Translations under genes and position numbers: made by a program
Notes under the pieces: generated by a model
The model's database searches: none
Told to the model about the DNA's origin: nothing
The model's input: the letters and a program-made list of their open reading frames with translations, nothing else
Shown: positions 1 through 45,147 of the stretch, in pieces
How positions within the stretch are numbered: position 1 is the first letter of the stretch
Layout: every line of letters starts with the position of its first letter
Assembly (NCBI GenBank): GCA_038124905.1
Contig: JAYPCW010000001.1
Coordinates: 1,824-46,970, forward strand
Origin: Candidatus Nanopelagicales bacterium
GTDB taxonomy: Bacteria > Actinomycetota > Actinomycetes > S36-B12 > UBA5976
Reading direction: 5' to 3'
DNA: 45,147 nucleotides

Positions 1-257
1 TGAACGATATTTAAACCAGTCGACTGAGCAATTTTGGCAACCAAATCCGGTCGCCTACCTAACCCATAGGGGGTAGCTTCCAGATAGCCATTAAATCCAG
101 ATTCTCTTAGCTCTCGGAATTCTTTTTGACTCTTTTCGAAATCATCCAGATCTTCATTTGGCAATAACGGGGTGCACTGGAAAGCATGCTCGTGATAGTT
201 AAAATTACCCAACTCTTCAGGTTTAATGTCTCTTAAAATCGTTCTAATTATTTTCAT
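1..257 (-). CDS. phosphotriesterase-related (PTE/Php-type, amidohydrolase-superfamily, lactonase-like) protein, N-terminal part; the 3' end runs off the window
   Basis: Absent from the ORF track because it is open at the window edge. Hand translation of the minus strand starts at an ATG overlapping the upstream stop (TAATG). It gives MKIIRTILRDIKPEELGNFNYHEHAFQC...YGLGRRPDLVAKIAQSTGLNIV. The G-x4-HEH metal-binding start and the TG(L/I)N(I/V)V segment resemble E. coli Php/YhfV-type proteins from memory. Coordinates are +/-1. Confidence 0.6.
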   Translation of the reverse strand, partial: MKIIRTILRDIKPEELGNFNYHEHAFQCTPLLPNEDLDDFEKSQKEFRELRESGFNGYLEATPYGLGRRPDLVAKIAQSTGLNIV

Positions 258-1156
258 TAGCGATATTTTTCAGCTATTTTTGCTAATTCTTCTACTTGTG
301 TGGGGCTAATAGTTAAATCAAATACTTCCGAGATGACTTGAGTCCAGCCGTGAATAAAGTATCTCCAACCGTCGAAAACTTGAAGTTTATGGCTTTCTGC
401 TTGCTCAGTTGCTTGGTGAAAAAATTCTAAACTTCCACGATAATTAAGTTCCCATATAGTGCTCTGTGGAGGAAATTCAACTTCTGCTGGTACTGGTGTT
501 CCAGGAATATCCTTACCCATACCTGTGGCATTAATAATCAAACTTTCAGGGCTCAAAGAATTAAAAGCTTTGACAACTTCAGGCAATGAATAAGTCGATA
601 GATTTAATTTTTCTGTTGGGTACTTATCGCTTATTACTTTATTCAAATGCGCTAATTTTGCTTGATTTACTCCAAAGAATGTCATCTTGCTAGGTTGATC
701 TTTTCGACTGGCTAGATACCAGCCAATTGCCGTGGCTGCCCCACCATCGCCAAAGCACAAAACCTCAGCCCCAGAGGAAAAATGATTTGCAGGTAAAAAT
801 TCCTCAAGACTCAAACCAGCAGTAATGGGATCTTTTGCCGATCCAAACAGTCGCCCGTTTCGCACCTTAACCGCAGATACTTCACCACAGAGCGAAGCAA
901 AGTCATCAAAACTTTCAAATAAATCAAAACCTGAATGGTAGACAGCTAGTTTGTGGGTGGTAACCAATGCACCTTGGCAGTCTTCTTTGTCTCTTAGGGT
1001 GAAGAGCGCCTGCCTTAATTGTTCTTGGCTTGGATTGATTGGTACATCAATTCCAAAAATTTCTGCATCTAGCCCTAAAGCATCGCCCCAGCGAGGAAAC
1101 ACTCTCATTATTGAACTATTAGCCGTACTAACTCCGATAAATCCAATACTTTTCAT
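257..1156 (-). CDS. shikimate/quinate dehydrogenase-like NAD(P) oxidoreductase (AroE-family paralogue)
   Basis: 299-aa ORF. The N-terminal pattern IGFIGVSTANSSI...GALVTTHK and the nucleotide loop FGDGGAATAIGWYL resemble the shikimate dehydrogenase family. ATGA overlap with the upstream gene. Confidence 0.55.
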   Translation of the reverse strand: MKSIGFIGVSTANSSIMRVFPRWGDALGLDAEIFGIDVPINPSQEQLRQALFTLRDKEDCQGALVTTHKLAVYHSGFDLFESFDDFASLCGEVSAVKVRNGRLFGSAKDPITAGLSLEEFLPANHFSSGAEVLCFGDGGAATAIGWYLASRKDQPSKMTFFGVNQAKLAHLNKVISDKYPTEKLNLSTYSLPEVVKAFNSLSPESLIINATGMGKDIPGTPVPAEVEFPPQSTIWELNYRGSLEFFHQATEQAESHKLQVFDGWRYFIHGWTQVISEVFDLTISPTQVEELAKIAEKYR

Positions 1157-2097
1157 AAAACAGGATTCACCGCCGGCTCACCGGATAACACCCGCAAAAT
1201 ATTTGCGACTGCCATCTCGCTCATTTTATCTATTGCTTCATCTGTCTGGGCAGCGATGTGAGCGGTTATTAAAACTTTTTCACGTAAGTTGTCTCGTAGT
1301 AGCGGGCTATTGAGCTCATCTTGCAATGCGTCCGCTGCATAAAAATTTAATTTTCCTAAATCAAGCGCATCCGCCAAAGCTTTTTCGTCAACCAAGTCAG
1401 CTCTAGCTGTATTTATTATTACTTGATTACTCAAGCATGTAGAAAGCCATGGTGCATCAATAATTTTTTGTCCACCCGGCGCCTGCAAAAGTACAAATTT
1501 ACAATTATTTTTTATCTCTTCTAATTCAACTTTTGTAGCCCCGAACTTAGAAATTTCATGCGAATTTATATAGGGGTCACTCACAGAGACTTTGGCACCC
1601 AAAGAAACTAATTTTTCTGTGACCAAGCGTCCAATTTTTCCAAATCCAATTACCCCCACATGACTCCCGCTAATTTGCGAGCCTCTCACTACTTGCCAAT
1701 TGTTTTTTAAAACTTTTTGAAAACTTGAGTGCACATGCCTAGCGCTCGATAAAAGCAATGCCAAGGAGTGTTCGGCAACCGCGAGTGAATTGGCACCAGG
1801 GGTATTGGTTACCGCAATCCCCCGAGCCTTTGCTGAGGCAAGATCTACCGCGTCGATGCCTACACCATAACGAGCAATTATTTTTAAATTCTTTGCCTCA
1901 GAAAGATGCGCTTCGGTTATTTCCGCTACTCCAGCAATCCAAGCTACTGCCACAGCCAAATCTTTTTTTAACTTATCAAGCTCATGTGAAAAATCGCCAA
2001 CTACGACCCGGTATCCAGCTGCAGCCAATTCATTTTTGAAGTCTTTTTTACCTGAAGAAAAGGAACGACTAGTTACCAAAATGGTGAGATTGCTCAA
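1153..2097 (-). CDS. D-isomer-specific 2-hydroxyacid dehydrogenase (phosphoglycerate-dehydrogenase-like)
   Basis: 314 aa. Shows the GVIGFGKIGRLV NAD-binding loop, NTARADLVDE, and a C-terminal ITAHIAAQT catalytic His region. TTG start forms a TTGA overlap with the kinase stop. Confidence 0.8.
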   Translation of the reverse strand: MSNLTILVTSRSFSSGKKDFKNELAAAGYRVVVGDFSHELDKLKKDLAVAVAWIAGVAEITEAHLSEAKNLKIIARYGVGIDAVDLASAKARGIAVTNTPGANSLAVAEHSLALLLSSARHVHSSFQKVLKNNWQVVRGSQISGSHVGVIGFGKIGRLVTEKLVSLGAKVSVSDPYINSHEISKFGATKVELEEIKNNCKFVLLQAPGGQKIIDAPWLSTCLSNQVIINTARADLVDEKALADALDLGKLNFYAADALQDELNSPLLRDNLREKVLITAHIAAQTDEAIDKMSEMAVANILRVLSGEPAVNPVL

Positions 2098-3593
2098 GTT
2101 CTACCCATTCGAGTTGCAAACCAGTCTTCTTGAAATCGATATGAATCTAGAAAAATCTCATGAGCCTCCAAGTAGCGCTCATGACTTTCACGACTTGGCA
2201 AAAATTCACGTTTGATTGAGGATAAGTTTGAAGAATCTTCAAACTTCGCTTTGCCAAGCCCAACTAGAGTCGTTACTGCAGCACCTAAACTATTTGCTTC
2301 TTCGACGATTGAACGTTGTCTAACTGGTATACCCCAGACGTCTGAGAAAATTTGCATCCAAAGCGCGCTCTCGGCACCTCCGCCAATCACGTCCACTGAG
2401 CTAATGCCTCGATTATTTTCGCTAAAGGCTTGAATACAAGTTTTTAGATTAAAAGCAACTCCTTCTAAAACTGCCTTTACTAAGTTTCCTCTTGAATGAT
2501 GACGTTCAATGCCAGCAAAAACTCCGGCAGCTTTTGGGTTCCAATAAGGTGACCGCTCACCCAATATGTGCGGCAAGAAATACAAGCCGTCAAAAGCACC
2601 GGGCAAAGATTCAGCTTCAGCTAGTAACACGTTAAAGCGATCGTGACCACTATTTGGTAAAAGTAGATCTGCAACCCAATGCAAACTAGCTCCACCAGCT
2701 TGCATGGTCGCGGTAGGAACGAATTTACCTTCAACCACGTGGTTAAACGTCATCGTGCGCATCTTTGGATCGTGCAGTGGTTTGTCGGCAGATAATGAGA
2801 TCCAAGAAGATGAGCCCATGCAGGCATAAGCGCCATCCATCTCGTGAATAATTCCCGCACCAGTGGCTGCCATTGGTCCATCTCCACCACCGACTATCAC
2901 TGGGATGCCAGATAACAGGCCCAAATGACTGGCCGCGTCATTAGTTAACTCACCCAAAATTTGCGTTGAGGGAACTACTTCAGGAAACAGCGCCGGATTT
3001 AGCTCAGCCGCTTGCAGAATTCGCTCAGACCAGCTTCCCTTTATTTGATCAAATGCGTTTGTGCTTGATGCATCTGAAAAATCAGTGACCAATTTGCCGG
3101 TTAATTTTGCATTCACAAAATCTTTAGCGTTGCAAATATATTTAGTTTTATTAAAGATTTCTTTTTGATTCTCTCTAACCCACATTGCTTTAGTGAGAGA
3201 ATAAGTGGGATTGAGCTGATGACCGATTTCTTGATAGGCAGATTCCATACCTAATTTTTCGATTAATTGCTGAGTTTGTTTAGTGCTGCGATGATCAGCC
3301 CAAATAACAGCTGTTCGAGTCGGGTCAAAATTTTCGTCCAACAGCACCGCACCCATCATCTGACCTGAAATTCCTAAACCAGATATATCTTTTGGATTTG
3401 CTCCAGATTCGCTTAAGAGTTTTTTTGTGGCGGCACCAACTGCTTGCCACCAATCCTGAGGGTTTTGTTCAGCAACACCGCCTGAGGCAAAATGCACGGG
3501 ATAATCAACAGTGCAGTGTCTAATAATTTTTCCGCTATCATCATGTAAAGAAGCTTTGTTACCGGTTGTGCCTAAGTCATGAGCAATGATCAT
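2094..3593 (-). CDS. FGGY-family carbohydrate kinase (xylulokinase-like)
   Basis: Translation MIIAHDLGTTGNKASL... is a typical FGGY N-terminus, and GGGDGPMAATGAG and GGGAESALWMQIFSDV are also present. I place the start at the ATG at 3593, which makes an ATGA overlap with the cupin gene stop. The track's longer 525-aa version adds 26 non-conserved residues. Confidence 0.85.
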   Translation of the reverse strand: MIIAHDLGTTGNKASLHDDSGKIIRHCTVDYPVHFASGGVAEQNPQDWWQAVGAATKKLLSESGANPKDISGLGISGQMMGAVLLDENFDPTRTAVIWADHRSTKQTQQLIEKLGMESAYQEIGHQLNPTYSLTKAMWVRENQKEIFNKTKYICNAKDFVNAKLTGKLVTDFSDASSTNAFDQIKGSWSERILQAAELNPALFPEVVPSTQILGELTNDAASHLGLLSGIPVIVGGGDGPMAATGAGIIHEMDGAYACMGSSSWISLSADKPLHDPKMRTMTFNHVVEGKFVPTATMQAGGASLHWVADLLLPNSGHDRFNVLLAEAESLPGAFDGLYFLPHILGERSPYWNPKAAGVFAGIERHHSRGNLVKAVLEGVAFNLKTCIQAFSENNRGISSVDVIGGGAESALWMQIFSDVWGIPVRQRSIVEEANSLGAAVTTLVGLGKAKFEDSSNLSSIKREFLPSRESHERYLEAHEIFLDSYRFQEDWFATRMGRT

Positions 3594-4168
3594 GTTAAAT
3601 TGAAATCTTTCAACTTTAATTCTCCTTGCTCTAAATAAGCCCTTAGACCCATCCCGTGCTTTACAACCCATTGATAATCATGCCCTGCACTACCGGGATA
3701 CACAGCTAGAAATTTGTAATCTTTAGTTCCAGTATTTATTGATCGATGCGCCCAACCCGGCGGGATGTAAGCAATTTTTCCAACCTGAACTTCTACCCAA
3801 GAGGTATTGATTCCATCAAACATAATCACTCCACCTTCACCTGCTAATCCAAAATAAATCTCTCCTTGTGGGTCTGGATGTTGGTGCCCCTTTGTCATAA
3901 AAAGTTCTCCGGCGACGCTTCCAGGTTTGATTGTGGTGATTGATTGCGGTAATTCTCGTGACGTCTCAGGAACTACAGAGGAAACTACTCGATAAATTTC
4001 TGGATTTCCATTTGCGATAAGTACTGCAAGGGAGCTTTCATTTTTGAAGCAACCCTGTAAATCGGCAGCTCGCCTCACCAGGGTAGGACCGGTAGGACTC
4101 AATGACCCAGATTCAATATCAAATGAAATCTGTACTGGTTCTAAAGGTGGAGTTCGATATTGACTCAT
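3590..4168 (-). CDS. cupin-type phosphoglucose isomerase family protein (archaeal cPGI-like sugar-phosphate isomerase)
   Basis: 192 aa. TKGHQHPDPQGEIYFGLAGEGGVIMF...AYIPPGWAHRSINTG...FLAVYPGSAGHDY lines up by eye with the Pyrococcus cPGI segments TKGHFH...AEVYVALKGKGGMLL...VYVPPYWAHRTVNIG...FLAIYPADAGHDY (recalled). Confidence 0.8.
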   Translation of the reverse strand: MSQYRTPPLEPVQISFDIESGSLSPTGPTLVRRAADLQGCFKNESSLAVLIANGNPEIYRVVSSVVPETSRELPQSITTIKPGSVAGELFMTKGHQHPDPQGEIYFGLAGEGGVIMFDGINTSWVEVQVGKIAYIPPGWAHRSINTGTKDYKFLAVYPGSAGHDYQWVVKHGMGLRAYLEQGELKLKDFNLT

Positions 4169-4197
4169 GCAGACTTGGTACCTCTGGCTAGTTGTAA

Positions 4198-5004
4198 TTA
4201 CAACTTATCAAGTAACTCAGGCACCACCATGGTAGGCCAACCCGGTCCATTTTGATTTTTATGCACCACAACTTCAAACTGACTCCTGTCGCCACGATGA
4301 ATAGCTACGAATCTCTCGATCGGACGATCCTCAGTATCAAAAGCAACACTACGCAAAACTAACACTGGTGCGCCCACTTTTATTTCGAGCGCGCTAGCCA
4401 TAGCTTCACTGGCAATTCTGGCTTCGAGAGACCTTCGCGTAAGCTGCAACTTAATTCCATGTTTTTCTTCCAGGATCTCGTATACCGATGCCCGAGTTAA
4501 ATTCTCACTTAGGAGTCTTTCACCAACATCCAAACGTAAATAACTCGTCACCCAAGCCCAAGGTCTGTCTTCAGAATACCTAATTCTTTCTAATTTAATC
4601 ACTGGTTCATCAGGCTCAATTTCTAAATCTTTAGCTACTGAAATATTTGCGGGAACTGCCTCCAGCTGTAAAACCTTGCTCACAATTGCCGAGCCTCTGC
4701 TTTGGGCATCTTGAAATAACCCATATAAATTTGGTGCCAAATGTTCGGTAGTTTTGGGACTAGCAACATAAGTTCCTTTTCCCTTAATTCGCTCTAACAC
4801 CCCTTCAAATTCTAATTCACTCAAGGCTTGGCGTACTACGGTGCGAGAAACACTAAAATTTTTACATAATTCAAAATCACCAGGTAATCTGTCACCAGGC
4901 TTAAGACCATTTTCATTTATTTGCCTGAGTATAATTTGTTTTAGTTGGTGATAGAGCGGAAAAGCACCATTCCGTATTAGATTACTACTAGAAGCATTTT
5001 TCAT
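4198..5004 (-). CDS. GntR-family transcriptional regulator, HutC subfamily (winged HTH plus UTRA effector domain)
   Basis: PLYHQLKQIILRQI...LPGDFELCKNFSVSRTVVRQALSELEFEGVLERIKGKGTYV is a GntR HTH. The C-terminal about 150 aa look UTRA-like. I prefer the ATG at 5004, because the track's TTG at 5031 lies inside the hairpin at 5030-5060. Confidence 0.8.
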   Translation of the reverse strand: MKNASSSNLIRNGAFPLYHQLKQIILRQINENGLKPGDRLPGDFELCKNFSVSRTVVRQALSELEFEGVLERIKGKGTYVASPKTTEHLAPNLYGLFQDAQSRGSAIVSKVLQLEAVPANISVAKDLEIEPDEPVIKLERIRYSEDRPWAWVTSYLRLDVGERLLSENLTRASVYEILEEKHGIKLQLTRRSLEARIASEAMASALEIKVGAPVLVLRSVAFDTEDRPIERFVAIHRGDRSQFEVVVHKNQNGPGWPTMVVPELLDKL

Positions 5005-5029
5005 ATTTATCAAATTTGAGTTTATACAC

Positions 5030-5060
5030 AAGGGGTGCAGCCCTTACAGCTGCACCCCTT
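5030..5060 (-). terminator. GC-rich hairpin between the binding-protein gene and the GntR gene (intra-operon terminator or attenuator candidate)
   Basis: AAGGGGTGCAGC / GCTGCACCCCTT forms a perfect 12-bp stem with a 7-nt loop. No clear U-tract on either strand. Confidence 0.5.
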
Positions 5061-5097
5061 GCTGGAATAATTTAACTAACTCGCGTTAGCGTAAAAA

Positions 5098-6123
5098 TTA
5101 TTCGTATAGAACAGCTGCGATCTTTGGATCGTCAATGTTCTCTGCTGTGTAGTAATAGAATCCAGTATCAATAAAGTTTGATGGAACTTTACCATCGCGA
5201 ATATATTCAACTAGAGCTTTTACTGTCTCATATCCAATGCCGATTGGGTTTTGAGTTATAGCACCACTCATCAAACCAGTCTTTACAGCATCAACTTGAG
5301 CTGCACCTGAGTCAAAGCCGATTACTGCTAAGTCTCCAGGTTGCTTTCCTAGTTCTTTAAGAGCATTCACAACGCCGATGGCTGAGCCTTCGTTGGTTGC
5401 ATAGAAGCCCTTTAGATCTGGGTTAGCAGCTAAAATAGCTTTGGCAATATCAGCAGATTTTTGATGATCGCCGTCACCGTATTGGATGCTAACAATCTCA
5501 ATGTCTGGATATTCAGCAGCAACTTGGTTTACGAAACCATCGCGACGCTGTACACCGGTGGCATTGGTTTGGCTGTGGACAACTACACCAACTTTTCCAG
5601 CTGAGCCAATCAACTTAGCCATTTCATCTGCGGCTAGTGCTGCTGCAGCTTCACCGTCGGTACGTGCAATACCAAGTGAAAGAGCTCCTTCACCAAATGA
5701 GGCTTCGTCGCCGGCTGCCGCGTCGAACATGTAGACAGGAATACCCATTTCCTTCGCCTTTTCAAGCAATGGAAGTGGAGCTTCTGGGTCAAGCGATGCA
5801 TAGCCGATTCCGTCGACACCACGATCAATTGCAGCTTGCAATTGCTCAAGTTGCTTATCAACTTGTGATTCGCTTTCTGGGCCTTCGAAGGTAATTTCCA
5901 CACCAAACTCATCTGCTGCATTTTGTGCGCCTAAGCCCACTGCTTGCCAGAACTGATGCTGGAAACCTTTGGAAACCATTGCGATTTGTAGGGTTTCACC
6001 TGATCCGCTGTCGGATGAACCAGATCCACCCGAGCTGCTGGTTCCGCTACTGCACGCACTCAAAGCGAGCATCAAAGCAATACCGGATGCCACGAGAACA
6101 GAAGATTTTCTTCTTAGTCTCAA
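5098..6123 (-). CDS. sugar ABC-transporter substrate-binding lipoprotein (RbsB/PBP1-type)
   Basis: Has periplasmic-binding-protein type I features. I place the start at the TTG at 6123, giving MRLRRKSSVLVASGIALMLALSAC with lipobox LSAC followed by a Ser/Gly linker. A strong SD, GAAGGAGAAGGAG, sits 5 nt upstream. No permease or ATPase gene is adjacent. Confidence 0.8.
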   Translation of the reverse strand: MRLRRKSSVLVASGIALMLALSACSSGTSSSGGSGSSDSGSGETLQIAMVSKGFQHQFWQAVGLGAQNAADEFGVEITFEGPESESQVDKQLEQLQAAIDRGVDGIGYASLDPEAPLPLLEKAKEMGIPVYMFDAAAGDEASFGEGALSLGIARTDGEAAAALAADEMAKLIGSAGKVGVVVHSQTNATGVQRRDGFVNQVAAEYPDIEIVSIQYGDGDHQKSADIAKAILAANPDLKGFYATNEGSAIGVVNALKELGKQPGDLAVIGFDSGAAQVDAVKTGLMSGAITQNPIGIGYETVKALVEYIRDGKVPSNFIDTGFYYYTAENIDDPKIAAVLYE

Positions 6124-6192
6124 CTTAACTCCTTCTCCTTCAGCAACTTGCTGTAATGACAACCCTATAACTCTGCAGGGTAGACATGGCTA

Positions 6193-6202
6193 TAGTTAAC
6201 TA
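6193..6202. promoter_or_regulatory. 10-bp perfect palindrome TAGTTAACTA in the divergent promoter region (candidate GntR/HutC operator)
   Basis: Perfect palindrome with a GT-TA-AC core. It lies between the binding-protein operon and the epimerase operon. Confidence 0.3.
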
Positions 6203-6279
6203 AAATCGTTACCGTCTTGTTAGATTTGTCCGATCCATTGAGACGGATGTTGCGTATGAGCCTGGAAGGTGAGACTTAA

Positions 6280-7149
6280 ATGCCAAATTTACTAGGAGTT
6301 CACGCCCTAGTTTGGGCAGGTGGCTGGAGCGAATCTGAGGTGAGAACTGCCGTAGCTAGCACAAAAAATGCAGGCTACGACCTTATAGAAATTCCTGCGC
6401 TGAGCCCAACTGATATCGACCCAATTTTCACCAAGAAAATCTTGGATGAATACCAAGTTAAAAGCTCATGTTCACTAGGTCTCACTTTCGATGCTGACTT
6501 GAACAATGAAGATGAGAATGTAGTTGGGCGAGGCGAGGCAAGACTGCTTCAGGCCTTAGATCTAGTTAGGAAATTAGAAGGCGAGTATTTAGGAGGGGTG
6601 ATATTTAGTGCTTTAGGTAAATACTTAAATCCTCCCACCGCTAAAGCTCGTGCAAATGTAGTCGCTGCATTAAAAAGACTGGCTAAGCAAGCCAAAAAAG
6701 ATGGCATCACACTCGGACTTGAAGTTGTAAACCGATACGAAAGCAATTTATTGAACACTGGCAGGAGTGCGCTTGACTTGATTAATGAAATAGGTGAATC
6801 TAATGTTGTCGTACATTTAGATACCTACCATATGAACATCGAAGAAATGAATATGTTTGATCCGGTTATCGAAGTCCAGGAAAAACTTGGTTATGTTCAT
6901 ATTGGTGCCAATCATCGAGGTTTCTTAGATCAAAAGGGAATGATTGATTTTGACAACTTTTTTAAAGCGTTAGCACAAGTTAATTACCAAGGAGTAATTA
7001 CATTTGAAAGTTTTTCTTCTGCCATTGTCAGCAAAGATCTTTCCAACACGCTATGCATTTGGCGCAACTTATGGGAAGACAATCAAGCGCTAGCTATTGG
7101 GGCACGAGAATTTATCGAAGAAAAACTGCAAGCTGTAGGAATGAGATGA
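6280..7149 (+). CDS. ketose 3-epimerase (D-tagatose/D-psicose 3-epimerase family, xylose-isomerase-like TIM barrel)
   Basis: 289 aa. LGLEVVNRYESNLLNT, VHLDTYHMNIEE and GYVHIGANHRG match the EVVNRFE / LDTFHMNIEE / HxGExxR metal-ligand segments of characterised DTE/DPE enzymes (recalled). SD is GGAAGGTGAG. Confidence 0.7.
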   Translation: MPNLLGVHALVWAGGWSESEVRTAVASTKNAGYDLIEIPALSPTDIDPIFTKKILDEYQVKSSCSLGLTFDADLNNEDENVVGRGEARLLQALDLVRKLEGEYLGGVIFSALGKYLNPPTAKARANVVAALKRLAKQAKKDGITLGLEVVNRYESNLLNTGRSALDLINEIGESNVVVHLDTYHMNIEEMNMFDPVIEVQEKLGYVHIGANHRGFLDQKGMIDFDNFFKALAQVNYQGVITFESFSSAIVSKDLSNTLCIWRNLWEDNQALAIGAREFIEEKLQAVGMR

Positions 7150-8168
7150 AAGCAGTTGTATTAAATGATTTTAATGATTTAGTGCTAACTAAATTGCCTA
7201 CTCCTAGTCCTGGGCCGGGCGAGGTGCTAATTCAAGTTTTAGCTTGTGGGATTTGTGGAACAGATCGACATATCTACAAGGGTGAATACCCCTCCAAAAA
7301 ACCTGTAGTACTTGGACATGAATTTGGAGGTCGCATCACTTCGCTCGGTAGTGAGGTAAGCGAGTTCAAAATCGGAGACTTAGTATCCGTTGATCCCAAT
7401 ATAGTTTGTGGACGTTGTGATGACTGCCTTGCCAAAAGGACAGCGTTCTGCCCCAAACTGACAGCGCTAGGGGTAAACACGCATGGTGGCTTGGCTGAGT
7501 ATGCCTTAGTTCCAAGAACTCAAATTTACAAAGTGCCAGAAAATTTAAATCCAAATTATTTGGCTTTTATTGAGCCCTTAGCCTGCACTATAAGAGGTTT
7601 TGACCTAGGCAACTTGCAAGGCGGCGAAAAGGTAGCAATTCTTGGCGGTGGCGTTATTGGTCTACTTGCGGTGCAACTAGCAAAGTTGGCCAAAGCGAAA
7701 GAAATTATTTTAATAACTCGGCAGAGTGCCCGCCGTAAAACAGCATTAAAAATTGGTGCAACTCGCGCTATTGATCCCAATCAAGAAGATGTAATCAAAG
7801 TAGTAAAAGGCATGGACGTCAGTTTCGAATGTGCAGGAGCTACGGCAACCTTTAAGCAAGCACAGCAAATAACTCGCCGAGGTGGTTCAATAATCGTTCT
7901 AGGATTAACCGCTCAAGGCGTAGAGGTGCCGATCAGTCCATTTGATCTCGTAATTAACGAACACAAGATTCAGGGCTCGTACCTTAATCCTCACACCCAA
8001 CAGCGGGCAGCCGAATTAGTAGCAAGTGGAAAATTGCAACTCGAGCCTTTAATTTCTAAGGTTGTGCCGCTAGATCAAGTTCCCAACCTGTTAGCTGCTG
8101 ACCCAGGACAGGGCGATATTAAATATATTGTCTCAAGTCAGGCCGGAGCGAAACTAAATCAGGCGTAA
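7146..8168 (+). CDS. zinc-dependent alcohol/polyol dehydrogenase (MDR family, sorbitol/threonine-dehydrogenase-like)
   Basis: MKAVVLNDF..., the GICGTDRHIYKGEY catalytic Zn motif, the CGRCDDCLAKRTAFC structural Zn motif, and the GGGVIGLLAVQLAK Rossmann loop. The start at 7146 makes an ATGA overlap with the epimerase stop. The track's upstream extension is out of character. Confidence 0.85.
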   Translation: MKAVVLNDFNDLVLTKLPTPSPGPGEVLIQVLACGICGTDRHIYKGEYPSKKPVVLGHEFGGRITSLGSEVSEFKIGDLVSVDPNIVCGRCDDCLAKRTAFCPKLTALGVNTHGGLAEYALVPRTQIYKVPENLNPNYLAFIEPLACTIRGFDLGNLQGGEKVAILGGGVIGLLAVQLAKLAKAKEIILITRQSARRKTALKIGATRAIDPNQEDVIKVVKGMDVSFECAGATATFKQAQQITRRGGSIIVLGLTAQGVEVPISPFDLVINEHKIQGSYLNPHTQQRAAELVASGKLQLEPLISKVVPLDQVPNLLAADPGQGDIKYIVSSQAGAKLNQA

Positions 8169-9357
8169 TTTCAGAAAGACTCTTTACCCCTAGTAGTTTC
8201 ATAGAAGTTTCCATTTCTAATTTAAAAATGTCAACCAACTTTTGCACACCTGGCTTTCCCCCGGCCATTAAGCCATACAAATACGCACGACCCAACATCA
8301 CACCAGTTGCGCCAAAACCAATGGCAGCCAAAACGTCGGTAGAACTCATAACGCCACCATCTATATAAACTTCCATTTTTTTACCAACCGCTTTAACCAT
8401 TTCTGGCAAAGTTTCAAGCGGGACCGTTCCTCGATCCATTTGCCGGCCACCATGATTAGAAATCACTATTGCGTCGACACCATATTTGACTAGCTCCTTG
8501 GCGTCATCAACTCGTTGCACACCTTTAACCACTAATGGACCACCCCAAGTGTCTTTTAGCCACTTTATGTCTTTCATCGTGACACTTGGATCAAATATCT
8601 TTTTCGATAATTCAAACAAAGGTGCGTCATAGCCCCTAAAAGTGGCAAACTCTAATGGTGGTGTCGTTAATAAATTACCCCACCACTTTGGCTTAGTCGC
8701 CATATCTAAAAAGGTCTTTGCTTTGATTTTAGGCGGCACGGTTAATCCATTTTTACTGTCTTTTGGTCTTTGCCCGCTAATTGGAGTATCTACAGTGAGA
8801 ATCAATGCCTCAAAACCATCGCGCCGGGCATCTTCAATGAACTTTTTACTTTGTTCTCGATCATTCCATAAATAAAGTTGAAACCAACGGCGAACATCTG
8901 GCACAGCACTGGCTAATTCGCTTGTTGACGTGGTTCCCATTGTGGATAGTGAGTAGACCAAATCATTTTCAAGAGCTACCTCTGCGACAGCAGGCTCCCC
9001 TAAGTAATGCATCATGCGTGAATAGCCAGTTGGGGCAAAAATTATCGGCATGGCCGCTTTTTTACCCAAAATTTTTTGGCTGTAATCAATCTGACTCACG
9101 TTTCTTAAAACTCTTGGTTTGAATTCAACTCGCTTAAATGCATCTTTCGCTCTTTGTAAACTGATTTCTTCTAGCGCCGCACCATCTACGTAGTCAAAAA
9201 CAGATCTGGGCACCCGTTTTTTTGCTACCGCTCTTAAGTCTTCTGCACTAAAACAAGCTTCGAGCTTGCGATCCTTCCTTTCAAACATAGATGAAAAACT
9301 CCAGCCCAACAAAGGCTTAATACTTTTCCAGCGAGGAAACTGTCGCTTGATCACCAT
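8119..9357 (-). CDS. FMN-dependent alpha-hydroxy-acid dehydrogenase/oxidase (L-lactate dehydrogenase LldD-like)
   Basis: 412 aa. FDYVDGAALEEISLQRAKDAF, the SNHGGRQMD catalytic motif and YIDGGVMSSTDVLAAIGFGA are present. Last gene of the minus-strand fuconate operon. Confidence 0.8.
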   Translation of the reverse strand: MVIKRQFPRWKSIKPLLGWSFSSMFERKDRKLEACFSAEDLRAVAKKRVPRSVFDYVDGAALEEISLQRAKDAFKRVEFKPRVLRNVSQIDYSQKILGKKAAMPIIFAPTGYSRMMHYLGEPAVAEVALENDLVYSLSTMGTTSTSELASAVPDVRRWFQLYLWNDREQSKKFIEDARRDGFEALILTVDTPISGQRPKDSKNGLTVPPKIKAKTFLDMATKPKWWGNLLTTPPLEFATFRGYDAPLFELSKKIFDPSVTMKDIKWLKDTWGGPLVVKGVQRVDDAKELVKYGVDAIVISNHGGRQMDRGTVPLETLPEMVKAVGKKMEVYIDGGVMSSTDVLAAIGFGATGVMLGRAYLYGLMAGGKPGVQKLVDIFKLEMETSMKLLGVKSLSEITPDLVSLRPDLRQYI

Positions 9358-9361
9358 TTAT

Positions 9362-10204
9362 TTAGACATCCAATTTGTAAGAGTTTATTGCGGTCTTCGA
9401 CCAGAAATATTCTTTCTCATCTTTGCTCAATTGGCTAGTTAAACTTTCAGCGATATTAATCACCTGTGAATAAGACGCCGCAAGTAGGCAAACTGGCCAA
9501 TCAGAACCGAACATCAACCTTTTAGGTCCAAAAGCATCTAATAACACCTCAACATAAGGCCTAAAGTCATCAAGTGTCCAATTCTTCCAATCAGCTTCGG
9601 TGACCATGCCAGAGATTTTCACTGCAAGATTTTCTTGTTTTGCCAAAGTTTTCATATTGCTGGCCCAAGGCTCCAGCTCTCCTTTGGCAATATACGGCTT
9701 CGAAATATGGTTCAGCACAAAGTAAGTATCTGGACATTCATTAACCGCTCTTATAGCCGATGCTAACTGAGGAGGCAAAGTAAGTAAATCGTAGGTTAAA
9801 TTTTTTACTCCTAAATATTTAAGGTTCTTAATTACCTCTGGGCGTTCAAGCCATTTATTATCAGATTTTTGTTGAACTTGATCCCTAATAGCAACCAGCT
9901 TTTTGCTCCCCGGGTGTGCCAAATATTCAGATAATTGACTGTGTATATCTTGCTCCAAATCTAACCAGCCCACCACGCCTGCGACTTTTGGATTCGTCGC
10001 TGCGATCTCTAAAAATTCAGGTGTTTCTTCAGGCACGGTGACAGTTTGAACTAACACTGTGTAATCGATCCGATTTTGAGCCAATTCCGGCTCGAAGTCC
10101 TTCATTAAAATGGTTTTATTAATCGGATCAAAATCGGGTGAAGTCATCCAATCCTGTGCTCGGACAGAAAGATCCCAAACATGATGGTGAGAGTCAATTC
10201 TCAC
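9362..10204 (-). CDS. amidohydrolase-2 family lactonase (L-fucono-1,5-lactonase-like)
   Basis: 280 aa. MRIDSHHHVWDL... is the characteristic ID(A/S)HxHxW start of amidohydrolase_2 sugar lactonases, and FGSDWPV lies near the C-terminus. Sits in a fuconate pathway context. Confidence 0.7.
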   Translation of the reverse strand: MRIDSHHHVWDLSVRAQDWMTSPDFDPINKTILMKDFEPELAQNRIDYTVLVQTVTVPEETPEFLEIAATNPKVAGVVGWLDLEQDIHSQLSEYLAHPGSKKLVAIRDQVQQKSDNKWLERPEVIKNLKYLGVKNLTYDLLTLPPQLASAIRAVNECPDTYFVLNHISKPYIAKGELEPWASNMKTLAKQENLAVKISGMVTEADWKNWTLDDFRPYVEVLLDAFGPKRLMFGSDWPVCLLAASYSQVINIAESLTSQLSKDEKEYFWSKTAINSYKLDV

Positions 10205-10206
10205 GA

Positions 10207-11109
10207 CTAACCTTTTGCCACAATGTTCTTTAGTTCTTTGCCTTGAGCTAACAGTTCTAACTGACTCTTTACTAACTTTCTAATCCGCGGCTCGAAAGCC
10301 GTTGAGTTACCTCCAACGTGCGGCACGATAAATGCATTTTCTTGCTTCCATAAAGCGTGTTCGCTTGGCAAAGGCTCGGGGTCCGTCACATCGACCGCAG
10401 CGAAGATGCGTTTTTTTGCTAACTCACTTACCAAAGCATCAGTGTCGACAATTACGCCCCGCGCCACATTCACAAGTAGCGCGCCATCTTTCAAGAGTGA
10501 AAGTCTCTTTGCGTTAAATAATTTCACAGATTGGGCGTTAGCTGGCAATATCAAAACCACCACATCAAAGGTAGGCAAAAATTCATCTAACTCAGATATT
10601 TGCTTAGCGCCGTCGCTACCGGAGCGATTAAAGGCTGTTAACTCAACTTCAAAAGGCTCAATCATCTGGGCAAACTTTTTACCGATCGATCCATAGCCAA
10701 CTAGGCCAACTCTTTTACCAGCCAGCGAATGCAAGCGTTTGTGATCCCAGGTAGCACTCTGTTGCATCTTGAAAAAATGCGGAAACCCTCTTAGCGAGGC
10801 GATGGTCAATCCCAATGCCAGTTCCGCAGTTGACATGTCGTGTACACCTCGAGCATTACACAGGGTCAAATTTGGTTTCAAAAACTCAATCGCATCGTCA
10901 TATCCAGCATTAGGCAATTGAATGTACTGCAAATTTGGCATTTCTCGTATTGGCAACAAAGCGGCTCGCCCACCCATGTAAGTAGGCACATAAAAAGTTA
11001 TTTCTTCAATTTTTTTTGAATCTAACGGAGCATTCTTAGGACTCAGCATTTCAAAACCGGGTGGCCCAGTTAAGTCATCCCACTGGGTCCAAACTATGTG
11101 CTTTGACAA
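10207..11109 (-). CDS. D-isomer-specific 2-hydroxyacid dehydrogenase, NAD-binding
   Basis: 300 aa. VGLVGYGSIGKKF, LVNVARGVIVD, DVTDPEPLP and IVPHVGGNS are present. TTG start lies 1 nt after the upstream stop. Confidence 0.75.
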   Translation of the reverse strand: MSKHIVWTQWDDLTGPPGFEMLSPKNAPLDSKKIEEITFYVPTYMGGRAALLPIREMPNLQYIQLPNAGYDDAIEFLKPNLTLCNARGVHDMSTAELALGLTIASLRGFPHFFKMQQSATWDHKRLHSLAGKRVGLVGYGSIGKKFAQMIEPFEVELTAFNRSGSDGAKQISELDEFLPTFDVVVLILPANAQSVKLFNAKRLSLLKDGALLVNVARGVIVDTDALVSELAKKRIFAAVDVTDPEPLPSEHALWKQENAFIVPHVGGNSTAFEPRIRKLVKSQLELLAQGKELKNIVAKG

Positions 11110-11110
11110 T

Positions 11111-11959
11111 TTAGTTAACCTCCTTTACGGTTTTCACAGAATTGCTTAACTCTCCAATTTGACTTGCTTGAATTCTCACCAAATCTCCCTCGTGCAAACT
11201 GATGTCCATCGGTGGGACGATGCCGGTGCCAGTTGAGAAAACCACTCCATTTTCAAACTTGTAGCACCGATATAAATAGTCAACTAAGACTTCAAATGGT
11301 CTTTTTAGTTGTGCAAGCGAGGTGGTTGCCTCCCACACGGCCTTATCTTTACGGAAAATTTGAGCGCTGATTTCTACTTGATTTAAATCAGAAATTTCCC
11401 AAATTGGTGTCACCACCGATAGCAAGCTACAAGAATGTTCATACATTTTGGCTTGGGGTAGGTAAAGTGGATTCTCTCCTTCTATGGTTCGTGAAGTGAC
11501 GTCATTGCAAATGGTCAAGCCTAAAATTTCTTTTTTGGAATTAACCAAGATAGCAATTTCAGGCTCAGGCACGCTCATAGTTGAGTCGTAACGAATACCA
11601 ACCCAATTATTTTCATTTACTACCCGGTTACCGATTGCTTTGAAAAAAATTTCTGGCCGGTCTGCCTCATAAACTCTCGTATAAACGTCTGGGACACCAC
11701 TTTCTTCGGTGCGAGCATCACGCGAACGCAAATAGGTAACCCCTGCTGCCCATACTTCACCATCACTATCGATGGGAGGCAGGAGTTCTACTAATTCAAT
11801 TTCATCGCCTTGAGTGTTTTCGATTAAGTTTTTTGCTTCCGCCAGTGACATTTGCAATAATTGCTTCCAGCAATGAACTGCAATTGGTCGCAAGCCCTTT
11901 TCAGTCTTGATTCCTAAGTGAAATACTCCATTTTTATCCCTGCCACTAATTAAAGACAT
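11111..11959 (-). CDS. fumarylacetoacetate-hydrolase (FAH) family protein, candidate 2,4-diketo-3-deoxy-L-fuconate hydrolase
   Basis: FAH-like C-terminal fold ([11 protein letters not shown]..., [17 protein letters not shown]). The start at ATG 11959 is preceded by GAGAGGAAAA and removes the overlap with the AKR gene. Function is assigned from cluster context. Confidence 0.6.
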
Positions 11960-11973
11960 TTTTTCCTCTCGAC

Positions 11974-12951
11974 TTATCTTTCGACGGGCTGAATTAATCC
12001 TTGAGTTTCTAATGAATCCCAAATGTCTTTAGGTAGGTCAATCGCAAAGTCTTTCAAATTGCTTTTCAATTCCTCACCGGTCCTGGCGCCAGTCAAAATT
12101 GCCTTGACTGCCGGATGCCTTAGCGGAAACTGCAATCCCACTGCGGATACCGGCACTCCAAAAGAGTCAATCGCTTCGTGTAAAGCTTTTGCATGATCAA
12201 TAATTTTTTTGCTAGCCGGCGCATAGTCGTATGTTGCACCGTCATTTGGATTTACCAAAACCCCAGAGTTGAATACTCCTGCAGCTAATACAGAGACGTT
12301 TCGCTCTAAAGCTGCGGGTAATAAGTCTTTGGCTGCCGTTTGCTCAAGCAAGGTGTATCTTCCAGCAATCAAAACAATATCGATATCAGTTTCCCTAACA
12401 AATCTTGTAGCCAAATCTGAAAAATTGATTCCTACGCCAATAGATTTAACTAATCCTTCGCTTCGCATTTTGTCTAGTTCGGGATATGCCTCATCAATTG
12501 CTTGATCCATATGATTCTCTGGGTCATGAATAAACAAAATATCAACGTGATCTAATTTCATTCGCTCTAAACTTTCCTCGAATGAACGTCTTACGCCTTT
12601 TGCAGAATAATCAAAAACCGGCGAGCAAGGTTCTAAATCTCTAAAAATTGTGGGCCCGGTGTATTCACCCTCTACCAAAATTCTTCCGACTTTTGTGGAA
12701 ACGATCGCGCTGGATTGCGCACCAGCTAAATGCAAACCACGCCCTAAGCGTTTTTCTGATTTTGTGTGACCATAAAAGGGCGCAGTATCAAAATAATTAA
12801 CTCCTGCTGAGGTTGCAGTTTTGATTAAGTCGTCTGAGCTAGATTCTTCAACACTTGAAAACATGCCACCCAAAGGTGCCGTGCCCAAACCCACTTTGCT
12901 CACTCTTAAGCCGCCGCGACCAAAGTCGACTAATTCTCGATGATTAGGCAT
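11974..12951 (-). CDS. aldo/keto reductase, L-fucose (D-threo-aldose) 1-dehydrogenase-like
   Basis: 325 aa. [17 protein letters not shown]...[19 protein letters not shown]...IHDPE are typical AKR motifs. Sits in a fuconate pathway context. Confidence 0.7.
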
Positions 12952-12960
12952 GGCGCTAAC

Positions 12961-14706
12961 CTACCCAATCTCGGCAATCACCTTTGCTTGTAGTGACTTG
13001 GCGCTAGCAAGTAGTGGAGAATTTTCCACCATGCCCCCATCCGTTGACCAGGAGAATTCTTCAAAGATTTCTGCTTTAGCCTTATCCCATTCATCACGAT
13101 TTATCAGCACTCCAGCAAGGCTATTTACTTGAGCTTTAATCGGCACCTTAAAAAACTTCTCTGGTAAGTCGTGTCCTGAATCCTTTAAACCAAGAGAAAA
13201 GTTAGCTATCCGTTGCAAGGCTAGGCGCAATTTGCCCGCCTCATAAAATTCACCCTTCGAAACCTCTCTCCCTAGCACGGAGCCCACCATTTCTAAAATC
13301 CCGCTAAGTCGCAACTCTCTCGTTGGCGGAGAGGCGTAAATGCACACACCTACCGAATCAATTGCACTCCACAACTTCCAAAGTTCTTTAATTGATGGAA
13401 TGCGCTCTGGCCCAAGAGTTCCCATTCTTATTCCACCTTCGGGAACTCCAAACTCATATCCAAATTCAGTGTGACGGTCCCATGCCCAAGTGGGATCAAA
13501 ATCAATATCGTGTTCGATAACGTCATAGCGCGGTCCGCCTGGATTTAGAGCCATCGCCAAACCCAAACCTTGTGATCCACGCGGATCCCACGGAGGTATT
13601 ACCATTCCTTTAATCAAATCGGAATTGTCAGTTAATTCTTTCTCGGTGACTAAATTTAATGCAGTTCTAATTTCAATGTTCTTGTCAATTTTGTTTTCAA
13701 TAAATAATTGGCAGGCGTAAAGATGCTCCAAGCCTAACCTATGACATTCTTCATTGAATTGCACCGCGCGCTTCATGTCACTATCTGCATACTGTGAAAC
13801 AAACGCCGCGATACTGAGCTGATGCGCTCTTCCACCATTTATTGGATTATGCCCATCACTTGAATATGACTTTAGACAACTTTGCGCACATCCTGGGCAG
13901 GCCTTATCCCCAAAATCAACTTGTAGTTTTCTTATCTGTTCCGCATCGAACTTAGCTACCGAATCGGGTAATTGATCGGAAAAATTATCTCCTGCTTGGT
14001 ATCCAACAAGATTTGGTTGAATCCATAAAGAAAAACCATCTTGATACTCACTTAATGTCAAGGGATTATTTTTTAGACCTGAGAGATATTCATCAGTTAA
14101 TTTCTTAATTACTGAATTATCTTTTGCTATACCTTCTTCAAAAGCGACAAATTTTAGGTTCATCGACCCTGCTTGTCCACCAAGCCCACCTTGGCTTGTA
14201 GCGAATCCCTCGTCTATCACAATTGAGGCGGCTTTTTTTTGCGCTTCACCAAATTTACTGATCGCGGCAACAACTAGTTGCTCACCAAATTTTTCTCTTA
14301 CCTGACTTGCAGTTTGCCAAATATCTAGACCAGCAAAATTTTCTGCCGACATAAAATCAACTTCGGCATTCTTTTTTATTTTAATACCAGTTAATTTCAA
14401 ACTCTTCCCTTTAAAGGCAACCGCTAGTACACCCAAACCAAGTAACGCCTTGGCTAGTCGACCTTCAACCTTAGCTTCCACTACGCCACCTGATTGCGGT
14501 GAAACTCCAGTTACAGTCGCAGTGGCTAGACCAATGCCTTCATGTCCGGCTAGTTCTCCGCGCCCAAAAACTAAAAATTTTTTGATTCCCAATTTGGCAA
14601 AACTTGCTGCCAGAACACTGGACAGACTTACTAAATGATTCAGGTCACCGAACTCATGTAACTTCCAGGTCTGATTTTCGAGGTCAATTATCAAGGCTTT
14701 AGCCAC
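12961..14706 (-). CDS. aldehyde:ferredoxin oxidoreductase (AOR) family protein, divergent
   Basis: 581 aa with a GTG start after GGAGG. The N-terminal domain is AOR_N-like (MAKALIIDLENQTWKL...; ATSQGGLGGQAGSMNLKFVAF). CPGCAQSC (CxxCxxxC) plus distal DSVGVC fits the four-Cys [4Fe-4S] pattern of AORs. PWDPRGSQGLGLAMAL is also AOR-like. Confidence 0.65.
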   Translation of the reverse strand: MAKALIIDLENQTWKLHEFGDLNHLVSLSSVLAASFAKLGIKKFLVFGRGELAGHEGIGLATATVTGVSPQSGGVVEAKVEGRLAKALLGLGVLAVAFKGKSLKLTGIKIKKNAEVDFMSAENFAGLDIWQTASQVREKFGEQLVVAAISKFGEAQKKAASIVIDEGFATSQGGLGGQAGSMNLKFVAFEEGIAKDNSVIKKLTDEYLSGLKNNPLTLSEYQDGFSLWIQPNLVGYQAGDNFSDQLPDSVAKFDAEQIRKLQVDFGDKACPGCAQSCLKSYSSDGHNPINGGRAHQLSIAAFVSQYADSDMKRAVQFNEECHRLGLEHLYACQLFIENKIDKNIEIRTALNLVTEKELTDNSDLIKGMVIPPWDPRGSQGLGLAMALNPGGPRYDVIEHDIDFDPTWAWDRHTEFGYEFGVPEGGIRMGTLGPERIPSIKELWKLWSAIDSVGVCIYASPPTRELRLSGILEMVGSVLGREVSKGEFYEAGKLRLALQRIANFSLGLKDSGHDLPEKFFKVPIKAQVNSLAGVLINRDEWDKAKAEIFEEFSWSTDGGMVENSPLLASAKSLQAKVIAEIG

Positions 14707-14754
14707 TATCGACCTCCGGAATTAGAAAGACACTCACCAGCGCCGTTTGTTCAT

Positions 14755-14768
14755 CTTATAGGCTTTGG
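14755..14768. promoter_or_regulatory. CTTATAGGCTTTGG motif in the 97-bp divergent promoter region between the AOR-like gene and fucD (operator candidate)
   Basis: Closely resembles CCTATAGGATTTTGG at 16903-16917 and the palindrome core at 16881-16888. Confidence 0.35.
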
Positions 14769-14803
14769 CCGAGTAAGCACCAAGCTTTTTTACGGAGGAC
14801 GCA

Positions 14804-16099
14804 GTGGCAAAAATCGTCGGGTTTGAAACTCACGACGTTAGATTCCCAACTTCAACTGGCAAGCATGGCTCAGATGCAATGAATCCAGATCCGGACTATT
14901 CGGCCGCGTATTTAATTTTAAAAACCGATCAGCCAGATCTTGAAGGGCATAGCTTAGTTTTTACAATCGGCCGAGGTAACGACTTGCAATGCGCGTCTAT
15001 CGCCCAGTTGGCTGAGACAGTTGTTGGATTAGATTTAAATGAATTAGAGAGCAATCTCGGAAATATAGGTAGAGAATTAGTAAGAGATTCGCAAATTCGC
15101 TGGTTAGGTCCTGAAAAAGGTGTGCCACATATGGCTGCTGGTGGCGTGATAAATGCAGTCTGGGATTTAGTTTGCAAAATGAATAAAAAGCCGCTCTGGA
15201 AGCAACTTTCAGATATGACGCCAGAGCAAATTGTTGATTTAGTTGATTTTCGACATATAACTGATGCCCTCACTCCTCAAGAGGCCCTAGAGATTTTGAA
15301 AAAAGCTGAGAGCAAAAAAAGTGAAAATGAAAAGATTTTGTTACAAAAGGGCTTACCTGCCTACACCACTACACCCGGTTGGCTTGGTTACAGCGATGAA
15401 ACAATGGTGCGACTCGCAAAGGAAGCTTTAGAGGACGGCTTCACCCTAATTAAAATGAAAGTTGGACGTTCATTAGAAAATGACATTCATCGTTTAAAGC
15501 TTGTCCGTGAAACTATTGGCCCAGACATCAAGTTAGCTGTTGATGCTAACCAGGTTTGGGATGTAAAGGAAGCGATCGAATGGATTAAGGCTTTAAGTAA
15601 CGTCAACTTGCATTGGGTTGAGGAGCCAACGAGCCCGGACGACATATTGGGTCACGCAGCAATTGCGCGAGGTATCGCGCCAACTCGCGTTGCCACTGGC
15701 GAACATGTTCATAACCGCATTATGTTTAAACAACTTTTACAAGCAAATGCATTTTCATTTATGCAGATTGATGCCACCAGAGTTGCCGGAGTAAATGAGA
15801 ACATAGCAATGATTTTGATGGCAGCAAAATTTGGAATTCCAGTGTGCCCACATGCAGGTGGTGTAGGACTTTGTGAAATGGTCTCCCACCTAGCCATGTT
15901 TGATGCGGTAGCCGTCACTGGTCACCATGAGGGTCGCGTGGTGGAATTTGTTGATCACTTGCATGAACATTTTGTAGTTCCAACGGTGGTAAAGAATGCC
16001 CACTATCTAGCACCATTAGAACCAGGCGCAGGTGCTGAAATTAAATTAGAAAGCATCAAGGAATACAGCTTTCCCACTGGCCCAGCTTGGAGTAACTAG
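14804..16099 (+). CDS. fucD: L-fuconate dehydratase (enolase superfamily, mandelate racemase subgroup)
   Basis: 431 aa with a GTG start after GGAGGA. The N-terminus IVGFETHDVRFPTSTGKHGSDAMNPDPDYSAAYLILKTD is near-identical in pattern to Xanthomonas campestris FucD (recalled). VDANQVWDV, WVEEPTSPDDILGHA and TGEH are also present. Confidence 0.9.
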   Translation: MAKIVGFETHDVRFPTSTGKHGSDAMNPDPDYSAAYLILKTDQPDLEGHSLVFTIGRGNDLQCASIAQLAETVVGLDLNELESNLGNIGRELVRDSQIRWLGPEKGVPHMAAGGVINAVWDLVCKMNKKPLWKQLSDMTPEQIVDLVDFRHITDALTPQEALEILKKAESKKSENEKILLQKGLPAYTTTPGWLGYSDETMVRLAKEALEDGFTLIKMKVGRSLENDIHRLKLVRETIGPDIKLAVDANQVWDVKEAIEWIKALSNVNLHWVEEPTSPDDILGHAAIARGIAPTRVATGEHVHNRIMFKQLLQANAFSFMQIDATRVAGVNENIAMILMAAKFGIPVCPHAGGVGLCEMVSHLAMFDAVAVTGHHEGRVVEFVDHLHEHFVVPTVVKNAHYLAPLEPGAGAEIKLESIKEYSFPTGPAWSN

Positions 16100-16845
16100 T
16101 GGCTGACTTTCAAAATCAAATAGCAATCGTAACTGGTGCTGCAAGTGGAATTGGTTTTTCATGCGTGAAGCAACTAACTGAGCAAGGCGCTCGAGTATTT
16201 GGTTTTGATTTAACTCCTGGTGACTTAGATTCGATTGCCACCTTCGTAGAGTGCGACATCACTAGCCAATCTTCGGTAGATGCGGCTTTTGAAAAAGTCT
16301 CTAGTCAGGTAGATCGTGTTGATATCTTGATAAATAACGCTGGAGTTGGTGCAATTGGTACCGTCGAAGACGCAACTGACGATGACTGGCAGCGAGTATT
16401 TAATGTTTGTGTTTTTGGAACTGCCAGAGTTACTAAAAAGTTTTTACCACTGATTCGAAAATCGCAAAACAAAGCAATTGTTAATACCGGTTCAGTTGCC
16501 GCACCGGTAGGGATTCCTAAGCGTGCGGTCTACTCTTCGGCTAAAGGTGCAATTCAAACTTTAACTCTTGCCATGGCCGCCGATTTTGTTAGTGAGAAAA
16601 TCAGAGTGAATTCAGTTAACCCAGGTACCGCTGACACTCCTTGGGTGCAAAGACTGTTAGCGCAAGCTGATGACCCCAAAAAAGAGCGAGCAGCCTTAGA
16701 GGCGCGCCAGCCAATTGGCCGGTTAGTTTCACCAGATGAAGTTGCTCACGCAATTTTGTACTTAGCTAATCCAAAATCCGCTTCAACTACCGGCACCTTG
16801 CTTTCAGTTGATGGTGGATTAGGAAACCTTTACTTACCCAAGTAA
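16099..16845 (+). CDS. short-chain dehydrogenase/reductase, candidate 2-keto-3-deoxy-L-fuconate 4-dehydrogenase
   Basis: 248 aa. TGAASGIG, NNAG and the YSSAK catalytic motif are present. Its GTG start shares 1 nt with the fucD stop (TAGTG). Confidence 0.75.
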   Translation: MADFQNQIAIVTGAASGIGFSCVKQLTEQGARVFGFDLTPGDLDSIATFVECDITSQSSVDAAFEKVSSQVDRVDILINNAGVGAIGTVEDATDDDWQRVFNVCVFGTARVTKKFLPLIRKSQNKAIVNTGSVAAPVGIPKRAVYSSAKGAIQTLTLAMAADFVSEKIRVNSVNPGTADTPWVQRLLAQADDPKKERAALEARQPIGRLVSPDEVAHAILYLANPKSASTTGTLLSVDGGLGNLYLPK

Positions 16846-16875
16846 AAACCAGTTAAGTTTTGCATTTCACGCAAT

Positions 16876-16893
16876 AATTTCCTATAGGAAATT
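16876..16893. promoter_or_regulatory. 18-bp perfect palindrome AATTTCCTATAGGAAATT (operator candidate upstream of the FadR-type GntR gene)
   Basis: Every position pairs from 16876 to 16893. It lies 31 nt downstream of the SDR stop and about 100 nt upstream of the regulator start. Confidence 0.5.
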
Positions 16894-16896
16894 TCT

Positions 16897-16917
16897 GGTT
16901 TCCCTATAGGATTTTGG
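16897..16917. promoter_or_regulatory. second, imperfect copy of the CCTATAGG operator-like motif (GGTTTCCCTATAGGATTTTGG)
   Basis: Shares TTTCC(C)TATAGGA with the palindrome 4 nt upstream. Confidence 0.4.
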
Positions 16918-16990
16918 AAACGCTCTGCGACTAATTTGTCATTTTTTGTGACCTTTTGTCGTTGCCTTGAACTAATATCGCATAAGCATT

Positions 16991-17683
16991 ATGAAAACTA
17001 AAGATTCGATATATCCAAGGCGCCTACCTGGCGTTAGATTTAATTTAAGTGATGATGTTTTTTTTATTATTCGAAAAAAAATTATGACTCGTGAAATTCG
17101 CCCTGGTGATCGAATGAATATAGATTCTCTCTCTCGTGATTTAAATGTTTCTCAAACCCCCATCCGTGAAGCGCTTGCTCGCTTAGAAGAAACTGGTTTG
17201 GTTATCAAAGAGCCGCTGAAGGGCTTTAGAGCTTCGCAATTATTAAATGCAAAGGAAGCACAAGATTTATTCAATTTCAGGAGTGTTCTTGAACCCTACG
17301 CGGCAAAGATTGCTGCGGAGTTTTCTACTAAGGAACAAATTGAGCAGATGTACAAGGAAATAGATTTTGCGAAAGAAATTCAAAATCTTAGCGGAATTGA
17401 GGCATTCGAGAAACTAGCTGAGCATGATGAAAATATCCATACTCAGATTTTTGAAGCAGCAGGTAATGCACTGCTAACTAAGGCGTACAAAGCTAGCCAT
17501 TGTTTTTTGCACTTATACAGGCTTCATTTTATTCGTGACGTACCTGTCGACTTTGAGGAGACAATGACGGAGCACGCTGCAATTATTTCAGCTCTTGAAA
17601 TGGGCGACAGCCATGAAGCTTTCTCTGCGATGGCTCAACATATTGACAATGCAAGAAATCGTTTTCAATACCCTGCCATTTGA
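16991..17683 (+). CDS. GntR-family transcriptional regulator, FadR subfamily (FCD domain)
   Basis: 230 aa. The HTH is MNIDSLSRDLNVSQTPIREALARLEETGLV. The C-terminal domain is all-helical and carries His residues typical of FCD. Confidence 0.8.
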   Translation: MKTKDSIYPRRLPGVRFNLSDDVFFIIRKKIMTREIRPGDRMNIDSLSRDLNVSQTPIREALARLEETGLVIKEPLKGFRASQLLNAKEAQDLFNFRSVLEPYAAKIAAEFSTKEQIEQMYKEIDFAKEIQNLSGIEAFEKLAEHDENIHTQIFEAAGNALLTKAYKASHCFLHLYRLHFIRDVPVDFEETMTEHAAIISALEMGDSHEAFSAMAQHIDNARNRFQYPAI

Positions 17684-19113
17684 AGCAGCTGATCTGCGGT
17701 AAATGCATAAACATTCATGTCTAAATACCCACTAGCAATTCCGTAGGTTCTTCCATCTCCCCTGTCGGTGTATTGCCAAAAAGTCCAAGCTTTCTCGCAA
17801 TCAGACATACTCCAAATGGTTCTTGTGCAGCCACGAGTAACCGTGGTTGCCGGGTTAGAAACTTGTGAATAATTGGCAATCCAAAGCGGATAATTAGCAA
17901 GTCTTTGATCGCGCAAATATAACTGAATAAAATTTAAATTAGAGTAAATAATTGGTTTTCTACCGGTTCGCGCTTCTACTTGTTGTACAAAACCAACGGA
18001 AAAACTCGAAACCACACTTGCGCCAATATTTGAAGGCCTAGAAAAAGGTTCAATATCAAGAACTATTGGCAAAACTCCCGGCCTCATTCCACCAAGTGAA
18101 TTCAAGTGATTTACTGCAATATCAGCTTGGGCTACACCTTGCTGAAATCCTGTTTCAACATTGGCATCCGATGAAATTAATGCAGCGTGATAGATACCAG
18201 TTAATAAACCAGCTTCTCTCGCTTTTGGAAAATCGATACTCGACCAGTAATTTGCTCTTTGATTTGCATCTGCACCACCAGAAGTCCCTTTTATGAATAT
18301 GTAACGCATCCCTGCGTTATACATTCTCACAAAATCAATCGGGGCGTTCCCTGGATGTTGCCAAAGAGAAATATCGGTTCCTAAAATTCGATCATTTGGG
18401 CCAACTCTTTGCCCAAAGTCTCCCCCGCGAGGTTGTGGTTTAGGCATGCCAGCAATTACTAACTTTTTGATTGTGGCTTCTTGGCTAGCTATCAATTTCT
18501 CTATACGAGTTGTCTCATTTTTTGCCTTGGTCTCGGCTGCTGCCATCTCGGCTACTAATTGACTGGTTCTAACCTTGCGTTCTGAAATGATTTCTTCTTG
18601 CTCTCTGGCTTCAGCTTCTTTGGCTTCAAGTTCTAATTGAGTTGAAACTAATTGCTCAACTATCTGGTTGGAGTCTTGATAGATCATCTCCAAAGACATC
18701 AAGATTGATGTCAAGTCGCCACTATCGCTAGAGCCAAAAATCGCATCAAGCACTAATAACTCTTGCTGTACGCCATCAATATGAGTAGCACGAACGAGGT
18801 CTGCAATTTGATCTTGAGTGGAACTGATTAATAATGAAAGTGTCTCAATATCTGTTGAAATTTGCTCAATGTTTGCTTGAGCTTCATTCAGCTCTCGATT
18901 TACTTTTCGATCTTCGCTTCTAGCTTTTTCTAACTCTGCTTTAGCGAGTTTAAGATCCTCTCGAGCTTTAGCTAACTCTTCTTTGGTGGCAGCGAGTTCC
19001 GCTCTTGCCGCGTCAACCTGAGCATTCGCCGGCATAGGAGCGGCCAAGGCAGGTGCATTTACTAAAAATGCGACTAAGACAAGTGCTATTGCTTTTATGA
19101 GATACTTGGGCAT
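17665..19113 (-). CDS. secreted coiled-coil protein with a C-terminal GH25 muramidase (lysozyme) domain
   Basis: Signal peptide MPKYLIKAIALVLVAFLVNAPALAAP. Roughly 190 aa of heptad-rich sequence follows (AELAATKEELAKAREDLKLAKAELEKA...). The C-terminal GTDISLWQHPGNAPIDFVRMYNAGMRYIFIKGTSG...GLLTGIYHAA is GH25-like. Confidence 0.65.
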   Translation of the reverse strand: MPKYLIKAIALVLVAFLVNAPALAAPMPANAQVDAARAELAATKEELAKAREDLKLAKAELEKARSEDRKVNRELNEAQANIEQISTDIETLSLLISSTQDQIADLVRATHIDGVQQELLVLDAIFGSSDSGDLTSILMSLEMIYQDSNQIVEQLVSTQLELEAKEAEAREQEEIISERKVRTSQLVAEMAAAETKAKNETTRIEKLIASQEATIKKLVIAGMPKPQPRGGDFGQRVGPNDRILGTDISLWQHPGNAPIDFVRMYNAGMRYIFIKGTSGGADANQRANYWSSIDFPKAREAGLLTGIYHAALISSDANVETGFQQGVAQADIAVNHLNSLGGMRPGVLPIVLDIEPFSRPSNIGASVVSSFSVGFVQQVEARTGRKPIIYSNLNFIQLYLRDQRLANYPLWIANYSQVSNPATTVTRGCTRTIWSMSDCEKAWTFWQYTDRGDGRTYGIASGYLDMNVYAFTADQLLQMAGY

Positions 19114-19171
19114 CGCCTAATTGATTTTACGTGATACGCAAGTGAAAACTGAGATTTGACTCCCGTTTGCT

Positions 19172-20059
19172 ATGGTTTTAGCAATGGATGATTTTTCAAG
19201 ATTTACCGAGACAGCAAGTGAGCTGTGGGCCAAAGTCTTGACAGAAGGCTTGGCTCCTACGGGGCGAGTTATATTGATCCTTTTGTTGGCCTGGCTTTTT
19301 GCCAAATTCTTGCGCCGTCTGGTGAGAAGGGCTCTTTTAAGAATCAGCGACCTTAAGCCGGTGGTCGACGAACGCGTTGAACAGCGCACCAAAGCCCTAA
19401 CCGCTCTTTCTTCAAGCGTGATTTCGGTAGTGGTTTGGACGATTGCAGTTTTAACATCTCTTGGCACCCTTGGAATTAACCTCGCTCCGCTTGTGGCGGG
19501 AGCTGGTATCGCTGGAGTGGCTCTGGGTTTTGGTGCTCAGAGTTTGGTTCGAGATTTTCTCTCAGGCGTGTTAATGCTTATTGAAGATCAATACGGCGTA
19601 GGAGATGTGATTGACGTTGCCGGCACAATCGGTGAAGTTGAGTCAGTAAGTCTTCGCACTACTCGACTTAGAGGAGTTGATGGCACCGTTTGGCATATCC
19701 CAAATGGTGAAATTACGAAGGTTGGCAACTTAAGCCAAGATTGGTCCCGCATTATTTTAGACGTTGCTGTTGCATATAAAAGTGACCTCAATTTCACTCA
19801 GAAAGAATTAGCAAAGATTCTAAAAAGTTATTCAAAGCTTCCTGGTATCAAAGAAAATATCTTAGAAGAGCCTGAGATTTGGGGTGTGCAAAATCTAGGT
19901 GACAATTCCATAGATATTCGAATTTCTATCAAGGTAAAAGCTGGCACTCAATGGGCCTTAACTAGACGCTTAAGAGAAGAAGTTAAAAATCATTTTGACG
20001 AAGCCAACATAGAAATTCCCTTTCCGCAACTTTCGGTGTGGATTGAAAAATCTAAATAG
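19172..20059 (+). CDS. small-conductance mechanosensitive channel (MscS family)
   Basis: Has TM helices followed by LSGVLMLIEDQYGVGDVIDVAGTIGEVESVSLRTTRLRGVDGTVWHIPNGEI, the MscS beta-domain signature. Confidence 0.85.
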   Translation: MVLAMDDFSRFTETASELWAKVLTEGLAPTGRVILILLLAWLFAKFLRRLVRRALLRISDLKPVVDERVEQRTKALTALSSSVISVVVWTIAVLTSLGTLGINLAPLVAGAGIAGVALGFGAQSLVRDFLSGVLMLIEDQYGVGDVIDVAGTIGEVESVSLRTTRLRGVDGTVWHIPNGEITKVGNLSQDWSRIILDVAVAYKSDLNFTQKELAKILKSYSKLPGIKENILEEPEIWGVQNLGDNSIDIRISIKVKAGTQWALTRRLREEVKNHFDEANIEIPFPQLSVWIEKSK

Positions 20060-21080
20060 CTAAAGCCGCATTACTAATCTCTGGTGGTCTTGCAACCCAA
20101 GCTCTTAAATCTCCAGTAAGTTTCCAATTGCCAACAGCATGTGGAACTACTAAAGCATCCCCGCGAGCAAGATCAAGAGTATCGCCGTGATCACTTAATA
20201 ACTGACCACTTCCAGATAAAACCAGCATCACAGCAAATCCAACTTCAATTTCAACACCGCTAGAAATCGCATGAGCTCTAAAGTACGGATCAGCCCCTGA
20301 AGGCAAGAGCGAAACAATGCCAGATGAATTCAAATCTGTACCTGTGCGCAAAGTTGCAATATCGCTTTGTGAAAGTGCATTTAGCTCCATAGCCTGCAAG
20401 GCAAGATCAAATCCAAGGTTCAAGTGACCATCTTTATGGCCATCCATCTTGAAGCCCTCCCATTCGAGCATGATTGATAAATCAGTTGGCTCTTGTAATT
20501 CAAGTAAAAAGATTCCTTCAGAAATTGCATGCGGGATTCCTGCTGGCACCAAAACACCATCTCCGGGCTTTACTGACAATTTATTTAATGAAGCCAATAA
20601 AGCAGCGGTGTTCTCAGTATCGACTAATTCTCTCACCTGTTTCATCTGCATAGTTTTTTCAAACCCAACACCAACCCACGCATCTTCAGGAGCTTCCAAA
20701 ATGATCCAAGCTTCAGTTTTGCCATGCGGCAATCCCAAGTGTTGTTTGGCAAATGCCCTATTTGGGTGCAAATGAACTGGGAGTCTTTGATCTGGGTCAA
20801 GTAATTTCACTAGCAATTCAGTATTTATCCCAAAATGCTCAAAATGAGATTTACCTAACCAGCCAACTGGATCTTGGGCAACCGCATCTCTTAAAAATCT
20901 GCCATCAGGTAAAACCGTTAAACCTTGAGTTGCTTCCCCGAAGCGAGTAACCGTCGAGCCCAACCACTCTTCGGGGCGCTGTGGGCCACCTGGGCCGTTT
21001 CTAAGGGCTCCTATCTTGTAGCCACCACGGTAAAAATGATCGAATTGATTCGCAGGTAACTTCACGCAATTTAGGTTCAT
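20052..21080 (-). CDS. manA: class I mannose-6-phosphate isomerase (cupin)
   Basis: 342 aa. LPVHLHPN, GKTEAWIILEA and VPAGIPHAI correspond to the Zn-ligand segments of type I PMI. Confidence 0.65.
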   Translation of the reverse strand: MNLNCVKLPANQFDHFYRGGYKIGALRNGPGGPQRPEEWLGSTVTRFGEATQGLTVLPDGRFLRDAVAQDPVGWLGKSHFEHFGINTELLVKLLDPDQRLPVHLHPNRAFAKQHLGLPHGKTEAWIILEAPEDAWVGVGFEKTMQMKQVRELVDTENTAALLASLNKLSVKPGDGVLVPAGIPHAISEGIFLLELQEPTDLSIMLEWEGFKMDGHKDGHLNLGFDLALQAMELNALSQSDIATLRTGTDLNSSGIVSLLPSGADPYFRAHAISSGVEIEVGFAVMLVLSGSGQLLSDHGDTLDLARGDALVVPHAVGNWKLTGDLRAWVARPPEISNAALAI

Positions 21081-21125
21081 AGTCCCACGATACAGTTATC
21101 TCAAACTAGAGAAAGGTCTTACCAA

Positions 21126-22079
21126 ATGGCTAAGGAAATTCGTTGGGGTTTAGTTGGAGCATCGGCAATCGGTGTGCGGTCCTTTCTACCTGCCTTGAAA
21201 GCTGTAGGAGGTGGCACCGCAGTAGTTGTTGGTGCTAGAGATTTAGCCAAAGCTCAAAAGTATGCAGCCGATAACGGAATTCCAGAAGCAGCTGGTTCTT
21301 ACGAAGAGGTTTATAACCGAGATGACCTTGATGCTGTTTACATAGCTCAACCAGGTGTAAATCACCCACCTTTAACTCTTGCAGCAATCAAAGCTGGCAG
21401 AGCCGTCTTGAGTGAAAAACCATTTGCTATCACTGTGAAAGCTTGCGAAGACTATCTCGCCGCGGCTCCTAAAGATGCGCTTGCTTGGGAGGCTTTTGTG
21501 CTGGCCTTTCACCCGCAAACACACATGATTAAAAACTTAACTAAAGATCTTGGGGCAATTAAAAAAATAGATTCTGTTTTCACCTACCCAAATGAAAATC
21601 CTGATGATCTTCGCTGGATTAACGGAATCGGTGGAGGTGCCCTTCTAGACATTGGCTGCTACAGCGTGCGCTGGGCTTATGCGCTCTTAGAAGAAAAGCC
21701 AGAAGTCATCAAGGCAGAAGCCACAATGGCACCAACTGGAGTAGATGAATCAGGTTCAGCCACCTTGCAATACCCATCTGGTGCAGTTATGAACATGCGC
21801 TGGTCGTTTAGAGAAGAAGAAAAAACCACAGCCATCGTTGAGTTTGAAAAAGGCACCGTAAAAGTAACGAGCCCCTTCCACCCTTACCCAGGTGATTACA
21901 TTGAAATCACCAAAGATGGTAAAACTGAAAAGATTCTCTCACCTGAGGGAACATCTTTTGACCATGGAGTTCGTCATATTCAAAATGTTCTTGCCAATGG
22001 CATAGCACCTGAATACCGCATCCAAGATGTCTCTTTAGTTCAAGCTCAAACCTTGGAAGAGATTAAAAATAAGTGGTAG
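21126..22079 (+). CDS. Gfo/Idh/MocA-family NAD(P) oxidoreductase
   Basis: Has the IRWGLVGASAIGVRSFLPAL N-terminal Rossmann start and LSEKPFA. Confidence 0.75.
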   Translation: MAKEIRWGLVGASAIGVRSFLPALKAVGGGTAVVVGARDLAKAQKYAADNGIPEAAGSYEEVYNRDDLDAVYIAQPGVNHPPLTLAAIKAGRAVLSEKPFAITVKACEDYLAAAPKDALAWEAFVLAFHPQTHMIKNLTKDLGAIKKIDSVFTYPNENPDDLRWINGIGGGALLDIGCYSVRWAYALLEEKPEVIKAEATMAPTGVDESGSATLQYPSGAVMNMRWSFREEEKTTAIVEFEKGTVKVTSPFHPYPGDYIEITKDGKTEKILSPEGTSFDHGVRHIQNVLANGIAPEYRIQDVSLVQAQTLEEIKNKW

Positions 22080-22106
22080 GTGCAAATTTTTTTCAGATAG
22101 TTAAAC

Positions 22107-22622
22107 ATGTCTGACGAGATAATCTCCTTAAGAGAGGAGTCTGTTGCTGCTCAATCGATGAGGTTTGACCTTGCTAAATTCAAGCTCATCGCTACTGCGG
22201 TTTTAGGGTCAATTGCGGTTGGGGCCGGCACTACTGATGGAACCGAGCGTTTGCCATATGTAATGGGGTTAATTCCGCTAGTAAGTATATACATTGATCT
22301 AATTGCAAATACCAAGCAAATACAGATTCTGGTTATTGGATCATTTTTAAAAGGATACGGTAACGGAGTATTTTCAGAATATGAAAAATTTTGTTCGGAT
22401 TTGCGCACAAAACGTAATGTTTTTGCAGACTCCTATGCATTTTATGTGTCAACTTCGGCCTTATCTATAGCAATTGCACTTTATGGAATAGGTCAATTGA
22501 TTTTTCTATCTCAACCAAATTTTGCAGAAGTGGCCGTACACATACTCAGTGGTACATTGGGGTTTCTTGTGAGTTTTTACATTAATAAGAAATTTGTCTG
22601 GCGCTGCGAAGGAATCAATTAA
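22107..22622 (+). CDS. hypothetical integral membrane protein (about 4 TM helices), no family recognised
   Basis: 171-aa ORF with hydrophobic stretches FKLIATAVLGSIAVGAG, LPYVMGLIPLVSIYIDLIA, YAFYVSTSALSIAIALYGIGQLIF and VAVHILSGTLGFLVSFYI. No obvious SD. Visibly more AT-rich than its neighbours. Confidence 0.45.
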   Translation: MSDEIISLREESVAAQSMRFDLAKFKLIATAVLGSIAVGAGTTDGTERLPYVMGLIPLVSIYIDLIANTKQIQILVIGSFLKGYGNGVFSEYEKFCSDLRTKRNVFADSYAFYVSTSALSIAIALYGIGQLIFLSQPNFAEVAVHILSGTLGFLVSFYINKKFVWRCEGIN

Positions 22623-22696
22623 GAACTCAAGATACGTCTTAACTTTAAAAAATTTGATTAACTCGTAATGCCGAATTTGGGAAATTCAGGCTGCAA

Positions 22697-22730
22697 TAAA
22701 AAACCCCCTTCTCATGAAGGGGGTTTTTTA
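22697..22730. terminator. bidirectional rho-independent terminator shared by the convergent membrane-protein gene and nrdJ
   Basis: AAAAAAA-CCCCCTTC-tcat-GAAGGGGG-TTTTTT: an 8-bp GC-rich stem flanked by an A-run and a T-run. Confidence 0.85.
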
Positions 22731-22742
22731 ATTTGTTCAGGT

Positions 22743-25523
22743 TTATGAGCAACCTGAGGTGTTGCCGCAACCTTCGCAGACGTAGCAAGAGCCGGCCATT
22801 CTCATTTTGACTCCGCAGGTCATGCATAGCGGGGCGTCAGATTTGATTCCGGTCATCTCCTCAAGGACTTCCATGGAGCTCTTTGCATCCCTTGAATCTG
22901 CCTTTGGTGTTTCTACGATTGGCAGCTCATTAATGGGTGCTACTGGAGCTTCTACAGTTTCGTAGCCGTTGTTTACCTGTTCGGTTCTTTCATCAACGGT
23001 GAAGATTCCAAGAGCTGCTCGCTTTTCTACTGGCAAGTAGTCAAGGGCTAGGCGACGGAAGATGTAGTCCATGATCGATTGCGCCATGCGAATATCTTTG
23101 TCGTCGGTTAGACCTGCAGGTTCGAACCTCATGTTGGTGAACTTGTTGACATATTGCTCTAGTGGTACGCCGTATTGCAAACCAATTGAGACTGCAATTG
23201 AGAAGGCGTCCATGATGCCAGCCAAGGTTGAACCCTGCTTGCTCATCTTTAAGAAGATTTCACCCAAAGCGCCATCTGGATATGACGAGGTTGTCATATA
23301 GCCTTCGGCTCCCCCAACAGCAAACGACGTGGTTTGTGAGGTTCGGGTCTTAGGTAGTCGTTGGCGAGCTGGAGTTGGTAGAGCTACCGATGGTGTGGTG
23401 TCTTTGCTCTTTGCTTTGGCATCGCTTAGAGGTTGTCCAACTTTGCAGTTGTCGCGATAGATGGCAAGAGCTTTAACGCCCATCTTCCAAGCTTGGTAGT
23501 AGATCTCTTCTACTTCATCAACTGTTGCACTCTCTGGCATATTTACAGTTTTTGAAATTGCACCGGAGATGAATGGTTGAACTGCTGCCATCATTCTTAC
23601 GTGACCCATTGGGGTGATGGAGCGAACGCCCATTGCGCAGTCAAAGACTGAGTAGTGTTCAGGCTTTAATCCTGGAGCATCGATTACGTTTCCGTTTTCG
23701 CCGATGTATTCAACGATTGCTTCAACGGTTTCTTCGGTATAGCCAAGGCGACGAAGTGCTCTTGGAATTGTTTGGTTAACAATCTGCATTGAACCGCCAC
23801 CAACTAGCTTCTTGAATTTAACTAGAGCTAAATCTGGTTCGATACCGGTGGTGTCGCAATCCATCATCAAACCGATGGTTCCAGTTGGAGCAAGAACGCT
23901 AGCTTGAGCGTTTCTAAAGCCGTACTTGTCTCCGAGTTCAATAACTTGATTCCACATCTTGGTGGCAAGTTCGTGAACTGGGCGATCAATTTCGCTATCG
24001 ACTCTTAATACTTCATTAGCGTTGGCATGCTTGCGCATGATGCGCTTGTGAGCGGCTTCATTGCGGGCATAACCGTTATAGGTGCCAACTACACCAGCGA
24101 GTTCAGCGCTTCTCTTATAAGAAGTTCCAGTCATTAGTGAGGTGATGCTGGCGGCGAGAGCGCGGCCGGCATCTGAGTCATAAGCAAGGCCAAGTGCCAT
24201 AAGAAGCGCACCTAGGTTTGCATAACCAATACCTAGTTGACGGAAGTCTCTGGTGGTTTGTCCGATTGCTTCTGTTGGGAAGTCTGCGAAGGAGATTGAG
24301 ATTTCCATCGCGGTGATTACAAATTCAACTGCCTTGGCAAAAGTCTCGGCATCAAAAGTGTCATCATCTTTTAAGAACTTCAAAAGATTTAGTGAAGCTA
24401 AGTTGCAAGAAGAGTTATCTAGGTGCATGTATTCGCTGCATGGATTTGAAGCGTTGATGCGACCGGTTTCTGGGCTGGTATGCCAATCGTTAATGGTGGT
24501 GTCATATTGGATACCTGGGTCAGCGCAAGCCCAAGCAGCTTCTGCTGCTTGACGAAATAGTGTCTTTGCGTTGACGGATTTTACGGTGTGACCATCAGCG
24601 CGTGCAGTTAGGGCAAACTCAGCATCGTTTTCATAAGCTCTCATGAACTCATCTGAAACTCTGATTGAGTTGTTTGCGTTTTGATATTGAACGCTGATGA
24701 TGTCTTTCCCACCAAGGTCCATGTCAAAACCGGCATCGCGAAGCGCACGGATTTTGTCTTCTTCACGAGCTTTGGTCTCGATGAATTCTTCGATATCTGG
24801 ATGATCTATATCAAGTACAACCATCTTGGCTGCTCTGCGAGTGGCGCCACCAGATTTGATGGTTCCAGCTGAAGCATCAGCACCGCGCATGAATGAAACT
24901 GGGCCTGAGGCTGTTCCGCCTGAAGAAAGAAGTTCTTCACTGCCGCGAATGCGAGAAAGGTTTACCCCGGCGCCTGATCCGCCTTTGAAGATCACGCCTT
25001 CTTCTTTGAACCAGTTCAAAATTGATCCGATGGAATCATCCACGCTCAAGATGAAGCAAGCACTAACTTGCTGCGGGGCTGAAGTTCCAACATTGAACCA
25101 AACGGGTGAGTTGAAAGAAAACATCTGATGCAAAAGCATGTGGGTCAATTCCATTTTGAAAATTTCGCCATCTTTTTCAGTTGCGAAATATCCGCCAGCA
25201 ACTCCAGCTTCGGTGTATTTGTTAACTACCCGATCAATTACCTGCTTTAAGGACCATTCGCGATTGTCGTGGCCCACAGCACCGCGAAAGTATTTAGTAG
25301 TAACGATGGTTGAAGCGTTTACTGACCAGAAGTCTGGATACTCAACACCCTGTTGCTCGAAGACAACTTCACCGGTCTTCCAGTTATTTTGAACGACATC
25401 TCTACGTTCCCATTTAACTAAGTCATATGGATGAACGCCTTCTGTTGAGAAGAGACGATTGAGCGTCAAACCACTTGCGCGATTTTTGCCGGTCTTGATT
25501 GGGCCACTTGCGATGTCGGTCAT
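22743..25523 (-). CDS. nrdJ: adenosylcobalamin-dependent ribonucleoside-diphosphate reductase (class II RNR)
   Basis: 926 aa. NPCSEYMHLDNSSCNLASLNL is the active-site Cys/Glu/Asn region. TGIEPDLALVKFKKLVGGG is present, as is the C-terminal Cys-rich tail CMTCGVKMRMAGSCYVCEGCGNTSGCS. SD is AGAGGAAA. Confidence 0.9.
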   Translation of the reverse strand: MTDIASGPIKTGKNRASGLTLNRLFSTEGVHPYDLVKWERRDVVQNNWKTGEVVFEQQGVEYPDFWSVNASTIVTTKYFRGAVGHDNREWSLKQVIDRVVNKYTEAGVAGGYFATEKDGEIFKMELTHMLLHQMFSFNSPVWFNVGTSAPQQVSACFILSVDDSIGSILNWFKEEGVIFKGGSGAGVNLSRIRGSEELLSSGGTASGPVSFMRGADASAGTIKSGGATRRAAKMVVLDIDHPDIEEFIETKAREEDKIRALRDAGFDMDLGGKDIISVQYQNANNSIRVSDEFMRAYENDAEFALTARADGHTVKSVNAKTLFRQAAEAAWACADPGIQYDTTINDWHTSPETGRINASNPCSEYMHLDNSSCNLASLNLLKFLKDDDTFDAETFAKAVEFVITAMEISISFADFPTEAIGQTTRDFRQLGIGYANLGALLMALGLAYDSDAGRALAASITSLMTGTSYKRSAELAGVVGTYNGYARNEAAHKRIMRKHANANEVLRVDSEIDRPVHELATKMWNQVIELGDKYGFRNAQASVLAPTGTIGLMMDCDTTGIEPDLALVKFKKLVGGGSMQIVNQTIPRALRRLGYTEETVEAIVEYIGENGNVIDAPGLKPEHYSVFDCAMGVRSITPMGHVRMMAAVQPFISGAISKTVNMPESATVDEVEEIYYQAWKMGVKALAIYRDNCKVGQPLSDAKAKSKDTTPSVALPTPARQRLPKTRTSQTTSFAVGGAEGYMTTSSYPDGALGEIFLKMSKQGSTLAGIMDAFSIAVSIGLQYGVPLEQYVNKFTNMRFEPAGLTDDKDIRMAQSIMDYIFRRLALDYLPVEKRAALGIFTVDERTEQVNNGYETVEAPVAPINELPIVETPKADSRDAKSSMEVLEEMTGIKSDAPLCMTCGVKMRMAGSCYVCEGCGNTSGCS

Positions 25524-25559
25524 CTTGATTTCCTCTTTTTCTTTTTTGGTTTTTAATTT

Positions 25560-26087
25560 TTAACTTTTTGGTTTGCTCTTGGAGCTACCCCCGTCGCTCT
25601 CTTCACCATTGTTGGAGAGAGTGGCGGCGACATCCCCGAGATCTCTTGCGGTTCTTAGGAGCGATATCTCAGATTCGAAATCTTCTAAAGATTCAAACCC
25701 GCGATAAACACTGGCAAAGCGCATGTAAGCAACTTCGTCTAACTCGCGAAGTGGTGCCAAGGTGGCAAGGCCAACTTCGTGAGAATCAACTGCAGCTACT
25801 CCTGATGCTCTGACTGTCTCTTCTACCTTCTGGGCAAGTAGCGCTAAGTCATCATCGGTGACCGGCCGTCCTTGACAAGCCTTGCGCAAACCGCTGACAA
25901 CTTTGGAACGACTAAAAGGCTCCACGGCCCCTGAGCGCTTAACCACGCTTAAGGTCGCTACTTCTTGAGTGGTAAAACGACGATCGCATTCAGGGCACTG
26001 GCGGCGGCGGCGAATTGCTGTGCCATCGTCCGTTGTCCTGGAATCGATTACTCGAGAGTCGTGATGGCGACAAAAAGGGCAATGCAT
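25560..26087 (-). CDS. nrdR: transcriptional repressor NrdR (Zn-ribbon plus ATP-cone)
   Basis: [42 protein letters not shown] is the canonical NrdR N-terminus, and an ATP-cone follows. SD is GGGAAGGGAG. Confidence 0.95.
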
Positions 26088-26113
26088 CGCCTACTCCCTT
26101 CCCGAGTTTTGGC

Positions 26114-26190
26114 TGTGGATGGCTAGTTTTTCTAGCCTGTGGATAACTAGCTTTTGGCCTTAATCCGACTAGCGTTTTGGCTGTGGAAAA
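26114..26190 (-). promoter_or_regulatory. three same-orientation DnaA-box-like 9-mers in the nrdR leader or promoter
   Basis: On the minus strand: TTATCCACA at 26138-26146 (perfect E. coli-type consensus), TTTTCCACA at 26182-26190 (1 mismatch) and CCATCCACA at 26114-26122 (2 mismatches). Two of them sit inside a 14-bp direct repeat GTTTTGGCTGTGGA (26107-26120 and 26175-26188). Confidence 0.35.
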
Positions 26191-26201
26191 CTTGGGGTTA
26201 A

Positions 26202-26248
26202 CCCCAATCTATAGGGTTTTCCAAATCCTTAACCACTAGATGTTGTGG
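26202..26248. promoter_or_regulatory. tandem NrdR boxes upstream of nrdR-nrdJ
   Basis: CCCCAATCTATAGGGT (26202-26217) and CCACTAGATGTTGTGG (26233-26248) both fit the 16-bp palindromic consensus acaCwAtATaTwGtgt (recalled) in the core positions. Centre-to-centre spacing is 31 bp, about three helical turns, as is typical for NrdR box pairs. Confidence 0.6.
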
Positions 26249-26538
26249 AACTCTAGCCCATATAAACGCGGAGCGCAATCACCAAACCCCAATATTTTGT
26301 GTTATCAAAGTTACACAAGTGGCAGATGTTGCGTTTTCCCAGTTCAGCGGGCAGAAATCAAAGTAAATCTTAAGTTTAAAAAAATCTGGTGCATTTGAAA
26401 AACGGCGTGTCGAGGGATTTCTCACCCGTAGAAGCGCTTGACCAGGCTCGGTCTTGCAGTACGGTGAAGCAAGTATTTTTTCTACTAAATATTGAAGATC
26501 TATATTCAATTAACTAGCACTCTAGAAAGGTTAGGTTG

Positions 26539-27447
26539 ATGGCAATTGCTTTCAAGAACTTGCTTTCTAAATTTCAAAACCTTTTCAAGAAGTCTCGGCC
26601 AGGTCTTAATCATTACAAAGTAAAAGAGTTTAAGGATGCCCTTTATCTAGATCCTGGTAGGCCAAAAATATCTGTCTGTGTGCTTACCAAAAACTGTCAA
26701 GCAACCATTGAGCAGACCTTAAGTGTTTTAGATGAATTACTAAAAGATGGGTTTATCGACGAAGTAGTCGTGGTAGATGCCGCTAGCCCAGATGGCACAG
26801 CAGAGTTAGCAAAGAAATACAACGCGAAGGTTTATCAGCAAGATGAACTAATGCCTGAATATGGCCCTGCCATTGGTAAGGGCGATGCAATGTGGCGGGC
26901 ACAAAGTGTTATGTCCGGTGACATCGTGGTATATCAAGATGGGGACTTAGCTGACTATGCAAAGCGACATGTTTTGGGAGTTATTGGTCCTTTACTCAAA
27001 TACCCCGAGATCTCGTTTGTTAAAGGCACATACCGCCGGCATTTAAGAACTCGTGACACCGTCGTTAAAGATGGCGGTGGAAGAGTTTCTACTTTGACAG
27101 CTAGGCCTTTACTGAAAGCTTTCTATCCAGAGTTGCATGACTTTCGTCAGCCACTAAGTGGTGAAGCTGCGGTAAGAAGATCCTTGCTAGAGCAGCTACC
27201 GATAGTTACGGGCTATGGGATTGAAATCGGGATGCTTATTGATGTGTATCGCCTGGCAGGGATTAGCGCCATGGCAGAAGTAGATCTAAATGAGCGGCAC
27301 AACAAGCACCAATCTTTACAAGCCTTAGAGGGTATGGCAGAAACCGTTACCCAAACGATTCTTTCTAGATTACACAAAGAAGGCCGGTATCCAGAAGCCG
27401 TTGAACGCCCAGTTGAAAGACCTCCTTTTTTAACCTTGAAGGGGTAA
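26539..27447 (+). CDS. gpgS: glucosyl-3-phosphoglycerate synthase (GT81)
   Basis: VVVDAASPDGT, GKGDAMWRA, GDIVVYQDGDL, GGGRVSTLTARPLL, QPLSGEAAVRRSLLEQLP and GYGIEIGMLIDV parallel mycobacterial GpgS motifs (recalled). The ATG at 26539 is 8 nt after GAAAGG, and the track's TTG at 26536 is less likely. Confidence 0.8.
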   Translation: MAIAFKNLLSKFQNLFKKSRPGLNHYKVKEFKDALYLDPGRPKISVCVLTKNCQATIEQTLSVLDELLKDGFIDEVVVVDAASPDGTAELAKKYNAKVYQQDELMPEYGPAIGKGDAMWRAQSVMSGDIVVYQDGDLADYAKRHVLGVIGPLLKYPEISFVKGTYRRHLRTRDTVVKDGGGRVSTLTARPLLKAFYPELHDFRQPLSGEAAVRRSLLEQLPIVTGYGIEIGMLIDVYRLAGISAMAEVDLNERHNKHQSLQALEGMAETVTQTILSRLHKEGRYPEAVERPVERPPFLTLKG

Positions 27448-27457
27448 ATTCACCCTT

Positions 27458-28774
27458 GTGAACCTAAAAAAAATCCGCCGCTCTTGGTACCTCTATGACT
27501 GGGCTAACTCAGCTTTTTCTACCACCGTTGTCACAGTCTTCCTCGGCCCGTACCTAACCAATATCGCAGATAGCGCTGCTGATGAAAACGGTTTTATTAA
27601 TTTTCTTGGATTTGATTTTCGTGGCGGGTCACTCTACCCATATGCGATTTCTATTTCAGTAATTCTGCAAGTTTTAATTTTGCCAATAGTAGGAGCGATT
27701 GCAGATCGGTTAAAAAATCGAAATATGTTTTTAGCATTTTTTGCTTATCTTGGAGCGATCTCAACCATGTCGCTTTACTTTGTTGAGGGGGAAGCCTTCA
27801 CTCTGGGTGCACTTTTATTTATTCTGGCAAACGTTTCATTTGGTTCAGCAATAGTTGTTTACAACTCTTACTTACCTGACATTGCTTCTCCAGATGAAAG
27901 AGATGCGATCTCAAGTCGTGGCTGGGCAATGGGTTATGCCGGTGGCGGTTTGCTACTGATTGCAAATCTAGTTTTATTTATTCTTCACGAATCTTTCGGC
28001 TTAACTTCTGAAGAGGCAGTTCGAATTAGTTTATTTTCTGCTGGATTTTGGTGGGCGATGTTTGGATTGGTAACAGTTCGGGGTTTAAGGGGATTAAATA
28101 GACCAACTGGTTATGTGGGTAAAGATGCGATAATTGTTGGTTTTAAAGAGCTAAATCAAACCTATAAAGATATTAAAAAATACCCTGAGACTTTTAAATT
28201 TTTAATTGCGTATTTACTTTACAACGATGGAATTCAAACGGTCATTGCCTTAAGTGGTACCTACGCAATTGTGGAATTAGCGCTGGGTGATACAGATTTA
28301 ATAATTACTATTTTGATCGTTCAAACCGTTGCTTTTCTTGGTGCACTAGCTTTAGGCCGTTTAGCGGGCAAATACGGCGCAAAGAAGGTTGTTCTAGGCT
28401 CGCTGGTTGTTTGGGCTGTTTTGGTATTCACTGCCTATTTCATTCCAGAAGGTGCGGTTTATTTCTATTATGGCCTAGGAGCTGGAATTGGTTTCGTGCT
28501 TGGCGGCTCTCAAGCACTCTCCCGCTCGCTTTATAGCCAGGTTATTCCGCTAGATAAAGAAGCCAAATATTTTTCGTTTTATGAAATCGCAGAGCGTGGC
28601 ACAGCTTGGATTGGCACTGCGGCGTTTGGAGTGGCCTTTACCCTGACCAACTCTTACCGCGCCAGTATTTTGTTTTTAGTGGTCTTCTTTGTATTAGGAG
28701 GATTGCTTTTAACCCGAGTAGATGTTAGAAAAGCGATTGATCAGGCGGGTAACAAGCAGCCTGAAATTATTTAA
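27458..28774 (+). CDS. MFS transporter, UMF1/Atg22-like family
   Basis: The SWYLYDWANSAFSTTVVTVFLGPYL N-terminal signature of the UMF1 family, with about 12 TM segments. Confidence 0.75.
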   Translation: MNLKKIRRSWYLYDWANSAFSTTVVTVFLGPYLTNIADSAADENGFINFLGFDFRGGSLYPYAISISVILQVLILPIVGAIADRLKNRNMFLAFFAYLGAISTMSLYFVEGEAFTLGALLFILANVSFGSAIVVYNSYLPDIASPDERDAISSRGWAMGYAGGGLLLIANLVLFILHESFGLTSEEAVRISLFSAGFWWAMFGLVTVRGLRGLNRPTGYVGKDAIIVGFKELNQTYKDIKKYPETFKFLIAYLLYNDGIQTVIALSGTYAIVELALGDTDLIITILIVQTVAFLGALALGRLAGKYGAKKVVLGSLVVWAVLVFTAYFIPEGAVYFYYGLGAGIGFVLGGSQALSRSLYSQVIPLDKEAKYFSFYEIAERGTAWIGTAAFGVAFTLTNSYRASILFLVVFFVLGGLLLTRVDVRKAIDQAGNKQPEII

Positions 28775-29688
28775 CTCCAAGCGCCAATTCTTACTAGTCG
28801 ATTTTTAGCGGCGGTTTCTAAAGGTGATTCTGATCCGATTGCTTTAGCCATTGCCCATAAAAGTGAATGAGTTATTGGCCTTACAAACCAAAGTGGCAGC
28901 GCCTTGATTCTTAAAAGTTCTAAGTATTCTTTCTCGATCGAAGCGGCTGCTGCTTGAAAAAGCAGCGCATAAATAATTTTTGCTACTTTTGGTAGCGGAG
29001 GATTTTTAAGAAATTTAATTACCTTTAAAGTAGTTTCATTAGCAAGTAGTTGCTTTGAATCATAAAAATTTTTAATAGCATTATTTAATTGTTGCTCAGT
29101 CATAGGGCATTTTTCTAATCCGAGCCGAGTTACTGATTTTGACCATAGCGAGACATAACTGTCAGCTCCACCTGGAATTGGTTTCTTGGAGTAGAGCTGA
29201 TGAGCCTTTAAAAATGACGCGGTAAAAGCAATATGCACCCAAAGTAATAGATCAAAATCTGAAGCTTGGTAAGAAACCTTTTCGCCTTGAGCGTTTTTAT
29301 AATTGCCTTTGACCGCGCCATGCATTTTGTTAACCCGACCAGCTTCACTTTCGATTGCGCTAAGGGAGCCAAAAGTGGTAACAGTTAGCCACTTGGTGGT
29401 TCCAGCTAGCCGACCAAGCGGGTCTTGCTCATAGCGCGAATGAGTGGCTACCCCACTCAAGGTTCCAGGATGAAGCGCTTGCATCAAAAGGGCCCTAATT
29501 CCGCCAATAAGCGTTGCTAGATCCCCGTGAACTACCCAGGGGGCATCGCTAGGAAGAAACAGCCCAGCATCCTCCCCCTGGCCAACCTCTTTAAGCCATG
29601 GTGGAGTGCCATCAGGGCTGTTGGTAATTATTTTTCGAAATCTCTTACCAATCGCTTTTTGAATTCGATTAGCCTTAGGTTGTTCCAT
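28771..29688 (-). CDS. MpaB/DUF2236-family oxygenase-like protein
   Basis: 305 aa. LLMQALHPGTLSGVATHSRYEQDPLGRLAGTTKWLTVTTFGS resembles the DUF2236 core. Confidence 0.55.
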   Translation of the reverse strand: MEQPKANRIQKAIGKRFRKIITNSPDGTPPWLKEVGQGEDAGLFLPSDAPWVVHGDLATLIGGIRALLMQALHPGTLSGVATHSRYEQDPLGRLAGTTKWLTVTTFGSLSAIESEAGRVNKMHGAVKGNYKNAQGEKVSYQASDFDLLLWVHIAFTASFLKAHQLYSKKPIPGGADSYVSLWSKSVTRLGLEKCPMTEQQLNNAIKNFYDSKQLLANETTLKVIKFLKNPPLPKVAKIIYALLFQAAAASIEKEYLELLRIKALPLWFVRPITHSLLWAMAKAIGSESPLETAAKNRLVRIGAWS

Positions 29689-29697
29689 CTGGCGGTG

Positions 29698-30909
29698 TTA
29701 AATCTTTTCTTCTCTAATCTTCCAGTCCGCTCCAAATTCTTTCACTTTTTCTAAAAACGGCAACGGATCAAACCATTCAGGGCCCATTACTCCCTCAGGC
29801 TTCCAGATGCCTTCATGAAGTAATTCCATAGCAATAACTGGATTAAGCGCAGTTTGCCAGACTACTGCTTGATCGCCGTATTCTTTCATTGACCATTCGT
29901 TATCTACTACGTGATAAATATAAACCGCTTTAGGACTTTTATTTTTATCTTTACCCTTAACTAAGACTCCTGCGCAAGTTTTACCTTTCATTCGCTCACC
30001 CAAAGTTGCCGGATCCGGCAATGAAGCTGCGAGCAAATCCCTTGGGGATACCTTCAAGCCTTTTACATCAACGCGCTCAGTTTTATCTAGCCCTAACTTT
30101 CGGATCATTTGAAGAATTTCAATAAATTCATCACCTAATCCGTATTTAAAGTTCACTTTCTTGGCATCTACTTTTTGTGGGATTAGAACCACTTCTTCGT
30201 GTTCTACGTTTACGCAAGCGACGGGCCCAATTCCTTCAGGAAACTCAAAAACCTCTGGCTCGCTAAATGGCTCTGTGGTGAACCAGCCTTTTCCGTCTTC
30301 CCAAACTATTGGAGGGTTTAAGCACTCTTCTACTGTCGTCCAGATGCTAAATGTTGGAGCAAAGTCATAACCCTCAACTTGCAAATTTGATCCATCTAGC
30401 ACTGTTAGAGAATCAATTTCGCTAAAGAGTTGATCGGCTGCGTACTTTGCAAAGACATCGCTCATGCCAGGCTCAATGCCCATTCCCACAAGAGCGTAAA
30501 TGCCTCTCTCGGCCCAGTTCCAGTCGCGAGCAAACTGCTCATCGCCCAACTTCACTCCACATTCTGTATAGGGGTATTCGGGGTGAGGCTTTGAAAGGCT
30601 CATCGCCATGTCTAGATAATTAACTTCTTCAACTTCGCACGCTCTAAATATCGGCATCACGAATCTTGGGTCAACTGCATTAACCACGATGTCAGGGTCA
30701 GTCCTTTGAATCAACTCTCGCAGGGCTTCTACGTCACCTGCATCTATCTGGGCTGCCTTAAAGCGTTCGTCTCTGGTGCGCGCTACAGCTGCTTCGGCTC
30801 GTTTCAGGTCATAGTCAGCCACCGTCATTTCGGTTATCGACTGTCTACGCGATGCGATATTGGCTATCGCACTGCCAACTCCGCCTGCACCTATCACTAG
30901 GGCTTTCAC
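29698..30909 (-). CDS. saccharopine dehydrogenase-family NAD(P) oxidoreductase
   Basis: 403 aa. MKALVIGAGGVGSAIANIA Rossmann start. Length and C-terminal domain fit the Sacchrp_dh family. Confidence 0.7.
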   Translation of the reverse strand: MKALVIGAGGVGSAIANIASRRQSITEMTVADYDLKRAEAAVARTRDERFKAAQIDAGDVEALRELIQRTDPDIVVNAVDPRFVMPIFRACEVEEVNYLDMAMSLSKPHPEYPYTECGVKLGDEQFARDWNWAERGIYALVGMGIEPGMSDVFAKYAADQLFSEIDSLTVLDGSNLQVEGYDFAPTFSIWTTVEECLNPPIVWEDGKGWFTTEPFSEPEVFEFPEGIGPVACVNVEHEEVVLIPQKVDAKKVNFKYGLGDEFIEILQMIRKLGLDKTERVDVKGLKVSPRDLLAASLPDPATLGERMKGKTCAGVLVKGKDKNKSPKAVYIYHVVDNEWSMKEYGDQAVVWQTALNPVIAMELLHEGIWKPEGVMGPEWFDPLPFLEKVKEFGADWKIREEKI

Positions 30910-30987
30910 GGGAAAATCTCCTTTTCAGGTTCCCTAACAACCTAGCATGACCCTAAAAAGGGGCCATTTTTCTTTTATTTTTGTCAA

Positions 30988-31911
30988 TTGGCCAAAAATT
31001 TTGCTGCTTATAGAATTGAAAAAACAAAGAAAAGGACTTATCTCTTGTTGGTCGATCTAATACCGACTAGTTACTTAAGTTCCTTACCAGCGGTACTGCT
31101 GGCTTTTCTTGGCAGCATTTTCTTGATTGTGATGGCGACCCGAGTTGGGATCTATAGCGCAATTTCGCTTTTGGCTAGGACTTTAAATTGGCGCCAAGAA
31201 ACAGTTGGAAAGCTACTTGGGTATGTCACTAGTTTTCCGGAACTAATCACCACCATTTATTTAGTGCTTGCTGGGCTATATGTATCTGCTTTGTACAACA
31301 TTATGGCTTCGAATGTAATCAATATTCTCTTAGCTTTTGGCGTGACAGCAATCGTCTTCAAAAAAATTAGTATAGATTTTTTAAAAGCAATTCACTTACC
31401 GACTTTGTGGCTCACCTTGGTGGTGCCGATATTTTTGATATTCTTCACTCGACACGTTGACTATCTTTTATTTGTTGTTATCGGTTTATCGATTTTTTAC
31501 ATCCTCTATTTGCTCTACACCAGCCAGCGGCTCAAAGAGCCAACTAGCCCAATTGAATATCACCCATTAGTTGAAATGCAGTCCGGTTTTAACCACAAAT
31601 TGCAACGAGTTTTGCTAGCTATATTTATGTTGATTGCCGGAGTCGGGGTAATTTTAATTTCTGGAGATCTTTTTAGTCTTTCTTCTCAAATATTAATCGC
31701 AGATTATGGTGCACCGGAGCTCTTGATTGGAATTATCACGGGTATAGCCACCAGCCTTCCTGAATTAACAACCTTTTACACCTCAGCCAAATCAAACAAA
31801 GAAAACCCAGCTGGAGCTCAGAAAGAAATTGGGCACAATCTACTTGCCTCAAATTCCGGCAATATTTATGTTGGCTATAACTTAGCTTTAATTTTGGTTT
31901 TATTGCTCTAA
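30988..31911 (+). CDS. cation/Ca2+ exchanger (CaCA/YrbG-like) membrane protein
   Basis: Two alpha-repeat-like motifs are present, GYVTSFPELITTI and GIATSLPELTTF, in a 10-TM-like hydrophobic protein. The TTG start is uncertain. Confidence 0.55.
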   Translation: MAKNFAAYRIEKTKKRTYLLLVDLIPTSYLSSLPAVLLAFLGSIFLIVMATRVGIYSAISLLARTLNWRQETVGKLLGYVTSFPELITTIYLVLAGLYVSALYNIMASNVINILLAFGVTAIVFKKISIDFLKAIHLPTLWLTLVVPIFLIFFTRHVDYLLFVVIGLSIFYILYLLYTSQRLKEPTSPIEYHPLVEMQSGFNHKLQRVLLAIFMLIAGVGVILISGDLFSLSSQILIADYGAPELLIGIITGIATSLPELTTFYTSAKSNKENPAGAQKEIGHNLLASNSGNIYVGYNLALILVLLL

Positions 31912-31915
31912 ATGC

Positions 31916-31941
31916 AAAAAGCGCCCCGAAGGGCGCTTTTT
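31916..31941. terminator. bidirectional rho-independent terminator between the convergent exchanger and permease genes
   Basis: AAAAA-GCGCCC-cgaa-GGGCGC-TTTTT. Confidence 0.85.
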
Positions 31942-31955
31942 GATAGCTACTAAAT

Positions 31956-33431
31956 TTAGCCTCTGTTCTTCATAGCGAACTCTTCTTCGGGTGAGAGCAC
32001 TAGACGCTTACGCGTATAGAGGGCGAAGTAGAGCAGACCGATAACAAAAGCACCCATCAACCAAAGTACCGGTTCTTGATAATCCGGGCTAAATGGCAAG
32101 ACGATCAACACAACAATGGCGATGATCATCGAGACAGTTGCACCCCAGCTACTAACCGGGCTCAAGTAAGGTCTGTTAATGTTTGGCAGGTTCTTCTTGA
32201 GCAACAGATAGGCAACCATTTGAAGCGCATAAGAAATAACTGCACCAAATACAGCCATGCTCAACAAAGATCCTGCTAGCACTACGCCATCACGACCTGT
32301 AAGTATTGGTAAGAACACCACAAGTGCGTAGCCGATTATGGATCCCGCCACTAATGCCACAAATGGCACCTTATTTTTTTCTCGAGTCACACTCAAGAAA
32401 GTTGGGTAATAACCAGCCCGCGATAGCGAGTAGACGTTTCTACCAGCGGCGAACATAATTCCTTGGAACGAAGCCATTAAACCTGCCATCGCAAATAGCG
32501 AAAGCAATGGAGCAATAGCGTCGTTAGGAAATACTTGTCGCAAACCGTCGAGAATTGGTTCACCACTTGCGCCAATAACTTCGGCACCAAGTACACCAGG
32601 GTTTAGCGTCAAAACAATCAAGGCGCTAATAATCAGTGTGACCATACCCCTAAATGCACCAACCGGGATTGCTTCTTGTGGTGAGTGAGTTTCTTCAGCA
32701 GCAAGTGGTAATTCTTCGATACCTAAGAAGAACCAAATCGCAAACGGTAGAGCGAGCAAAATGCTTGCAACGCCATATGGCAGGAATGTTGAGCCACCCG
32801 CCTCAGGAGCGATATCAAATAGGTTGCTCACTGAGAAGTTTCCACCAACCAAAGCCACGATTACAAAAAAGCTGATGATTGCAAGAGAAATTATCGCCAT
32901 CCAAAATGCAAAGCTGAAGGATACGCTGACTCCAGAACCATTAATTCCCAAGAACACAAGGTAGAAAATTCCCACCCATGCCCAAAGCGGAAGTGAAATT
33001 CCAAATAGATCCGCGAAGATTGCATCTGCATAGAGGCCGGTAAAGACCCCAACAACTGCAGTCGTAACCACATATTCAATCGTTTCCGCAAATCCTGTTA
33101 TGTAACCACCCCATGGACCCATCGCACTTCTGGCGAACGAATAAGCACCACCAGTGTGTGGCAAGGCTGCAGCCATTTCGTTGATGCTATAGATCATGAA
33201 TAGATACATAGTTCCGATAATTAAGGTGGCAATAAACATGCCTCCCCATCCGGCTTGTCCGATACCGAGGTTCCAACCTGAGTAATGGCCAGAAATAACG
33301 GCCGCTACACCCAAGCCCCACAGTCCCCATGAGCCGGCATGGCGTTGTAAACCACGCTTATCGAAATACTCACTACTTGCTTGCTGGTAGACGACTCCAC
33401 CAGATCCTTTTTGTGACACTAATCCCTCCAT
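31956..33431 (-). CDS. APC-superfamily amino acid/amine permease (ethanolamine-permease-like)
   Basis: 491 aa with about 12 TM segments. The N-terminus YFDKRGLQRHAGSWGLWGLGVAAVISGHYSGWNLGI resembles Eat-type permeases. Confidence 0.65.
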   Translation of the reverse strand: MEGLVSQKGSGGVVYQQASSEYFDKRGLQRHAGSWGLWGLGVAAVISGHYSGWNLGIGQAGWGGMFIATLIIGTMYLFMIYSINEMAAALPHTGGAYSFARSAMGPWGGYITGFAETIEYVVTTAVVGVFTGLYADAIFADLFGISLPLWAWVGIFYLVFLGINGSGVSVSFSFAFWMAIISLAIISFFVIVALVGGNFSVSNLFDIAPEAGGSTFLPYGVASILLALPFAIWFFLGIEELPLAAEETHSPQEAIPVGAFRGMVTLIISALIVLTLNPGVLGAEVIGASGEPILDGLRQVFPNDAIAPLLSLFAMAGLMASFQGIMFAAGRNVYSLSRAGYYPTFLSVTREKNKVPFVALVAGSIIGYALVVFLPILTGRDGVVLAGSLLSMAVFGAVISYALQMVAYLLLKKNLPNINRPYLSPVSSWGATVSMIIAIVVLIVLPFSPDYQEPVLWLMGAFVIGLLYFALYTRKRLVLSPEEEFAMKNRG

Positions 33432-33536
33432 AAGGTGATAGTTCGGTCTTTCTAAGTGAGCAGATTAGGGCAAAAAGGTATATGAAAACACACCATTTGA
33501 GGAAATTTTTGGAACTTTAGTAACTTCGGTCACAAA

Positions 33537-34637
33537 TTACTTATTTTTTGGGACTAATTCAAAAATCCAATCGTGATTATCCGGCGCGTCACCCGTTTGT
33601 ATGGCTAGCAGATTTTCCCTTAATTTTGAGGTTATTTCGCCAGTCTGATTTTGATTGATGGTCCAATTGGCCCTGGTCGACATGACCTGGCCAACCGGGG
33701 TGATGACCGCGGCAGTTCCGCAGGCGAAGACCTCCTGGATCTGACCGCTTGCTGCCCCCTCGCGCCAATCGTCGATGCTGATTTTTCCTTCTTCAACCTC
33801 AAATCCAAGGTCCTTGGCTAGAGTCAAAATTGAATCCCTGGTTATGCCCGGCAACAAGCTGCCCGTGAGTTTCGGAGTAATTAATTTTGGACCATTTGCA
33901 GTCCTGAAGACGAAATAAAGATTCATTCCGCCCATTTCTTCAATCCATTTGCGTTCGGTAGCGTCAATCCAAACCACTTGATCGCAACCTTGTTCTGAGG
34001 CTTGCGCTTGGGCAATTAAGGATGCTGCATAGTTGCCAGCACACTTGGCTTCGCCAGTACCACCTACAGCTGCTCGAACATATTCCTCACTTAGCCAAAC
34101 TGAAACTGGTTTTAATCCCTTGGGGAAATACGCACCAGCAGGTGAAGCGATTAGCATGAAGAGATATTTATTAGCAGGCCTTACCCCTAAGCCAACTTCA
34201 GTGGCAAACATAAAGGGGCGAAGGTAGAGCGACTTTTCTTTATCACTTGGCACCCAAGCACTATCTATGCTCACTAATTCTTTTATTGCTTGAACAAAAA
34301 CTGCTTCATCGAGCTCTGGCATAGCCAAGCGTTTGGCTGAGCGGTTAAATCTTGCTGCATTATTAAATGGTCTAAATGCTTTTATGCTTCCATCTTGATG
34401 GCGATAAGCCTTTAAGCCCTCAAAAATTTGCTGGCCATAATGCAATGCCATATTGGCTGGGTCAATTTTGATTTCACCGTAAGGTAAAACTTTTGCGCTA
34501 TGCCAGCCTTTTTCAGCGTCAAATTCAATAGTGACCATGTGGTCAGTGAAACTTCTGCCAAAGCCAGGGTTTTCGAGTATTGCTTCGCGCTCTTGAGCAG
34601 ATTTGGGGTTGGTTGAGCGAGTTATGACAAATTCCAT
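33537..34637 (-). CDS. ilvE: branched-chain amino acid aminotransferase (class IV, long actinobacterial type)
   Basis: 366 aa. HYGQQIFEGLKAYR, YLRPFMFATE and GTGEAKCAGNYAASL are present. Confidence 0.9.
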   Translation of the reverse strand: MEFVITRSTNPKSAQEREAILENPGFGRSFTDHMVTIEFDAEKGWHSAKVLPYGEIKIDPANMALHYGQQIFEGLKAYRHQDGSIKAFRPFNNAARFNRSAKRLAMPELDEAVFVQAIKELVSIDSAWVPSDKEKSLYLRPFMFATEVGLGVRPANKYLFMLIASPAGAYFPKGLKPVSVWLSEEYVRAAVGGTGEAKCAGNYAASLIAQAQASEQGCDQVVWIDATERKWIEEMGGMNLYFVFRTANGPKLITPKLTGSLLPGITRDSILTLAKDLGFEVEEGKISIDDWREGAASGQIQEVFACGTAAVITPVGQVMSTRANWTINQNQTGEITSKLRENLLAIQTGDAPDNHDWIFELVPKNK

Positions 34638-34639
34638 CC

Positions 34640-35683
34640 TTAGCTCACCTCTTTTGCTAAAGCTTCCCCAATTTCAGTGGTAGAGCGTTTTTTATCGCCT
34701 CTTTGAGCAAGATCTTTAGCTACAGCTTGCTCGACTCTTTTTGATAAATCAGCCTCACCTAAATGATCTAGCAACATTGAAACGCTCAAGATTGCTGCAG
34801 TCGGATCGGCAATATCTTGACCCGCAATATCAGGTGCTGAACCATGCACCGGCTCAAACATCGATGGATTGACGCGATCTGGGTTGATGTTGCCGCTTGC
34901 AGCTAGGCCAATTCCTCCAGCTATGGCGGCTCCAATGTCTGTCAAAATATCACCAAATAAATTATCGGTAACAACCACATCAAATTTTTCAGGATTAGTT
35001 ACAAAAAACATGCTGGCAGCATCTATGTGTTGGTAAGCGACTTCAACATCAGAGAATTCTTCATGAACCTTTGCCAAAGTTCTGCGCCACATATCACCTG
35101 AATTAACTAAGACGTTTGCCTTATGCACTAAAGTCAAGTGCTTTTTTCTTTTTTGTGCTCTCTTAAAGGCATCTCGGATTACCCGCTCCGCGCCAAAGGC
35201 GGTGTTTAAGGATTCTTCGGTAGCAACTTCTTGCAGGGTTCCTTTTCTCATGACTCCACCTGATCCAACATATGCACCTTCAGTTCCTTCGCGAACTACC
35301 ACCATGTCGATATCTTTATCAGTTTTACCTGCCAAGGGGCCGGTAACTCCTGGGTAGAGTTTTACTGGTCGCAAATTCACGTAATGATCTAATTCAAATC
35401 TGAGTTTTAATAAAAGCCCGCGCTCTAATGGGCCAGGTGGAACTCTCGGGTCGCCCACTGCGCCTAGCAATATTGCATCAAATTTTTTTAGCTCTTGTAA
35501 TACAGATTCAGGTAGTGCTTCACCCGTTGCTAAATAGCGAGCTGCCCCGAGGTCATAATTTTGCGTTTGAATGGTCGAATCCCCGGCAGCTGATTTTAAA
35601 ACCTTAACGGCTTCTCGGGTGACTTCTTGGCCGATCCCATCTCCAGGAATCAAGGCAATGTTGTACTTTGACATATCAGCCAA
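34640..35683 (-). CDS. leuB: 3-isopropylmalate dehydrogenase
   Basis: 347 aa. [13 protein letters not shown], the NLRP motif, [26 protein letters not shown] and [10 protein letters not shown] are present. Confidence 0.9.
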
Positions 35684-35730
35684 GCGTAGAGGCGAAGGGT
35701 TTTTGCTTTACCTGCTACCCTTGAAGACGA

Positions 35731-35756
35731 ATGTTTAACTGCTTGCTTCTCATTAG

Positions 35757-35772
<16 letters not shown>
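35731..35772 (+). CDS. candidate leuA leader peptide MFNCLLLISRSEA (three consecutive Leu codons)
   Basis: Found by hand as ATG TTT AAC TGC TTG CTT CTC ATT AGC CGC AGC GAG GCC TAA, 79 nt upstream of leuA on the same strand. Its 3' half overlaps a stable hairpin. Confidence 0.5.
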
Positions 35773-38884
<3,112 letters not shown>

Positions 38885-38886
38885 AA

Positions 38887-40473
38887 TTAATGCAAGTTAA
38901 CTACGCGAGCGTAACTTGCCTCAACAGAAGCTGCGACTTTTTCTAGTATTTCAGTTGGTACCGGAGTATCGACAGTTAGTACAAGTAAAGCGTTTCCACC
39001 TTGACGGTCTCTTGCTACTTGCATGGCGGCAATATTTATCTCTGCTTCACCTAAGATCGCACCAATTTTTCCAATAATGCCGGGGCGGTCAGTATAGGTG
39101 AATAGAACAAAGTGATCACTAAAACCTAAATCCAGAGTAAAGCCATTTATTCCAACAACTTTTCCAATGTGGTGCGGGCCGGTAATCGTTCCTGCGACTG
39201 AAAAGAAATCTCCGTTGGTAGTCGAAATACCAATTGTCACGAGATTTCGATAATCCGGGCTAAGGGGGTCTTTGTTTAATTCAACTACTACTCCGCGCTC
39301 CTTGGCCAGTAGCGGAGCATTCACATATGAAACTTGCTCATCTACTAATTGAGAAAAAATTCCTTTTAATGCAGAAAGTTCTAAAATTGCCAAATCATGT
39401 TCAATTAATTCACCAAAAACTGTTACCTTCACATGAGTGATGGCAGAATCGGCAAGCGCGCAAACTACATGCCCTAGGTCCTCTGCTAAGGGTAAAAGCG
39501 GTCTGACTTCTTCAGCAATTAAGCCGCCGCGAACATTCACCGCATCGGGGACTAATTCGCCAGATAGTGCGAGGCGCACACTCTTAGCTACAGCAATTCC
39601 TGCCTTTTCTTGCGCCTCATCAGTAGAGGCACCTAAATGAGGAGTTGCCACTACTTGGTCCAACTCAAAAAGTGGAGAATCCGTGCATGGCTCTTTTGCA
39701 TAAACATCTAATCCAGCACCAGCGACTCTTTTTTCTTTGAGCGCAACATAAAGTGCTTGTTCATCAACAATGCCGCCGCGAGCTGCGTTGATTATGTGAA
39801 CAGAAGGCTTAACTTTTTTTAGAGCGTCTTCACCGATTAAGCCAACAGTTTCAGAAGTTTTGGGTAAGTGAACGGTAATGAAGTCGCTTTGCTCAAGTAA
39901 TTCTTCAAATGAAACGCTTCTCACTCCCAATTGCGCAGCTTTTGCTGGCTGTATATATGGGTCATAAGTAATTAAATTAACGCCAAACCCAGATAGGCGT
40001 TGGGCAATCAATGCACCAATTCGACCAAAGCCCACGATTCCGACAGTTTTATCTGCTAGTTCAACGCCGGAAAACTTACTTCGCTTCCATTCGCCGCCAC
40101 GTAAAGCTGCATGCGCTGGTGAAATATTTCTCGCGCTTGCCAAAAGTAAGCCAATTGCTAGCTCTGCAGCAGAGGTAATGTTTGAAGTTGGCGCATTAAC
40201 CACCATCACACCGTGTGAAGAGGCTGCGTTTACATCTACGTTATCTAAACCAACTCCAGCACGGGCAATTACCTTTAAGTTTCTAGCTGTGCTTAATACT
40301 TCTTCGTCTACTTGTGTAGCTGAGCGAATTAACATGGCGTCCGCATTAACCACCTCTTGAAGTAGTGCTGCTCGATCGGTGCCATCTACATTTTTAACAT
40401 CAAAGTCTGGCCCAAGAGCTTCAACAGTTGCTGGCGATAGTTCTTCTGCAATTAAAACAATTGGTTTGGCCAT
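38887..40473 (-). CDS. serA: D-3-phosphoglycerate dehydrogenase (long form with ASB and ACT domains)
   Basis: 528 aa. VGIVGFGRIGALIAQR, INAARGGIVDE and TPHLGASTDEAQ are present. The C-terminal ACT segment is FTYTDRPGIIGKIGAILGEAEINIAAMQV. Confidence 0.9.
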   Translation of the reverse strand: MAKPIVLIAEELSPATVEALGPDFDVKNVDGTDRAALLQEVVNADAMLIRSATQVDEEVLSTARNLKVIARAGVGLDNVDVNAASSHGVMVVNAPTSNITSAAELAIGLLLASARNISPAHAALRGGEWKRSKFSGVELADKTVGIVGFGRIGALIAQRLSGFGVNLITYDPYIQPAKAAQLGVRSVSFEELLEQSDFITVHLPKTSETVGLIGEDALKKVKPSVHIINAARGGIVDEQALYVALKEKRVAGAGLDVYAKEPCTDSPLFELDQVVATPHLGASTDEAQEKAGIAVAKSVRLALSGELVPDAVNVRGGLIAEEVRPLLPLAEDLGHVVCALADSAITHVKVTVFGELIEHDLAILELSALKGIFSQLVDEQVSYVNAPLLAKERGVVVELNKDPLSPDYRNLVTIGISTTNGDFFSVAGTITGPHHIGKVVGINGFTLDLGFSDHFVLFTYTDRPGIIGKIGAILGEAEINIAAMQVARDRQGGNALLVLTVDTPVPTEILEKVAASVEASYARVVNLH

Positions 40474-40485
40474 AGCGTTATTCTA

Positions 40486-40626
40486 TTAAGCGCGTTTTCG
40501 ACAAGCATCGGAGCAGTACTTGACTTGATCCCAAGTTTTTTCCCACTTCTTGCGCCAAGTCATTGGCCTGTGACACACCACACAAACCTTTTCTGGTTTT
40601 GGTTTTCGTGAGATGTGCCTCGCCAT
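40486..40626 (-). CDS. DUF2256-type small zinc-ribbon protein (46 aa)
   Basis: Below the ORF-track size cut-off. Hand translation gives [46 protein letters not shown]. The CxxC...WRKKW...VKYCSxxCR pattern matches DUF2256 as recalled. The ATG is 5 nt after the ilvC stop. Confidence 0.7.
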
Positions 40627-40631
40627 TTAAA

Positions 40632-41698
<1,067 letters not shown>

Positions 41699-41710
41699 CA
41701 GTTTAAAAAA

Positions 41711-42223
41711 TTAACTGTTGTGCTTTGCTTTGTCGGTTAGTGACTTTTGACCTCTGCCTACCGCCACCATGCCTGATTGTACTAATTCTTTAATTCCATA
41801 GGGCTCGAGAACCTTAACTAAGGCATCTAACTTATCTCGATTACCAGTGGCTTCAATAGTGACCGAATCTTGCGATACATCAACTACTTTGGCTCTGAAT
41901 AATGAAACGGTTTCTAAAATCTGTGATCTACTAGCAGGAGTCGTTTTTAACATAAACAACAACAGCGCGCGCATTAAAGAATTAGTTGAATAAAGTTACA
42001 CAAATTTTAAAAAATTAAATAAATTATTTAAAATTTTAGTTACTTGCTCTAATGGATGCGCTTCAACACTTACCACAATGGTCATGCGAGAAACTTCTTG
42101 CGACTCAGTCGGGCCCACCGCTAAAGATTCGATGTTGAAACCGCGGCGAGCAAATAAACTTGCGGTACGAGCTAAAACGCCTGGTTGGTTTTCTACTAAA
42201 ACACTTAAAGTATGGCGTGACAT
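41711..42223 (-). pseudogene. ilvN: acetolactate synthase small (regulatory) subunit, interrupted by a single in-frame TAA at 41996-41998; the track shows it as two ORFs of 75 and 87 aa
   Basis: ORF 41996-42223 is the N-terminal ACT domain ([40 protein letters not shown]...). ORF 41711-41974 is the C-terminal domain (...FRAKVVDVSQDSVTIEATGNRDKLDALVKVLEPYGIKELVQSGMVAVGRG). The two are in the same frame, because 513 nt makes 171 codons. The stop sits where homologues have the Glu of ...K(V/I)VE.... Whether this is a true pseudogene, a functional split or a sequence error is open. Confidence 0.8.
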
Positions 42224-43965
42224 TAGTCTTCACGCTCCCACTTTGGGGCGATGTCTCTGGCGTACTTAATGTCAGAGTTGCTGGCACCTGCTGCCACCAT
42301 TGGCCAAACCATTGCATCCTTATTAACTTGAAAGTCAATCACTACTGGAGCGTCGTTGATTCCTAGAGCCTTTTCAATAACCGAATCCACTTCATCTGGA
42401 TTGTCGCAACGCAATCCCACGCATCCGTAAGCATCAGCAAGCTTTACAAAATCTGGAAAACTATGTGACTGTAAATCCGTATTGGAGTAACGCTCGTTGT
42501 AAAACAAAGTCTGCCATTGACGAACCATTCCTAATGAGGAGTTATTAATTAACGCCACCTTTATTGGAATGTTATTGATTGCACAAGTTGCTAATTCTTG
42601 GTTGGTCATTTGGAAACAACCATCACCATCAATTGCCCATACAGTGGTGTCAGGTTGACCAACCTTCGCACCCATCGCTGCCGGTACTGCAAAACCCATA
42701 GTGCCAAGCCCGCCACTATTTAACCAAGTGCCCGGCTTCTCGTACTTAACAAATTGGGCAGCCCACATTTGATGTTGGCCCACTCCGGCAGCATAAATTG
42801 CATCTGGACCAGTTATATCTGAAAGTCTTTCAATTACATATTGCGGTGAAAGTGAGCCGTCGTTTGGTAAGTCGTATCCCAATGGATAAGTTTCTCGCAA
42901 ACGATTTAATACTGACCACCAAGCTTCGTAGTCTCCACTTACGCCTTTTTTTTGCTCGTCTTTAATTGCGGCAAGCAGCAATGAAAGAACTTCTTTAGCA
43001 TCGCCAACAATTGGAATATCGGCAAAACGATTCTTTCCAATTTCTGCCGGATCAATATCAGCATGAATTACTTTTGCTCCAGGTGCAAAGGTAGCTAAGT
43101 CTCCAGTTACCCGATCATCAAATCGCGTTCCTAAAGCGATTAGTAAATCGCTTTGTTGTAATGATCCAACTGCAGCAACCGTGCCATGCATGCCTGGCAT
43201 TCCAAGATGTTGCGGGTGCGAATCTGGGAACGCTCCCCGAGCCATCAGAGTGGTTACTACTGGAATTTGAGTAATGCTGGCTAATTCAAACAGCTCCTTA
43301 TGTGCGCCTGCTTTAATAATTCCACCGCCAACATAAAGCACCGGTTTTTTGCTGGAAAGAATTAGGCTTGCTGCTTCTCTGATTTGTTTGTTATTTGGTT
43401 TAATAGTTGGCTTGTACCCAGGTAAATTTAATTCTTTAGGCCAAATAAATTCGCTCTTTTTATTTAGTGCATCTTTTGAAATATCCACCAAAACTGGCCC
43501 TGGCCGCCCAGTAGAGGCGATATGAAAAGCTTCATGAATTGCATTTGGAATATCTTTTGGATCTGTTACTAAGTAATTATGTTTGGTTATGGGAAAGGTT
43601 ATTCCTCGAATATCTGCTTCTTGAAAAGCATCTGTTCCAATTGCTTGGCTGGGAACTTGACCAGTTATTGCCACCATTGGCACCGAATCCATATGAGCAT
43701 CGGCAATTGGGGTAACTAAATTGGTAGCACCTGGCCCGCTGGTAGCCATGCAAACTCCGACTTTGCCGGTAGCTAGGGCATAACCTTCTGCGGCGTGACC
43801 TGCTGCTTGTTCATGGCGAACTAAAATGTGACGAACTTTTTTGGAATCCATCAACGGATCGTAGGCAGGCAAAATAGCGCCACCGGGAATACCAAAAACG
43901 GTTTCTACTCCGGCCTCTTCTAGTGATCGAATTAAGCTTTGAGCTCCGGTTAGTTGTTCGCTCAT
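42223..43965 (-). CDS. ilvB: acetolactate synthase large (catalytic) subunit, biosynthetic type
   Basis: 580 aa. [12 protein letters not shown], the ThDP motif [15 protein letters not shown]...IDGDGCFQM...NN and an FAD-binding middle domain are present. Its stop overlaps the ilvN ATG by 1 nt. Confidence 0.9.
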
Positions 43966-44012
43966 TTATCGTCCTCTTCTTGGCCTAGTCTTTCACTTAC
44001 CTCACTCGAGTA

Positions 44013-44046
44013 ACAAAAAACCCCCCGGCCCTAAGGCATCGGAGGG
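44013..44046 (-). terminator. ilvB attenuator terminator (hairpin plus U-tract) between the leader peptide and ilvB
   Basis: The minus strand reads CCCTCCG-at-GCC-ttag-GGC-CGGGGGG followed by TTTTTTGTT. It lies about 45 nt upstream of the ilvB start. Confidence 0.7.
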
Positions 44047-44068
44047 TGGCGCGCTGGCTGGGTCTTAA

Positions 44069-44119
44069 CTAGCCGACGCGCTTACTAACTACTACGAGAT
44101 TGTTAAGCATGTGCCTCAT
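44069..44119 (-). CDS. ilvB leader peptide MRHMLNNLVVVSKRVG (Val/Leu-rich)
   Basis: Hand-translated 16-codon ORF containing LVVV. It resembles the Corynebacterium ilvB leader (...RLVVV...) and the Streptomyces leader ending ...KRVG, both from memory. Its 3' end overlaps an alternative hairpin (GCGCGTCGGCT / AGCCAGCGCGC). Confidence 0.65.
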   Translation of the reverse strand: MRHMLNNLVVVSKRVG

Positions 44120-44130
44120 AGGTTAACGCA

Positions 44131-44167
44131 TTAAGCCTGACCCCACAAGATCTGGGGCCAGGCTTAA
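44131..44167 (-). terminator. long hairpin immediately downstream of the DsrE-like gene (terminator of the sulfur cluster)
   Basis: TTAAGCCTG(G/A)CCCCA-7 nt-TGGGG(T/C)CAGGCTTAA forms a 15-bp stem, with one G-U pair in the minus-strand RNA. No U-tract. Confidence 0.55.
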
Positions 44168-44174
44168 TTGGCGA

Positions 44175-44699
44175 TTAGATGAATAACAGTTGCGCACCTT
44201 CAGTTAGTTCAATGAAGTCACTCGCACTGATGATGCCTTCAACATCGTCGCGCAGATCAGATGCTTCTAAGTGGTTCATGTCAGCACTCAAACGGCAAGC
44301 CCATAGATGTCCGCCGGAAGCAACTATTTGATCCAAGAAATCTGGGACTTCTGGCACTCCCAAATCTGCTATTTGTTTTTTCAGCATTTTGGTGGCCATA
44401 GCAGTCATTCCAGGTGCTGGAGCTAAAGATTGCGGAAGATGCATATCTTTAACTGGCAAGTGCATTGCAGTGTTACCAATTGGGCTAAATTGCAGATCGT
44501 TCATTCTAGATTTTGTAATCATGTCAAAACCCCAAAAGGTAAAGAATAAATGGGTTTCTATTCCTTCACCTAAAGCTGCGTTACCCAAAATCAAACCTGG
44601 ATAAGCCATATCCAAATTACCTTTTGAGCAAATTATTGCTAGTTTTCTATCTGTTTCGTTTTCGTCCGCAAAACTTGGGACGATACTTGGTGCAGTCAT
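44175..44699 (-). CDS. DsrE/DsrF-like sulfur-relay family protein (COG2210-type)
   Basis: 174 aa. LAIICSKGNLDMAYPGLILGNAA...FFTFWGFDM...GGHLWACRLSADM carries the conserved Cys in a DsrE-fold context. Confidence 0.6.
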   Translation of the reverse strand: MTAPSIVPSFADENETDRKLAIICSKGNLDMAYPGLILGNAALGEGIETHLFFTFWGFDMITKSRMNDLQFSPIGNTAMHLPVKDMHLPQSLAPAPGMTAMATKMLKKQIADLGVPEVPDFLDQIVASGGHLWACRLSADMNHLEASDLRDDVEGIISASDFIELTEGAQLLFI

Positions 44700-44711
44700 T
44701 TCATATTCCCC

Positions 44712-45026
44712 TTATACACAACCCTTAGGTTTTGGCAATCCTGCGATATAACTCATTTTCTTTGCAGGTTTTTTTGGAAACAAAGTAAATTGTTCTTTTA
44801 CTGAGACCCCGCCGACGGTTTGCACGCGACGAGAAGTCGCAGTCTCTCCTTCGGTTTTAAAGTCAGAACGCAAAAAGTTGATTACCTTCCAGTGGTCATC
44901 TGTTAACTCAATTCCGATTTGTTCGGCTAGAGCTTTAGCAATCTCTTCATTCCATTCGTCATACTCAGTTAGAAAACCTTCTTCGTTGACGTTTACTTGC
45001 TTGCCAGCAATTTCTACCTGTGGCAT
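44712..45026 (-). CDS. TusE/DsrC-family sulfur carrier protein (single C-terminal Cys, TusE-like)
   Basis: EGFLTEYDEWNEEIAKALA...LTDDHWKVINFLR, with the C-terminal end GLPKPKGCV. I prefer the ATG at 45026, which is 9 nt after AAGGGG, to the track's TTG at 45035. Confidence 0.8.
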   Translation of the reverse strand: MPQVEIAGKQVNVNEEGFLTEYDEWNEEIAKALAEQIGIELTDDHWKVINFLRSDFKTEGETATSRRVQTVGGVSVKEQFTLFPKKPAKKMSYIAGLPKPKGCV

Positions 45027-45039
45027 TTTGTTCAACCCC

Positions 45040-45147
45040 TTATTTACTTGCAGCCGGTTGCTTTTTTCCGGCCATTGACATTAATGCTGGAATTGGAAGC
45101 TTTCTTCCTTTGAGAAGCAAGTTCCAATAGATCCATCTGAATGCGAG
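45040..45147 (-). CDS. C-terminal end of a sulfide:quinone-oxidoreductase-like flavoprotein (partial; the 5' end is outside the window)
   Basis: Hand translation gives ...LAFRWIYWNLLLKGRKLPIPALMSMAGKKQPAASK*. The (L/I)YWNxxLxG segment resembles the C-terminal membrane-anchoring region of SQR-type enzymes (recalled). The context with TusE/DsrE supports this. Confidence 0.4.
   Translation of the reverse strand, partial: LAFRWIYWNLLLKGRKLPIPALMSMAGKKQPAASK

Follow-up and report, generated by a model that had tools for sequence, protein, structure and literature searches.

The Entner-Doudoroff (ED) pathway is built from Pgi, Zwf, Pgl, Edd and Eda, with HexR as the regulator in Proteobacteria. 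In the Pseudomonas 2-ketogluconate operon, which consists of KguE, KguK, KguT and KguD, the last enzyme interconverts 2-keto-6-phosphogluconate and 6-phosphogluconate and so feeds the ED pathway. Phospho-sugar lactonases of the PTE family occur in Firmicutes and Mycoplasma, where PTS uptake supplies the phospho-lactone and the lactonase genes neighbour PTS and Ula genes. One solved structure of this group, 3PNZ, is that of Lmo2620, which hydrolyses D-lyxono- and L-ribono-1,4-lactone-5-phosphate. Related Mycoplasma PTE-family enzymes hydrolyse D-xylono- and L-arabino-1,4-lactone-5-phosphate, and activity on pentono-1,4-lactone-5-phosphates is documented for the group (PMC10971088).

The locus described here lies at one end of a 45,147-nt stretch of DNA (the window) from a Candidatus Nanopelagicales bacterium. 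We propose that its gene set forms an ED-like phosphorylative, oxidative funnel, with a probability of about 0.55. No pathway with this gene composition was found in the open-access full-text literature, in line with the original prediction, and in public records the genes carry the generic names 'shikimate dehydrogenase', 'phosphoglycerate dehydrogenase' and 'glucose-6-phosphate isomerase'.

Organization of the locus, uptake and regulation

Positions 1-8168 of the window are best read as the promoter-proximal two thirds of a ~13 kb locus under HutC-type control. ORF and Pfam/NCBIfam checks recovered all nine genes with the families and coordinates first assigned to them. Five genes on the minus strand encode a cupin-type phosphoglucose-isomerase family protein (3590..4168), an FGGY carbohydrate kinase of the xylulokinase-like clade (2094..3593; FGGY_N and FGGY_C), a short phosphoglycerate-dehydrogenase-like D-2-hydroxyacid dehydrogenase of 314 aa (2HADH, 1153..2097; PF02826 and PF00389), a shikimate-dehydrogenase-like NAD(P) dehydrogenase (SDHL, 257..1156) and, truncated at the left edge, the first 85 codons of a PTE-family (cog1735) lactonase (<1..257). 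They had been described as chained by start/stop overlaps of 1-4 nt, and the junction sequences bear this out: ATGA for cupin/FGGY, TTGA for FGGY/2HADH, ATGA for 2HADH/SDHL and TAATG (1 nt) for SDHL/PTE. Upstream on the same strand are genes for a GntR/HutC-family regulator (4198..5004; GntR HTH and UTRA effector domain) and a CUT2-family sugar-binding lipoprotein (5098..6123; PF13407, lipobox LSAC). On the plus strand, a gene for a free-ketose 3-epimerase (KE3, 6280..7149; AP_endonuc_2) of the L-ribulose / D-allulose 3-epimerase subgroup is ATGA-coupled to that of a Zn-dependent medium-chain polyol-type dehydrogenase (Zn-ADH, 7146..8168). The host of this sugar-uptake operon is a freshwater actinobacterium.

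Contigs 99.6-99.8% identical to the window carry the operon onward beyond its left edge, as had been expected, with the complete PTE gene (303 aa), followed by genes for EthD, a PfkB ribokinase, an antisense ABM protein, an RbsA-like ATPase and an RbsC-like permease. The original prediction had noted that the binding-protein gene has no adjacent permease or ATPase; on these contigs both exist ~7 kb downstream of it. The PfkB protein scores above the NCBIfam ribokinase cut-off (365 vs 299.65), and the top NCBIfam match of the binding protein is D-allose-binding protein, at 123 bits against a cut-off of 335. For the binding-protein gene the TTG at 6123, preceded by the Shine-Dalgarno sequence AAGGAGAAGGAG, is the most likely start codon, in preference to a start at 6162.

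Two candidate HutC-type operators are suggested by sequence motifs. O2, a perfect 16-nt palindrome AGTTGTAATTACAACT (4190..4205) found nowhere else in the window, extends across the stop codon of gntR and precedes the cupin ATG by 20 nt. O1, GCTGTAATGACAAC on the plus strand (6150..6163), precedes the binding-protein gene's probable start by 27 nt. The TGT-N4-ACA motif occurs only twice in 9.5 kb, at these two sites. Both sites, which follow the pattern GyTGTAATnACAAC, are conserved in an orthologous locus of 76% overall DNA identity (L010); O2 is identical there although the adjacent spacer has diverged, and O1 retains 13 of 14 positions. Directly after the binding-protein gene lies a hairpin on the minus strand (5029..5061), with a perfect 13-bp stem and a 7-nt loop, which is probably an mRNA-stabilising or attenuating element; a clear T-tract is lacking, and terminator prediction did not report it.

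The enzymes and their relatives

The FGGY kinase has E. coli XylB as its best PDB match (2ITM, E 5.5e-64). It scores 390.5 with TIGR01312 (XylB), above the cut-off of 380.25, and 246 with NF011601, below the cut-off of 912. Having passed the NCBI xylulokinase cut-off it could be a plain xylulokinase, which counts against the funnel. The cupin (PF06560, 76 bits vs a cut-off of 20.7) is 38% identical to the cPGI of Thermococcus litoralis and conserves the His-His-Glu-His metal ligands, the PPxxxHxxxN motif and the YPxxAGHDY segment, with the cPGI catalytic and phosphate residues kept.

SDHL has no Pfam match, and the NCBIfam AroE models give it weak scores of up to 41 bits, where the cut-offs are 200 or more. 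Its AlphaFold2 model (pLDDT 93) is related by Foldseek to AroE, YdiB and 5-ketofructose reductase at TM 0.64-0.75 and 15-21% identity; Lys69, Asp109 and a GxGGA motif are invariant. We propose that SDHL is a sugar-phosphate 1-dehydrogenase acting on an aldose phosphate. Two points count against this assignment and the funnel: no member of the SDHL family has a known enzyme activity, and its nearest characterised relatives use shikimate, quinate and 5-ketofructose, not aldose phosphates. The closest PDB entries to 2HADH are phosphoglycerate dehydrogenases (1YGY, E 7e-38). We propose that the enzyme acts at C2 of a phospho-aldonate, in the oxidative direction. A role in serine synthesis was considered for 2HADH and ruled out, as a long SerA with an ACT domain is encoded at 38887-40473. 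In one locus (L095), 2HADH and SDHL occur as a natural full-length fusion (P0128) encoded between the cupin and Eda genes.

The PTE fragment in the window scores 18 bits with Pfam PTE against a cut-off of 22.4, because the gene is truncated at the window edge. The best PDB match of the full-length orthologue is 3PNZ (E 2.4e-35), and the HxH, Lys, His, His and Asp metal ligands are retained. At the distal phosphate site Lys, Lys, Arg and Tyr of 3PNZ correspond to Arg, Asn, Arg and Arg, so that the site is still basic. With the NCBIfam phospho-furanose lactonase model the enzyme scores 79.9 bits against a cut-off of 630.

The epimerase matches 7CJ9/7CJ4 (E 1e-86), 5ZFS (E 2e-82) and 3VYL (E 1e-66), and the Zn-ADH is closest to 4EJ6 (E 1e-95), an uncharacterised protein from S. 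meliloti. Both had been counted as pathway members. This holds for the epimerase, whose orthologues, 42-52% identical, adjoin the ABC genes in 38 of 58 related loci (66%), but not for the Zn-ADH, a lineage-specific accessory gene found near SDHL in only 2 of 58 (3%). A Zn-ADH-like fragment was also seen upstream of the cupin gene in L095.

Conservation of the gene set and the proposed route

SDHL homologues fall into 324 clusters at 50% identity (E<=1e-30), and the five core enzymes (kinase, cupin, SDHL, lactonase and 2HADH) are found together across hundreds of bacterial species. For 58 actinobacterial genomes at species level in which SDHL has 8 kb or more of flanking sequence on each side, neighbours within 10 kb were counted. 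PTE is present in all 58, 2HADH and cupin PGI in 98% each and FGGY in 97% (56-57 of 58), and the CUT2 permease, binding protein and ATPase in 93%, 91% and 91%. The set is retained around distant SDHL homologues (~50% identity) in Ornithinimicrobium, Streptomyces and Geodermatophilus; the smallest Streptomyces version has only cupin, transporter, FGGY, SDHL, PTE and regulator. In Proteobacteria (S. meliloti, Marinovum, R. leguminosarum and Lichenicola) the gene order is cPGI-[Eda]-SDHL-PGDH-like-MBL hydrolase-RpiR, divergent from SBP-ATPase-permease-FGGY-SDR-SDR. An MBL-fold hydrolase with a weak match to the L-ascorbate-6-P lactonase model here replaces PTE, and the regulator is HexR-like (283.6 bits vs the HexR cut-off of 296). 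The original prediction had envisaged that the neighbourhood might be missing from related genomes; its conservation across phyla shows that the juxtaposition is not fortuitous. That a characterised pathway was overlooked, or that chance assembled these genes, is accordingly very improbable: the literature covered was open-access full text only, yet nothing was found there, the annotations are still generic and conservation in 58 genomes excludes chance.

Ordinary modules sharing one transporter would be another explanation, with ribose uptake and ribokinase, a route from polyol to ketose and by 3-epimerisation to D-xylulose, ending in a plain xylulokinase, and a separate cupin/SDHL/2HADH/PTE set acting on an unrelated metabolite. 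The XylB and ribokinase scores, the low frequency of the Zn-ADH, an epimerase in only 66% of loci and accessory genes that vary by lineage (EthD/PfkB, RbsD, TAL, GFO, HAD) agree with such a mosaic. But the FGGY gene is ATGA/TTGA-coupled between the cupin and 2HADH genes and accompanies SDHL in 97% of genomes, and in Proteobacteria too; the transporter stays with the core in more than 90% of loci, and the minimal Streptomyces version has nothing beyond the short list given above. We regard the mosaic as improbable.

In the funnel as we propose it, the CUT2 system, made up of the window's binding protein and the leftward ATPase and permease, would import a monosaccharide, ketose or polyol, and accessory enzymes would yield the right free ketose, the Zn-ADH from a polyol and KE3 by epimerisation. 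The FGGY kinase would form the ketose phosphate, the cupin would convert it to the aldose phosphate, SDHL would oxidise C1 to give a phospho-lactone as a Zwf analogue, the PTE-family lactonase would release the phospho-aldonate as a Pgl analogue, and 2HADH would produce the 2-keto acid. The order kinase, isomerase, dehydrogenase, lactonase, 2HADH appears the most economical one, and it is indirectly supported by the proximity of PTE to a phospho-sugar lactonase structure, its replacement by an MBL-fold hydrolase, the metal and phosphate residues retained in the cupin and the 2HADH::SDHL fusion. The core order of the original prediction is thereby kept, while its open-ended 'further oxidation' is not. 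A KDPG-type (Eda) aldolase lies near SDHL in 23 of 58 loci (40%); that of L006 aligns with E. coli KDPG aldolase (E 5e-57), keeps the EVTLRT, KFFPA, PTGG and GGSW motifs and scores much better as KDPG than as KDPGal aldolase. Together with the HexR-like regulator, this makes the route look like an ED analogue that in many relatives would be completed by a canonical KDPG aldolase, giving pyruvate and glyceraldehyde-3-P. The locus of the window's lineage lacks Eda and has EthD and ribokinase instead. Nor do the related actinobacterial and proteobacterial loci show a conserved dehydratase of the Edd/IlvD or enolase type, so a linear path from an ordinary hexose to KDPG is incomplete, lacking the step that forms the 3-deoxy group. 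Both gaps count against the funnel. Our best guess for the substrate is a D-erythro (C4/C5) hexose of the D-psicose / D-allose / allitol group. Actinobacterial and proteobacterial binding proteins are not orthologous (21% identity), so the two versions share no single substrate at the level of uptake, which also counts against the funnel.

A pentose could enter the same kind of sequence. In this case L-ribulose or L-xylulose, L-pentuloses that the 3-epimerase interconverts, would be phosphorylated at C5 and isomerised to L-ribose-5-P or L-arabinose-5-P, then oxidised to a 1,4-lactone-5-phosphate, hydrolysed by PTE and oxidised at C2. The epimerase is closest to L-ribulose 3-epimerases (7CJ4-9, 3VYL), the PTE and its Mycoplasma relatives point to pentono-lactone phosphates, the kinase is xylulokinase-like, and the module comes with a ribokinase, RbsD and rbs-like transporter genes. 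We consider this unlikely, though somewhat less so than the mosaic, since the core of the relatives comes with a canonical KDPG aldolase, whose substrate is a C6 compound, and a HexR-like regulator, the cupin has the architecture of a hexose-6-P-type cPGI, and the conserved genes offer no plausible fate for 2-keto-5-phosphopentonate.

The cupin raises a further alternative. Bacterial cupin PGIs, including that of E. meliloti, were reportedly found specific for G6P/F6P by Hansen et al. in 2005; if so, the module would duplicate central enzymes, which counts against the funnel. It might then be a non-canonical copy of the central steps from F6P via G6P and 6-phosphogluconolactone to 6-phosphogluconate, serving polyols and rare ketoses converted to fructose, with a KguD-like 2HADH acting on 2-keto-6-phosphogluconate and housekeeping Edd or Gnd following. 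KE3, a homologue of 5ZFS, may convert D-allulose to D-fructose, and Eda with a HexR-like regulator is typical of an ED regulon. In L097, genes for a SIS isomerase and a ROK kinase, together with a 6-phosphogluconate-dehydrogenase-like gene represented by its C-terminal part, surround a distant SDHL homologue; this oxidative-pentose-phosphate-like setting supports the funnel as well. However, Pgi, Zwf and Pgl would be duplicated in organisms that have them, yet the block is conserved with dedicated transporters; 2HADH, with 98% co-occurrence and its fusion to SDHL, would have no necessary role; and Eda is often co-located, Edd never. This reading seems as improbable as the mosaic.

Comparison with known systems

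The Ula route for L-ascorbate resembles the proteobacterial version in its MBL-fold lactonase (UlaG). The E. coli als (AlsBAC, AlsK, RpiB/AlsI, AlsE) and rbs operons share with the module a CUT2 transporter with an allose/ribose-like binding protein, a ribokinase, RbsD in relatives and an aldose-6-P/ketose-6-P isomerase step. The module differs in lacking AlsE and AlsK, in epimerising the free ketose by KE3 and in oxidising the sugar phosphate instead of epimerising it to F6P, and its binding-protein and transporter scores are all below equivalog cut-offs. The Kgu operon likewise has an AP_endonuc_2 'epimerase', a sugar-acid kinase and an enzyme of the D-2-hydroxyacid dehydrogenase family, but it lacks a cupin, an SDH-like enzyme and a lactonase, has a PfkB rather than an FGGY kinase and takes up its acid substrate through an MFS carrier. 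Epd and PdxB of E. coli PLP synthesis (erythrose-4-P to 4-phosphoerythronate to a 2-keto acid) also convert an aldose phosphate to a phospho-aldonate that is oxidised at C2 by a 2HADH-family enzyme, but they are biosynthetic, act on C4 compounds without a lactone intermediate and use a GAPDH-family dehydrogenase.

The PTE phospho-sugar lactonases (Lmo2620/Bh0225, 3PNZ; Mycoplasma MS53_0025/MAG_6390, NF045706) include the closest solved relative of the lactonase, which shares its binuclear-metal ligands and also has a basic distal pocket. Here the gene lies among those for a kinase, an isomerase and two dehydrogenases, the score is far below the equivalog cut-off and two of four phosphate-pocket residues differ. 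Compared with the ED pathway, the module has a cupin in place of a SIS-type Pgi, an SDH-like enzyme in place of Zwf, a PTE or MBL fold in place of Pgl and the PGDH-like 2-hydroxyacid dehydrogenase in place of Edd; only Eda is of the same family, and it is missing from the window locus. The module moreover comes with its own transporters, a kinase and a 3-epimerase for free ketoses. What the two have in common is the isomerase, the C1 dehydrogenase, the lactonase and a 2-keto acid cleaved by KDPG aldolase, with the canonical Eda homologue in 40% of related loci and the HexR-like regulator in the proteobacterial versions.

Gene organization and candidate operators of the locus

The locus occupies positions 1-8168 of the window, and the ORF listing, translation and profile searches reveal all the genes that the original prediction had named there. 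A phosphotriesterase-family gene (PTE) is present on the minus strand with its first 85 codons (1-257), the rest lying beyond the left edge. Next to it on the same strand are the genes of a 299-aa shikimate-dehydrogenase-like protein (SDHL, 257-1156), a short PGDH-like D-2-hydroxyacid dehydrogenase (2HADH, 1153-2097), an FGGY kinase (2094-3593), a cupin of the PF06560 'glucose-6-phosphate isomerase' family (3590-4168), a GntR regulator with a UTRA domain (HutC type, 4198-5004) and a CUT2 (PF13407) sugar-binding lipoprotein with the lipobox LSAC (5098-6123/6162, probable TTG start at 6123). An AP_endonuc_2 epimerase (6280-7149) and a Zn-dependent dehydrogenase (Zn-ADH, 7146-8168) are encoded divergently on the plus strand. 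The predicted start/stop overlaps are seen in the junction sequences, namely ATGA at cupin/FGGY, TTGA at FGGY/2HADH, ATGA at 2HADH/SDHL, TAATG at SDHL/PTE and ATGA at epimerase/Zn-ADH.

Five public contigs carry the SDHL gene; the three that were compared by blastn are 99.6-99.8% identical in DNA to the window. On these contigs the operon runs past the left window edge, as had been anticipated. The left extension encodes a PTE-family protein of 303 aa, an EthD-domain protein, a PfkB kinase (365 bits, above the NCBI ribokinase cut-off of 299.65), an antisense ABM-domain gene, an RbsA-like double ABC ATPase and an RbsC-like permease. The binding protein, which had been described as lacking a permease and an ATPase, is therefore provided with both. 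Beyond the ABC genes an aldehyde dehydrogenase, an FAH-family hydrolase and an L-arabinonate-dehydratase-like IlvD protein are found, which look like a separate non-phosphorylative pentonate set. On one near-identical MAG contig (L001, GCA_038121065.1) the EthD-domain gene (11855-12193) is coupled after the lactonase gene, and the ABM-domain gene (13116-13517), in antisense orientation, separates the ribokinase gene from the ABC ATPase gene. Both proteins fall in the dimeric alpha/beta-barrel group, to which L-rhamnose mutarotase also belongs. In the same contig 643 bp are missing (L001 9659-10004 compared with window 1399-2041), which are present in the window and in two further contigs (L002, L003), and the 2HADH gene is an 80-aa remnant. 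Either the assembly is wrong here, or one core gene has been naturally knocked out in a strain that is identical in other respects.

Two candidate operators are identified. The first, AGTTGTAATTACAACT, is a perfect 16-nt palindrome at 4190-4205. It contains the gntR stop codon, and 20 nt separate it from the cupin ATG. The second, GCTGTAATGACAAC, is found at 6150-6163, 27 nt upstream of the probable TTG start of the binding-protein gene (6123), in the region common to the divergent epimerase operon. Their consensus is GyTGTAATnACAAC, and they are the only occurrences of TGT-N4-ACA within 9.5 kb. Both are kept in an orthologous locus (L010) whose DNA is 76% identical, while the adjacent spacer has diverged. 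Operators of the HutC family are typically GT-N-AC palindromes, and from these motifs we propose the two sites as operators of the HutC-type regulator. Directly after the binding-protein gene, before gntR, lies an inverted repeat (5029-5061) with a perfect 13-bp stem and a 7-nt loop; such hairpins are a usual means to raise binding-protein mRNA over the downstream genes.

Positions 8119-17683 hold a further sugar cluster, which is of the non-phosphorylative L-fucose / L-rhamnose type. It comprises an FMN-dependent L-lactate-dehydrogenase-like protein (8119-9357), an Amidohydro_2 lactonase (9362-10204), a 2HADH (10207-11109), an FAH protein (11111-12022), an aldo-keto reductase (11974-12951), an aldehyde:ferredoxin oxidoreductase with AFOR_N/AFOR_C domains (12961-14706), an MR_MLE dehydratase (14804-16099), an SDR (16099-16845) and a GntR/FCD regulator (16991-17683). 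The aldehyde:ferredoxin oxidoreductase in mid-cluster is unexpected for this cluster type in an actinobacterium. Elsewhere in the window are found a 482-aa protein (17665-19113) that ends in a GH25 lysozyme domain and whose long N-terminal region lacks any Pfam match, and a B12-dependent (class II) ribonucleotide reductase (22743-26087) that carries a TSCPD domain and adjoins NrdR.

Conservation of the module in and beyond Actinomycetota

SDHL homologues are numerous: 5705 proteins are found at E≤1e-5, and 324 clusters at 50% identity when E≤1e-30 is required. A scan at one genome per species gave 263 relatives. The best 80 of the 263 loci were examined, and all belong to Actinomycetota (lake MAGs, Microbacterium, Arthrobacter, Plantactinospora, Streptomyces, Geodermatophilaceae, Ornithinimicrobium and others). 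Their ORFs were labelled with the window proteins and counted over the 58 loci having at least 8 kb on either side of SDHL. PTE is present in 100% of these, 2HADH and cupin each in 98%, and FGGY in 97%, and they are accompanied by a permease (93%), a binding protein and an ATPase (91% each). Less frequent are the ketose 3-epimerase (KE3, 66%), GntR (48%), RbsD/FucU (41%), a KDPG-type aldolase (23 of the 58 loci, 40%), PfkB (29%), TAL/FSA (28%) and HAD (16%). The neighbourhood is thus kept in related genomes, with the core genes at 97-100% of the 58 loci, and this rules out a fortuitous juxtaposition. The original interpretation is supported in part: its gene families and its cluster stand; the absence of a transporter does not, nor does the place given to the Zn-ADH, which occurs in 3% of the 58 loci.

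The KE3 orthologues are 42-52% identical to that of the window and are usually found at the head of the ABC genes in Microbacteriaceae, and a minimal version in Streptomyces consists of cupin, binding protein, ATPase, permease, FGGY, SDHL, PTE and HutC. Among the best 80 of the 263 loci EthD (8 loci, all of lake lineages) and RbsD (28 loci) show zero co-occurrence, and for this reason one may speculate that EthD might stand in for a mutarotase. Further conserved partners, for instance a dehydratase, were sought by clustering the unlabelled ORFs of the 80 loci, which was swamped by high-GC shadow ORFs and gave LacI- and FCD-type regulators alone.

SDHL homologues at 40-44% identity are found by tblastn in plasmid and chromid records of Rhizobiaceae, Marinovum, Lichenicola and Paraburkholderia. 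In the annotated neighbourhoods one block reads cupin-type isomerase (cPGI), sometimes Eda (KDPG aldolase), SDHL, 'phosphoglycerate dehydrogenase', MBL-fold hydrolase and RpiR regulator, with Eda in three of the four annotated loci. A divergent block contains binding protein, ATPase, permease, FGGY and two SDRs, sometimes with GldA, Zn-ADH or a second FGGY. The MBL-fold hydrolase, which weakly matches the L-ascorbate-6-phosphate lactonase model, is in place of PTE. That unrelated binuclear-metal hydrolase folds occupy the same position argues for a simple shared role, hydrolysis of a lactone. The regulator is nearly a HexR (283.6 bits, cut-off 296), and HexR senses KDPG. Between the window and Sinorhizobium meliloti, SDHL is 44%, 2HADH 35%, FGGY 34% and cupin 31% identical, while the binding proteins (21%) are not orthologous. 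The core would therefore be a common funnel behind differing uptake and feeder steps. The S. meliloti block matched only CP090106.1 by megablast against plasmids and no other Sinorhizobium plasmid record. This record of strain Ak57 is labelled 'plasmid pSymB' but is chromosome-sized (3.72 Mb); the replicon label is probably wrong, and with a size of ~3.7 Mb we do not call the locus a pSymB locus.

The search of SDHL-family representatives yielded a full-length 2HADH::SDHL fusion of 661 aa (P0128). It is encoded on a metagenomic contig in the order Zn-ADH-like fragment, cupin, fusion, Eda, KE3-like, FucI-like and MFS. On a Firmicute-like contig (41% G+C) the sugar-related genes are, in order, ROK/SDHL, cupin, PTE, Eda and 2HADH, and no others. 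The ROK::SDHL protein of this contig (P0216) was rejected as fusion evidence: the first ~80 residues, among them the catalytic Lys, are missing from its SDH-like part, and it probably arose by deletion or mis-assembly. One distant SDHL homologue is flanked by a stand-alone SIS isomerase and a ROK kinase, and upstream of it is the C-terminal part of a 6-phosphogluconate-dehydrogenase-like (Gnd-like) gene; these surroundings are oxidative-pentose-phosphate-like. Another distant homologue (P0262, L098 6631-12938) has an RpiB/LacAB isomerase, a GFO oxidoreductase, two SIR2_2-domain proteins and a DNA methylase nearby. This region looks like a defence island or is phage-like, and P0262 was set aside as evidence since its SIR2/methylase context is unrelated.

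Assignment of the module enzymes

SDHL matches no Pfam family at E≤0.01, and its matches to NCBIfam shikimate dehydrogenases are weak (best score 41 bits, cut-off 235). Its AlphaFold2 model (pLDDT 93) shows in Foldseek the full two-domain SDH fold, with TM scores of 0.64-0.75 to many AroE/YdiB structures at 15-21% identity. The structural matches include 5-ketofructose reductase, an SDH-family enzyme with a sugar substrate. K69, D109 and G136-x-G138-G139-A140 are invariant in 19 homologues; Lys69 and Asp109 are the counterparts of the SDH catalytic pair, and the invariant K108, K215, R240 and R265 could bind an anionic group. In the loci examined SDHL genes lie in sugar kinase / isomerase / lactonase clusters and never in an aromatic amino-acid or quinate context. 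Neither sequence models nor genomic context thus place SDHL among the shikimate dehydrogenases, although fold and catalytic pair are kept. The 2HADH is PGDH-like, short and without ACT domain. It is not regarded as the PGDH of the serine pathway because a canonical long SerA is encoded in the same window. This long D-3-phosphoglycerate dehydrogenase, with intervening and ACT domains (38887-40473), adjoins ilvC, ilvB-like, leuA, leuB and ilvE-like genes, a housekeeping amino-acid biosynthesis block.

The cupin scores 76.1 bits against the Pfam GPI model (cut-off 20.7) and is 38% identical to the Thermococcus litoralis cPGI 1J3P (E 1.8e-36). The metal ligands H95, H97, E103 and H141 are all kept, as are PPGWAHRSIN and YPGSAGHDY; the YPxxAGHDY segment is phosphate-binding in the Pyrococcus cPGI. 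The signature motifs of cPGIs, which Hansen et al. reportedly defined in 2005, are TX3PX3GXEX3TXGHXHX6-11EXY and PPX3HX3N. The cupin deviates by an Ala for the first motif Gly and by a spacer of 5 residues before EXY, not 6-11. Since the gene sits in a dedicated sugar operon, the true substrate may be an analogue of F6P/G6P.

The solved structure closest to PTE is 3PNZ (E 2.4e-35), ahead of Escherichia coli PHP and of the promiscuous lactonase/phosphotriesterase group. For this alignment we used the full-length L001 orthologue, whose contig is 99.7-99.8% identical in DNA to the window, and the binuclear metal ligands HEH, K, H, H and D all align. At the positions of the distal phosphate pocket of 3PNZ, which we take from Xiang et al. 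2012 to be Lys242/Lys244/Arg275/Tyr278, PTE has Arg, Asn, Arg and Arg, so the pocket would stay basic, but only one of the four residues is identical. The score against NCBIfam NF045706 'phospho-furanose lactonase' is 79.9 bits, far below the cut-off of 630. To our knowledge this is the only curated model for phospho-sugar lactonase activity, and we know of no work that established the pathway context of PTE-family phospho-lactonases. FGGY belongs to a xylulokinase-like clade, just over the cut-off for TIGR01312 (390.5, cut-off 380.25) and below that for NF011601 (246, cut-off 912).

KE3 matches 7CJ9 (E 2e-86), 5ZFS (E 2e-82) and 3VYL (E 1e-66), and LEVVNRYE, HLDTYHM and ITFESF are aligned. 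These motifs are taken to carry the Glu/Asp/His/Glu metal and catalytic residues. Judged from the sequence, KE3 clearly groups with the free-ketose 3-epimerases (L-ribulose 3-epimerases of Methylomonas and Mesorhizobium, D-allulose 3-epimerase of Arthrobacter), with a score of 156 against the NCBIfam D-psicose 3-epimerase equivalog, below its cut-off of 300. The aldolase of the relatives matches E. coli KDPG aldolase with E 5e-57, keeps all canonical active-site and phosphate motifs and is much more distant from KDPGal aldolase. Neither the window nor its left extension contains Eda.

Proposed pathway and comparison with known systems

Our scheme is the simplest one that uses each conserved gene once, in the order of the original prediction. 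After uptake of the sugar, in the window lineage Zn-ADH would oxidise a polyol and KE3 would epimerise the free ketose at C3. FGGY would phosphorylate the ketose, and the cupin would isomerise the ketose phosphate to an aldose phosphate. SDHL would then oxidise the anomeric carbon, PTE or the MBL hydrolase would open the phospho-lactone, and 2HADH would perform redox chemistry at C2 of the D-2-hydroxy acid. Where present, the KDPG aldolase would cleave the product. The module is classified as an Entner-Doudoroff(ED)-like oxidative sugar-phosphate pathway, most likely an ED look-alike with four of the five enzymes drawn from other families. A hexose substrate is favoured by the canonical KDPG aldolase, the HexR-like regulator, the cPGI architecture and the ROK and Gnd-like neighbours of the distant homologue. 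Our best guess for Actinomycetota, held with low confidence, is the D-psicose / D-allose / allitol family, because KDPG is D-erythro at C4 and C5, the binding protein is allose/ribose-like, RbsD, which also acts on allose, is present in relatives, and KE3 is related to the D-allulose 3-epimerase.

In the loci examined no dehydratase of the Edd (6-phosphogluconate dehydratase)/IlvD type or enolase type is conserved with the module, and the IlvD-family gene left of the window scores as an L-arabinonate dehydratase and is assigned to the neighbouring pentonate set. An ordinary hexose-6-phosphate taken through the module steps yields a 2-keto-6-phosphohexonate and not a 2-keto-3-deoxy acid. The module may be a dehydratase-free ED variant that reaches KDPG without Edd, a reading to which we give about one chance in four. 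The natural substrates may already be 3-deoxy-hexoses or 3-deoxy-hexuloses, with 2HADH oxidising 3-deoxy-6-phosphogluconate to KDPG, but the co-transcribed 3-epimerase implies a C3 hydroxyl. Alternatively, a metal enzyme may eliminate the 3-hydroxyl as water at the phospho-lactone or enediol stage, which however leaves 2HADH without a role. Another option would give 6-phosphogluconate, by C3 inversion of the 2-keto acid and a KguD-like reduction, for the housekeeping Edd/Gnd; here Edd is never co-located, though Eda often is. A further option, cleavage of a 3-hydroxy substrate to hydroxypyruvate and GAP by the aldolase, is less likely, since none of the canonical KDPG-aldolase residues has been lost from the cluster enzyme.

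The cluster is confirmed as real, is conserved across phyla and is experimentally tractable. It represents a widespread catabolic module built nearly wholly from non-canonical families (263 species genomes among the scan hits; 324 clusters of the SDH-like family at 50% identity). In public records its genes are labelled 'shikimate dehydrogenase', 'phosphoglycerate dehydrogenase' and 'glucose-6-phosphate isomerase', names that probably mislead in thousands of genomes. The lack of a dehydratase beside a canonical KDPG aldolase points to missing chemistry or an unrecognised class of natural substrates. The module offers a physiological context for PTE-family phospho-lactonases, for bacterial cupin-type PGIs, whose in vitro activity has been known since 2005, and for the ketose 3-epimerases used to make D-allulose, for which we know of no clear natural role. 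If the dehydratase-free reading is true, the SDH-like family would represent a class of sugar-phosphate 1-dehydrogenases not recognised before, and a long-missing physiological role would be given to the cupin PGIs and the 'industrial' epimerases. The window lineage is a freshwater actinobacterium, and the locus has its closest relatives in metagenome-assembled genomes from lakes. The pathway may therefore matter for the choice of dissolved sugars that abundant freshwater actinobacteria consume.

That this pathway has already been described is very improbable: no description of the gene cluster or pathway was found in the open-access full text, and the module families are unmentioned in Price et al. 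2022. A lead from a sulfoglycolysis paper was dropped, as the cupin there is DUF4867, a different cupin family. The nearest systems are the ED pathway, PTE-family phospho-lactonases, the als and rbs operons and the Pseudomonas kgu operon, none of which has the composition of the module. The canonical Eda of the relatives is as in the ED pathway, whereas Edd is missing from the module and Eda from the window locus. The AlsB, AlsK and AlsE equivalogs of the E. coli als operon are not matched here (AlsB model 123, below the cut-off of 335), and neither a ROK allokinase nor a ribulose-phosphate-epimerase-family gene is present in the window locus. The Epd-PdxB steps of PLP synthesis are near to the module in their chemistry but differ from it in composition.

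What the first reader, a model, noticed from the sequence alone, without database searches (positions are those of the whole stretch)
12961..14706. AOR-family (tungsto/molybdopterin, Fe-S) protein is the first gene of an L-fucose/L-fuconate operon
**Seen in the sequence**
- The 581-aa product has an AOR-like N-terminal domain.
- CPGCAQSC plus DSVGVC gives the four-Cys [4Fe-4S] pattern of aldehyde:ferredoxin oxidoreductases, and PWDPRGSQGLGLAMAL is an AOR-like segment.
- The gene has a GGAGG SD and sits 9 nt upstream of the L-fucose-dehydrogenase-like AKR. It heads a tightly packed six-gene operon that is divergent from fucD.
- Where archaeal AORs carry the catalytic EYE(T) segment, my by-eye alignment gives HQLS. 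The active site may therefore be remodelled.

**Established knowledge**
- AOR-family enzymes are oxygen-sensitive W/Mo-pterin enzymes, known mainly from anaerobes and archaea.
- The characterised fuconate route (Xanthomonas campestris type) contains no such enzyme.

**Inference**
- It could oxidise an aldehyde intermediate, for example lactaldehyde from an aldolase branch, or an aldose.
- Alternatively it could be a new non-canonical AOR-fold function tied to 6-deoxyhexose catabolism.
Basis: partly seen in the sequence, partly recalled or inferred. Interest (0 to 1): 0.72.

Follow-up and report, generated by a model that had tools for sequence, protein, structure and literature searches.

The report
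Remodelled AOR-fold protein in fucose operons
A gene at the head of an L-fucose breakdown operon in an aerobic aquatic actinobacterium encodes a protein with the fold and iron-sulfur site of tungsten aldehyde oxidoreductases, but the residues that normally hold and assist the tungsten cofactor are replaced, so it probably does something new in sugar catabolism.

Summary
ORF 12961-14706 lies on the minus strand (581 aa) and matches both AOR Pfam domains weakly. Its AlphaFold model has the AOR fold (TM 0.81 to 1AOR), and all four [4Fe-4S] cysteines are kept.

It heads a six-gene operon: AOR-like, L-fucose/L-galactose dehydrogenase (AKR), FAH-family enzyme, 2-hydroxyacid dehydrogenase, L-fuconolactonase and FMN lactate dehydrogenase. 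The operon is divergent from an L-fuconate dehydratase (593 bits to Xanthomonas FucD) and an SDR.

The linkage recurs. 51 of 67 relatives with enough flanking DNA have FucD or the lactonase within 6 kb. This holds in several gene orders, down to 26-31% identity (Catellatospora; a locus with a GH29 fucosidase). Other subclades sit in other sugar-acid clusters.

The window's subclade has replaced every second-shell catalytic residue of aldehyde-oxidising AORs. It has also replaced the basic residues (R76, R186, K196) present in the solved tungsten enzymes I aligned. Deeper relatives in the same operons keep them.

Best reading: an uncharacterised, probably tungstopterin-free, Fe-S AOR-fold protein acting in the upper L-fucose pathway. 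It is not a classical aldehyde:ferredoxin oxidoreductase. Its reaction is unknown, and I found no literature on it.

The parts
12961..14706 (-). AOR-like gene (581 aa, GTG start). It is a divergent AOR/WOR-superfamily protein and the first gene of the operon.
   Evidence: ORF and translation. Pfam AFOR_N and AFOR_C. AF2 model and Foldseek match to 1AOR, TM 0.81. dN/dS 0.13 against L013.
14713..14717 (-). GGAGG Shine-Dalgarno sequence, 6 nt upstream of the GTG start.
   Evidence: Sequence read.
13876..13899 (-). CPGCAQSC (C270, C273, C277), equivalent to Pf AOR Cys288/291/295. These are three of the four [4Fe-4S] ligands.
   Evidence: Conserved in essentially every full-length relative across the 92 loci.
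13342..13359 (-). DSVGVC (D450...C455), equivalent to the Pf AOR D489-x-x-G-x-C494 motif. It holds the fourth cluster ligand.
13813..13824 (-). HQLS, standing where AORs carry E311-Y312-E313. H295 and Q296 are invariant in the clade. Position 297 varies (L/Q/I/M/K).
13495..13536 (-). GPRYDVIEHDIDFD, the clade signature. It replaces the GxxH448...Y452 segment of AORs: Y394 stands for His448 and H399 for Tyr452.
14149..14208 (-). GFATSQGG...SMNLKF. The family motif is (H/R)xxGRxGxGAVMGSKxLKA. Here R182->F168, R186->Q172 and K196->M182.
   Evidence: (R186 and K196 are present in 1AOR, FOR, BamB, WOR83 and AOR_Aa).
14515..14532 (-). GLATAT. T62 stands where W-enzymes have R76 (K in FOR).
13723..13746 (-). 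CHRLGLEH. This is the first pterin motif D338-x-x-G-L-D343-T344 changed to H322...E327-H328.
11974..12951 (-). Aldo-keto reductase. Probable L-fucose/L-galactose 1-dehydrogenase.
   Evidence: Pfam. Best PDB matches are L-galactose dehydrogenases.
11111..12022 (-). FAH-family enzyme. Either a diketo-acid hydrolase or a KdaD-like dehydratase. The true start is probably downstream of the mechanical ORF start.
   Evidence: Pfam. PDB 2Q18 KdaD, 158 bits. L007 gene call of 282 aa.
10207..11109 (-). D-isomer-specific 2-hydroxyacid dehydrogenase.
9362..10204 (-). Amidohydrolase_2, L-fucono-1,5-lactonase type.
   Evidence: NCBIfam FuconLaconase 205 bits (below that model's curated cut-off of 400). PDB 4DNM/4DO7 family, 138 bits.
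8119..9357 (-). FMN-dependent L-lactate (2-hydroxyacid) dehydrogenase. Last gene of the operon.
14804..16099 (+). L-fuconate dehydratase (FucD), divergent from the AOR-like gene.
   Evidence: 593 bits, full length, to Xanthomonas FucD 2HXT/1YEY.
16099..16845 (+). SDR. Probable 2-keto-3-deoxy-L-fuconate 4-dehydrogenase.
   Evidence: The position next to FucD is conserved.
16991..17683 (+). GntR/FCD regulator. Probable regulator of the cluster.
   Evidence: Recurs in related loci.

Best explanation
**What it is**
- The gene encodes a real protein under purifying selection. It belongs to an uncharacterised actinobacterial clade of the AOR/WOR superfamily.
- The clade signature is F225, H295-Q296, GPRYD, E-HDxDFD and PPTR.
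- The clade is a standing component of oxidative (non-phosphorylative) aldose pathways, above all the L-fucose -> L-fuconate -> 2-keto-3-deoxy-L-fuconate route.

**What is kept and what is changed (shown)**
- The protein keeps the AOR fold and the four cysteines of the [4Fe-4S] cluster.
- In the window's subclade the basic residues next to the pterin phosphates and Mg site are replaced (R76, R182, R186, K196). D343 becomes Glu.
- A Gly-rich segment of roughly 25-60 residues is deleted.
- The whole second shell around tungsten is replaced (T243, E311, Y312, E313, Y427, H448, Y452). Much of it is now a new, strictly conserved set of His, Gln, Glu, Tyr, Asp and Arg residues.

**How it most likely works (inferred)**
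- It no longer carries the tungsto-/molybdopterin and is not an aldehyde:ferredoxin oxidoreductase.
- It uses the former cofactor cavity as a new polar, possibly metal-binding, pocket for a fucose-derived sugar, lactone or sugar acid. The Fe-S cluster then serves a structural or auxiliary role.
- The immediately adjacent, often translationally coupled, partners are the sugar 1-dehydrogenase (AKR, ADH_Zn or SDR), the lactonase or FucD. On that basis I place its action in the upper pathway, at the aldose/aldonolactone/aldonate stage.
- It descends from a still cofactor-competent ancestor form found in the same operons of high-GC actinomycetes.
- The exact reaction is not established.
For: **Superfamily and fold**
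- Pfam domains, PDB sequence matches and the AF2 model with its fold search.

**Fe-S ligands**
- C270, C273, C277 and C455 are conserved in essentially every full-length relative across the 92 loci.

**Residue replacements**
- The second-shell residue list comes from PMC12096430 and PMC13328260.
- R186 is conserved in 99% and K196 in 96% of 76 canonical representatives.
- R186 and K196 are present in the five solved W-enzymes aligned (1AOR, FOR, BamB, WOR83, AOR_Aa); position 76 is R in four and K in FOR. The window has T62, Q172 and M182.
- These replacements occur together. Nine 'ancestral-like' relatives keep R76, R186, K196, E313 and D343, while 83 'derived' ones have lost them.

**A pocket that is still constrained**
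- Residues at former cofactor-contact positions are invariant within the clade.
- dN/dS is 0.13.

**Genomic context**
- 51 of 67 derived loci with enough flank have FucD or the fuconolactonase within 6 kb.
- At least four distinct gene orders occur.
- Ancestral-like members sit beside FucD, AKR, the lactonase, lutABC or a GH29 fucosidase.
- Other subclades lie in other clusters that combine a sugar dehydrogenase, a lactonase and an enolase-superfamily dehydratase.
- Pathway assignments rest on FucD, the lactonase and the AKR.

**No cofactor or electron-transfer support nearby**
- No ferredoxin motif occurs in any locus other than LutB.
- No Moco/Tuco riboswitch was found.
- The Pfam-annotated parts of the window contain no moa, moe, mod or tup genes.

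**Literature**
- Moco biosynthesis is reported in only one of four complete acI genomes, and in some Planktophila rather than other Nanopelagicales genera (PMC5301498 and PMC12817590).
- A Ca. Nanopelagicus MAG nevertheless carries two paralogues (L003, L005).
Against: - Loss of the cofactor is inferred from sequence alone. No coordinates of the model could be inspected and no metal data exist.
- The roles of R186 and K196 in binding the pterin phosphates are inferred from their conservation and their closeness to the Mg ligand Ala183. I did not read them from a structure.
- Residues at the pterin-ring positions are not destroyed. D450 (= D489) is kept, and H or N stands at the D338 position, where many canonical members also have N. 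A modified way of binding the pterin therefore cannot be excluded.
- A fully Cys-ligated [4Fe-4S] cluster is most simply an electron-transfer centre, which argues for some redox role.
- Relatives in the same operons appear cofactor-competent. If the function is conserved across the clade, the cofactor might be too.
- The derived form also occurs in high-GC organisms (GC up to 0.70), which probably can make Moco.
- I did not check whether the genomes that carry the gene lack moa/moe genes.
- The pathway as annotated is already complete without this protein, so no missing step points to its reaction.
Confidence: 0.5

Rival explanations
1. It is still a W- or Mo-pterin aldehyde oxidoreductase. 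It would oxidise an aldehyde of the pathway and pass electrons through the [4Fe-4S] cluster to a ferredoxin encoded elsewhere. Candidate substrates are L-lactaldehyde from an aldolase branch, 2,5-dioxopentanoate from a KdaD-type dehydration of 2-keto-3-deoxy-D-arabinonate, or open-chain L-fucose itself.
For: - The AOR fold and all four cluster cysteines are kept.
- D489 is kept, and H or N stands at the D338 position.
- Ancestral-like relatives in the same operons keep R76, R186, K196, E313 and D343.
- The FAH gene resembles KdaD, whose product is an aldehyde, and the window's operon has no ALDH.
- Canonical WOR1 oxidises lactaldehyde (PMC11725836).
- One oxygen-tolerant WOR from an obligate aerobe is known (PMC13328260).
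Against: - Every second-shell residue implicated in aldehyde oxidation is replaced, and the E313 position is not even conserved within the subclade (L/Q/I/M/K).
- R76, R182, R186 and K196 are replaced by neutral residues.
- No ferredoxin, Moco gene or Moco riboswitch lies nearby.
- Most acI genomes are reported to lack Moco biosynthesis.
- Nanopelagicus-type clusters and the Catellatospora cluster have no FAH/KdaD gene near the AOR-like gene.
- Type-B clusters carry an ordinary ALDH as well.
Confidence: 0.2
2. It is a non-catalytic derivative of an AOR: a scaffold for the AKR/lactonase/FucD enzymes, or a redox- or O2-sensing Fe-S protein that modulates the pathway.
For: - It has lost catalytic and cofactor-anchoring residues but retains the Fe-S ligands.
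- It is the fastest-evolving gene of the operon: 75% amino-acid identity against 85-94% for its neighbours (window vs L014).
- Start and stop codons overlap those of neighbouring genes in several loci, which suggests stoichiometric co-production.
Against: - More than 50 residues are invariant across sequences only 31-75% identical. They include a dense polar set at the former active site, which is typical of a ligand-binding or catalytic pocket.
- A 580-aa protein is kept, sometimes in two copies, in genomes of about 1.3 Mb (genome size from PMC12817590).
Confidence: 0.15
3. It is a lower-pathway enzyme. One possibility is an alternative 2,4-diketo-3-deoxy-L-fuconate hydrolase/lyase in clusters that lack the FAH gene. 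Another is an electron acceptor for the FMN lactate dehydrogenase.
For: - Nanopelagicus type-C clusters and the Catellatospora cluster have FucD, SDR(s) and LldD or LutABC, but no FAH gene near the AOR-like gene.
- LldD co-occurs in 35 of 67 loci.
Against: - The window, L001, L007, L013, L014 and the second Nanopelagicus cluster carry both FAH and the AOR-like gene.
- The immediate neighbours are upper-pathway genes.
- Subclades in clusters without LldD or an SDR-type KDF dehydrogenase also keep the gene.
Confidence: 0.1

Closest known systems
Pyrococcus furiosus aldehyde:ferredoxin oxidoreductase (PDB 1AOR) and Clostridium autoethanogenum AFOR (9G7J)
   Same: - Three-domain AOR fold (TM 0.81).
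- AFOR_N plus AFOR_C domains.
- The C-x2-C-x3-C...C ligands of the [4Fe-4S] cluster.
- The D-x-x-G-x-C motif.
- The PxxDPRG segment.
   Different: - Only 18-20% identity.
- T243F, E311H, Y312Q, E313L, Y427W, H448Y and Y452H.
- R76T, R182F, R186Q, K196M, D338H, D343E and T344H.
- An internal Gly-rich segment is deleted.
- The host is an aerobic actinobacterium, and the gene lies inside a sugar operon.
Brevibacillus massiliensis WOR (clade 83) and Haloferax WOR83 (9Q1T): AOR-family enzymes from aerobes
   Same: - A Class-I (single large subunit) AOR-family protein in an aerobe.
   Different: - Those enzymes keep the cofactor-anchoring and catalytic residues and oxidise aldehydes with ferredoxin. 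The window protein keeps neither set.
'Ancestral-like' members of the same clade (e.g. Catellatospora bangladeshensis NBRC 107357, L006; P0132 in L011)
   Same: - Same clade signature: F225, HQ, GPRYD, EHDxDFD and PPTR.
- Same operon partners: AKR, fuconolactonase and FucD, and in L011 a GH29 fucosidase.
   Different: - They retain R76, R186, K196, E313 and D343 and score higher against Pfam AFOR (151 and 120 bits). They may therefore still bind the metallopterin.
- They share 26-36% identity with the window protein.
Xanthomonas campestris / Burkholderia multivorans non-phosphorylative L-fucose pathway
   Same: - The window has L-fucose dehydrogenase, L-fucono-1,5-lactonase, FucD, an SDR and a FAH-family enzyme.
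   Different: - The characterised pathway has no AOR-family protein. It also lacks the 2-hydroxyacid dehydrogenase and the FMN lactate dehydrogenase found in the same operon here.
Non-aldehyde members of the AOR family (BamB benzoyl-CoA reductase, WOR5/ASOR)
   Same: - They show that the AOR scaffold has been adapted to reactions other than aldehyde oxidation by changing the second shell.
   Different: - They still contain W-bis-pyranopterin and keep R76, R186 and K196 (shown for BamB). They work in anaerobes with dedicated electron-transfer subunits.

Membership tests
AOR/WOR superfamily (fold level) | AFOR_N (PF02730) plus AFOR_C (PF01314) domain architecture | tested here: met
   85.8 and 88.9 bits, both above the gathering cut-offs.
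AOR/WOR superfamily (fold level) | Three-domain AOR fold | tested here: met
   AF2 pLDDT 95.6. Foldseek gives 1aor_A E 5e-30, TM 0.81. Only AOR-family chains are significant.
AOR/WOR superfamily (fold level) | Four Cys ligands of the [4Fe-4S] cluster (Pf C288, C291, C295, C494) | tested here: met
   C270, C273, C277 and C455. Conserved in essentially every full-length relative.
Tungsto-/molybdopterin-containing AOR-family enzymes | Conserved basic residues by the pterin phosphate/Mg site (R/K76, R186, K196; R182 in Pf) | tested here: not met
   The window has T62, Q172, M182 and F168. R186 and K196 are 99% and 96% conserved in 76 canonical representatives. They are present in 1AOR, FOR, BamB, WOR83 and AOR_Aa. 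Their cofactor-binding role is inferred, not read from a structure.
Tungsto-/molybdopterin-containing AOR-family enzymes | Two pterin motifs, D338-x-x-G-L-(C/D)343 and D489-x-x-G-x-C494 | tested here: inconclusive
   The second motif is kept (DSVGVC). The first is changed to H322-R-L-G-L-E327-H328. N is common at position 338 in canonical members, but D343 is 99% conserved and is Glu here.
Tungsto-/molybdopterin-containing AOR-family enzymes | Presence of W or Mo and pyranopterin in the protein | not testable with these tools
   Needs ICP-MS and pterin analysis of purified protein.
Tungsto-/molybdopterin-containing AOR-family enzymes | Host genome encodes Moco/W-co biosynthesis and W or Mo uptake | not tested
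   None in the 45-kb window. No Moco riboswitch. The literature says most acI genomes lack the pathway. The genomes that carry the gene could not be scanned.
Aldehyde:ferredoxin oxidoreductase sensu stricto | Second-shell residues T243, E313, Y427 and H448 (plus E311, Y312, Y452) | tested here: not met
   F225, L297, W373 and Y394 (plus H295, Q296, H399). The residue list is from PMC12096430 and PMC13328260.
Aldehyde:ferredoxin oxidoreductase sensu stricto | Ferredoxin- or viologen-linked aldehyde oxidation | not testable with these tools
   Needs an enzyme assay.
Non-phosphorylative L-fucose (L-fuconate) pathway gene cluster | Co-located L-fucose dehydrogenase, L-fuconolactonase, FucD, KDF dehydrogenase and FAH-type enzyme | tested here: met
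   Synteny is conserved in many loci.
Non-phosphorylative L-fucose (L-fuconate) pathway gene cluster | Recurrent linkage of the AOR-like gene to that cluster across genomes | tested here: met
   51 of 67 derived loci have FucD or the lactonase within 6 kb. The ancestral-like loci L006, L011, L083, L084 and L089 are also linked.

The most novel reading that the evidence does not exclude
This may be the first AOR-fold protein that has dispensed with the tungsto-/molybdopterin. It would have rebuilt the cofactor cavity into a new His/Asp/Glu/Arg/Tyr (possibly metal-binding) active site next to a retained [4Fe-4S] cluster. It would then catalyse a so far unrecognised step or accessory reaction of aerobic L-fucose/aldose oxidation in Actinomycetota, including acI/Nanopelagicales, which are reported to be the most abundant freshwater bacterioplankton.
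Probability: 0.4. Interest if true: 0.85.

Novelty: new variant of a known kind. Interest (0 to 1): 0.66.

Why it matters
- AOR-family enzymes are regarded as oxygen-sensitive tungsten enzymes of anaerobes. Only one has been characterised from an obligate aerobe.
- Here a whole clade of the family is embedded in an aerobic sugar pathway of very abundant aquatic Actinomycetota. Within that clade, the residues that anchor and assist the cofactor have been replaced together while the Fe-S site is kept.
- If the protein is cofactor-free, it documents a new evolutionary fate for a metallopterin scaffold. It would also warn against counting such genes as evidence of tungsten or molybdenum use in comparative genomics.
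- If it is catalytic, the textbook non-phosphorylative L-fucose pathway lacks a component in these bacteria. These bacteria process fucose-rich algal and mucus polysaccharides.
- Cofactor-competent and cofactor-degenerate forms coexist in the same operon context. That gives a direct experimental handle on the question.

Tried and rejected
**Literature**
- 'aldehyde ferredoxin oxidoreductase' plus 'fuconate' returned 0 papers, and 'Nanopelagicales' plus 'molybdopterin' returned 0.
- WOR classification and review papers mention no actinobacterial or fucose-linked clade.
- I could not find a residue-level list of pterin contacts in the accessible papers. PMC10293930 is not held.

**Chimeric assembly or pseudogene: rejected**
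- Synteny is conserved in independent assemblies, and dN/dS is 0.13.

**Electron-transfer partner**
- A CxxCxxCxxxCP scan of all 92 loci and the window found only LutB in L006.

**Canonical mutarotase in the clusters**
- There was no FucU-like hit anywhere.
- RhaM-like genes occur only in L053, L055 and L079.

**Moco/Tuco riboswitch or other Rfam element**
- Nothing was found in the window or in 7 loci, apart from one tRNA.

**Promoters, terminators and operators in the 97-nt divergent intergenic region**
- Nothing exceeded chance. The inverted repeats are just the two mirrored SD/start contexts.

**Domain fusion as a functional clue**
- P0162 is a C-terminal fragment joined to low-complexity sequence and is uninformative.

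**Searches that failed**
- A metagenome scan with the 60-sequence alignment failed because the alignment was too diverse. I repeated it with 20 sequences.

**Checks I could not make**
- I could not inspect model coordinates or scan the genomes that carry the gene for moa/moe genes.
Full report
**1. The observation**

The ORF at 12961-14706 is real but lies on the minus strand (581 aa, GTG start). A GGAGG at 14713-14717 precedes the start by 6 nt. The stop is followed by 9 nt and then the ATG of the next gene.

Pfam finds AFOR_N (85.8 bits) and AFOR_C (88.9 bits). Both are above the gathering cut-offs but far below what canonical AORs give. The best solved relative by sequence, 1AOR, reaches only 56 bits.

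An AlphaFold2 model built on 60 relatives is confident (pLDDT 95.6, pTM 0.95). Its only significant structural neighbours are AOR, FOR, BamB and WOR5 (1aor_A: E 5e-30, TM 0.81, 18% identity). Superfamily membership and the fold are therefore settled.

**2. The operon**

Downstream on the same strand lie five more genes:
- An aldo-keto reductase. Its best PDB matches are L-galactose dehydrogenases.
- A FAH-family protein.
- A D-2-hydroxyacid dehydrogenase.
- An Amidohydrolase_2 protein of the L-fucono-1,5-lactonase type. It scores 205 bits against the NCBIfam model (below that model's curated cut-off of 400) and 138 bits to the Burkholderia enzyme 4DNM/4DO7.
- An FMN-dependent L-lactate dehydrogenase.

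Divergently transcribed are three genes:
- A full-length orthologue of Xanthomonas L-fuconate dehydratase (593 bits).
- An SDR.
- A GntR/FCD regulator.

This is the non-phosphorylative L-fucose route plus lactate oxidation. One correction applies. The FAH protein is closest in PDB to Sulfolobus 2-keto-3-deoxy-D-arabinonate dehydratase (2Q18, 158 bits). The lower pathway may therefore also, or instead, run Weimberg-like for D-arabinose.

The rest of the window is ordinary chromosome: ilv/leu genes, class II RNR and transporters. It has no Moco, tungstate or ferredoxin genes.

**3. Relatives and linkage**

- The protein has near-identical copies in MAGs annotated as Actinomycetota or Candidatus taxa.
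- It has relatives at 75% and 61-65% identity, and a large cloud of 583-aa proteins at about 45% from Nanopelagicales-type freshwater MAGs.
- An exhaustive search of 1.84 billion representatives found only 37 clusters at E < 1e-30. Below that, scores merge into generic AORs. This is a distinct, modest-sized clade.

I collected 92 loci and compared the window's operon proteins against them. Of 67 loci of the window's type with at least 3 kb of flank, 45 have a FucD orthologue, 46 the lactonase and 35 the LldD within 6 kb. 51 have FucD or the lactonase. Many loci are close variants of one another, but several distinct arrangements occur:
- **Type A (window type):** FucD-SDR <> AOR-AKR-FAH-2HacidDH-lactonase-LldD.
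- **Type B:** SDR-FucD <> AKR-AOR-2HacidDH-lactonase-LldD, with overlapping start and stop codons.
- **Type C (Nanopelagicus):** ABC transporter, FucD <> AOR-lactonase-LldD, with two SDRs.
- **Distant members (26-36% identity):** lutABC-AKR-AOR next to FucD-SDR and the lactonase in Catellatospora bangladeshensis. Also AKR-lactonase-FucD-AOR (L089) and lactonase-AOR-GH29 alpha-L-fucosidase (L011).

Other subclades sit in different oxidative sugar clusters:
- AOR-ADH_Zn-enolase-superfamily dehydratase-FAD lactone oxidase-SDR-SMP30 lactonase (L074).
- Sugar ABC transporter, AOR, GH36, SMP30 lactonase, SDR and GntR (L046).

The gene's immediate neighbours are nearly always a sugar 1-dehydrogenase-type gene, a lactonase or the dehydratase. 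Both are answered in favour of the finding.

**4. What has changed in the protein**

I mapped the sequence onto Pf AOR with a profile alignment, pairwise alignments to five solved W-enzymes and a MAFFT alignment of 112 representatives.

*Kept:*
- The four cluster cysteines.
- The second D-x-x-G-x-C motif.
- The PxxDPRG segment.

*Replaced, second shell.* Two recent reviews give this as the conserved second shell of aldehyde-oxidising AORs (PMC12096430, PMC13328260). All of it is replaced:
- T243 -> F225
- E311 -> H295
- Y312 -> Q296
- E313 -> L297
- Y427 -> W373
- H448 -> Y394
- Y452 -> H399

Position 297 is not even conserved within the subclade.

*Replaced, basic residues of domain 1.* These lie around the Mg/phosphate site, whose ligands are the carbonyls of N93 and A183:
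- R76 -> T
- R182 -> F (invariant)
- R186 -> Q (variable)
- K196 -> M/L

R186 and K196 are 99% and 96% conserved in 76 canonical representatives. They are present in 1AOR, FOR, BamB, Haloferax WOR83 and AOR_Aa.

*Other changes:*
- D343 (99% conserved) becomes Glu, and T344 becomes His.
- A Gly-rich segment between residues 340 and 366 is deleted.

These changes are coupled. Nine 'ancestral-like' loci keep R76, R186, K196, E313 and D343 while already sharing the clade signature. They include Catellatospora, L011, L083, L084 and L089, with GC 0.59-0.76. The 83 'derived' loci (GC 0.36-0.70) have lost all of them.

Residues now occupying former cofactor-contact positions are invariant across the derived clade: H295, Q296, E327, H328, R393, Y394, D395, E398, H399, D400, D402, T462 and R463. 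The gene is under purifying selection (dN/dS 0.13 against a 99% relative). It is nevertheless the fastest-evolving gene of the operon, at 75% against 85-94% identity to L014.

**5. Interpretation**

*Shown:*
- An AOR-fold protein that retains its Fe-S ligands.
- A standing member of actinobacterial L-fucose and related aldose operons.
- It lacks the residues that define aldehyde-oxidising AORs.

*Inferred:*
- The concerted loss of four basic residues around the pterin phosphates is best explained by loss of the metallopterin.
- The absence of any ferredoxin, Moco gene or Moco riboswitch nearby points the same way.
- So do reports that most acI genomes lack Moco biosynthesis, since a Nanopelagicus MAG keeps two paralogues.
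- The strictly conserved polar residues in the old cavity argue that the pocket is still used, most likely for a fucose-derived sugar, lactone or acid.
- The adjacency pattern points to the upper pathway.

I cannot name the reaction. The annotated pathway is already complete without this protein, so it is either an accessory step or a parallel route. Possible accessory steps include anomer or lactone handling, or ring opening inherited from an ancestor that bound the open-chain aldose.

I put about 0.5 on this overall reading. That breaks down roughly as 0.95 that it is a fucose-operon AOR-superfamily protein, about 0.8 that it is not a classical AOR, and about 0.55 that it is pterin-free.

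**6. Rivals**

- **Still a W/Mo aldehyde oxidoreductase (0.2).** Candidate substrates are lactaldehyde, 2,5-dioxopentanoate or the aldose. In its favour are the fully Cys-ligated cluster, the retained D489, the H or N at position 338, and the cofactor-competent relatives in the same operons. The KdaD-like FAH gene and the lack of an ALDH in the window's operon also fit. Against it are the residue losses and the context evidence above.
- **Non-catalytic scaffold or sensor (0.15).** The dense invariant polar pocket argues against it.
- **Lower-pathway role (0.1).** This would be a diketo-acid cleavage or an LldD partner. FAH and the AOR-like gene co-occur in many loci, and some subclades sit in clusters without LldD.
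- **Artefact or pseudogene.** Effectively excluded.

**7. Comparison with the known, and novelty**

The closest characterised relatives are Pf AOR and C. autoethanogenum AFOR (same fold and cluster, 18-20% identity). BmWOR and Haloferax WOR83 are the precedents from aerobes, but both keep all cofactor and catalytic residues. BamB and WOR5 show that the scaffold can take on other chemistry, but with the W cofactor retained.

The characterised L-fuconate pathways of Xanthomonas and Burkholderia contain no such protein. I found no paper connecting an AOR-family protein with fuconate or L-fucose catabolism. Public annotations are generic: 'aldehyde ferredoxin oxidoreductase ... domain-containing protein' or hypothetical.

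I class it as a new variant of a known kind. It would become more than that if cofactor loss and a new activity were demonstrated.

Noticed in passing
window 11111-12022 (-): The FAH-family gene of the operon is closest in PDB to Sulfolobus 2-keto-3-deoxy-D-arabinonate dehydratase KdaD (2Q18, 158 bits). It is much further from a FAH-family protein that may be a diketo-acid hydrolase (9KKT, 56 bits). The lower pathway may therefore include a Weimberg-type dehydration that yields an aldehyde. The mechanical ORF start also overlaps the AKR gene by about 49 nt and is probably too far upstream.
   Followed up: partly
L011 3026-4048 (+): In a high-GC relative, the AOR-like gene (P0132) is flanked by an Amidohydrolase_2 lactonase upstream and a GH29 alpha-L-fucosidase downstream, all with overlapping start and stop codons.
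   Followed up: partly
L003 8247-9998 and L005 4-1566: A single Candidatus Nanopelagicus MAG carries two paralogues (45% and 37% identical to the window protein). Each is followed by its own Amidohydrolase_2 lactonase. The second type (also in L057 and L068) sits by a second FucD paralogue plus AKR, FAH and 2-hydroxyacid dehydrogenase.
   Followed up: partly
L053 ~6184-6501, L055 ~5139-5456, L079 ~3186-3419: RhaM-like (L-rhamnose mutarotase) ORFs lie next to a second, 31-32% identical Amidohydrolase_2 gene a few kb from the AOR-like gene. This suggests combined rhamnose/fucose clusters.
   Followed up: no
L006 6087-8920 and 13457-14185: In Catellatospora bangladeshensis the AOR-like gene is co-directional with lutABC (lactate utilisation) and the AKR, in place of LldD. 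A TauE/SafE-family exporter lies about 2 kb downstream, and a 407-aa ORF with no Pfam match directly follows the AOR-like gene.
   Followed up: no
L001 (CAZXCT010000050.1): This record is titled 'uncultured Bifidobacterium sp.', yet it is syntenic with the window (FucD 89% and SDR 89% identical). The MAG's taxonomic label looks wrong.
   Followed up: no
window 16991-17683 (+) / 17665-19113 (-): The GntR/FCD regulator gene and a convergent 482-aa GH25 muramidase gene, which has a long N-terminal coiled-coil-like region, overlap by 19 nt at their 3' ends. The pairing is conserved in L001 and L014.
   Followed up: no
window 257-8168: A second carbohydrate cluster lies next to the fucose operon. 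It has a 2-hydroxyacid dehydrogenase, an FGGY kinase, a cupin-type GPI, a GntR/UTRA regulator, a sugar-binding protein without adjacent permease genes, a xylose-isomerase-like TIM barrel and a Zn-ADH. The 299-aa ORF at 257-1156 has no Pfam match.
   Followed up: no
window 44175-45035 (-): An adjacent DsrE/DsrF-like gene and a DsrC-like gene sit at the window edge in an aerobic actinobacterial context. Their function here is unclear.
   Followed up: no
window 14698-14812: The two divergent genes (AOR-like and FucD) have mirror-image translation starts. Both use GGAGG, a 5-6 nt spacer and GTG-GCx-AAA (Met-Ala-Lys). This produces the inverted repeats I2 and I3. No operator-like palindrome or above-chance promoter match was found.
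   Followed up: yes
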